A stretch of 58,116 bases of DNA, filler included, from Sphacelaria rigidula (lineage: Eukaryota), in assembly GCA_964200075.2 (NCBI GenBank). It is 8 parts of 8 records of this genome, joined end to end, with 100 filler letters (N's around TTAATTAATTAA, not from the genome) between each part and the next. Parts side by side here need not be neighbours in the genome. Positions count along the whole stretch, not along the records: positions 29,109 to 36,285 come from CAXNAA020016123.1; 7 more parts are not named here. One strand, 5' to 3'. The notes under the pieces are model-generated. The model made no database searches and was not told the DNA's origin. It saw only the letters and a program-made list of their open reading frames with translations. This document shows positions 1 through 58,116 of this stretch, piece by piece. The position numbers were made by a program, and so were the translations under genes. Every line of letters starts with the position of its first letter. Position 1 is the stretch's first letter.

Positions 1-525
1 ATGGGATGATCGGAACAGTTTGAATGCACAAACGATTAAAAGCCCATAACAGACTTTACTCATGGGACAGAGGAAGTACGTGAAAAAACCATGCCGTACG
101 GATCCTGCGTGGAAAAGATCAATGAATCATTTGTCTTCTGCGACACAGCAGCGGGAAAACTGTGTGTAATTATTGGTGCCGTGCAAATCAACGATACCGA
201 AGATGTTGAGTCGAACCGTACCGTACGAATCACGGGTGCATGGTGTGTTCCTGTCACACGAATAATTCGTGCGGAGCATGGATGTGGACGAGATTTCGCG
301 TGTGGAGAACGTGGAGGAAAACTTGAACACTTCGAGGACTGTACCTCTCCACCCCCCCCCCCCCCTACAGGAGTGCCATAGCCGTCTTCACTCATAAGAT
401 TCACATCAGGCTCACAATAGAACAGCGACTGCATGGAGTACACGATGCAAGGCGAAATTCTACCGTCAAGTGAAAGTCCGTCGACTCCCCGCCTTAATGG
501 AGCTAGACCCCCCCCTGCAACCATG

Positions 526-771
526 CACGGTTAGGACGAATCATCACGACTAAAAATCGCCAAATTCACGATTTCTTCGGCCTGATTGCCCAAGAGGGAG
601 TAAAATGTTGGTCGCTGGTATCCACGCAACTTTTGCGCCATTCCACGCGTCTGGGCTGCGTGTACCTGGGTTGCAACCCTGAAATAAAGCCTAGAGATTG
701 ATTCGTCGCGAGTCGACTCGCTATACTAACACCAAGTAATTTCGAGACGAATTATTATTTGTCCGACCCTC
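526..771. mobile_element. Mutator-like MITE, copy 1
   Basis: Imperfect TIRs CACGGTTAGGACGAATCA / TTATTTGTCCGACCCTC; perfect 9-bp TSD GCAACCATG (517-525, 772-780); reverse-orientation homologue at 16081-16337. Confidence 0.75.
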
Positions 772-1035
772 GCAACCATGCAATTTTCCTGTCGTAACCG
801 TTTGTGTGCGCCATTGACACGGCCATGTATTTCACTCTAATTCCACAGAAGGATAATCCATCATGAAGTTGATTAGGGTGATGTCGAAAAAATCCAAAGT
901 CAACCCATGAACTCACATGAACAGATTTTATTTTCATCCAGATTGCCGCGAATAAACTCGGTCTCAGTGACGGTTCTGGGTTTGGTGCATCCTGCAGCCC
1001 TCCAGAGAGCAGTAGTTGCGCGAATCACATTCTTT

Positions 1036-1172
1036 CACACCCTGGACAAAATAATACAGTAAAAAAATGTACTGCGTACAGTATCGACTGTTGCGCCTAT
1101 TGCAACCGATAATGGATTCGATACTGTACGCAGTACATTTTTGGTACAAAATAATCTATCGTCCAGGGTGTG
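1036..1172. mobile_element. 137-bp MITE with 8-bp TSD (hAT- or P-like)
   Basis: TIR CACACCCTGGAC / GTCCAGGGTGTG; perfect TSD CATTCTTT (1028-1035, 1173-1180); internal 25-bp perfect inverted repeat (1063-1087 / 1118-1142). Confidence 0.75.
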
Positions 1173-1970
1173 CATTCTTTGCATATATCACAAGTGGGGG
1201 GAAATGTGCCGACTATGGCATCGTACGAATCAAAGGTGGGGATAATGTACGTCGAAAACATGTGGCACAAATTGTGAGTGGAAATTGTGTATGAACCATC
1301 ATGTCTTATACGACTCATTGATGGAAACATGTCGGAAAGATTTGTACCGTACGAATCACTTGTGGGGGAAAATTGCTTGAATGAGTCCTACCGTACGAAT
1401 AATGAGTTCAAAACACGCACGGATCATAATTTTTGTACGACTTACGGAATGAATTCGCGCAAATAATGAATATATAAGAATCGATTATGACTTGACTCGT
1501 CCCATGTGTGGGTGTTGTTTCTTTGAAAGGAATTCGGGAAACTGGGTGAATTCACTCGAGGTCGGGAAATCTACGTTGAATGTCTGTTCCTTATCAGAGA
1601 TGACTTTAGCTGGGTGAAACACATACATTTTCACTCATGCCTCCGCACGGCGACAAAAATCATGCATGAGAGAAAATCCTCCTAGTTCAGGAATAGGATG
1701 TTGGCCTTGGCGAGCTGTCGTGTTTTTTAATCGGTCTGCTAAACTATGGAGGGAGAACATATTCACTTGCGACGGGAGATGGATATTTGTGAAGTATGAC
1801 ACGCCTCTTGCGGGTACCGTACACCGTTTTTGTAGGCATCACGCCGCAGTGTAGGAGCAGCCTGTGACTGCAGTGCTTGTGTAATGACCTATAACAAGTG
1901 TGTTTAATTTTTGGATGCACATATACTTCATATATTCCAACTGCTGTACTTTGTACCGAGTCATCACTAG

Positions 1971-2270
<300 letters not shown>

Positions 2271-4605
2271 TGAAGCAGTCGTCACTTGAAAGAATCCTAC
2301 CCAAAAGAGCACGGGAACCCTGTGAACCCCCTTGCTCGCTCCGTTGTCGATTGATTATTGGCCCGCTAAGGCACCACTTGATGGGTTGGTTGATTGATTT
2401 TCGCACACTAAGGGGCCAACTCCGTCAGGGGGTGGTGTTGAAAATATCGTCATCTACCAAAAATGAACCGTAAGGATAGGATCCGACCGCTTCGAACCCA
2501 TCTTTTGACCAATCTTGCGCCACTTCTTCATTGCCAGTCGAGGGTGGATTGAAGCAGGGATGGTGTTATAAAAACGCGATATACCTCATTTTTTTCTCCA
2601 ACGTCAGGGTTCGTCACCACTCATATTTGCTGGTAGCCCCGTCACAACGGGAACACGTACCCTTCATTCACATTGTCTACAGGTGAACGTAGCTCAATAT
2701 TTTTTCTTTGCAACAATGGTACCACAAGTTATAGGGAATTTGTATGGAATTTTGAGAGGGATCATTCTGTCTCAAACAAGGACAAAAAGGGCAAAAAGGG
2801 TAAGAAAAAAAAGCCGAAATTCATCCAAATGATGTATTTTTATCCGCCTCGTTCCTCATCATGCATTTTGATTTGGCACACAGAGCGAACTAGAATGGGC
2901 GCGATGACACGATCACAGGCTTCTCAGCAAATATTCATAGTGGGCTATGAAAAATGAATGACGACGGACGCCTACGTGGACAACAAGGGCAAATCGCGTG
3001 ATTCGCAGTTGCTGCTTTTGAGTGGGTGATTCTGCCCTTTTGGCCTTTTGTCTTTTTTTTGTTTAAGTAATGGGTTGGAACACGCTCAAGTCATATTTTG
3101 CCCGAGATATTTTCGCGGACACGAACCCTTCCTGTAGATGACGACGGCACCCCCACTGACTCCGCACATGACGGAGTGGGAACGTTGGATCACCCAAGCC
3201 CCAGGTTCAGCATGAGTAGGGTAACTTTGCCGGCTCTGACATGTCGCGCATATATCGCAAGAACGTCACGCTAGCGGTCAGAGCGAGTTGGCCATGTAAT
3301 CCATAAAACGCGGTTAAAATCTCCAACGATGGAGGGATTCGGAAGGGTCCGAAATCGCGTTGACTCACCTGAACGCCCCACAGTAGAATAACGACACGCC
3401 ATATTCCGCCGCATTTCCCACACCTGCGCGTAAACGGCACGTTGATTGAAATTCTAACAATCATAATCCAGCCGTGGTCCCACGATAGACGTACCCAAGG
3501 AAACTTGAAACGGAAAAGCTCGCTATTAAGCTGTCAGCAAATGAAAATAGAGGAAGAAGAGTGGACTGGAAATCGAGAAACAGAGCGAACCACGAACGAA
3601 AGTAAGAACCATATATTTTTTTCGAATGAGACGGAGAAAGAAATCAACGCGGGGAAAGTAACAGCAAGGAACATGTAGGGTCGGTCCTGCTAGAAATACG
3701 AAGAAGAATGGCCGGCCCCTGCCATAAGGTTTCAGGGTAGGAGACCGTATAAGATGAGGAGAAAAAACGGGTCATGAGTGCAGGTTCCCACCCAGCTGTC
3801 CGGGAACCACACCGTTGATGGTTGAATATGAATTTTCATATCGAGAAACACATGTTTTGTTCTCATGACCATTTCATGCGAAGTTTTACAAAATGCATGA
3901 ACGTAACATGATTTACGCAGCTGTACACGCGAACTCGACATCATGCGAGGTAAAGATCACCTGCTCGAAAAATGTATGGAGTGGAAGCTGTTCCTAGATG
4001 TGTAGTCATTTTAGCCCGAATAATTCGCAAAGGATATGGGCGTGTTTGTTTCTCCACTACTCAGCTGCGCCCTCTTGGGTGTCATTTGGTGTCGATCAGG
4101 GCGTGCTAAATGGGTCGGTTGAGAATGCACTGAAAATGGCCGTTCGAGTAATACAAATCTCGGCTAGACTCTCGATGTTCCAACGAGGTTTACTGGGTAC
4201 ATCCGTCACTCGCCCGGCTTCTCGGTGGATGTGTGGGTACCACCACAAAAAATGAAAAAATTCCCACAATAGTCCGTTGAGAAATGACCTGTTCACATTG
4301 CTGACACCATTAAGACACCTCGTATGATCCATGAACAGAAGATGTCGGGTTCGAACACCGGGTCCGACGAAAGTGACCGAAAATTCAAGCGGAGACGAAA
4401 AGGAAGTCGTAAGAATGGTGGGGGTCAGAACAACTGGCGCGTGATTTCGAAGCAAAGTTCATCGTCCCGCGGGAAATTCTTCTGTGGGAACTGTTGGCTT
4501 CGGGTCCCAACAAACGTAAAATATACGTGAAGAAAGATTTACATCATCACCGCTAGTCGGCGAAAGAAGATTACCCCTACAGGCCGGTCCGCCGGAGACA
4601 CGCCA

Positions 4606-5246
4606 TTTATTTGCTCAATTTTGGATCGTTTACCATAACATTTTGACATGATGTACATGGTGTACGTGCGAAGATCCAGCCTTTCCTCCCCCTACATTGT
4701 GTTTTCTCTCGCGAGTTATTCACGATTCACTTCCGAAAAGTGTTCTGAAATGTTTAGTCGCCAAAAACACGGGGAAAAGTCGGAGAAAATGTAGGGGGGA
4801 AGATGATTTGGATCTTCGCACATACGTCCTGTACATCGTGTCAAAATTTAACAGAAAAATACCCAAAATTCAGCAGATTAATCGCTTTTTTGTGTCGAGA
4901 CCGGTTCTGATGTGGAGCTGGACTAGCCACGAAAAAGTGAAACACGGTTATGCTGTTCAATTCCAAGTCGTTTTCCACGAAAATTTGACACGATGTGCAT
5001 GAGGTACGGCGTAAGGACCCTGTTGTCCCCACTTGACTTTTTCATTATTTTTCAATGAGTTCTCGACGATTTTGTTCCGAAAAAAAGCGCTCCAAAATTT
5101 CGATTACCAATAACTCACGAGAAGGGAAAAATGAAGAGAGAATGACAGGGGCTTCGCAAATATCTCACGTACATTGTGTCGAAATTTCATGGAGAACGAC
5201 TTGAAATTGAGCAGTGAAATCGCGTTTTCCTGTCGAGAACCGGTTG
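4606..5246. repeat. Four ~95-bp related arms in alternating orientation (double foldback)
   Basis: Arms at ~4606-4698, 4787-4885, 4950-5045 and 5128-5225 share the core GTACATYGTGTCRAAAT or its reverse complement. Confidence 0.65.
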
Positions 5247-7177
5247 ACTTGCTTTTTAGAGGACGAAAACCTCAGCCGAAACTTCGACGTTCCTTGCAAG
5301 CTTTCATCATTCACTGCTCACCGGTACGCACACTAATATACTACTAGACGCCTTGGCGCGCTGGGGGCCTCGTCTGCGTGCCATGTTAGACACTGCGCGC
5401 CTACAGTACGGCATTCATTGTTTTACAGCCACAATTTGTGCAGCATCACTACTTGCGGCTGCGGCACAACTGACTGTGACCGAAAACACGATTTCAGCCG
5501 TTTTTTGCCCTAATTCCGCCGCACATGTCACCCTCAACTCTCTACAATTCGCAGCTGCATACAGTTTGGTATTTTGTTTGATGGGAACTTGTCGGATCGC
5601 AGATCAACGTGGATTGGAACACTTGCTCTGATTCTCATATCACCACGATGTGTTACGGGCATAACTCGTGATACGTTGTCAGGTAGGACGGGCTGAGGGA
5701 AAGTCCGTTTCTCCGGCGGCCCAGCTTGTACAAGTCTCCTCTCGTTGAAAGAGCGTTCGGAGAGGATCATGAAAGGGGATGGTGACGTGGGCACCACCAA
5801 TTATTATTCTTGGTATATTATTATATCCATCACATTAACTCGATCTCTCGAACCTGTGGTCACAGAGTGCAAGGAGTATACCACCCGTACCCATAACACA
5901 AACAGCCCGAGGAAAAAGGCGAGAAACAAAACATCTACACGAAAAGAGGCACCTACACTACCAAAGATCAGTATAAGACCTACTTGTACTGGAATCTAAG
6001 AAGTCCCCGCGTGTGACCTCTCCGACTTCTCTGCCACGTAATGGTGTAAACACAGTGTAGTAACAGCGAGTGAGCCGATAATCGAAACTGTTGCATAAAA
6101 CAGAGACCAATCCCAAAATAAATATGCTCTCAGGAGTGCTGTTCAGAGAGATGCTCCACAGAGCCTGCGCACCGGAGACTGAACAACGCCAGATAAGAAC
6201 ATCCGAAAAAGACAAGAAGGGAAGAGGAAAGACAATTTGATGGCAACGAGGAGGGAAAGCGAGGAACGATGGCCTCCCTCGGGGTTCTGGTCAAATAGCA
6301 TCGTCATTCAAACACAACAGACGAGGCGTTTCTCCCCTACACACGGCATAGCGCTCTCTGCAAAAAACATAATTTGTTCAGAGTGTCCTATAATCAACCA
6401 TGAAAACATGAGATGTCATCTGTGCGTGATATCCACAATAATCTACTGTACCAGAAACCCAACATACAATATTATTCCGCCCTCAACGAAAATTAGCCGC
6501 CTGCTCTGCTCTTCTCCGTTGCAAGGTCCTCTTCGAAGTCGACCTCCAGACGCTCCCAGCTGTCCTCTAAAGCGTCCATGGCCAGCCCAACTGCCCATCC
6601 TCTCCGGTGTCCATGATCCCCAAACAGTGCCCCCTCTGCTTCCTTTCGTGATGAAACACTTCCTCCTTCATTGTGCACTCTGCTTCTGGTCTGTCGCAAG
6701 CTTCTCGTCCAGGAGGCTCAAACAGACCTGACCTGTCCGTCGACGAACGCCCCTCCTCCATCCTTCTCGCCGAAACCAGCCTACACATCGGCACACGCTC
6801 CTTTGTATCAAGGGATTCCGGCCCTACACCCGCCGAGAAGACCCTCTCCACGCCGTACCGACAAAACCGGTCATGGTCTTCGTTGAAAGACGCGGAACGG
6901 AGGTACCATTAGTATTACTATTATTACTACTTCCTCTGTCCTTTAAGTCTGTATCGTTATGGACGTTTAATCGTGTGGGTATTTCGATGCTCACGATCAT
7001 GCTACAGTTGGGCTCGTTAGAGAGATAACATACAGACGAAGCTGACTGAGAAAAAAAGAAAAAAAAAAAAAACTGTTTTCAATATTAGAATCATATCAAA
7101 ATATACCTCATTTTGACCCTTTTGGGTCCACTTATACCCCGATGCTGATCGATTTCGGACGTTTTGACGTCGAGCAC

Positions 7178-7277
7178 NNNNNNNNNNNNNNNNNNNNNNN
7201 NNNNNNNNNNNNNNNNNNNNNTTAATTAATTAANNNNNNNNNNNNNNNNNNNNNNNNNNNNNNNNNNNNNNNNNNNN
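7178..7277. other. Artificial linker N44-TTAATTAATTAA-N44 (also 14455-14554, 21732-21831, 29009-29108, 36286-36385, 43563-43662, 50840-50939)
   Basis: Identical 100-nt spacer every 7,277 bp; 8 x 7177 + 7 x 100 = 58116. Confidence 0.98.
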
Positions 7278-8446
7278 CCCCAAACTCACCTTCCTGTGTT
7301 CATGGGTCTCACCCCATGCCCCCTCCCCCCGAAGAAGCGGAGCCCCCTCTGCCCCCCCCCCCCCCCCCGACTTGCCCCCCCGCACACTTCTTCTCTTAAC
7401 TTCCTTCCTCCCGTACGTAGGGCGGAGGTGCTTGGGTCGAGAGGTAGTGCACGGCTTTCCTCCCACCGCCTCCGCTGGTCCTGCGTTTGAAGTACTCGAT
7501 GATGCATTTCGTTGTTGATTTATTTATTTGATTGATTGTCGCACTTTAAGTGACCCCCAGGGGTCCAGCCGTCGTCTCATGGTAGACGTACCCAGGCAAA
7601 ACGAAACTGAGCTGTTATGCTCTCGAAACGCCCCTGCACGTGCGTTTCTTCTTCAGGATATTCGCATTGCGATAACGATATTGGTTGTGCGGTACAGATA
7701 CAAATGCAACCGAGGCCAAACGGCAAATCTCTCTGTTCACTTTGATCGTCAATGTGCATGAAGCAGCGTAGATAAAATATCCGCGCTCGAGAGCATTGGC
7801 TCCTTCCCCTAAGCGAAGCCCTTTTTTGGCGTGCTGATCAATCGCAGAACCGTGCCTTCACGTCCCTTATGCGTTGTCGTGATCTTCTGGCTTGATGAAA
7901 TTAATTGAGTGGCGTGCCGCACATCCCACCACCCACGCCCCCCCCCACCCCCCCCCTGCCCCCACCCCCGCGAGGACAGCCTGCACGTCCCGCCCTGTGT
8001 CGCNNNNNNNNNNGTCGTGATCTTCTGGCTTGATGAAATTAATTGAGGGGGGGGCCGCACACCCCCCCCCCCCCCCCTCCAAGTGCTTCGTAGTATGGTA
8101 AACGGGGGATACCCAAGATCTAGACGTTTTGCTACGTCGAGACATCCATTTTGTAGATACTTATGTTTTGAGCTGCCGTTACAGGTGACCCAACTGGCGT
8201 ACTGCATGAACACGAAAACAATCATATCCACCGATTACCACGGGAGTCTGGCGGTCACCAGCGAGATCCAGTGCAAACTCAAAGAGGTGGGGGACTATTT
8301 TGTGTAACATGTTGCCGATGTTTGGTGCACACAGGCCAGGACCTCTGCAATATGGTATACCTCCAACGGGCCTCCTTCGCTGCAAACCATCATAACGTAT
8401 CGTACTATTGATGAACTTCTACGACTGTGTTGTGGTTACATGACTT

Positions 8447-9198
8447 CTAACCAACACTACGTACCAATATATTCCTAACAAGGTGGACCGTAAACAGTAT
8501 GTGCTTTTCGAAAACCTGGGCAGAGTCAAAACGTTCAGGGTACTCCATTCGGTGGTTACATTTTCTGTAGGACCGTGCGTTGACGTCACAAACGATGTAT
8601 CTTTTCATGTTCAACATACCCTGTCCGTTGTCGCTTTTCAAATATCTGTGGATTAGATATTGCTTTCTCAACAACCCGGACCACCTCGCAGCAGGTGTTT
8701 CCCTCCGCCCCTTCCGAACGTCACCCATTCCTTGGGTGGTATGGGACGGAAAGCACTTGGATGTACACAACGCAGTCTCGGTGTTGCCCTCTATACCCCT
8801 CGACAGCGAAGCGTCCCACGTGATCACTTTCCCGTCTTCATGCCAACGCGACATGCTTGCACACGTCAGGAATGTTTGAATGTTCCTGCGCTATATGTCC
8901 CCCAAAGTTTCCCAGCTGATAGAGGCACACCCAACCTTGACTCCAACCCCATCCGAAAAACCCAACCGCTGATGATTTGTTCCTGAAATTTCCTACCGCC
9001 CCAAAAAACAAATGTTCGCCGCAGCTTCGACAAGTGACCGATATCCACGGACCCGACATTGCCGTGGCTCACATGGCATATTCCCACCGGCTCAGCAAGA
9101 TCGTCACTTGTGCATCTACAGCGGAGGTGTGGACGGCCGCAATTGAAGCTTGCGGGTTATTGCCGGGGTCATGATAAGTTGGGTTTGGGCACCACCAC
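8447..9198 (-). mobile_element. Possible highly decayed LTR retrotransposon remnant
   Basis: PBS-like TGGTGGTGCCC at 9188-9198 (minus), eroded zinc-knuckle-like CLYQLGNFGGHIAQE, integrase-like YLKSDNGQG. No intact ORF. Confidence 0.25.
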
Positions 9199-9802
9199 GA
9201 TAACGTCTAGAAGGTTACTCTTTGTTTCCGCCGTGTGACTCTCAGCAAGGGTCGTACGTTGGGTGTTCTTGACGAAGCCTACTTTCGAGGTGGGAGTTCT
9301 ACCATGATATATATTTTTATCGCTTTTTGTTGATAACCCGGCGAGAAGATCTAGCGGTAGTCTCGTCGGCGTGCTTCAGTGCTGACTACAAAAGCATGGT
9401 TGAAGCGGACCCCACAATGTAGTGAGAGCATCATCACATGGCCGTGTGTCCGTCCCGCGGTCCATGATGCCGGAAAGCATCAGTGCGCAGAGACGAAAAA
9501 ACGTCCTCGATAGAGCATGCTCTACCTTCGTCAATTGTACCTTGGTTGAGCGAATGAAAGTGCTGTACCCACCGCGCAATAATAGTTTAAGGCGAACATC
9601 AAGGGGTTGCACAGCCATTCTTTGGAACTTGAGGCCACCCGTGGCGAGACTGATGAGGAGGAAACGGAAGGAGGAAACGAAGATGAAAATAACGTGTTTT
9701 TCGCGCGAGCCACAAGCGAAGTACTGCTGCGGGCTCACCGGGTGGCGACTGCACAAACTCTGCGCTCTGGGTTGCGCTCATCCCTGCTCGTGTTTTGTAT
9801 CG

Positions 9803-10043
9803 GACACTTTCCACGATAGCCCCCCCTCCCCAAACACAGCCCAGAAGTGTCGAGAAGAAAATGGTCATACAGGCTGCATGAAGCGCCTCATATTGGCGAT
9901 ATTGGCGAGAACCGACCCAAGTGTGGGAAATCCAAGCTGCTCGGTGTGCTTGCTTTTTTCTATTTCGATTCATGTGAACATTTTGCCTCCCCAAACCAGC
10001 CACGTTTTTGTTTTGGGGGGGGGGGGCTATCGTGGAAAGTGTC
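9803..10043. mobile_element. MITE of the GACACTTTCYACGATAGCCCCC-TIR family, full copy
   Basis: 23-bp perfect TIR; 4-bp TSD ATCG (9799-9802, 10044-10047); homologous to 54792-55039 and to partial copies at ~17050-17212 and 17536-17697. Confidence 0.8.
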
Positions 10044-11401
10044 ATCGTCGCTCCGACTCTGTTTTCTCATGGCTCTGTTGAACGGCTTCCGTGTTCGCGC
10101 GACGATTGCGGGACGCACATAATTTGGCAGCGACCCTGGTACTCAACTGACGACCCTGGTACTCAACTGACGGCCCATGTAGCCTAACGAGTCATTCTAT
10201 TGCCACGTTGGTTCAGTGCGCGGAAACGTGAAATGTTTGTTCACTCACTCGACGGTACAAAATGCATTTAAACGCAGTGCAGGTGCAAAACAAAAACGCA
10301 GGGCGTTGAGATCTTTCCATGACAAAAACCCGTTTCGAGTGATCGACCATAGTATTGTGCGACTTGTAGTATGCCTTCTGCGCTTATAGTACTTGCTCGA
10401 TTCCGTGCACCTGACCTATGCCGATAACGCCACCTCCTTGTGTTTTCTCCCCCACAGATTCGAGTGACGGAATTTGGGAACCTGGGCTGGGTGGCTTCGG
10501 CAGTGCAAACTGCAGGAGAACCGTCTACCGGCCTCGCTTTCCTGGACCGCTGCTCGATCGTGCTCCTCGGGGACCTCACCAGGGTATGGTTTGGATGATG
10601 ACTAAACTCAGCACATACCATTTTCATGTTCGTTTTATCACCGTCGTGTGACCATGCAAACTGTGGCGAGCACTACGGAGACGCTGTCCCTAGTTTTTCC
10701 CCAGCAGCTGCTTTTTGTTTCCACCGGAAAAATCTATTTTGGCATTTGTCGAACATTACATTAGTGATGAGGGCTCTTTAACGCCGTGTCTTCGTGGAGA
10801 GATGGAGAAAAACTGGCCGATGTAGATGTCGACGTTCCGAAAGTCGAGGCAATTACCCAACGGTACCTGTACCACGGCGAAGCAGCGTTGAGCTAGTGAG
10901 CCTGTTATTTTCTGTGGAGCATATAGCATGAGCAATGCGCTCGAGCATACTCTATCTTCATGTCATGTCTCAAACAAATGACACGCTCTTCAGCGTGATG
11001 CAAATGGTTGAGACAACATAAGAGACTAAAGACGCAGGGTGAGCACAAGCAAGAGATCTCGCTACGGTTGGTGGCCCGAGGTAAGGTACGATGACGGCAA
11101 GAGCGGCGACAATATGCCCAGTAAGGCCCAAGCCCGAATACAGAGAGGAACGAAGGTCCAACGTCTATATAATATAATATCACACAATATTTTACCCCGA
11201 AATCTCGGTCCCGTGTGCATCGAAGTCAATGTACTAGGAAGCGTCGATCGGCCATAAAGAAAGGGCGTGATTCCATTGTACTGCCGATTCCGGAAAACTC
11301 TGTATACTTTCTCGCGGGTGAACGTACTTCATTATTCTTCAGTGTTGCTTGACAGCGTTACTTCCACAATTTCACTTTTCCTCCTCCGCCCTCCCTCACA
11401 G

Positions 11402-13134
11402 GCGTGTCTATGGCATTTAAATATGGAAACCTTCAAGATGGTTTGTTTTGCTAAGCTGAGCGTACCTGTGCTGGCACAGGAGCTTCCCATAGACATTCTG
11501 AACTCGGTTGGGGTTCTCAGGTCTGAGCAAGGGTACATCCCTTCGAAACCCGCAGCCGCACAAGAAGCGGCGGCTGCTAGTCCTTGCACAGGTGCGAAAG
11601 TAGTTTCATGTTTACAGAATGCGACCCGTCAAGCGCCACCTTGTTGACACATAAACGTATAACAGCTCATGCACACTCTTGGAACAGCTCATCCGCTGTC
11701 AACATCCAACCCTTTTCAGGCGGGTTATCTCAACCCAGACAAGCGCTACGCGGGTACGTAGAACATCGAACCCCCGCAAAATCAGGACGCACCCGCGAGT
11801 GTGCTTACCACCACTGACAGTGTCTGATGAAGCGGCATCATATTAGATGTTTTCTTACAGCAAACGTAGTGACGTGATGAGACGTACTTTGTGATGACAT
11901 ACCGAGAACTGATCGTTGGAAACCGGCGTGTTCTGTCCGTCATACCGAAACCACACATGTGATGCCCTGTTGGTTAGCCTCTCGTCCTTGTGTCATTGTA
12001 GACATCCCACCCCCTCACCTTCTCAGGTATCATCGTAGCCATCACATCCGTCAATTTGTTTTTCATACTACTCTACTTCATATTCTCATGTGCAGAGTTC
12101 ATGTGGCTGATTAAGGCGAGGGGCAAACTCTTGTCCAGAAAGGATCTCTGAAAGCGCAACCGCAACGACTTGCGTTGCCGCCGTTGTGTTATGGCACACC
12201 AAAGGAACGTTGCAGACGCAATTACGAATGTGCAACATCGACACGGAATCCTGTCAAATGAATACGACGGGGGGGATGGTCGCTAGCGGAGAAAACGCAG
12301 TTGTCGCCTAGCTTCGATGTTTTGGATAGGTTTCCCCGATGCTCCCCGCGATTTTCTTTTTTCCCCACATTGTTCTTTTCCTCTTCTTCATGGCGAGTGC
12401 GTGGTCTCGAGGGACCTATTAACCCATCTCTCCCCAGTACACGCCTCCCATTTTGGTCTTGAGGATCGGGTCAGCACTCCCGCACCGCGCCAAGTATTGT
12501 CAAAGAAACTCAGTCACGTACTTTTTTTGTTCGCCCACGTACTCACGCTTTCGGCGGAGGGACTCAGAAACCTCGGAGAAAAAGCACAAGGCATCGGGAG
12601 TTGAACCCACGTTATCTCCACCCTAACGGTGAAAGTTGGACCATTTTAGTTTACACCCCCCGAGGCGCAATATCACCCTTGTCTCAGCCCAGCCACCGGC
12701 CCGAACAGCGCATACGCCCAACACTTCCCTGACCTATGTACGAGCCTTTAACCCACCACCTACGGCTGCCGACAACGCAGACCAAAAAGCCCTGCACGCC
12801 GTCAGCCGACAAAAATAAGTGCCTCAACTACCCGCCGGTCGCCAATCCTCGCTCCGAAGTTAGTTCCCGGTCATATCTCTGACCCTGCCTCTAACCGTCG
12901 TGTATTCTTCTGATAGATCCCAGCTCCACACCAATAGCCGGCAACAACACTGTCAAAGAACCCTGCACCGGCGCTGGTGCTCCAAGTGACAACAACGCGG
13001 CCGAGCCAGGAGGCGCGGGGTGCTCGGGCGATCAAGGTACGGAAGGCTCCTCTTCGATAAACGAGAGTAATGCATCGGCGGGGGCGGTGAAGGCGGAATC
13101 GATGGAATCAGGACAGGGCTACGATGAAGGGGAG
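11402..13134 (+). CDS. Two putative exons (11402-11591, 12917-13134) of an unknown protein
   Basis: Both have pyrimidine-rich AG acceptors and GT donors, are open, and join in phase 1 (...ASPCT-D-PSSTPIAG...GYDEGE). No recognisable domain. Confidence 0.4.
12380..12668 (-). mobile_element. tRNA-derived SINE, copy 1
   Basis: Minus-strand head GCGCCTCGGGGGGTGT...TTAGGGTGG...GGTTCAACTCC (B box) followed by a ~200-bp body shared with 18805-19126. Confidence 0.7.
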
Positions 13135-14291
13135 GTACGTTGGGCCGGCTGTGTATCCTTGTAGTTTTGCGGTCTCCGACTTTCGAGCTTCATTAGTTAC
13201 TCTTGTCTACTTCGGAGCCTACAGTTGGGGGGAGAAGAACTCCCGGGGGGCAAGGGAGAGGAGAGGGGGGGGGGTCTCGCAGGGGAGAAGGAGGCGAACT
13301 CTGCAAGTACAGTGTCTGTGCACTTTTGCAAAGTGAAGAGTGATATTTCGAGAAGTTTCCAGAGATTTCATTGTTCCACCACAGATTACCGTGTTTTTGT
13401 ATCCTGCAGTATTGTGCCCGACGTTTTCGTCGCGGATTGTTTTGTCTCGAACGTTTCAATCTTCAACTACACAACAATCACACGCACCTTTCATGATGAC
13501 CCTTGCACGAGGTTTGACTGTTACTGTAAGGGTAGTCGATCCCTTTCCCCACAACACTGTGATCTGGGCCCTGGGTGATTTCGCTGCTTCCGCACGTACC
13601 CCTTGTCCATACAGGGGAGGGTGCGGGGGGGGGGTTGTCGCTAAATGTCCTCATGGAGATACGTTCGCACATGCATATAAGTAGATCATCGTTTTCCCGT
13701 TCAACTTAACCCCAGGCGCACTCTTGATGCAACAACGAGAAGGTGTGCCCCTGGATAACAACATGCACACAACGTACACAACAGATCACCTGAGAAACCG
13801 GCGAGTAAAACACCGCTGTAAACCCGGCTAGACAGTACTCGCAGGCTATCTGGTAAGTGTGTTAGCCTAGTCTCAGACGGTAGTCTTTGCTTCTCATGCA
13901 TATAAACATATATCCGCGCTCACCAAGGTTGAATTTGGCCGGAACACGTGGACTTCAATCTCGACTGATGTGAACATGTATATTGTTATTTCTATCAAGT
14001 ATTTGTTCCAGTCCGCAATCGCGTAGATGTGAATACTGTTAACAACTAGAAATCCGATACATGCCGACAGGCTGCAGGCGCTGGTGATTCAATTCTCGAC
14101 GAGTCCGTATGAGCGTTATGTGGGAAAACACCAGTTCACCGAATCCGCTATCCGTGTGCTCTTCCTGACTCCTGCAGCTAGTGTAGCCGCTTGCAAAGGG
14201 CTTCTGTGTGGTTTTATGGTAGGTTTCTGCCGATGCCCCAAATGTTTCTGTAAGGTCAGGGGGAGGTAGTGGGGGGCGGGGGCGCGAGGGG

Positions 14292-14358
14292 CGTACTTAT
14301 TTGTTGCTTCCCTTAGTCGTTTGGCCATTGATCACGCATCCCTTTCGAGACGGAGCAT
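14292..14358 (-). mobile_element. Short poly(C)-site insertion (67 bp)
   Basis: Minus strand ATGCTCCGTCTCGAAAGGGATGCG...AAATAAGTACG flanked by CCCCTGCG / CCCCTCGCG; homologous to 46313-46380. Confidence 0.65.
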
Positions 14359-14662
14359 CGCAGGGGGGGGGGGGGGGGGGGGGTACTCAGGATATTCAAT
14401 GCTCATTTCAAAAGACCATCAACGTCTCAACCTAACAAAACTGGGCGGGACGACNNNNNNNNNNNNNNNNNNNNNNNNNNNNNNNNNNNNNNNNNNNNTT
14501 AATTAATTAANNNNNNNNNNNNNNNNNNNNNNNNNNNNNNNNNNNNNNNNNNNNCCTGTACAAACTGGCTTGTCGATAGGACTCGGGGCTGGTCGTTATG
14601 GGGCCAATCCCCTGTCAAAAGGGGACTGTGAAAAAGGGGAAAATCCCCTTCGTTAAGACAGG

Positions 14663-14880
14663 CCCTAACCCTAACCTCAACCCCAACCTGAGGCATACCG
14701 AGAACCCTTGGGGATGGGCGCGTGCAAAAGATGGCCTAGGCAAAGTGTGCAGCCTAAAATTGGCGCCTGTACAGGCACCGATATGGACGGAAACGCGTTC
14801 AGCGTACGCTCGGAGCACTTCGGACTGTCAGCCACAACCAAATATTCGAGCATCGGTTCACGCTCAAATCCGGTAACTTC
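14663..14880 (+). repeat. Dispersed repeat with a CCCTAA-like head (other copies ~20024-20130 +, ~21180-21381 -)
   Basis: Shared ACCGAGAACCC...AGGCARA...CGCTCGGAG...GGACTGTCAGCC...TTCACGCTCAAATC blocks following degenerate CCCTAA repeats. Confidence 0.6.
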
Positions 14881-15085
14881 GACTGAATGACTTTGATTGG
14901 TTGACCGTTTCTGATCCCCACAGGTTCAGCCGTGCGGTGCAATTACTTGATACTAGTATTGGGAATCGAAGTGTGCTGGGAAAATACCTTTCTTGGTGTA
15001 AAGTGCTTCTTGTCAAGTCAACCATAGATAGATCTGAACGTTGCTTCGACACCTAACGATTATTCACTCATACAATGATTACTTG

Positions 15086-15582
15086 CAACGTTGTGCTCTG
15101 TAGGCTACCGTATTCTGTATACCCGGGGTATTTCCCCGGGCAGTTACCGTACCCGACCGTTCTGTGACCTCTGTAAGCCTCCCGTACCGTTACCGAGAGG
15201 CATGAGTTTGATCTAGATAAGACACCCGGTGTCGGGTACGGTTTTCTGTGCAACCTTCTCACCCTACCCGACAGTTTCTGTGAGTTCTGTTAGCCTCCTT
15301 TACCCTTACCCGACAGTTCTGCGAGTTCTGTATAGAATGTTCATCTGTACCTGGACCGCGGGTATGCTCTTGAAGAAATACCCGATCGCTGGTACGGTTT
15401 TTCTGCAAGCCTCTCATACCGTACCCGACAAGTTCTGCAAATTTTGTAAGATTTCCAAACCGGTACCCAACAGCTCTGTAATTTCTGTAGAACTTCCACA
15501 CCGGTACCCGATACTTCTTCAAGTTCTGTAGGGAATCTCATACCCTAGAGAACATACCCGTACCCTAAAGGATACAACCTTG
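15086..15582. mobile_element. hAT-like non-autonomous element with internal ~41-bp minisatellite
   Basis: Termini CAACGTTGT / ACAACCTTG; 8-bp TSD ATTACTTG / GTCACTTG (6/8); repeated CCGTACCCGAC..TTCTG..TTCTGT units. Confidence 0.6.
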
Positions 15583-15610
15583 GTCACTTGTCTACAGCGA
15601 CGTCATTTAA

Positions 15611-15710
15611 CCCTTTGACCGCAAAGGTAGGTCACCTGCTAATCGGCATCAATTTCCCTAGAAAAGAGTATGAGTAATCCAGATGGACTACCCGCATCGC
15701 GGTCCAAGGG
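15611..15710. mobile_element. 100-bp piggyBac-like MITE, copy 1
   Basis: TTAA|CCCTTTGACCGC...GCGGTCCAAGGG|TTCA; second copy at 47966-48062. Confidence 0.7.
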
Positions 15711-16080
15711 TTCATCTATTTGTCAACCCACACCCCCTCTTCAGAACGAATATGATTTTAGACCCTCATGGAAAGGTCACCACTCTTGTGCCTACGTAGG
15801 CCGTGTCTTACAGACAGTGTTGGTGTTGAAAACGTGCGGTGGAATCAGATTCGCTCGTATCTAGTAAATCAGCGTCATTTTTTTCCAAGATGGCTGAGAA
15901 CAAAAAACTGTGGGCATATCAAGTACGAGCGAATTCGATTCCACCGCGAGGCTTCACCACCATTTTCATATCTATAAGACGGCCCTACTAGACCCTGTCC
16001 TATTGAGACAAGAAGCTATGAATAAGATTGGCGAGAACGATAATGATAATGACCAACATCCCATGCGTGGCAACCATTTC

Positions 16081-16337
16081 AAGGGTCGGACGAATCAATA
16101 ATTCGTATAGAGTTTACTTGACTTTAGTGTGATTGATTCGTACTGCACGAATCAATCCTTGGGCTTTGTTTTCAGCGTTGCAACCCAGGTGCGCGTAGCC
16201 CAGGCACGCGAAATGGCGCAAAAATTGGGTGGAGACCTGTTTGACCAGCGGTCGACTTTTTTTCTCTTTATTGGGCAATCAGGCCTGAAAGATCGTGGAG
16301 TGATGATTGAAACCGGCGATGATTCGTCCGAGCCGTC
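16081..16337. mobile_element. Mutator-like MITE, copy 2
   Basis: TIR GGGTCGGACGAATCA / TGATTCGTCCGAGCC; 9-bp TSD AACCATTTC / AACCATTTT; homologous to 526-771. Confidence 0.75.
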
Positions 16338-17049
16338 AACCATTTTACGTTTTCTCTGGCATTTTCATCAAACCATTCCTCCGTTCTCACGAAAAATGAT
16401 GAAAACAATTATCAGAAATGGATCATGAGAATGCGAATGCGAAAGATAAAAGTGAAATGGTTGACACATGTGGGCTGTTCGTCATCATCATCATTATCCA
16501 TCATTCTTACCATTCCATCCTCATTCATTGTCTCGAAAGACTTCCTACAATTTCATCATCACTGTACTGTTTGTCTCAAGTTGTTAGCCGGTTCTGCTCT
16601 TCATACTCTTCACCTATTTTCACCCATTTTCATCCATACTTCATCGTAAAATGGATGGAAATGAGTTGTATGCACAGATACACCAACTGAAACCACTAGC
16701 TGACAGTTTTCAGACAGTGCGGTAGCGTACACTCGTAGCAGCACTGCAGGCAAGTAGGTAGCTATTGGATTGTTCCTGCTCTTCACTTCGAAAGTGCGTA
16801 TGTCTGCAAACGATGACCACCGTGCGTGGCCTCAACAGCCCTAACACCGCTGCCGGGGCACACACCGTCTGAGGAGACAGATACCACCAACCTGCGGTGC
16901 TTTTTACTCTACGACACAGCCCAGGGTCACTAGCAAGGGTTATGATGATCCTCGCATGCTTGCGAGCGCCACGGCGTCCGTCAAGAGCAGCTCTGCGGTC
17001 CACAATATTTGGCGTTCGCCGAACGTGAAGGCTTGGCGAAAAAATCTAG

Positions 17050-17697
17050 CCGCTTCATTTTCGGAGAACGCCAGGCACCAAGTGCGGCAACGCCTAAAAT
17101 CTTGGCGATCTCCTCAAAAACTGTGTCGATAATAACGGCCCCGACGTGAAGATTTTGCCTCCCGGAACCAGGCACTTTTTTAGGGGGGGGGGAAGCTATC
17201 GTAAAAAGTGTCCGTGGATAGTCAAAACAATAATAACGGATTACCCATCTTCGGCGCAAATTAGCGATAGCTGAATATATATGCTTGGTTTTGACCCGGG
17301 CTATCATATTCGGATCTTCATAGGGCTCACGGCGCCAGCGCGAGGTTCATTTACCACTTGGTAGAGCGAAGAACTTTTTTGGCAATTCATGATCGCTAAT
17401 ACCTGGGGAAAACCTCATCCGCCTGGGCTAAATGTGCAATATCGACAGCTGTCACGACAGCCTGCCGCGAACTGATATATTTACTTCGGCGGTTCTCAGC
17501 CACCATGACTCATGCAACGAATAAATAGTTTAAAAGACATCATCTACGATAGCCCCCCCCCAAAAAGTGCATGGTTTTCGGAGGCAAAATCTTCACGTAA
17601 ATCGAAATGGGAAAAGCCGAGCACAACGAGCAGCTGGGAATTCTCACTACTGGGTTCGTTCTAGCCCGTATTGCCAATATGAGGCGCTTCATGCAGT
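17050..17697. mobile_element. Two partial, oppositely oriented copies of the GACACT-TIR MITE (~17050-17212 and 17536-17697)
   Basis: GCTATCGTAAAAAGTGTC end at 17212; GACATCATCTACGATAGCCCC start at 17536 with body closely matching 54792-54955. Confidence 0.7.
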
Positions 17698-18130
17698 CGA
17701 AGAAATCCTTGATTTATTTCACATCATTTGATCATGTGACAGAGAACGACCACGTCTTTCTTTGCTTTGATTTGCCTTTTTCTCTTCTCTTCATTAATTT
17801 CTGGGGGGGGGGGGGTTCACGTCTCAGTCTACTATGTTCTTCTGTTCTACTTTTTCTGTTCGTTCTTCAGCGAGTGTTTCAGGTTTATTTTGTCTTTGGC
17901 ACGTATATCTTATGGATAATGACCACGGCTGGATCCCTGGGAGGTCAGCTAAAGTGCGACAATCGATCAATCAAATACTAAAAAAATCCTCGTGAAAGTT
18001 TTCTTGAGGGAGAGCGGCTAAACATGTGCACGAGTAGAGGAGGGGTTAACTTGACACCTCAAGTTTCGTGTACACGATCCTGATTGGTCTACAACTGGGG
18101 AAAAATGCTGGCGGTCCCACTGTCTGACAC

Positions 18131-18330
18131 CACTGAGGGCTTGTCTTAGCACATTAGTTTTCGATCGAAATTGTGCGGTGGAAAGCAAAAATCCCGATCT
18201 GATAGGTCATGATTTCAACTATATTCAAAATTAACGACGATGGTTGTAATCATGACCTATCAGATCGGGGTTTTTGCTTTCCACCGCACAATTTCGATCG
18301 AAAACTAATGTGCTAGACAGGCCCTGAGTG
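18131..18330. repeat. Near-perfect 200-bp hairpin
   Basis: Arms ~18131-18219 and 18243-18330 with only a few mismatches; ~23-nt loop; no TSD found. Confidence 0.9.
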
Positions 18331-18804
18331 TCTCCGGCGCAAATAGAGCGAACAACTGCGAAAAAAGGAACACAGGAAGTACATTCCTCGCAACCGTGTA
18401 GCCAACCTCAAGTACATCGCGTGTTCTGATGGGCCATTCAGGCACCCTCTCTCATCGTTCTACACCATAATATCCCGGGGGGTTTTTTAAGCCTACTGTG
18501 GCGCGCGTACCATGTAACCGATATTTTTTCCCCTCGTTATCTTATGTTTTATTCTTCGAGCCGTACATGTATGATCGCGCACTAGACATGAGGTTGAATC
18601 AACGAGAAAGAATTGGCCCAGATTTTTGAGCAGATGGGCGCCTTCCCCTTGATTAGAAGATTAATACGGTATGCGGATCACGGCCCAACTCGTCTGTGTC
18701 GTTGAGATATCGCTTTGAGAGCTTAAATCCGTTTTGAGGCTGGCCCAGCTCGTACAATCACGCGAGACTAATTCTTGTATTAAATGAAAATCACACTTGC
18801 AACC

Positions 18805-19126
18805 TCTCCCCTTCCTCGGGACGAACGAGTACGTCGTCTCAAGGGACCAATGAACCCATCTCTCCCATGGTATGGTACACGCCATCACATTTTGGTAGCT
18901 AGGATTGGATCATGACTACTCTCGCACCGCGTCCACGGCAAGTTTCGTCAAGCAAACTTAGTCCAACAAACTTTTGTTCCTTCTCACGTACGTCCTCACG
19001 CCTTTGGCGACGCAAGTCAGATACTATACTTCGAAGGACAAAAAATCAATCTGGTAGGAGTCGAACCCCCATTCTTTCCACCCTAATGATCTCAGTTGGA
19101 TCATGACCAATACACCACCGGGGCGC
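18805..19126 (-). mobile_element. tRNA-derived SINE, copy 2
   Basis: A-box-like TGGTGTATTGG and perfect B box GGTTCGACTCC on the minus strand; body matches 12380-12600. Confidence 0.7.
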
Positions 19127-19509
19127 GGATTAAGACCTATAACGTTGGGCCGGGATTTGCAAAAGGACTCGCGTCAACATTCGGCATCACCCCCACTTTT
19201 TATTTCAACCGAGATACGACCAACGCAGTGACTCCCATGGATATGAAAAACATGGGACGTGAGTCGACGAAAAAAAACATTAAAAAAAGAACTGAATGGA
19301 TGGTGGTGGGGGGAGGGTGACGGCAAGTACGACGGCGATTTCATTTCAAGTCACGTGTGGAAAAAATCGCACCCTGGGCAACATAACATCAGTAGTTGCC
19401 ATGTAGGAGAAAAGTATACTCGTACTATGCTTGTATAAGTATCGGCCTCTTGCAGCAATAGGTCATTCGCCGATACTGTGCGCAGTATATTTGCCCCCTG
19501 TTCCAACTA

Positions 19510-19686
19510 CAGGCTGTTTCACGCTCATTACCCAAAAATTGTGTCATCATCACCAAATGTCTTCCGCAATGCCTACCCAATAGTCGCATACATGGTGTCA
19601 CATTGACCGCGATAGACGAACGAAGAGGGTAACATCGCCAGATTCTTGTTTAGGGCCTCAGCGATGGCGCGAAGGGCGACGAAGTG
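19510..19686 (+). repeat. Dispersed repeat, 3 copies (also 50668-50839 + and ~34490-34570 -)
   Basis: Shared CAGGYTGKTTYACG...ATTGTGTCATCA...CGCAAT...ACCCAAYAGTCGCATA with a common sharp left boundary. Confidence 0.7.
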
Positions 19687-20547
19687 CCTCGACCAATCAG
19701 CGTCCTTCCATTTGTTATGAAAATCTCAACTAGGCTTCTACTTATTATGCTATTATAGAACAGTTTTACTTGATAGCGACCCCACATTATTTTCAAGATA
19801 AACGAATTCTTCAAAAATGTCCACATGCTTCAAATCGTAGTAACCGCCATCAGCTCAGGAATTTCACGCAAAACACAGATCCGAAAGCGGTTAGTACTTG
19901 GGTGATGTGATGTCGGATTTTGGCGTCATCGGATCTCCTCCTGACGTTTTGCCGTATCCGTCATACGAAGGGGCCACCTGTAGCTTTGGGCGATTTTTTT
20001 TTTCGCGAACGAACAAACACCAGCACTAACCCTAACCCCGACCCGAGGCGTACGAAACCCTCGGGAAAGGGGGGTGCACAGGTTCCCCTAGGCAAAGCGT
20101 GCGCTGGCAGACCTCATATCGACGCCGCAGGCGGCCACTTGAACAAAAACACATTCTGGACGAGCTGGGTCTGCTGCTCACCTGCCCCAAACCATAAAAG
20201 TTCTCAGAACTTTCTCCCCTCCAACACCAAGTACTCATCATGTCAACCATAGATTTTCACCCAAGGCTGTAAGTCTACCGCGTAGAAAGCTCGGATCGCC
20301 CTCGTACCTAGCAGTTTCGTGGGTATTGTTGCTCCGAATGAGGAAAAACGTGCCGAAAAAATACTTCAAAGGTTTCTCCGCCCTTCACCGGCTTCCGGGG
20401 GTCTTCACGCTGGGACCCTCGGAAGTCGGTAAATAGTGCCTCGGAATAAAAAACTGAAACATATTTCCCGATCAGCCCAAGGGACATTTATCTTCACACA
20501 GTTTAGTTGCGGAACTCGAAAACCTGATGCAGCTTTTCCCGCACTAA

Positions 20548-20676
20548 CCCTCTTGAGACCAGAGTGGACTGGCTGGGGTGAGGGGTGAAGGCCCCTGGTG
20601 ATTCGGCATCACAAACGAACCCTGCGTACAGACCAGGTCGTCACTCGTGGTGAGTCATAATCTGGTCCTAAAAGGG
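20548..20676. mobile_element. Possible piggyBac-like MITE, second family
   Basis: CTAA|CCCTCTTGAGACCAGA...TCTGGTCCTAAAAGGG|TCAA (degenerate TTAA flanks). Confidence 0.4.
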
Positions 20677-21831
20677 TCAACGTAGAACATGTTGTACCCG
20701 AAGAAAGACGTTTTCGTAGTAAAATCAAGTAGATCGGGGTTAGCAGGTTCCAAGGTCACCGTCTCTTACAAAAGCGCAAGTGTTCACGCCGATTTGTGAA
20801 CTGAGGTTCTGAAACTTCGCACACAATCCATGGTACATTACGTAATGTATCGACCTTTTGCTTCTTTCCGTCAGTCATCGGGGGTCCTAGAACGGCATGT
20901 GGCTTCCCAGGACCCTGGGAGCCCGGATAACTGAAAATAATATTTTCAAGACCCCGTCGACACAAAGTTCCGTAATTCTTCATAGTATATGCGAAGAATT
21001 TTCAGAGTCAAACTGCAAGAATCGGCGTGAACATTTGGAGATGAGTAAATTTTGGGTAATGGCAGTCAACCAGCTTGTTTTGATGTTCTACTAAATACTG
21101 TTTAGGGTTTACAGACTTTCCGAAAAATACCATCACTTAGTCGATCAGAACTTTCCCTGAACGTTGGTACGGTACTTGATTTGAGCGTGAAAGCCGAGAT
21201 TCGGATCTTCAGGGCGGCTGACAGTCCCGAACACTCCGAGCGTGCGCAGAATGCGCTTTCGTCCAAATCGGCGTCACAGGTGCGGATTTGATGTCCGCCA
21301 ACGCAAATTCTGCCTGGAACACCCTCTGCATTCCCCTCGCTCGGGGGTTCTCGGTGTTTGGGGTCAGCGCCAGGGTTAGCCTTATACAGTTCGAAACCAT
21401 ACATTTGTATGAAAGTTCTCTATCGACCAAGTGGTAATACAGTACGCATCAGCATTCAAGAATTTGGCAGTCAAGAATTTGACGCTGAGATTTTCGGCAT
21501 TTCAAGAATTTACAGGTAAAGCATGTGTGCTGACCTCGGTGAGAAATTGGAATCAACTCTTGGACGACGAGCGTCGCCTCGGAAAAGTTGTACAGGCTGA
21601 CAGTTCCGAGACATCCGGGGGTTTCCAGAGCTCGGGGGGGGGGGGGGGGGGCTTTCCGGGGGGCATCGGGGAAGCTCACGGAATCAACCACGTGTGTTTG
21701 GACGTTTCCCGGGGAAAATTATGAGCCGTGCNNNNNNNNNNNNNNNNNNNNNNNNNNNNNNNNNNNNNNNNNNNNTTAATTAATTAANNNNNNNNNNNNN
21801 NNNNNNNNNNNNNNNNNNNNNNNNNNNNNNN

Positions 21832-24800
21832 TCCCTCGAGAGCATCGAGCGCTTCATTCGCGACAAGGTGACACCCCTTTACGGCAACACGCACACCACC
21901 ACGTCCACAACTGGGGCGCAAACGACGGCATTCCGGGAGGAGGCCAGGGAAATCATCGCCGAGTCCGTCAACGCCAAGGTGAGCAAATTTTGAGACCGGG
22001 CGGAAATTTAATCAATCGATCAATCAAGCGAAGGGGACCTTTTTGTCTGGTGCTCTTACGTATTCTACGTTCGCGCATCTTCCCGATGCCCTCGTCACTC
22101 GTAGGGGCGGTGCATATCGTCAGCCAAGTTTTCGCTCCCCGATGACCTCTCCGAGCAGAATCGCTTCAGCCAATTACTCAAGTCATCTTACAGGACGCGC
22201 ATTATCCAAAAGTAGGCTAATACTTATGAGACTCAAGCATGTCGGACCTTGTCCTCGATGGTTCATGTACCCCGCCGTGTCTGAAATCTCTGGAGCAGTG
22301 CGAAGGAGGCCCCGATGACGACGTGGTTCTTTTCACGGGCTCGGGTACGACGGCAGCGATTGCCAAGGTCATCTCTGCCCTGTCGCTGGACAAGAAGCAG
22401 CACTCGTTTGGTGTGAAAAAAGGAAGCAGGTGTGCTCACGGCCAAGTCTCTCGTGAAGTAGTATCTGTCGAGCAATGAATACTCAAGGTCATGTGAGTAG
22501 GCGTAGGGCAGGTCTAAGCATATCTTACACAGGTGACCAGAGGGGGTATCTCGAGGCAAATGTTGCAACGTTCCGCTCTGTGGTGGGCTGTCCGTATGTA
22601 TATACCGTATCGGAACATTACCGTAAGGTAGTGTCAAGTGCGTATTTAGCATCAACAACTAGCATGAACACCCGATTTCAACAAGGCATGAGACGCAACA
22701 GCATTCGCTTCAATGCACCGCTTGTGCCACCAAGGTAGGTGCAGAGCCCTTCCCGCTGAACGCTGCGCTCCACCGTGACATACGAATGCGCAAACATACG
22801 CGACGCTATATCGTCCGGTATACCATGAGATCGGAAGGCGTTCATTACCATGCCTTCACAGTCTCGTAGATCTCGCATTCGCTGGATTGGGGGAAAAACA
22901 AAAAACGGTATTTTTACGGGACTGTAAGGCTGCAGGTCTGATCAGGCTTGATCAGACCGTGTACCGGTTTAATAAACAGAGTGCAGCTGCCCGTGCATGA
23001 CCACCACGTCACTTACTCATCCGCCATTCGAGCAAGCCTCAACTCAGCTACACAGTCCGGTGAGACGATTGAGAGAGCATTGAACAGAGCGATAAGGAAT
23101 ACGGGTGAACAAGAGTCTTGTAGATCAAGCGGATATCAACCAACCTCTTGCGTGAGGTTGGTGATAATTCTTGGTATGCATGCTGATTTGTACTACGCAC
23201 GGATCCTGCTTTCCGCACGGATGGCCACTGGGGTGCCCGCAACGTCAAATCTGGACGTTACAGACCTTGTGCAACGTCTGCAACGTCCAGATTTGACGTT
23301 GCGGGCACCCCAGTGGCCATCCGTGCGGGTTGTGCACCTTCCGAGAAGCCTGTTGCTTGACTACGTCATCACAACGCACCTATGCTTTGCCCGTTGTAAT
23401 GCGTGAGAGGACCGCGTGCTTGGAGGACCGCGCCGTTCTTCAAAATACCTCAGGATCAACGTTTTTCGAAACCAGTCGGGCCAGTCCCTGCAGGTACCAC
23501 GCCCCTGACCCTAACCCCAACACCAACCCTAACCCTAACCCCAACCCTAACCCTAACCATTGGGATGTTCAAATTCCGATGCGATCCTCTAAGCACGCGG
23601 TCCTCTCACGCATTACACCGTGACTAGTGAACGTGCCACGCACATTGTATGCATAGTAATAATGTATGGTTTCTTCCGCTTGGTCTGCTCGCCCGACCTT
23701 TCGAACCCCGCTCACACAACACGTACCGATGCACCCCAGGCCGGTCGTGTTCATCGGACCCTTCGAACACCACTCGAATATTTTGCCCTGGAGGGAGAGC
23801 TGTGCGGATGTGGTGACGATCGCGGAGAGTTCCGCCGGAGGGGTCGACCTCGACGACCTGGAGAGCAAGCTCAAGGAACACTCCGGTCGAACCCTCAAGA
23901 TAGGTGCGGCGTAGTTGGGTATAGAAGTGCGTGCGTCAAAGGTGCCTCGACCCATTTTGGCTAGCCCTTGTCTGCATCGGGAGACCACGCGCGTCAGGGT
24001 ATAATGCCAATGTTTCGGAAAGCGGACTTGACTGTATTCGGGGAGATATTGACGCGATGAATGTCCGCCTTGCTTGGGTGTACACACGAGTGACGTGGCT
24101 GCCTACGAGTCTCCCGCCGTACACTACATCCATGCCAAGTGCTATAAACAAGAGCGCCTCACGCGCCATCGCATGGGATGTAGGGGCTCGTCTTGTACCG
24201 TGGGTCACGCTCGAACCAGCTGGGTTGAGTTGTGTCGCCACACTACGAAGTATGGTGCTCGACTTTTAAACCGAGGTTTGACCTCAATCGTCTCGTCGAT
24301 TACTTCGTGGTTGGTATCATTCGAGCACTGCTGTGGTCGCCACACCATCTTGCTCAGCATGTACGAGCCATGTCAAAGTACCGTGGTCAGATCATAGCTC
24401 GAATATCGGCTGCGTTGGTGTGTGTGTGTGTGCGTGTGTACATGGCGCGGCGACAACGATTTGTGTCGCGGTTGACAGGTTCTTTCGCGGCGGCATCTAA
24501 CCTAACTGGGGCACTCGAAGACACGGATGTGATCACGGAGATTCTTCACCGCCATGGCGCCCTCTCCTTTTGGGACTATGCGACTGCGGCGCCTTACGTG
24601 GAGATCGACATGAATCCGGAAGCCGCGATGGAGTTGGACAAGGTGAGACTAGGTTGCCTGGGTTTCATTCTAGAAGTACGCGCTACTCCAACCCATGACG
24701 CGGAGATTCCAGGATAGCCTGCGACAATCAATCAACCGATCATTGGGTCGAAAATGACTTGGAGCCCTTGCAATGCGTGAGAGGACCGTGCCGTAGTTCA

Positions 24801-27800
24801 AAACACCTCAGGATCGATGTTTTTCGAAACCAATCGGGCCAGTCCCTGCAGGTACCACGCCCCTGACCCTAAGCCCAACACTAACCCTAACCCTAACCCT
24901 AACCCTTACCCTAACCCTAACCATGGGGATGTTCAAATTCCGATGCGGTCCTCTAAGCACGCGGCCCTCTCACGCATTACAGCCCTTATCCCCTACTCCC
25001 GTGTGAGCACAAGGTCGTCTGCACTACACTGTATTTCTTGGGACGAAAGAACAAGATGGAATGATCCCTCTAAATTCACGCCCGCGCAAACGATCTCTGC
25101 CACAACCCAAGTCATTGCCTCTCTTCGACGTCTGCGCATGCTATGCACTGCGTCACGCAGCCTCTACTCGCCAAGGACGCCGTTTTCATATCTGGCCACA
25201 AATGTCTCGGCGGTCCTGGCACTCCCGGCCTGCTCGTGTGCAAAAAAAAGCTGTTCATCAATTCATCGCCGGTGGTGCCCGGTGGCGGCACGGTCCAGTT
25301 CGTTACCCCAAGAGATCACACGTATCACACGTGAGTTCGGGGGCAACGCCACACAGTTGGTACGGAGCATGCCTGCGGATAGAGCGCGTGTAGCGTGAGT
25401 GATGCAGCACAGTATGTTTTACTCGCCGGATAAATGAAAATGTTCCGAACGCTATTTCAACAAAAGGACGGCGACGTCGTTTCTCAAAGACCAGACTTCA
25501 ATAACTAACCCTCTCACCCCAATTAACCAACCTCGAACAGCAATATCGAGGAGCGTGAGGAGGGGGGCACCCCGGAAATTCTCGGGGCCATTCGCTTGGG
25601 CCTAGTTTTCCAGCTGAAGGAGCGATTGGGAAGCTTAGAGGTGAGTCTCGTGAGGGGGCCGGGCCTATGTTTTGTAGACCAACACACAAGCCATGTTTTT
25701 CAAGTATGCTACTCATTAAGCAGACCCTAGGCTGAACGTGCAATGGTTTCAGATGTGGTCTGCCATCTGAAAATTGTGCCTGCTGCGTGTACGTTATACT
25801 TGGCGTCACCTGAAGATGACTTATTGACACAAGCCGAGTAATGGACACAAGCCGAGTGATTGACACAAGCCAAGTGATTGGCGCAAACGATGACTTTCTC
25901 ATGCGGTCGGGTTGGGTAGAAACTGTGAATGTTTCAGGTACCGGCTGCCTGATACTTTCGAATTGGGTGCCGTAAAGCGAGAGCGGGCTCCAGTGGACGG
26001 CGGCGACCCCGCGCAAGTCACGTGTTCATCGAGACTCGGAACGAAATAACCAAGCACAGCATCCAACACCCGCGCCTTCGATGTCTAATCACCAACAAAC
26101 ACCGGCGTTGTCTCGCAGGAACGGGAGGAATACCTTACTCATCTGGGGTTGTCTACTCTCAGGGCACACCGTCGGGTCGTTCTGGTTGGCGATACAGGCA
26201 GGAAACGCCTGCCGATTTTCTCCTTCCTTATCCGCCACGGCGACAGGTCAGTGGAGTTGGCGCAAGGCTTGACCCAAACAATAGATGGAGAAGTCATCCC
26301 AATATTTTACTGCGCGTCGATAGATGATCTTCGGTTCCACACGCTCCGAGTGCATGCGTGGGGGGCGTACATGATCTGAACCACAGCACGCAACAGCATA
26401 TCCCTTGCATGAAACAAAGTGTATAAAGCTGTGGAGTGCAGTCGGCGAGGACACCGCCATGGGACCGGTGCAGCATATTGTATGGTTGAGTCCCCGGTGC
26501 CCCGCGTCAAGGTAAAATGAGCAGGCCTCAATGTATCTGCCGCACGATGTATAGTATTCTCTAGTGTAACAGCCTGGGCACCTTTACCCCCCCTCAACGG
26601 CAGGTTCCTGCACCACAGCTTTGTGTGTAAGCTATTGAACGACCTGTTCGGGGTGCAAGCTCGGGCTGGATGCCAATGCGCGGCACCGTATCACATGAGA
26701 CTCCTGGGAATGCCCGCAAGCACGGTTCCGAAGGTTAAGCAGCAGGTGCTGGACGACGTTGGCATCATCAAACCTGGCTCTTGCCGCCTCAGCCTGTCGT
26801 TCTTCATGTCCGATGCCGAGGTACGTGAGGCGCCGTCAGCACGCGGGAAACTCTTCGCGAACGTAGTATGTATACATACATACACACATATATAGAGAGA
26901 GATATGTGCATGCCGTGTCTTGACCACCGACACGATCATATGGATGATCAAGTATGGCACCGACTCGTCATGTTGACTCTGTGGGCGTTCAGGTAAAGCG
27001 CCCCTTTAACGTAGACCGGCAATATATGCAACTACAGAAATTATGCTGCGGCAAAAAGCCGGGTCAAACTTATGATGCCTCAGTCGGCATGTTCGCTACC
27101 ATGTTCCCAGGGCGCGGCTTCAGGCACGCGACCCTAGTTACGCTTACACTGTGGAGTACCACGGCCGTAGGAACAAAGGCTACAGCGCCGGCAATAATCT
27201 AGCTCGTGAGAACCGTTTCCCCCGTCAATTGCCCACTTAGCCCCCTCCTTCCTACCATGGCAGGTTCAATACATCCTGGACGCCATCCTGTTCATCGCGG
27301 ACTACGGGGCCTGCTTCTTGTCCCAGTACGAGCCCGACATGACGACGGGCGAGTGGACTCACAAGGATTCAGTGGTCAACAGCCCCCCAAGGTGAGTGAA
27401 GCATCCAGGCCAGCAATGCTGTCCCAGGTACTATGGTGCAAAGTAGGCCTATTGTTGGGCCAATGATGGAGAGAGGAAAAATAGCAGGGAGCGCGCAGCA
27501 TACCATAGAGCGCAAATAGTGTCAAATCGACGGTGATAGTTTGTGCTCAAGGTTTTGGAACAGGCCGAAACTCATAGAACTCGGACTCATGAAGCGGTTA
27601 CTTACATGCTGCTGGAGTCGGAAAAGACGCCCGGTTCTCAGCACCGGCGAAGTGCGACTAGCGCGGCTACCCTGTCGTGGCCAAGCCGTTGCGGTAGTCG
27701 GGAAAGTTCAACGTTACTCGCTCGGGCGCTCTTTACACTTACAATCCAACATCCAGGATCACTCATCAGCGGCCGTCTTCGGTGGTGACCTCACCCTCAT

Positions 27801-29008
27801 CATGCTGTGACACGCCACACGAACTGCACAGTGTCCATCAAACGGGACCGCATACCTGTGCTTGGCTGTGCACGTTATAAGACCCTGTGGTATGAGGATG
27901 CGGAAATTGTGGCTCCTTGCTCAATCCCCGCCGACGCCAACTCACAACCGTTTCGTTCACTGCCCCCTGCGTAATAAACGCCATGTTTTCGAAGCAGGGA
28001 GCGCCTCGCGGATCTCACCTACGACCTCGACACCGCTGGAAACGGAAGACACGAGACTGGTCATGAAAAACAAACGCCCGAAGACCAGGGAATACTGAAA
28101 TATCTCACCGCCGACCGCTCGAACACGCCTTCCAAGCATGTCGGGTCTCACGAGATCGTCGACACCGTATTGACACCAAGCGAAGAGGACATGTTCGCAA
28201 CATACATGGAAGAGGCTAGCCGAGTCGCCTCCGACGTGTGCATGGCGCGCTCCCGGGCGTCACCAAAGCTCGCCAAAGGCACGTTGTCGTCGAAGAAACA
28301 GGCGAAGATGGGAATGCCGGGGAGAAGACACCAGCCTGCTGCACGGTGGGTGCTGTAGATGATACCGTAAAATGTTGGAAAATAAACGACGATGTACATT
28401 CCTTCGATGCGCCACCAGTACTTGATGTATCAAAGCACGGTGCACCTTCCGCACACACCGCGTGGGTGCATATCACTGGCTGTTGAGGTGGTTTGATAAT
28501 TCCTGCCGTTGTGGTTCTCGTTTGAGGACGGTGCGACACGATCGTTACAGTATACACAGTTTTCTGAACGTGACCCGTGCAACCCCGGGACACGTTGCTA
28601 CCAGCATCTTGCATGGTGGAGGACTGAGTTAATTCGAATGAGCGAAGCCATTGAAGGAGTGATAGACGATTTTGTCAGATACCCGTAATAAAAAATTGCT
28701 ACGCAACCAATCAAGCGGAGTGGTTCTGCAAGTTCAATCCACAACCCTACCGTGCCACTTCAACGAGGTGATCCCGGAAGTTTAATCCACAATCCTTCCG
28801 TACCACTTTGCTCCCAGGCCCTCCCTTGCCAACTTCAGCGGCAAAAGATCCGCGAAAGCGACGCTCAGCGATACGGCGGAGGCCTTGCGCTGGTTTGCCC
28901 TCCCGCTGGATCTCAAGTCGACCAGAATCATGCCCAAGGGAAGCCGCGCGAAGCCCACCCGTCCGGTCATCACTCCCAAGGTCTACGGGCATGGCGCCAA
29001 GCGGGTCG
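21832..29008 (+). CDS. Class-V PLP-dependent aminotransferase (SufS/cysteine desulfurase/selenocysteine lyase-like), partial, 11 exons
   Basis: Phase-compatible GT-AG exons: <21832-21978, 22299-22429, 23740-23903, 24479-24642, 25161-25330, 25541-25640, 26119-26246, 26604-26820, 27264-27391, 27998-28345, 28818->29008. Motifs YGNTHT, FTGSGTT, EHHSNILPW, SNLTG, WDYATAAPY, SGHK (PLP Lys), PGGGTV, EEGGTP, RAGCQCA, LRWF. Confidence 0.93.
23213..23328. repeat. Intronic near-perfect hairpin (~53-bp arms, 10-nt loop)
   Basis: CCGCACGGATGGCC...GTTACAGAC / GTCTGCAAC...GGCCATCCGTGCGG with one mismatch. Confidence 0.9.
23395..23617. mobile_element. Ginger-like MITE carrying (CCCTAA)n, copy 1
   Basis: TGT...ACA termini, ~37-bp TIR TGTAATGCGTGAGAGGACCGCGTGCTT, 4-bp TSD CCGT, internal CCCTAA array ~23508-23558. 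Confidence 0.85.
24769..24981. mobile_element. Ginger-like MITE carrying (CCCTAA)n, copy 2
   Basis: Same element with a short deletion in the left TIR; 5-bp TSD GCCCT (24764-24768, 24982-24986). Confidence 0.85.
25826..25880. repeat. 18-bp tandem repeat x3 in intron
   Basis: GACACAAGCCRAGTRATK three times. Confidence 0.8.
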
Positions 29009-29142
29009 NNNNNNNNNNNNNNNNNNNNNNNNNNNNNNNNNNNNNNNNNNNNTTAATTAATTAANNNNNNNNNNNNNNNNNNNNNNNNNNNNNNNNNNNN
29101 NNNNNNNNCCCCCCCGACCATGACCACAGAACATATACACAT

Positions 29143-29189
29143 GCGAGGTCAATGGTCTGATGACTATGGCAGGCATGATCATGAGTACA
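29143..29189 (+). mobile_element. Short poly(C)-site insertion (47 bp)
   Basis: GCGAGGTCAATGG...ATGAGTACA flanked by a ~34-bp duplication Cn-ACCATGACCACAGAACATATACACAT (29109-29142, 29190-29224). Confidence 0.75.
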
Positions 29190-29823
29190 CCCCCCCCCAC
29201 CATGACCACAGAACATATACACATCGGACCCCAGAAATTTGGTTATCGGATTTCAATCTTGTATGGCATGCAGAAATTGGTGATAGCTATCGGCACGTGA
29301 AGGGATGCAGGCATATTACGAAAAAAAATTATCCACATATATGAAGATTGTAATAAACCGACTTATCATCGTCAATGAAAACCGTTGTCCTCAATTTTCG
29401 CGATCGGTTGTTATCACACCAAATATTCGTGGCGGTTCGCCCGCTGTGCAGAGCGCTATGAACGCCGCCTCACGACTGCAGTCCACGCGCGTGTGGTGGT
29501 CGTGTTGCACAGCATTCCATAAGGTTCTCTGCAACACCGCATTTTGATCATCATTTTCGCTTCATTAGTCGTTCGTTCCACTATTATAGTATCACACATT
29601 ATCTTGAGATACAACCGGCGATTCGCCCAAGGGTGTCGCCGGATGACCCGCCGTAGACGTCTGCACACAAGGGCGCACTGCATCAGGCACTCTACAACGT
29701 CCCCATCAACCCTACGCACGGGTTATAACTTCCGTCCGCTGAAGATAACTCCCACGGTTACACACACACATATATATATATATATGTTATATACCTACGC
29801 GACTCATCTGCAAGAAACATGTC

Positions 29824-32800
29824 TACGACTTTCGAGACAGGTGCAATCGAAACGCGAATTCGTCGTCGTAGTCTTTGCCCGCTTCCGATGCCGAATCCTC
29901 TTCCTCTGAGTCGCTATACTCGGAGTCTGAATCTCCAAGCCAGATCCCGGCTCAATGCTTCGATCTGCCCTCTGGCGGACCATCTAGACCGCCGTCGCAA
30001 CAACTGCGACTCGTAGGATCTGGTCCCGGATCCAATTTCCCTCCCGCTACACTCGTCGGCCGCACTCCTCACCACGACTACTATGAACACCTGCCCCCGG
30101 GGCCTTCCTCGCTCCATTCGCCTGCCCCCCGCCACGCAACGCCGCTGACCCGCCCCTTCCACGGTTCGCCGTGGATCCGGCCCTCCCCTTACGACGTCGG
30201 CGGGACGTATCGACATTTCCTCCGGCGGAATCACCTGTAGCAGTAGCGTCGGCCGCTGGGTCAGGGCGTGGCGCCGGTTGCATGAAGAGTTACTTGAACA
30301 CCTGCGGCTCCCTCTGCATCATCGGTGTCGCCTGGTGGGGGAAGTCGAGGATGAGAGCACACGGGCGCGGATGATGTGGGGTATACACTCCGTTAGACAT
30401 TTGTCCACCCTCACACCTTCAACCCATGCCACTCTGCGAGGTGCGCACGTCGCACCATGGAATACCTCCCGCTGCGCGCGAGATTTAATCTTGCATCGGA
30501 AATAGGAGAAGCACTCGTGCATTCCCTGAAATGTTTCCACAAATTCTTCTTCTCCTAATCTCTTGCTCGTGAATTGTTTACGATGCATTCTCAGTACCGG
30601 GTAATAAACGCAGCAACGGCATCTCTAGGGCTTTCGAATCTGCACCTTGCCAACCTACCCGGTACGAGCAAATACACTTGGATTACCCGTGCGCGGCGTC
30701 CGCGCGAAATTATGTCATCACCTAACCCTAACCCTGGCTCAAGTGCAAACAGCCTGATGTTGATGCGAGCTCAGCTCCAAGATCTAAATATTATCATGCC
30801 AGACGCAATACTGCGCTCCACGCACAGGTGCGTGATCTCGCCATCTTTCGACACTAATATCCCGACCAACTACTGAGCATCCCAAAATTGCCGACTCTGT
30901 TCACCTGTCTGAGTTCGATCTCCAAGCAAGTTTCGATGTGGCCACCGCGCAACGGAATGCTGCATCGTCGAATACCGAGAGGAAACGCTCCCATTGCTCA
31001 CCATCCCTGTGCCAGGAGGGTCCCGTCGTGATGTCCGCGGCGACCAGATTACCTTGCCGGCGGTGCGCGTGCATGAGCGATGGATGCCCAGGCACAATCT
31101 CCACGACCACGCAGGTGGCCGCTATAGTACTTACATGTGCCCCGACCCCCGTGACACTCGTCGTCGGCCGAAAATCGCAGTTGTCCCAAGGAATCGCAGC
31201 GACCCACAATGCGAGGGCCGTGACATGTCTGTCCATCCTCCACTTCACGTAGAACTGTTCCCGCTTGTACCGCATCGACTCTGTCATGCAGAATCCATGG
31301 GCGGCTACGTAGCCGATGACAGCCACGGTTGTGCCGTGCGTTTTCAACACCTGCGCCAGATGGAAGTCGTGCATTGCTCGAAAACCTCGGCCTATAACAG
31401 TTTTGACGAGGTTTTGCACGAGCATGTACAGTCTCCCAATCCGCCTCTTCCTCTTCTTCATCTTCTTGCGCAGCGCCTTTTCCCGCGGGGTCGATCCGTG
31501 TGTTCTTGCGCTGGCGCGGAACATCGCCGATCCCCCTTGAGCTGCGCCCCCGTGTTCCTGTTGCGCCGTTCCACCACTAGACCCGCCTGCGGTGCCCATC
31601 AAACCCGCCCGCCATCCCGCGCCGCCGACATGTCGACATCATCCGCCCCAGCGGTGCGAGGCGCGTGAACAGAATCCCCTCACCTACCGCTCCTTGCTTC
31701 ATCCACTGTCGGAAAAAGCAAGTCCGGATCATCACTCGATACTTGCAAATGGCACAGACTGCTCAGCAATGCCAACAGTGCCGGCGGCGTTTCATCCGTT
31801 AGAAATTGATTCATGGGTCTAATATTCCTCGATATGTCCGCGGCGTATTGTTGGTCCCTATCCCCCGATACGTTCCTCAGTTCGTGTGCACTTTCGATGT
31901 CCACCCTGACGATAGACCCAGCCGCTATGACCACGGCCCGTTTATCCTCCTCCGAACCGGCCGCTGTCACCCGCTGGAGTGCGTGTTCAATAGGCTGACC
32001 AGCCTTGATCTCGGCGGTGAGGCGGGAGACAGAACGCTCCAACTCTCGTACCCTCGTACGCATGTTGCGCAGTTGAACGTCGGCCGCAATGGCTCCCTCG
32101 GGCGCCACCACCGAAGGAACGAGATAGATGAACTTGCGTCGCCCATCGCATACAGCCGCATCAACCCCGCTTCTCTTCTCAAGCTTGGCGTCGACTGCGC
32201 CATCCGCGGCCACTGCATCGACAATTCTCAGCGCTTGCTCCCTGGTGCGCTTGTCTAGAACAGCCCGGGCGTTCACTGCGGTTCTGGCTTCGGTCAACCA
32301 GGATTGAACATCCTCCACTCCCACTTAACGCCCCTCCTCAACGGTCGCAATCACTTTTCGGCGTACCTCTGCAACAAAGCCCGGCTCGGCAGAGGTAGGG
32401 GGGGTGTCAAACCGACAGTCACGGGTGTGCAGCTAACCGGAGGAAGGGAATTTGCCTTCCGTCTAGTACTCGTTATCCTGTGTCGATCCATGGATCGCCA
32501 CCAACAATCATGCCGGCTACACAAGCAATCTGAAGTCGGTTGATAGTTTTTCACAAGCGCAGCCGTGCGTGCACCGTCATCATCCGCACACGACTCCAGA
32601 AATTGCCGAGTCTCCGTGATTCGCGCCGCGCCAAGATGACGCCAGATATTGCTTTCCCCGGGCCCTGGTCGATAGCAGGCGAAGCACAGTCGCGTTGCCG
32701 GGTCGTGTACCTGACCGCAAGAAGAGCACGTGTTGCATTGCTCGTCGAAGACGGGGAACTGCATGCCACACACATCACGATTGCAAACCGGCTTACGTGC

Positions 32801-34002
32801 TTTCCCCCTCCTCACTCCACTAACCGGGGTAGGCCCTGCCGGCGCAGCACGCACCCCCCTGCAGCTACCATGATTCCCAGAGAGACTTTGAAAACTACTG
32901 CGTCGCGTCGTCAAGCTCCCTCTTTCACCGCGCGCGCGATGTTCACCATGATCAGTATCGGGAGGTGTTGCCCCGCGGTCGGGATGCATCATTAGCTCGC
33001 TGGCAGCCCCGTTCGTAGGCGCCGGCGCTACCTGCTCTTGCTCCGAACCCGCGCAAGATGAGCTGCCGACACCAACTCTGCATTGGTCGACCCCAGTGGC
33101 GGCAGCATATGTAGCCTTCTTTTTTTTCCGCTTCGATTTTGACGCCGGCGCGCCTGCACGAGTTGGTCGCGAGGTGCATGGTGAGCCTGGTCGCTTGTTA
33201 CGGTGTCCCGACGGCGTGGAAACCTCCCCCGGTGAGCCCCGAGTAGGACCCCGTCTTGAGTTGTATGGGGATACGGACATCGGCATTTCCTCGGAAGATT
33301 GTATTGCCAGCAGCTGATCCTCCCTTACGCCGTTTCTGTGCTGCAACGCCGCCTGCTGTTGTTCATGCCACGCTCCCCATACGGTGTCAACCTCCGGCTT
33401 ATTCGCCGCGGTTCTCTTCCGCCTCGATGCATGTGCGTCAGCATGTGGTGGTGTGCCCGTGCCGGATTTGGGCGGTGTACGTCTTTTCTTGGCCTTGGCC
33501 GATGGAGTTGAATTTTGTACCTCCGGGGCCCTACCACCGGCAGCTCTCCCGATTTCACGGGGGGTATTACCCACTTCCTTGAGAGGTACTGTCGGCGGAT
33601 TCCGTGGTAACACCTCCCGTACATTGTTTTCTGAGGCCGAGGTGATGGAAACTTCACGAGTCGCGCCTTCCCCGGCCGATCGAAATTTGAAGTTACTGCC
33701 TTCTGCACTCGGATGGTCATTGCACCCCTCCAACCCCTGCTTTTCTACAGATGCGCCATCACTGGATGCGAAGGACGCCTCCGGCGCACTGAACAGCACA
33801 GTCGCTGTATCTTTTCCGTAGGAGCGGGAGCTCAGCCACTTTTGCGGTTTGACTCGTTCGACGGTGTGACCCTCGGCAATGTCCTTCACATTTTCCACCG
33901 GTGCTGCACATTCGGAGGGCGTCAGGGGAGATCCACTTTCAACCGCGGATGTGGCATGTGTCGGTCGGGATGAAGGCGACAGTGGTGCAGACACTTCATT
34001 AC
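29824..34002 (-). pseudogene. Frameshifted large transposon-like gene: low-complexity N-terminus, Cys-rich domain, Academ/DUF6589-like transposase segment, acidic tail
   Basis: Consecutive ORFs 33994-32351, 32324-31680 and 31602-30901 in three different frames; acceptor at ~34003; CxxxxC...CxxCxxC...CxxC cluster; LAQVLKTHGTT...HGFCMT...WDNCDF resembles the DNxDF catalytic-Asp region (from memory, not searched). Confidence 0.5.
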
Positions 34003-36153
34003 CTGCCCGGAATAGACGGGAAAATGATAGATTGACCCAACGTATCAGTCATGCAGTCTTATTCGTTTTTTGATTGCAGAAGACACGGGTTCGTGTGAAG
34101 TGATGATATCCCGGAACGTAGGCATCGTCAATTTAGTTCAAATATCACAGTCATCAGCGGGAACAAGAGGAAAGCAGTCAGATGAGGTAGGTCTTCAGCA
34201 CCTCTATTTCGCACGGTAATAGTGCACGAGGGATGTCGGGGTGCTCTTACCTCGAGACCGATTGCGGTGCCGTATCTCACGTTCGGTCTGCCCCGGCCGG
34301 CGTCTCAAAAGTGCTCCAGACGTTGCACCCCAACTGTGAGTCTTGGGTATCTTCCACATCTACGGTCAGCGAATGCGCGGGGGAGTGGATGCGTGTAGGA
34401 TCGCACGTCAATTATTTTTATTACGGATGTCTTCAATCGTGCGGTTATCGTGCTGTACTGTCAAACGATAACGGGGCTTGGGCTGGCGCACCATATGCGA
34501 CTGTTGGGTAGGTATTGCGAAAGGCATTTGCTGATGACACAATTTTGGGTGAGAAGCGTAAACCAACCTGCAGGGTGTAGGCGACGAACGGCCCTTGAGC
34601 AGTTTAAAACGTGAAATCATGCCGTGTCAGAGAACTCGATGAGAGGACGCGGTATTCAGAGGCGATAACAAAAGCACCTGATGGTGTATTGCTGGATAGT
34701 ACTTTGGAACACTGCCCACCGTGTCCATCCAAAGGTGCAATATACTGCGTGCTTCCGTCGTTCGATATACACTTGACGAGGTACGTTCCAGTAAAACGTT
34801 CAGTGGTGTTCGTATTAGCCCCTTGTGATGTGATAGGGGTGAAATCCCCTTGTGAAGGGTGTAATGGTGTTCACCAACATTGTTCCAAGGTTTAGACCTC
34901 TGGGTGCGTCGTTGGTTTACTCAGCTCAGCAGCGCAGGCTGACCACACTCGCTCTCGTGTTGCTTTCACATAAGGAGACAACAAGCAAATAATGCAGACC
35001 AAAATAGCACTTTTATCACGCAATTGATTGTATCCAAATTCATCTACAGAACAGGGAGATACAACGCAAATCGATTTAAGCCAACACCGAAATCAATAAA
35101 ACACACCAGACAAAACAGCAGCCCGACTACTGCTCTTGTCTCTGGGACTCACTTTCTCGCGGTTTGTAGATACTCCAACGAGGAACTGTTGGGTCGCAGC
35201 CGAAACCGGGAATGAAAAGAGAGTGGCGTCGTAGGGGCTGCTATTTCGAACGTGTTTCGCCGCCCCCCCTTAAATCAACATAAGCTAACGTCATATCATA
35301 AAATCCCAAAGCCGTGCTCCTCTATTCATGCCGTGGTTGGGTCACCACCTTTTTTTCGATTTCAAATACATGCTCTTCGTAGAACGTCAACCTCAAGGGG
35401 CAGCGAAGTCTCCGCTAATTGAACATGAAAATGTCCATCATCCAACGTCACCTTTGCCCAAGATCATGGCTACGTCCTGCAGTCACATCACATCACACCC
35501 TGAATATGTCTCCTTGCTTCTTTTCCCTGACACCATATATATGGTTTCGTGTTTCGGGTCGGTCAAGTGCCGCTTGCCGCTTACATCCTGTTGGCAACGC
35601 GCGCGTAGCACTCAGGTGGCGAAAATGAAGACAAATATCATCATTGACTCGATTGTTTTTTTAACGGAGAATATTTTCCATACAGAAGAGGCTTGTTCGA
35701 TTCCTTCTGTGAGTATATGTGGTTACTTCGGACCATCGCTTTGTGAATGGGTCTCGTTGATTGGGAACGAGAACCCGTTCCGCGTACACCTCTTAGCGGA
35801 CAAACTATTTGGCTCCTGTATGAATGAAGTGTTGCGTATCAAGTGTTGTCCGTTCTTTTTCAGTGGATGCCAATCACACCTAGGGTTTTTTTTTCGTACG
35901 CTCGTGAAAGAGTCATCCTACGGTAGGGGAGGGGGGGGCATTCTGGGCCACTTCTTACACGAAATTCCAAGACAAATCGCCGCTGAAATCAGCAACGGTT
36001 GCTCGAACTAGCTTGTTATAGATACATAACGCTAATTCATACCGATTGACACCGTTTTGAACCAAATACCAGCGCATCGCGAGTGTTCCAGGTCATCTGA
36101 CACGCTTTTCAGCCTTTTTTTTCGTGCAATCAATTCCCCCCCCCCCTATGCTG

Positions 36154-36193
36154 CAATGGTCTGATGACTATGGCAAGCATGATCATGAGTACA
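36154..36193 (+). mobile_element. Short poly(C)-site insertion (40 bp)
   Basis: CAATGGTCTGATGAC...ATGAGTACA flanked by a perfect 10-bp duplication CCCTATGCTG (36144-36153, 36194-36203) at a C11 run. Confidence 0.75.
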
Positions 36194-36385
36194 CCCTATG
36201 CTGGTAGAGAAAGAGATTGCCAGCTATAGTTGATAGGGCTATATGGAAGAAAAGTACGATAGTGCAGGCTGGAGTAAGGTGGGATNNNNNNNNNNNNNNN
36301 NNNNNNNNNNNNNNNNNNNNNNNNNNNNNTTAATTAATTAANNNNNNNNNNNNNNNNNNNNNNNNNNNNNNNNNNNNNNNNNNNN

Positions 36386-36472
36386 GCCCGATTGGCGTGG
36401 GAACACATCGATCCTGAGGTGTTTTGAACTACGACGCGGTCCTCTAAGCACGCGGTCCTCTCACGCATTACA
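36386..36472 (-). mobile_element. Ginger-like MITE, copy 3 (cut by fragment edge)
   Basis: Reverse complement of the left ~87 bp of 23395-23617, ending CGCATTACA. Confidence 0.8.
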
Positions 36473-36752
36473 GTCGGTACATCAGTCGCCGTGGCTTTCT
36501 CAAAACAAAACAAACAATTAAGGGGAGGAACCCGGCCATCCGAGCAAAACCCCCTCCCCTCAACAGCTTGTGCTCCATCTAGATAATCCATGGACGCCGG
36601 TCAAGGCAGATACACGTCATGTCAGGAAACGCCCTGCAAAATACATGCCCCTTCAAGTAGCGTGGGTGGCTTAACCCAAAATGCGCATAGATGCATCACT
36701 GAAACACCTGAAAATACCCGGCGCTAGCACAATGGTACACACAAAAACGTAC

Positions 36753-39700
36753 CTACTTGTCACCTCCCAAGTTCATGAAAAAACGTCTGCGTCTCGTAAA
36801 CAGGTTGATCAAGAGAGGTTTCATCGAAATATCAGCATGCTGCCATCCTGAGCCAACATGCACAACCCTGGCCTTTCCCGTCCCCAGCAGCTCTCGAATG
36901 AAGTGGTATCTTCATCTATGTGCTTACTCCTTTCGGAACTGAGGAGATTTTCGGCCAGAGCTTTTTCTCCCTCGTTGTCCTCGTACAAAACAATACCCTG
37001 GTCCTCCCCGCATCACGACACAGTCTGAGGTCGCAGGAACGTCAACACTGCCTTTACAAACAGTCCCTCGTTTGCCCCCTCGGATATTGCGACATACTCT
37101 GCCTCCGTAGTTGACAAAGTCACTCAATGTTGCGTGCGGCTCGTTGCCGACACTACCACACCAACGTACATTACGGCTACCCCTGATACCGAGCGCCTAT
37201 TCGTTCCCTTTTTTTACGTAGTCTGCATCGCAGTAAACTGAGAGCCTTTCATGTCCTTTCTTGGATGTAAGGCCAAACTCTTTCGTCTCGTCGAGAGATA
37301 CCTCAAAACTTCCACCACAGCTTCCCAGTGCCTCTCGCACGGATCATGCGACTGACGAGCGAGCGCTCGTACCGAATTCGCGATGTCGGGTCTGGTGACT
37401 GTTGCCGGCCATATCAGTCCCCCCACTGCGTTACGGTATGGACGATTCACCTTTTTGTCTTCGCCCGTTGTCGGCCCCAATTTTACAGAAATAGAGGTAG
37501 GAATTTCCAAGTACCCCCTCACCTCAAAACGCTTTAGGAGCATGTCCGTGAACGTGGTTTGCGTCACGGACAGCGTGACTCTATCCCAGTCTCTATCCAC
37601 TGCGCACTCCATGTATCAGGCGACCTCGCCGAGATTGTTCGTGGGGAACTTTTTGTTCAGGATTTTGCCCACCTTTCCTACGTTTTCCTCAGAACCACTG
37701 ATAAGGATGTCGTCCACAGGGACAACTAAAATCACACGTACGTCTCCTGCATCCTCCATCCCGAAAACACATGGGTCAGCCTTACACTGCACCATCCCGA
37801 CATCCTCCAGTAAAGTTTGGCACAGAGAACGATACCACTGCCTACCCGTTTGCTTGATCCCGTGAATAGATTTTTTCAGCTTCACGGTCATGTCTCTGTC
37901 AAAACTGAGTAACCTCAAGGCAACCTCATGTGTACGTCGGTATCCATCTTTGCTTGAACGAAAGCATGTGTCACGTCAAAATGATACAGCGGCCTCTCTT
38001 CCTGAACTGTCACTGCCATGACCAGTTTGATGGAGGCCATGGAAGGCGTTGCCGCGAAAGTCTCGAAATAGTCGACTGCAAAACGTTGTCCTAATCCTCG
38101 TGCTGCCAACCTTGCCTTTCCCTTCGTTGCAGCACTATCTGCGTCAGTTTTCCAACTAGAAGCCCACTTCGCTGAAATCACGTTTACTCCTTCCGGTACA
38201 GGGCCAGTCCAAAATGTTCCAGCCTTTTCATGATCGCCTAGTTCGGCCTGCATCGCACTTAACCATGCCTCTCGAAACTCTGATTTTGCTATGACATCCA
38301 TACTGGTGGGTACTGCCTCTATTTCGCTTACATGTAGGTCAACCGGTGAACGCAAACCGAATCCAGGCTGCCCTACTCTGTTTTCCTCAGCAACAAAACA
38401 AGAAAAACTCTTTTTCGGCTAACTCGTTTTGAGTCGAGGCGATTGCGTCTTGTCGGGCCACCTGTCCTGCTGCCGCGGTGATCATCTCCATGGTTGAGCA
38501 CTTGTCCTCCGCCATTCCCGCCAGCGCCATCTCCGCTTCCCTTTTGCTCTCCTCCGCTCCGCTAGCCACGAGCGTTTCACCTCGTGCGTGTGCCGATCTC
38601 ATGGGCTCGCGCGTTTGGCTCCTCGTACGCCCCGCCCTTGATGCTGGTAACCGGTCGGCCCACGCAAGACGGCGTTGCTCGGTCCTCGGGAGTTGAGGAG
38701 CGTCGCCGCCCCCCCCGCCGTCTTGCGAGGGACCCGTGGAAGAGGGTGACAGTGCAGGGGACGAGGGAGTGTCCGATGCCGATGTGAGCGTCGGCGTAGG
38801 TGTCTGCGCTGGTGTCAGCGTCGGCGTACGTGTCGGCGTCTGCGCTGGTGTCGGGGTCCGCGCTGATGTTGACGTCGATAATGATGATGATGATTCCGGC
38901 TCCGCCTCACCCCCTCCGTTGACGAAATCTAGAACGGGGATCTCTGGTATCATACCGCTTCCCCCCCCCCCTCGCGCGGACGATGAGGGCACTTTGCCCC
39001 CTCCACTACTCAAGGGGATCTGCGGTGCTACTCCGCTCCTCACACCCACGGAACTCGGCGGGGAGGACGGCGTGCTCGAGGAACTGCTGGACGAAGTATC
39101 CACTGTCGAGCTTTCCGTCATGTCTTCACTCACACCCTGGCTTTGATCGACGCTGGAATCATCAGCTTGCCCGGCGTATGGATCGCTTGCTGTAGTATGT
39201 GTGGGGGGGCAGCGGACGGAGGTGCCCATGTTACATGCCTTGACACGGTGATAGTTCCTCGTACAGTCAAAACGCGTACCGCGTCACGTGGGTAGCCTGG
39301 GGCTGGGCTCAAGTTCCAGCATTTTTCGGCCCTCGGCTGTAATTTATTTGTCTGCTTCCTCCTACAAAACCTAGGCTTCACGAACGGAATGAGATCACCG
39401 TCCGGTGGTGATCCATACCACATATCATGCGGTAATTTATGGTGCGGGTTAGCCGAGGTAGCGGTACAGTTCAGGGCGTGACACGCCCAATTTGCCTGTT
39501 CAGCCCATAGGCCTTCACCATTTGGGATGCGCTCATTTGGGTACAGCTCAGGTGCTTGGATGCTGGCCGCAAGGCCTGCTGTTTCGATGGTACCGCACGC
39601 TCGCTCTGCCACACCGTTGAACCGGGGTGAATCTGCAGTTGTCTCCTCCTGCTTGATCTTTTCCCTGTCGCACAGTTCACCAAATGCACCCTGCGAGAAT

Positions 39701-42266
39701 TCACCCCCGTCATCGCTACGGACAATCTCAATGTTTCTCGGAAAGACCCATGCAATGTATTTCGCGAAGTATTTCTCTGCCTCATACTTCTTCCGGAGGA
39801 AATACAGCTTTGTGTGCCGTGAGTGATCATCTCAGTCTATCATCGTGTACGACTTCCCCCATAAGACTTGACTGGTTTCGGCCCAGAAAGATCTACAAAC
39901 ACCCTGGACGCTGACTTAGCTACTCTCGTGTGCGTCGATCTTAGAATCGGCGTTCTCTGCCTCATCCTTCTTCCGGAGGAAATACAGCTTTGTGTGCCGT
40001 GAGTGATCATCTCAGTCTATCATCGTGTACGACTTCCCCCATAAGACTTGACTGGTTTCGGCCCGGAAAGATCTACAAACACCCTGGACGCTGACTTAGC
40101 TACTCTCGTGTGCGTCGATCTTAGAATCGGCGCCCGCAGTCCCTTCGCCTCTGAGCAGCCGCGTCAGGGCTACAGCTCCCCAGCCAGCTGCTTTTCCTGC
40201 TGCTTCGCCGTCTTTCGCAGTACATCCTCGTGGACATGGGCGTGGGCACAGTGAAATTCGTTGATGTTGGCGACTTGGGGGCTAGGCGAAGCCCCCGGGT
40301 CAATAACAGCATATGCCGAAGCACACTTGTCACTACCACTTTGGTCGAGGCGGCGGGCGTACATTTTCAGTTGACGCGGTTGTCCGGGTACTAACAGTGT
40401 ATTGCCTGAATTGAGATCTACCCTAAAACCTGTACGAAAACCAGTGTAGGTGTGTCCTATGTGTTGGACCCTCGTGAGTGACAAGAGGTGATGACGGACA
40501 CGAGGTACATGGTCAACATCCACTAATTTCAGGATAACATCCTATCCGTCAGATGTGAAGGCAAGAGACAAATTTCCTCTGCCTGCGATCGGGTAAGTAC
40601 TACCTCCTGCGCACCGTCGTACCCTACCCTTGCACTCTCTGTACTTCGTCATCCCACGGGAATCGTGGGAGAAGTGCTGGGTAGCCCCCGTGTCAAATAC
40701 CCACGGTTCGCCCTCACCCTGCTGACTATCACCCCCTGCCCAACATTCAATGCATACTCGCCTGTGTCACTATTGATGGTGGTGTCGAAAGAGGTGAAAG
40801 CCTCCCCATCCATCACCGAACCAACGGAGGAGCTGCCGCTGTCGTCGGCCGCGCCCATCGCCATCACCACGTCTTCTTTCTTCGCTGTCGATTTCGGACA
40901 GTCCCAGAATGTGTGCCCCTGCTGACCGCACCTCCCGCAGTATCTCTTTGGGCAGTTCCTGGCTCGGTGTGTCGTGTCCTCGTCGCAAATGTGGCAGCGG
41001 AGCAGCTTCCCAGTCACCGGTTTGCCGTCCGACGAGGCAGACCCATAGCTAGTTGAACTCTGGCTCCCGCTGTTTTTCTGACCAGAGCCATGGGGTTTCC
41101 CGCTTTTTCCCTTGCGGTGTGCACCGCTCGGTTTTTCGGTCCCACCCCTCGCAAGGAGAGCCTGGTCGCCCGGGGATGGCCTCTTTCTCCGGGCAAGTTC
41201 CTGCTTCAAACATGTCGATTCGAAGAGTTTTCGGATCGAAGTCAACACGACCTCCCGTGTCAGCGGTCCCTCTCGATCCTTCAGCAGTTGCTTCTGAATG
41301 TGATACTCGAAGGGCAATGCATTGAGGAATTTCAAGAGGATATGGGTTTTGCTTAGTCGTTCATGCTCCTCGTATGAGTTAAGGTTACGTGCAATTTCCT
41401 CCATCTCGGGCAGCTTCTGCTCTGGATCATCACGGACGCCAATCTTGACTCCATCCAACGTTTCCAACAAAGCGGTTCTCGCACCATTTGTTTTGGGGCG
41501 AGAGACATCCCCGACCTTTCTTCAAAGCACATCAGGTGAGTGGACTCTGACAAAATATCTTGTCCCCTTTTTCCTTCTAAAGTAGCAACAAGCATCCGCC
41601 TGGCCCTCACGTTGGCTGCCACGGTGCCCTTCCCGTGTCTACTTTCCAGATACCCCAGCGCTGTAATTCAGAGTTCGCGGCATCTACGTCGTGCGAAGTA
41701 TCGCCGGCCATGGTAAACACCCAGTCAATTTCTTCGGCTCTCGCGAAGTTGACCATCTTATGTCTGTACCGAGCATAATCAGCGTTTTTCCCTGAGAATA
41801 TTGGGACGTTCTGTCGAGAAACGGGAACCCTTGACACATTTCCACTTGTTCCGTTTACTTGGATTGACTCACGTGCGGGGACACAGCCCCTAGCTCCGTC
41901 ACTTGTGACCTCGTTGTCGGTTGCGTCGCGCGCCCCTTCCTCTGGAACAGCTTGACTCCCGATGTACCGTTGGTCTCTTCGAACTCCGGCATCACGTCGC
42001 TCCACTGTTGTATTCGAATTGAATCCCCCCTGTCGACTATGGGAACCATCACTATCGAGGACGCCATTGGTGTTTGCGCCCCCGGCCTCTTTTTCTACCC
42101 TCATATCGTCCATGTTACTCTGTAATTCAGCTTGGTTTAGCTGTAAATCGCGCATTGGCTGAGCCATGGAACTCATCTGACCATTCACCTCCCGCAACTG
42201 CTCCATAAAACCCTGCTCACCGATTACTGTAGCAGGCCTACTACCCTGTTCTGCCATTCTGCCCAC
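36753..42266 (-). mobile_element. Decayed Ty1/Copia LTR retrotransposon (gag-PR-IN-RT-RNase H)
   Basis: Two CCHC knuckles (CHIC..H..C, CGRCGQQGHTFWDC); protease WVFDTGATQH (~40670-40705); GAG-pre-integrase; integrase AERACGT; RT KARLAARG, FDVTHAFV, LKKSIHGIKQ, PVDDILI, TRPDI; RNase H RSKHID..YHFIRE. Many stops and frameshifts; LTR pair not identified. Confidence 0.95.
39773..40132. repeat. 180-bp tandem duplication inside the Copia integrase
   Basis: 39773-39952 vs 39953-40132, about 2 mismatches. Confidence 0.95.
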
Positions 42267-42526
42267 CCGGTTGTAACACTAGTGTATTCCGTGGCCCGTG
42301 GCGAAGGATAGATAGTGTTATCTTTTTTATTTTTTGGAGAGTGCCTTGACGGAGTCGACCCTATGGTAGAGGGACCAGATGTGGAGTGCGCTCAGGTGAC
42401 AGCATAGCAGCCGGCCCGAGCGTGGTACTGTAGTCACACACACCTGACAACCAGTACCCGTGCGTCCGCATAAATTTATGCGCACATGTACATGTTTACT
42501 CAGTGTACCCGTTCACGTGATGAACA

Positions 42527-42570
42527 GTGGTCGATGGTCAAACGACTAAGGCAAGCAACAAATGAGTACG
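42527..42570 (+). mobile_element. 3' part of a poly(C)-site insertion
   Basis: GTGGTCGATGGTCAAACGACTAAGGCAAGCAACAAATGAGTACG followed by a C-rich tract; left TSD not visible. Confidence 0.6.
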
Positions 42571-44198
42571 CCTCCCCCCTTCCCCCCTCTCCCCCCCCCC
42601 GAAAATGATCGAAGGCACGTGCGGACGGTACTTCCCTCGGGTTCTTGTCGCATACTGGCTAGCCTCCTCAAACCTCATTTCATTGATCAACCTCACTTTA
42701 TAGAATCCCCTGTTACTTGTCCCCAGCTACCACCGAAACCCTGCGGCAAAGAGCACGAGCTAGCAACAGGGATATAGGTACACTCTGCCGTAGTTGGATA
42801 TTATGTATTTTATGTTGGTCAAACTTTGAACTTGAGCATCTTCTTTCATGGTCGCGGCATCGCACGGCGACCAAACAACATACGGTAGGTTGCGGGCAAT
42901 AACCGGCTTATTGCATACACACTCAATCATGGACAGTGCAGGCAGTACAAAGCTGCTCACGCTGTTCAAGTCCCTTTCACGTCGCATTGTGAGCAGAAAA
43001 TAAACGTAGCCCTGCCCTGTCTGTACCGTATTTTGCCCGCCTCTCTTTCGCGTCCTACTGACTGCAGTTGTGCGCATGCTGCAAAACCGTGGTGATGTAT
43101 AATGCAGTAGCTGACGGTATATAACACCCCCATATATCCAAAGTTATAGATATCCATTTTGAATGGCTACACGTAGCTCATACGCCGCGCTATCTCTGCC
43201 ACATATTGCACCTCACGTATATAAGCACGATATGGTACTGTCCTGCACGGTATTGTACTGTCCAGTACAGCACTAGAGCAACGCTACGGTAGGGATGCAC
43301 TTTTTTCGCGATTATGTCTGAGGTCTCCCCGCGCTGTGTTTTTGGACATGTGACATGTGAATCGCGCGTGCAACCGTCAATCCGGCCCAAACCTGAGAAA
43401 GTTCAAGTAATTAGTGTCTCATCTCCAACAGCAGTTGCTCCCCTGCACCTAGACATGTTAATATACCGAAATTCGTACCTGCGTACAACCCGCACTTTAA
43501 CAACAAATTGTGAGAATTGAGGTTTAACTTCGAGATGAGGCTCAAGCCTAAAACAGTGCTTTNNNNNNNNNNNNNNNNNNNNNNNNNNNNNNNNNNNNNN
43601 NNNNNNTTAATTAATTAANNNNNNNNNNNNNNNNNNNNNNNNNNNNNNNNNNNNNNNNNNNNCAACTCTAAATGTATAAAAGAGCATGGGCCTGCAAACT
43701 TCAAATCCGCCTCTAGGCTGGCCCAGCTCGTATACACCAGGTGAAATCTTGGTTAACTTCTTGAGACTAACTACAGGTTCATCTCGAAGAACGCGAGGCG
43801 TCAAAAAGTCCGTATATATATATATATATATGTATTGAATATCTAGTGCGGTATCCACACATATATTCAACAATGAATCATCAATCAACAATTTTCAGCG
43901 TCACCGCGGTAACCTACGGACTACTGTAAAAATAATAATGAATTCTGCATACTTCTGGATTTCATTCATTCACGACGATCGAGGCGAAAAAAAAAAACGT
44001 TGGGATACACTTCACAATGAAGAAAAAAAAAACATTCAAGTGAATTGCTATGGTAGTGCGCTACACTCACGACAAACCAAACTTCTCCAAATATATCGCC
44101 AGGCGAGCTGCATGCTCTGAATAAAAATGCATTACACTCATCGGTCGATGAGACAGGATGTGGTAGAACATGACCGTATACTATCGGGGTACACTTAC

Positions 44199-47100
44199 AA
44201 AGGCGTCGGCGAGGGAACTGAGCGTCACCGGGAAGAAGTACAGCGGGAATCTCAGCTGGTTGAACAGCGCGAGGGCGGTGAACACTTTGGAAGGAGTCAT
44301 GGGGTTTCCAAGCGCACTGTCGTAGTTTGAGGAGGATGGCGAAACGCGGCAGGAGAAGGGCAAGTGGCACACGAGATCCATAAGCAAAGGACACGGGAAG
44401 GAAACAACGAGGTATGAAGATATACATGAAGAGATCGCAGAGGTTTGTTTGGTCGATTGATTGGCTGTTTGATTATTTGATCTATTGCATGGATGATCGA
44501 ATGTCGTACCACAACTGACCCTTCGGGGATTCAACCGTGGTCACACGATGGAACCTAATCGAGATGCAAACAAGACGAAAACATTTGCTGAAGAAAAGAA
44601 AAGAAAAGAAAAAGACAGACAAGTAGAAGAGGCAACACAGAGTAGACTGACTCAAGGTACACAGGAAGAACAGCAAACGTACGTCGGAAGGGTTGAAGAT
44701 GGTACGCGTGGAGGAATCAAGGAGGCACATGGACAAGAAATCAAAAAGGTCAATGGGAAGAGATAAAAAAAAAAGTACGCGGGGAGAGATCAGAAGGACA
44801 CATTGGAAGGAATCAAAAGGGTACAAACGAAGGCATGAGAAGGGTACATGGGAAAGGGAATAAAAGGGCACATGGGGAGAAGTGAAAAGGGTAAAAGAGG
44901 GTGAAAAAAGAGGTACATAGGAATAGAAAAAAATTACAAGGGGAGGGCGTCGAAAAGGTACACGGGAAGGCTAGGGCCATTGTTCAATTGTCATTTTCTG
45001 GACCCCGTACATTGTCAAGGCAAACTACAGTGGGTATTGTGTGGGCGCTCGAGTTGAGCGTCTCGGATCGTGGAAGTAATGATTGCAACACGCACAATCT
45101 GCTACAATTGATAGCCACAGAGAGAAGTCCATATCCCCTGTTGCGGGGCACACACAAGCAAGCTGTTGGATCTGGGGCATGATCTCTTCTGGATCTTATC
45201 TAGGAGACCCCGAAATTACGGAAACACGGGAACGTCAGGAACGTGCTCTCCACGAATATTCCTGAACCAGATCAATAGCCACACATATGCGCAGTCGGGC
45301 AGTTGACTTATTGCGAGCAGACAGAACAGATATACCGTATGAAGCAAAAAGGAGGGAAACAGCGACGGGACGGGACAGGCCGGCAAATATAAATATACTG
45401 ATCATGATGACAATGATAATGAGTACTAATAACAAGTAGTGATGAGCCATGGCTGACGCGCGTGGCAGCAGTGCCGCAGCCATCAACGCCACGGGTCTCA
45501 CACGAGTGGAGTTTTTGAATCAACTGGCGAAAAACAAAAAATAACCTTGGCAATAACCATAATTCGTCAGTAGAAGCACACGATGACCTCCGAACCCACG
45601 GCTGACCGTACCCACTACGAAAGAAGGAAGGAAGTCTGACCGTGTTTTTGGCGCCAACCCGCACCGCTACATTCATGGAGAATCTACCCCGAAGAAGCAA
45701 GCACCAAACTGAGTAGAATGGCGCCCCGTCACTCATCTAGGCCCCCACGGGATGCACAGCAACCAAGTCAAATCACATCGATTCCGAGCTCGTCGATCCT
45801 CGCCGGCAGTAATGAGGCGTCAGCCGCCTATATCGCATGGGCAACATGCTGGCTATATCCATCAACTCGAGGGCAAAAAGGTTTCGTTGAAGGCCATCAT
45901 GGCTCATTCCTTGCGCGTATCGACGGCGTACCCGTTGGGGTTGAGGGTGTTTGCTGCGTTGACATCATGCCGTTGAAACGCTTGGCGGTAGCCATTTCTG
46001 AAACGCTTGGCGGTAGCCACTCACGATATTTTCCAACCCCGCTGGCCTGTCGTACCCGTCGTAGTGCGGACAGACCACGAATTAACGATGACCATGTACA
46101 ACCACGAGTTGGTCGCTCTGGGCTGGCACATGGACAACCATGCCTCTAGCGTCCGATTCCCGGAGTGTATAACTTGACCGAACTAAATGCAGCCACTTCC
46201 TGGTTTCCCTCGCTCTCCTGGTACCTATCGCCTTCTCGCCCTTGCTTCCCTTCCTCGTTGGCCTCCTCTACCTTCACGCGGCGATGGTGCACCCCTCCTT
46301 GCTGAGGGGGGGAGTACTCATTTGATGCTTGCCTCAGTCGTTTGACCATTGACCACGCATCCCTTTCGAGACGGAGCACAGCTGAGGAGGGGGGGGCTCC
46401 ATCCTTTCCTCTTCTTCCCGTTTTTCATGCTGCCCCACCCCACCCTCCCGTTCTTAGCTGCCCTCCCATACGTGCACGCGGTGAGGGCATATCCCCTTGC
46501 CGATCGGGCAGGAGATGCTGTGGGACCCTCTGGAAAGAATGACGCGCGGTAGCGGAGCCGTCCGGCACCTCCCCATAAACGATGTTGTCGGTGCAAGTAG
46601 CCGCGGTGCGTTCGAGCAAGGGCGTTTCGCCGTCGCTGGTTGCGATGTAGAGATCGTTTGGCGAAGTCGCGACGTACAACTGACCATGAGAGAAGACCGG
46701 GGTCGGCAGGTAGACGCCAACGCGGTCGAGACTATGCCCCTGAGCCTTGTTGATGGCCGCCGCGAAAGTAGGGGCAATGGGCAACTGGCGAAGTTTGAAG
46801 ACGACGAGAAGTTCGTCGTCGTTGTTCATCACTATACGCGGGACGGAGGCGATAGTATCCCTGTGAGGCCCTGCAGACATGCGGAGGCGGAGAAACCCCC
46901 GGTGTGGCATGCAGTAGTTCGAACCTCATTTCATTGAAAATATCCACGGTGGAATTGATGCTTCGCAGTAGAATGGAGGGAGCTGTGAGATTCAGCACCA
47001 CCTCGTGCGCGGCCATCCCGGCGTGCGTGAGGAAGTAGAGGAACTCCGGTGTGTATATCTATGATGCGCTGTCTGACGTAGACTGACAGCTACTGGCGTA

Positions 47101-49872
47101 CCTGATATCATGGGTAATAACCCTCTGCACCATCTCCGCCGCGCGTTGAAGGTTACCCTCGCAAAGCTCAGAGAACTTGTTGAGGCGATACCCCAGTTTT
47201 CGATATTGGTGTATGGTCCCCGAGTTCACGGGTAATGATCCTCTGGACCATCTCCGCCGCGCGTTGAGGGTCACCTTGCCGAAGCTCAGAGAACTTGTTG
47301 AGGCGATACCCCAGTTTTCGATATTGGTGTATAGTACCCGAGTTCACGGGTAATGATCCTCTGCACCATCTCCGCCGCGCGTTGAGGGTCACCCTCCCGA
47401 AGCTCAGAGAACTTGTTGAGGCGATACCCCAGTTTTCGATATTGGTGTATAGTACCCGAGTTCACGAGTAATAACCCTCTGCACCATCTCCGCCGCGCGT
47501 TAAAGGTCACCCTCTCGAAGCTCGGAGAACTTGTTGAGGCGATACCCCAGTTGCTCGTCCTCCTCGGGGTAGACGTAGATCTGAGAGTACCGGAGAGTAT
47601 AGTCTTGGCACAGCGAGTGGACATTGCTGAGATAGTGATGAAATTGCCTTTTTACAACAGAGATGTATGGACCATTGCTCTGGAAATGGAGTAGTTCAGG
47701 AGGATCGCCGGCGGACGCATCCCCCCAGAAGGAAAACGCCAAGGCGGAGTTCATTATTCTGATGATGGTGAAGAAAGATCGCGACAGCGGGTTCGCCGGA
47801 GACTCGAGCTCAGCCAGCTCTGGTGGCGGATTGAGCGGCAACGGCCCAAGCCTCACCTTTCTTTTGCTGCAGACAGACGGAAGAGGTTTCGCCCTCGCCT
47901 GCTTCTCTACTGCACCGCAACTACCGGTGCTACAGTACCACCACTTGAAGACTGCGCTCGCTTAACCTCTTGACCGCGAGAGTAGGTCATCTGTTGAATC
48001 GGCATACCTGCACTTGAAAAACGTATGCATGATCCCGATGGACTACCCTTGCGGCCAAGGGTTTAATCGGGATTTTTTCGTAGGCGACTTGGCATTGCCC
48101 AACGGCCAATAGTTCGCAACTCCAGCGGTGGCATGAGCATCGCTTGCGGGGCAGGCATTGCCCAATGCCCTAGTCCGCAGCTGCCCTGCCCAAAGCCCAA
48201 TAATCCGCAAAGCGCTAAGCGACAACCAACTGCCCGCCACAAGCCACAAGTCAACTGTAAACTGTGGAGAGGTGGTCATGCATCAAGTGAGCATGAGTGA
48301 TCATGTGAACGCATTGCTCACGCCATGGCACCCCCTCCATCTGTCGCGGATGGATGTGATGGGGAAAGGGCTCACTCACGGAGAAAAGATCCAAATCTAC
48401 GCCAGCATTTACAATCCCATGAAGTTCACGACTCGGGAAGCGGAGCTTGCCTGCGGCAAAGTTCAAATAACGCCCCGGATAGCGGAGTAAAAGACGCAGG
48501 AAGAGCTTCGGTTCCCATCAAACTCACGAAGACGCATATCCACGCCAACGTTTGCAAGGCCATGAAATTCACGACTTGGGAAGCGGGATGGGAACCCGAG
48601 CTCTGCCTATGCTTTTTCCTCCGCCATGCGAGGCGCTATTTGAACTTTGCCGCGGGCAAGCTCCGCTTCCCGAGTCGTGAACTTCATGACCATGTGAATG
48701 TTGGCGTGGATATGGATATTTTCTCCGTGAGTACGTCCTTTCCCACCACATCCATCTACGACAGATGGAGGGGTGCTACGGCTTGAGCAGTGCGTCCACA
48801 TGATCACTCCTTTTAACTTGATGCATGACCAACTCTCGACAGTTTACAGTTGACTTGTGGCTTGTGGCGGGCAGTTGGTTGTCGCTCAGCGCCTTGCGGA
48901 TTATTGGGCGTTGGGCAGGGCAGCTGCGGAAAAGTTCAAATAACGCCCCTGATGACCGAGGAAAAGGCGCGGGAAGAGCTTGGGTTCCCAGCCTGAGACG
49001 CCCCCCCCCCCCCCCTCTTCTGCCCGCCGGTGGTGCTTCTGCTGGACGGTCTGACGGTACGTCTTCACCCTCGACGCCCGTGCCCTCCCGAGCCGGGCAG
49101 CCTCCCCCATCACCCATTATCCCCCTTCCCCCTCCTCGTACAAGCATGGGCCGTGGTGTAGGCGAGGACACCGACGCCTGTTCTGACTGAGCATGACTGT
49201 ATACACACTCAAAACATTTAGATGAAACCCTGGTGTTCATTCATCATCACCCAAGACCGAAAAGAAAACTGCATCTGAGTCGGTGAGCATTGGTGAGCAC
49301 GGTGCGAGGTGTAGGAGGCAGTCGGCAAGCAGCCTTCCGCGGAACGTTCATGCTGCCAAGCTGCACATTTGTTCTGTGTAGATGTAGTACTTTTTTTCGT
49401 CTCGGGTACCTTGACAGGTTTCCCTCGCAGTGAAGCAGAACGGAATACTTTAGAGTAGGGTGCATTACATGGTTGACAACAGTTGACAGTGACTTTTGTT
49501 CCTCCTGCAGACAGACGGTATTGGGAAGAAGAAATCCGATGGATGATTTCTGTCATGACTGAAGAAGCATCCAAAAAAGGCTTCACTGGGCACTTGATTA
49601 AAAACCGGGGCGGAGAGACATTTCGCTATTAATACATGTGAACAGTCGTTATCAACATATACAATGACCTTTTACCTGTAGAGTCCCAGGGTGATGACGA
49701 TAACAACCGCGGGCGTGGTGCTGAGCACAGAGACCAGCAGGGACCTCAACGTCGTGGAGCGTTTGAGAATACCCAGCTCGGCGTTGTGTATACTTTCCAC
49801 TCTCTTCCTGAAGGGGGTCTCCCAGTTGTAAAACTTAATCGCTCGGATGCCTTGCAGCATTTCGTTCACCAT
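44199..49872 (-). CDS. ABC transporter C family (MRP-like), two TMD1 exons (49872-49676, 44316-44199)
   Basis: MVNEMLQGIRAIKFYNWETPF...ITLGLY-S-ALGNPMTPSKVFTALALFNQLRFPL; GT-AG boundaries, phase-2 join, 5,359-bp intron. Confidence 0.93.
46313..46380 (-). mobile_element. Short poly(C)-site insertion (68 bp)
   Basis: Flanked by GCTGAGGGGGGG (46301-46312) / GCTGAGGAGGGG (46381-46392); minus-strand end ...AAATGAGTACT followed by a C run. Confidence 0.75.
46560..47945 (-). mobile_element. Internally deleted Helitron (Rep N-terminal part + PIF1 helicase C-terminus)
   Basis: IRIMNSALAF..GP..QFHH..YSQIYVY (Helitron N-terminal region); PEFL..HEVVLN..ILLRSIN and RQLPIAPTFAAAINKAQGHSLDRVGVYLPTPVFSHGQLYVATS..NIVYGEV (PIF1 C-terminal motifs). 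Confidence 0.9.
47113..47552. repeat. 118-bp tandem repeat, ~3.7 copies
   Basis: Units start at 47113, 47231, 47349 and 47467. Confidence 0.95.
47966..48062. mobile_element. piggyBac-like MITE, copy 2
   Basis: TTAA|CCTCTTGACCGC...GCGGCCAAGGGT|TTAA; internal match to 15611-15710. Confidence 0.7.
48175..48929. repeat. Long inverted repeat (~345-bp arms, ~70-bp spacer)
   Basis: 48175-48519 vs reverse complement of 48587-48929; further partial copy at 48931-48992. Confidence 0.9.
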
Positions 49873-51112
49873 CTGTCCACGACAAGATGCATACACATTG
49901 GCGCAAGCATGCAAACACGTACAGTTTGTGGTTTTCACCATCGAAAAGGTATCTGGTACGATGAGCGTGAGGGAAGTCGTTCTACAGCTTGTTCTGGAAT
50001 ATGACAATTGTATGTACTTGATCGGGTTGGATTTTTTCCAGGCTAGGTCCAAGGGTGGAGGCAAAGAGCAGGGAAACGACGTGTGATACGACACATGTAC
50101 GTACTTGGACACGCCAACACTTCGTGGTATATTCCATAATTGGTTGGTTGGTTGACTGATTGTCGTCGCACTTTATATGACCCCCCAGGTAGTCATGATC
50201 CAGCCTTGGTCATTATCCACATGATGGACGTACACATGGTGGAAACAAAATGGGAGCATTCGCTACAGAGAGGTGAAGGCAACAGAGAGGTAGGACAGGG
50301 CAGACAACCAAAAGAAATGAAAGGGGAAAAAAACCCCGAAAGATCAGAACAAAACAACTAGAAATGGTCGGCCTATGCCGCATAGATATATATCAAAATA
50401 TGTATTTTATAAATCAAGATGTGAAAAAAATGAAAGGCAGTCAGGTTTCGAAGCAGTATCTCGTCCACCACTGACGGTAGCCCTACCCTCTCCAAGTATG
50501 ATTTGGTGTGGCACGAACATCGGGGGGAAAAAATGTGTGTTACAATCAAATCGGTTGGTATCCAACCCACGTCATGAAGACCCTTGAAGTGAATGAAAAG
50601 AGAAGACGAAGACGAAGACGAATCAAAGTTGCAGTCGCATCAATGCAGTATCTCGTCCACTACCATACAGGCTGGTTCACGGTAATCACCCCAACATTGT
50701 GTCATCAGCAAGTGCCTTCCGCAATACGCACCCAATAGTCGCATATATGGTATCATACTGACCGCAATGAAGAAAAGAAGAGGGTGACATAGCTGGATTT
50801 TTGTTCAAGGCCGTAGCGGTGGCGCTATGGACGAAAATGNNNNNNNNNNNNNNNNNNNNNNNNNNNNNNNNNNNNNNNNNNNNTTAATTAATTAANNNNN
50901 NNNNNNNNNNNNNNNNNNNNNNNNNNNNNNNNNNNNNNNATGGGTCCCAAGATATAGAGTTTTTCCCGCCAGGTGCCTTAAGCGTATCTTAATTGGTACA
51001 TTTCCCCCTACACTGGCTCCTCGCAAGTAGCTTTACCACTATAGTGCAAGCCTCTGCTTAACTGCCCAGTGAAACAGTGCCGTGCCAGGGAATAATTTCC
51101 AACAGGTTGTGA

Positions 51113-51250
51113 GCCTTCGATTCGCGACCACACAGGTCAACAGGCTATCAGCCTCGCTTCGCGACCACACAGGCCAACAGGTGCCTTCGTTTCGCGACCA
51201 CCTAGGTCTTCAGGTCATCAGCCTTTGAGTCAAGACTACACCGGTCAGCA
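51113..51250. repeat. ~35-bp minisatellite x4
   Basis: GCCTTCG.TTCGCGACCAC..AGG repeated; last unit degenerate. Confidence 0.75.
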
Positions 51251-54200
51251 CGAGCGAGAAGGTGTCATATCAAGGTCGCCACAGCAGCGACAATCAAGAG
51301 AAACATGACACCAATATATGTGGGGCGGGTAATACGTGTGGAGTCTCAGGGTGGCAACATATATTACGCCGGCAATATATCGCCGTATTCCAGTATGATC
51401 GACCAATATATTTTGGAAACTTATTCTACTGTCCAGGGCGTGATACTTTGTCAATCCATATGCTGACGGTCTGCCTGAAAATCCGACGAGAGGAGGCTGG
51501 CGAGTCGGTGTGAGCTCGGGTACGAGTGAGTGCACGTTGTATTCCCCCCAGCGACCAATTGCCTGAAGGTTGCGCTGAACACCCGGCGCTTGACAACGAA
51601 GAGCCATGTTTCCCGCCGATCAGGAAGGAATACGTGGATCAGAAACATCATGTATTGCTTGCATCACGAGAAACGTATGCTCTTAGAGTTGGTGCAAAAA
51701 GGGAACAATCGTTTCACCGTACCCGAGAACATCTGTGAGTTGGTCGTTACGAGATGTGCGGTAAGTACGCTGGTGCGGGACGGATGGTTCGGGTGCCTTA
51801 GTTGCCGATGCTGCTCCTTGATGAAGCTGTGCGCTTCGCCCGAGTACGATATAAAGTGTTCCTTATTGACGAGGTTCGAAGATAATCCAGACTATGTTGC
51901 TCCAAATCGTGAACCTCCTGCTCGGGTATACCTTCCGACATCATTTTGAAAGTTCACTACACTGGGGAGTGGATAGGAGCCCTCTCTTGTCCATGGCACA
52001 GCGATGCGTGGCATGTTCATACTGCCGTACGAGTTTCTCGAACCTCCTGCTCGGGTATGCCTTCCGACATCATTTTGAAAGTACACTACACTGGGGAGTG
52101 GATAGGAGCCCTCTCTTGTCCATGGCGCAGCGATGCGTGGCATGTTGATACTGCCGTACGAGTTGCAAATACCAGTAGGCATAGTTTATTGCATCCGTTG
52201 CCCTGGCGGAAGTGTGCAGAGTAGGATTGACCGATTCTTCCGGATGACTTATCAATGCCGTTGTGCTTGTCCTGGCACGGGTGGCAACACACGACTGGTT
52301 GTTGTCGCTGAAGCATTCCGGGCGACCACTGTGATCATGGTATGTCTTGCCATTCTCGTGCATGAATGCACCGTTGTTGTTGTGTCTTTTGTGGCAAGGG
52401 TATCAAGTCCTGTACAGATGGTCGTCACACTGCATCCCTTCGATAGATAGGTTCCACATCGCGTGTCTTGTTCATGGTATACTCTGTCCATAATTGGATG
52501 TAAGATTCGTTTTCCAGAGTTACGTGTTATCGCTGGATTTCGGCAAGGAGTATTTCGCAGTGTTGCTCGAGTGTTACCATATATATATATATATATGTAT
52601 GAGCGTTTTGGAGTGCCGATGCGAAGCTTTCCTGCCGAAATGAGTTTGGTCAGTTTGTGAACAGCTGTGGTTGCTGCCCCGGGCCATCAAGTGTTGTTTG
52701 CGCCCCGCTTGTTGTTACAGATTTGTTTCGCTTTTTCGTGGGGATCGAAGCGGGAGCCGAACCTGGAACGTTGTCGTCACCCCACCGTTAGGGGTACAGC
52801 ATCGACCTTCACGCGGGTGGAGAATAGATTTGTCTACGACACAGTATGAGACAGGGTTTTATAGTCAAGGAGAGTGGAGTCTGTGGGGTTCGTTCGCTGT
52901 ATACCTCTCCTGGAATGACCTTGGCCGTGACATCGATCTCCAACACACACAAACACACACTAGGCGTAGTATCAACAGGCTGATTCGGATACAAGATGAA
53001 TTGTTTCTAGTCCATTGCCGCCAAGCTGGTACGCAGGGTGGCTTCGGCCGGTGGATTCGGAACTGGATGGTCGATGTCATATCATGTGTGGGGACATGTG
53101 CGCTACCCCGTCCTCACGGCGCACATGCATATCCCGACGAAATGGTGGCCGTGCTTGGCCACTAATCCCTACTACGACCAAGCGGTACAGGTCTGACCGT
53201 TTGGAAGAAACTCCGTTGCGTCTGGACCGAACGCCTGGATCTCGATGCATGTGTGAAGAATCAGGGGGGCTATCGGGGTCTGTATTCATAACCTGCAAGC
53301 AGTTATCTTCTGCGGGTTGCAATCGGGGCATCTGCAAAGTCACAGCAGGTCATTCCGCTTCCTATTGGAGGACAAGCGTGGCAGATGAGGTGATGCACTG
53401 TTTTGTTCGTTTACTGCGTCGTGTGTTGACCCTGTCGTATCGTGGTCGTCACAGGAGCCACACTGGGACGGGTTGGGAGTTATAGCCAACATCGCAGACC
53501 TTCAACGGCTGGCTGACAGACCACGACATGACGCTCGTCTTATTCTGTGGACTTTTGTACGTGTCAAGTCCTGCGGCGTGCAAGCGAGAGAAGCATGTGT
53601 GGTCGGATCAAGCGGGACACGGCCATCTGCTACCCGCCCAGTTGTATCCTTACGGTTATAATGTCATGTCCTTCCCAACCTCGCTCATCGAACGTAGAGC
53701 AATCTACTATCGCACCCCCTAATACCCCCCACTCCCCAATACCCCCGTACCGGCAGGTGCCAGTGGTCTGAGCGGCTAATTCCGACTTTGTACGAGACTG
53801 CAGATATCACGGAATCACACGCGGCCGCTGGAGGCGTCAGCATCGCCATAGTCAACTGCGTGGAGGAAAAGCAGTTGTGCGCTTGCTTCACAGCAATGAC
53901 AAGAAAGCGTTTGTTGTTGTTGTTGTTGTTGTAATGATCTATACTCACCAGGCTCGTCGAACGCCCCCATATGTCATTCTCGTTCCGTGTATGATAGGCG
54001 TTCCCAACAATGAAGGTTTCCCTGGGAGATGAGCTCCAGACTCCGGACTACACGGATGACCGCACCGTTACTGCGTTGTCTTCATACCTCCTTGACGTCG
54101 CTACGGTGAGTCTTGAAATCAAACCGACATGCTGTTTGAAACGATATATTTACATGTATGTATCATTCCACATGTTTCACCACTTTTGCCGATTGTTCTC

Positions 54201-54358
54201 TGTCGGCAAGGCATTTTCCCCCACGCTTTCTTTTGCAGCGCACTGAGAAGGCTCAGCGGTACATTACCGTTCAGGTTTTGGCGTCATATGATTCCTGTGG
54301 CGCGTGTTCTGGCCACCGAAAGTCGCTCAAACTGACCCTTTTTCGCGGGATGTCGATC

Positions 54359-54507
54359 CCGAACCACGAAAGCCTCTTCAAGATCACGGCAAAGTTGAAA
54401 CAGGAACCCAAACCACGAAAGCCTGTTGAAGACCATGCGAAACTTGAATTAAACAGGAAACCGAACCACAAAAGCCTGTTGAAGATCTTGCACAAGTTGA
54501 AGCAGGA
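54359..54507. repeat. ~50-bp tandem repeat x3
   Basis: CCRAACCACRAAAGCCT.TT.AAGA...CAGGA three times. Confidence 0.75.
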
Positions 54508-54791
54508 TTACTTTTGGCGGGGTATTTTCCCCGCGTGTTTCTCTTTGTCGTGTTCTCGTTCATTTGGGAGCACAAATACACCAGTTATGCCGCCAATGTC
54601 ACGAGAACATGAGAGCAAAGCAGTTAAAAACAATTGAACATTGCCTTGGCCTTAGTCAGCAGCAAGCACAAGACCGTACAATGGGCCATTGGCGAGTTGA
54701 ACAAAGCACAGCAGCACGGCAGCGCAGGAATGTTTTGCCGCAAGAAACAATCACCCTGTTTGAAAAAAAGGCCCGGTCATGTGGAAGCCAG

Positions 54792-55039
54792 GACACTTTC
54801 TACGATAGCCCCCCCCCCAAAAAAGTGCATGGTTTTGGGGGCAAAATCTTCACGTATTTCGAAAGGGGAAAAGTCGAGCACAACGAGAAGCTGGGAATTT
54901 CCACGCTTAGGTAGGCTCTAGCCGATGTCGCCAATATGAGGCGCTTCGTGCAGCCTGAACCCGAAGATCAAGCACTGTATGGCCATTTTTTCGTGACACT
55001 TTTAGCTGGTTTTGGGGAGGGGCTATCGTAGAAAGTGCC
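54792..55039. mobile_element. GACACT-TIR MITE, full copy
   Basis: GACACTTTCTACGATAGCCCC / GGGGCTATCGTAGAAAGTGCC; flanks CCAG / TCAG. Confidence 0.8.
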
Positions 55040-56343
55040 TCAGAGTGATGTACGAAGAACATGCCAAGAATGTTCCACGCATTCCATCTTTTCGGGGAGT
55101 GTCTCCCGCTGCCATGTCTTTGTGGCACGAGAGGTACTTTGTACTCTGGCACCTCGGGTATACCACACATGTCCTACGCCGGCGGTTCCGCCGTCGGCCT
55201 CCGTCCGGATTCCCATATTTCTGAACGACATCCGATTATATATGCGATGTTTTGTACAGCCACGATCACTACTGTACATTGAGATACAACAGTAGCTTCT
55301 CTTGACAATATATTTTCGACTTGTGTCACTCCCGTGAGGCCCGTACCGACCTCCCGAAGGGGGACCTTGTGTATATAATATACGCTGGAAACCCATTGTA
55401 CTGTCCAGGGCGTGATACTTTGTCAATCCATATGCTGACGGTCTGCCTGAAAATCCGACGAAACGAGGCTGGCGAGTCGGTGTAAGCGCGGGTATGAGTG
55501 AGTGCACGTTGTGTTTCCGCCAGCGACCGTTTGTCTGAAGGTTGCGCTGAACACTCGGCGCTTGACAACGAAGAGTTATGTTTCCCGCCGATTAGGAAGG
55601 AGTACTTGGATCAAAACCATGATGTCTCGCTTGCATCACGAGTAACTTATCCTTTTAGAGTTGGTGTAGAAAGGAAACAATCGTTTTTACGTACCCGAGA
55701 ACATACGTGAGTCGGTCGGGTCCGAGACGTGCGGGGACGCTGGTGCGGGACGGATGGTTCGGGTGCCTTGGTTACCGTTGCTGCTCCTTGATGAAGCCGT
55801 GCGCTTTGCCCGAGTACGATATACAGTGGTCCCTATTGTCGAGTTTCAAAAATAGCCCAGACAAGATTGCTCCAAATCGTAAACTCCTGCTCGGGTATAC
55901 CGTCCGACATCATTTTGAAAGTACACTACACTGGGGAGTGGATAGGAGCACTCTATGTCCGTGGCGCAGCGATGCGTGAAATGTTTCTACTGCCGCACGA
56001 GTTGCAAATACCAGTAGACATAGTTTCTTCCATCCGTTGCCCTCGCGTAAGTTTGCAGAGTAGGATTGACCGACCCTTCCGGATGGGTATCGATGCCGTT
56101 GTGCTTGTCCTGGCACGGGTGGCAACACACACGACTGGTTGTTGTGGCTGAAGCATTCCGGGCGACCACTGTGATCATGGTATGTCTTGTCATTCTCGTG
56201 CATGAGTGCACCGTTGTTGTTGTGTCTTTTGTGGCAAGGGCATCAGGTCCTCCACAGATGATTGTCCAACTGCATCCCTTCGATAGATAGGTTCCACATC
56301 GCGTGTCTTGTTCATGATATACTCTGTCCATAATTGAATGTAA

Positions 56344-58116
56344 TGTGAGGAAGGCGTATCGCTAGGGTAGACAGACTAAGGAGGAGGATGTCTTGGGGGA
56401 TGTGCTGATGCCGGAGGCACTCCAAGGCTGGCGATTATTTCCTCTTGTATATGTACGCAAGAAGTTGGGTCGGACGAGAAGTGGTCGTCAGGGTGCGAGC
56501 GGTTCCTCAGGGTATATTGGTCAGTCCTAATGTCAGGCTTTTCCTGGTATCACCACGAGTCGTCTAGTATCGTTGGTATCACAAGGTCCTCGGTAATCTG
56601 GTCCTCTCGAACCGTTCCTACCTTGTACGTGCATGCTCTGGTTCTTCATGCATGTGTGGCATCAGTCTCTGATAAGTCACTGCAAAGAGGTGACTTCCGA
56701 ATTTCCCTCCCCTTTATGCGCCTGAAGTACATCAGTACTGCGGCTGGTGGGACGAGGCGATCATCAGCTTCGCTGACGATATAACCGTAGAAGTACCTAC
56801 GAGTGACAATCATCGATTGAGTCACGCCACCACTAATCGGAAAGGTAGCCCTTCTCGATAATGTGGTATTGAGGAAATACCCCCAGTAAAATTTAGCTAC
56901 CTGTGGCCAGTAACAGTGCATGTTTTTGCAAACCCTTTAAAGTTCTGTTTCCTCTGTCAAGTAACTGTGTCATGTGAGACATGTTTCCCTCAGATGCATC
57001 TTTGCACTTTGGTGCCGCTTTGCGTCTGTCGGTCATGCATGGCTGGACACTGGGACGCTGAATGGTCCACGGGCGCCTGGGATATTTATGCCCGGGTTCT
57101 GGAATACCTTTGGTTCCGCTCACACCGGGGTAGGACTGAGTTCTCGGGTTAGCAACAAACCGGTATTTAAGATGTCAACCTATCAGCATTGTGCTCTTTT
57201 GGCTAAACACCGCCAACATGACCCTTGCTTCTTCTCATTTTGTGCCATATACCTGTGTCATGTGTGACACATTTTTTTTAAATTATGGGATGCTTGTGCA
57301 CTTCGGTGCTGGCTGCATCAGTTAGGTATACATGACTAGGCACTAGGACACTGACCGGTCCACGGGCGCTTGAGGTATTCATGCCCGGGTTCTGGGATGC
57401 TTCCGGTTCCACTGACACCGGAGTAGGACATAGTCCTCGCGTTAGTACCAAAGCGGTGGGTCTAATGTTTATCCTGCAAGCATTGTGCTCTTTGGTGAAA
57501 AATCGACATGATTTTTGCTTCTTATGATTTCGTGGCGTGAAAGTGTGTCATATTTGAAATATTTCCACGAGATGCCTTTTGCACTTTGGTGTTGGATGCA
57601 TCTGCTGTTTATACGTGCCTGGGAACTGGTACACTGATCGGTCCACGGGCGCCTGGGTTATTTATGTCCGGGTTCTGATATGCCTTCGGTTCCGCTGACA
57701 CCAGAGTAGGAGAAAGTCCTCGCGTTAGTAATAAAGCGGTGGGTATGACGTTTATCTCGCGAGCATTGTGTGTTCTTTGGTTAAACATCATCGACATGTG
57801 TAAGGAAGGCGTATCGCTAGAGTAGTCAGAGACCTACAGGGGAAGACTGCCGTCCTGATGCCGAAAGAACGCCGAGGCTGGCGATGATTTCCTCTTTTAT
57901 ATGTAGGCCTCGGGGATGTTAGACCGTCCTACATTAGGCTCTTCCTGGCATCACCCGGAGTTGTCTAGTTACGTCGGCATTACAGGGTCCTCGATGATCT
58001 GGTCTCTCCGGAACGTTCCTACCTCGTCCCTGCTTGCACTGGGTCTGTATACATGTGGCGTGCCATCAGTCTCTGATATGTCACTGCAAAGAGATAACTC
58101 CCATATATCCCCCCCC
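56344..58116 (+). mobile_element. Two diverged LTR-like sequences (56344-~56710 and 57799->58116)
   Basis: Both start TGTRAGGAAGGCGTATCGCTAG, stay collinear to CATCAGTCTCTGATAWGTCACTGCAAAGAG, and each abruptly truncates a different repeat. Confidence 0.55.
56966..57798. repeat. ~290-bp diverged tandem repeat, ~2.9 copies
   Basis: Units start at ~56966, 57254 and 57545 with shared GGTCCACGGGCGC, CCGGGTTCTG, GGTTCC, GTAGGA and AGCATTGTG. Confidence 0.85.

Follow-up and report, generated by a model that had tools for sequence, protein, structure and literature searches.

Five short related sequences lie in the window, by which we mean the whole 58,116-nucleotide stretch of DNA analysed here, filler included; it is eukaryotic-looking and repeat-rich, and consists of eight excerpts of 7177 bp with N runs and a TTAATTAATTAA linker between them. 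The five are copies of 40-69 nt that fall into two subtypes, A and B, and their sizes and 5' ends were taken from the alignment to a longer reference copy (L002), which was recovered from metagenome contigs and is described below.

29143-29189, plus strand: c29, subtype A, 47 nt (49 if the AT common with the target-site duplication is counted), ends GAGTACA
36154-36193, plus strand: c36, subtype A, 40 nt, 97.5% identity to c29
42527-42570, plus strand: c42, subtype B, 44 nt, 43/44 identical to L002
46313-46380, minus strand: c46, subtype B, 66-68 nt, translates to an ORF C-terminus plus TGA stop
14292-14360, minus strand: c14, subtype B, at most 69 nt, 91% identity to c46, stop codon TAA instead of TGA

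When the core pattern ATGGTCNNNNGACTNNGGCANGCA is allowed up to two mismatches it has five matches in the window, against a mean of 0.01 in shuffled sequence, and none of 100 shuffles reached five. Positions 48728 (TGAGTACGTCC) and 24076 were also examined as further copies and turned out not to be copies; altogether, 5-6 copies in the window and two outside it were looked at in detail.

As for the surroundings, a Pfam scan that took in 151 of the 186 stop-to-stop window ORFs of at least 90 aa found a CBS domain and weak others, next to two coding features:

49675-50172, minus strand: ABC_membrane exon
37619-38418, minus strand: RVT_2, a Ty1/copia-type reverse transcriptase (E = 3.6e-16 and 8.3e-11, two frames)

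The closest relatives of the ABC exon are brown-algal (Undaria with 85% identity, Ectocarpus species with 75-76%, Chrysoparadoxa with 69%), and the host is accordingly a brown alga or something very closely related; 'algae metagenome' is among the labels of the public runs that contain this DNA. Since the RVT_2 match is split over two frames, the copia copy is probably degraded. Neither a LINE reverse transcriptase nor an endonuclease domain was found among these 151 ORFs of the window, and Rfam, at gathering thresholds over the whole window, gave no matches; readings of the short copies as a sarcin-ricin-loop rRNA fragment, C/D snoRNA, hammerhead or tRNA-like RNA were dropped once an ORF had been found to run into the motif. 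The window further holds two interstitial arrays of the telomere-type unit CCCTAA at 23503-23558 and 24861-24922 (9-10 units each, about 1.3 kb apart), as well as long-unit tandem repeats at 39773-40132, 47108-47552 and 51911-52164, with units of 180, 118 and 129 bp, 2-3.8 copies and 93-98% matches.

Ends of the copies and their target sites

All five copies share a fixed 3' end, RAGTAC plus one base and then C. The junctions read AAGTAC-G-CCCC in c14, GAGTAC-A-C9 in c29, GAGTAC-A-CCC in c36, GAGTAC-G-CCTCCCCCC in c42, where a C-rich tract of 30 nt (42571-42600) lies directly 3' of the copy, and GAGTAC-T-C7 in c46. The C strand has the same orientation relative to the element in every copy, and C follows the element in both metagenome copies too (5/5 in the window, 2/2 in the metagenome). 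The 5' ends do vary: counted from the fixed 3' end, they lie at 40 (c36), 44 (c42), 47-49 (c29), 66-68 (c46) and 69 nt (c14). No poly(A) was found at the five copies, nor does any of them have an inverted partner in the window. A preliminary description of this DNA, made from the sequence alone, had listed five related copies at these same places, with a fixed end of RAGTAC plus one base at a C-run, a differing 5' extent and neither TIRs nor poly(A), all of which was borne out, the extent being 40-69 nt by alignment to L002; the two subtypes that it distinguished are real as well (A comprises c29 and c36; B comprises c42, c46 and c14).

In four of the five copies, the flanks carry target-site duplications (TSDs) that start in a C-run. 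The three longest are laid out as follows:

29109-29142, plus strand: left TSD copy of c29, C7-G then 26 nt
29190-29224, plus strand: right TSD copy of c29, C9 then the same 26 nt
36136-36153, plus strand: target of c36, a C11 run plus TATGCTG, the last 10 nt of which (36144-36153) are the left TSD copy
46381-46396, minus strand: 5' TSD copy of c46, CCCCCCCCTCCTCAGC in element orientation
46301-46312, minus strand: 3' TSD copy of c46, CCCCCCCTCAGC in element orientation

The duplication at c29 measures 34 bp and is identical at 33 of 34 positions (29109-29142 versus 29191-29224); as its left copy begins at the excerpt boundary, further C may lie upstream. At c36 the match is 10/10 (CCCTATGCTG, at 36144-36153 and 36194-36203), at c46 the 12-bp duplication has a 3-nt indel in the left copy (46381-46396 versus 46301-46312), and at c14 it is about 8 bp long and imperfect, while neither a TSD nor a 5' C-run is visible in the flanks of c42. 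The four C-anchored duplications of different lengths that had been reported earlier are therefore present, at about 8 (imperfect), 10, 12 and 34 bp, each beginning in C.

So is the C-run a target, or is it a tail? At c36, eight additional C lie 5' of the left TSD copy, giving C11 on the 5' side versus only three C after the element. These eight cannot come from the element, which means that the target C-run predates the insertion. Moreover, the TSD takes the last three C of this pre-existing run, and this anatomy suggests that the G strand was nicked inside the homopolymer. It could be argued instead that the C-run is the element's own templated (C)n tail, that the sites were not chosen for homopolymers, and that the C with which the TSDs start is misassigned tail. 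In most contigs the element is indeed followed by a long run of C (9 plus 17 or more), the end is followed by C8 and C11 in L001 and L002, the two metagenome contigs, and a curated table of Ectocarpus repeats annotates '(C)n 3'' (PMC12477816). However, the run at c36 belonged to the target, C8 and C20-21 stand on the 5' sides of c46 and c14, respectively, and in the available entries of that table the notes of the curators extend to 'C-rich' TSDs and to '(C)n termini/TSD' (PMC12477816). The runs on the 5' sides may be the tails of older copies, yet insertion would have taken place into C-runs all the same. As such, an explanation by tails only is improbable, and the C-run is both target and tail.

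Empty sites were sought in two ways. No paralogous one was found within the window, and at c29 and c36 the contigs of four public runs contain no joint that removes the element plus one TSD copy, a signal swamped by repeat copies and hence uninformative on polymorphism.

The ORF that ends in the motif

Scanning metagenome contigs with a 23-base pattern brought up two, L001 and L002, each of which contains a homologous sequence that is much longer and closes with the subtype B 68-mer. This sequence holds a 209-aa ORF that is open at its 5' end and runs into the motif. The stop codon is a TGA inside AATGAGTAC, 4 nt before the element end, after which come G and C8 (L001) or C11 (L002). The 68-mer encodes the last ~20 residues, ...NGAPSRKGCVVNGQ.TKASNK, and only GTAC plus one base separate the stop from the (C)n run. 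Both c14 and c46 translate to the C-terminus of this ORF, and the change from TGA to TAA in c14 keeps a stop codon.

While Pfam assigned none of its families to the 209-aa C-terminal pieces, a search with the ORF among longer proteins yielded nine matches, of which two are full-length, P0002 (1360 aa) and P0005 (1328 aa). Each combines two domains in one protein: Exo_endo_phos at about residues 140-390 (E = 3.4e-12 in P0002, 8.1e-15 in P0005), together with Exo_endo_phos_2, and RVT_1 at about residues 710-990 (E = 9.8e-31 and 1.7e-32, respectively). These endonuclease (EN) and reverse transcriptase (RT) domains were seen in protein relatives that carry the motif's ORF, not within the window copies. 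The relatives have a common C-terminus, ...NGAPSRKG(C/R)VVNGQMTKASNK, a CxC...H....C knuckle follows the RT in the ORF of the autonomous element, and among solved structures those of L1 ORF2p (E = 6.6e-21) and R2 reverse transcriptases come nearest.

With the motif being the 3' end of an EN-RT LINE ORF, the tiny insertions are extreme 5' truncations of an APE-type LINE with practically no 3' UTR. The traits of such a LINE are found together here: an RT of LINE type, an AP-type endonuclease, a fixed 3' end, variable 5' truncation and variable TSDs, and no LTR or TIR. We are therefore quite confident that the short copies arose by extreme 5' truncation from a non-LTR retrotransposon of brown algae; a non-autonomous partner with the same 3' end probably contributed as well. 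The preliminary description had proposed a retroelement on account of the fixed 3' end, the 5' truncation and the variable TSDs, and had suggested following the copies in the 5' direction to an RT ORF and its type of endonuclease; the parent found here is an EN-RT LINE, with an ORF that runs into the motif, a C-run after it, and an APE-type EN plus RT in its relatives.

Two other origins can be set against this LINE. Filler DNA, for example cDNA of an abundant transcript, might be captured during break repair at fragile homopolymers, with no dedicated endonuclease involved; the insertions are indeed very short, homopolymer sites are prone to breakage, and c42 has no TSD. Conversely, a 3' end fixed to the nucleotide in 5/5 copies, a constant orientation with respect to the C strand, TSDs of 10-34 bp, and a sequence that coincides exactly with the 3' end of an EN-RT element make capture very improbable. 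Even less credible is the motif as the TIR end of a DNA transposon with an inverted partner, which the preliminary description had named as the finding that would overturn its proposal. Inverted repeats with subterminal C-runs do occur in the window, in a family that is unrelated, but the five copies lack any inverted partner, their TSDs vary in length, and the motif is coding, lying where a LINE ORF has its 3' end; the missing partner and the coding motif rule this origin out for practical purposes.

The same C-terminal peptide is also met in annotated genes, as the gene models P0006 (Ectocarpus sp.) and P0004 (Sphacelaria rigidula) both end in it. A third protein, P0007, from a metagenome, continues with ...MSTPSPPPSP, ...QQMSTPSPPPSP, in a frame that crosses GAGTAC into the C-run. 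All three are chimeric predicted proteins that end in the LINE C-terminus: among them are a lipase with a LINE tail and a Gypsy-NADAR polyprotein with a LINE tail, and one reads into the poly-proline of the C-run. They look like annotation artefacts caused by the LINE.

Subtype A, neighbouring copies and C/G homopolymers

L001 and L002 share 97% identity over their last 60 nt and 65-85% over the coding sequence that lies upstream, which suggests that not only the protein but also the RNA is under constraint. A three-part hairpin, with different tetraloops and then a single-stranded tail of ~13 nt, is predicted in both subtypes. Its folding is no better than that of shuffles (z -0.8 to -1.55) and shows no convincing covariation, so that a common 3' hairpin in A and B is no more than a suggestion.

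What distinguishes subtype A from B in the tail is a 1-nt indel. The upstream part of A, known as a 30-nt consensus of loose-end contigs, resembles B, apart from an in-frame TAG and a spacer that is longer by 5 nt. Given the indel, the spacer and the stop, subtype A is not colinear with the ORF, and its source may be either a non-autonomous partner or a second family. Contigs of the four public runs were placed on 29109-36285, where the summed depth, which is not a copy number, reached ~1.7 million in the bins with c29 and c36 versus ~3,000 in mid-excerpt bins. In X1, 135 contigs extend subtype A in the 5' direction, and 116 contigs have at least 17 more C after the element. Contig joints of the form element-(C)n-few bases-element were also seen, in which the second copy starts at varying positions.

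It is quite possible, if on the doubtful side, that the short copies, especially subtype A and the third type described below, derive partly or wholly from SINE-like elements of the RTEX-N type, which would borrow the 3' tail of the LINE and be mobilised by the same enzymes. The tail indel, the longer spacer with its in-frame TAG and the very high depth over the subtype A copies all fit such a source, and in the entries available of the Ectocarpus table, RTE-X has abundant partners of 188-607 bp that share the 3' 60-100 bp (PMC12477816). On the other hand, the subtype B copies are colinear with the ORF and a full subtype A element was not recovered. Furthermore, the coding lineage of P0007 reads ...MSTPPP across the end, and subtype A could accordingly be the tail of a second autonomous family. 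For the copies as a whole, truncation of the LINE, probably along with a partner, is the reading we retain.

Three further features adjoin the short copies:

14383-14430, minus strand: possible copy of a third type, ends ...GATGGTC...CCTGAGTAC; weak similarity, without the hairpin
14363-14382, minus strand: C20 run (G on the plus strand) between the third-type copy and c14
36206-36285, plus strand: longer 5'-truncated LINE copy, coding, ~aa 1108-1133 of P0002, ends at the excerpt end (tblastn 36208-36285, E ~1e-4 to 9e-6; contig loose ends before 36206)

The third-type candidate ends in TGAGTAC at 14383, followed by C20, and lies directly upstream of c14, its sequence being visible up to the excerpt end at 14454. 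Only C20 and TG separate the two, resulting in a tandem arrangement at 14292-14430 in which the C20 run reads both as a tail left by the upstream copy and as the site into which c14 went. The LINE fragment at 36206 starts 2-4 nt past the right TSD of c36. Here it appears that c36 landed in a C-run just 5' of this LINE copy, and that run is plausibly the C-initial TSD of the longer copy itself.

Long C/G homopolymers are common in the window, with 15 runs of at least 10 versus five for A/T. When runs of at least 7 are counted, all four bases are in excess (A 17, C 20, G 14 and T 15, versus ~2.5-4.3 expected from mononucleotide shuffles), and C/G dominate only among those of at least 10. LINE copies are touched by 7 of the 34 C/G runs of at least 7. 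About eight of the window's C/G runs are accounted for by the unrelated palindromic family mentioned above, with units of ~240 bp at 9803-10043, 54794-55037 and 17144-17212 with 17536-17598 (also 17792-17815). Its terminal inverted repeats have the form GACACTTTCCACGATAG-(C)7-12-AAAAAGTGCATGGTT..GGGAGGCAAAATCTTCACGT, with a C-run 17 nt inside each end, and it looks like a MITE-type DNA element.

The LINE tails account for a class of tiny repeats (40-70 bp) in a brown-algal genome, and also for some of its surplus of long C/G homopolymers. Copies of this size are likely missed by ordinary repeat masking, and they can enter gene models, as in P0004, P0006 and P0007.

A model of integration and its relation to known elements

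How would such an element come to lie in C-runs? We modelled the mechanism on L1, which acts at TTTT/AA, and on RTE elements with microsatellite tails; in this model, a G-run would be nicked internally and a (C)n tail of the RNA would serve in priming. The endonuclease would nick the G-rich strand inside a C/G homopolymer, whereupon the exposed oligo(G) 3' end could pair with, or abut, a short (C)n at the RNA terminus and prime reverse transcription. The latter would mostly abort within 40-70 nt, and a staggered cut of the second strand, 8-34 bp downstream, would create a TSD that starts with C. The C-runs of older copies, whether tails or TSDs, may in turn serve as new targets, leading to tandem and nested copies.

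A more far-reaching version of this model holds that the endonuclease is homopolymer-specific inside (G)n, that templated (C)n RNA pairs with the nicked strand, that a signal for recognition by the RT resides in the last ~60 coding nt, that the lineage is old, and that it is a main source of long C/G homopolymers in brown algae. Under this version, the age would follow from the same C-terminus being present in Ectocarpus, Sphacelaria and this genome (with its ABC exon closest to Undaria), and the role as main source from each copy seeding the next target. We put this combination forward tentatively, as something that may well hold but towards which we lean slightly on the sceptical side.

Mammalian L1 nicks at TTTT/AA and has a poly(A) tail, and structures of its ORF2p, such as 8uw3 and 8c8j, are at hand. 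Like the element described here, L1 combines an AP endonuclease with an RT and inserts into the tails of older copies, with 5' truncation and variable TSDs; its tail can base-pair with the homopolymer where the nick is made, as we propose for the (C)n tail. In contrast, L1 has two ORFs and uses an A/T homopolymer, whereas here there is one ORF and the homopolymer is C/G. Moreover, the tail of L1 is made by poly(A) polymerase, while the present one is presumably templated or slipped. If true, a LINE that nicks in (G)n and pairs it with a tail of (C)n would provide a natural counterpart of the A/T rule of L1, and would offer a system in which to probe tail-target complementarity versus endonuclease specificity in the site choice of LINEs. 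The R1/Tx1-group LINEs Waldo, Mino, Kibi and Koshi, also APE-type, insert into simple repeats that match their own 3' tail; these belong to other clades and have di-, tri- or tetranucleotide targets, unlike the (C)n seen here.

RTE-X is a Repbase class defined by RT phylogeny. Classical RTE elements are not known to carry the CxC...H....C knuckle, which is present here downstream of the RT. The RTE elements described in the available portions of two studies, from Lepidoptera (PMC2887409) and from plants and animals with Au-like SINEs (PMC6007223), have extremely short 3' UTRs of SSR units and frequent 3'-partial copies, and the first base of their TSDs correlates with the 3' microsatellite (PMC2887409, PMC6007223). 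Shared with the present element are a single ORF with AP endonuclease and RT, a very short 3' UTR that ends in a simple repeat, many copies consisting of the 3' part only, a first TSD base tied to the 3' repeat, and the seeding of simple repeats in the genome. The RTE repeats reported there are di- to pentanucleotides, whereas here the repeat is the mononucleotide (C)n and the 3' UTR measures ~4-5 nt.

Closest in habit are the RTE-X LINEs of Ectocarpus, to which the element corresponds by its features, that is, by the common (C)n habit and the host group, a match made by description. In supplementary file 1 of PMC12477816, RTEX-1_Ec32 (5867/5511 bp) is listed with a 'single EN-RT ORF; (C)n 3'' and a 'C-rich' TSD, and RTEX-2_Ec32 (5582 bp) with '(C)n termini/TSD'. 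The same source gives RTEX-N2 as 188 bp and RTEX-N1 as 607 bp, which 'can be present in tandem' and has a '60 bp 3' end 83% RTEX-1_Ec32/RTEX-2_Ec32', and the other curated Ectocarpus LINEs in it end in (CAA)n (RTE) or (CA)n (CRE) (PMC12477816). Its main text, as far as available, describes Ectocarpus LINEs as often 5' truncated and RTE-X as the most abundant group; the term 'C-rich' is absent there, and the poly(C) habit is confined to the supplementary table (PMC12477816). The preliminary description had taken a poly(G)/poly(C) target to be undescribed, and on this point it has to be corrected, as the table already notes it for RTE-X (PMC12477816). In the literature we found no mechanistic study of the habit, which is on record solely as notes by the curators; because it is on record for Ectocarpus, the discovery is a modest one.

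What the two have in common, then, is a brown-algal host, a single EN-RT ORF, a (C)n 3' end, C-rich TSDs and frequent 5' truncation; the C-terminal peptide is likewise found at the end of the gene model P0006 from Ectocarpus. The partners of Ectocarpus RTE-X occur in tandem and have the 3' 60-100 bp in common; in this genome, tandem copies are seen at 14292-14430 and in contig joints, and subtype A, judging from its 30-nt consensus only, looks non-coding upstream. What sets the present copies apart is the species, and their length of 40-69 bp, far shorter than the families listed for Ectocarpus.
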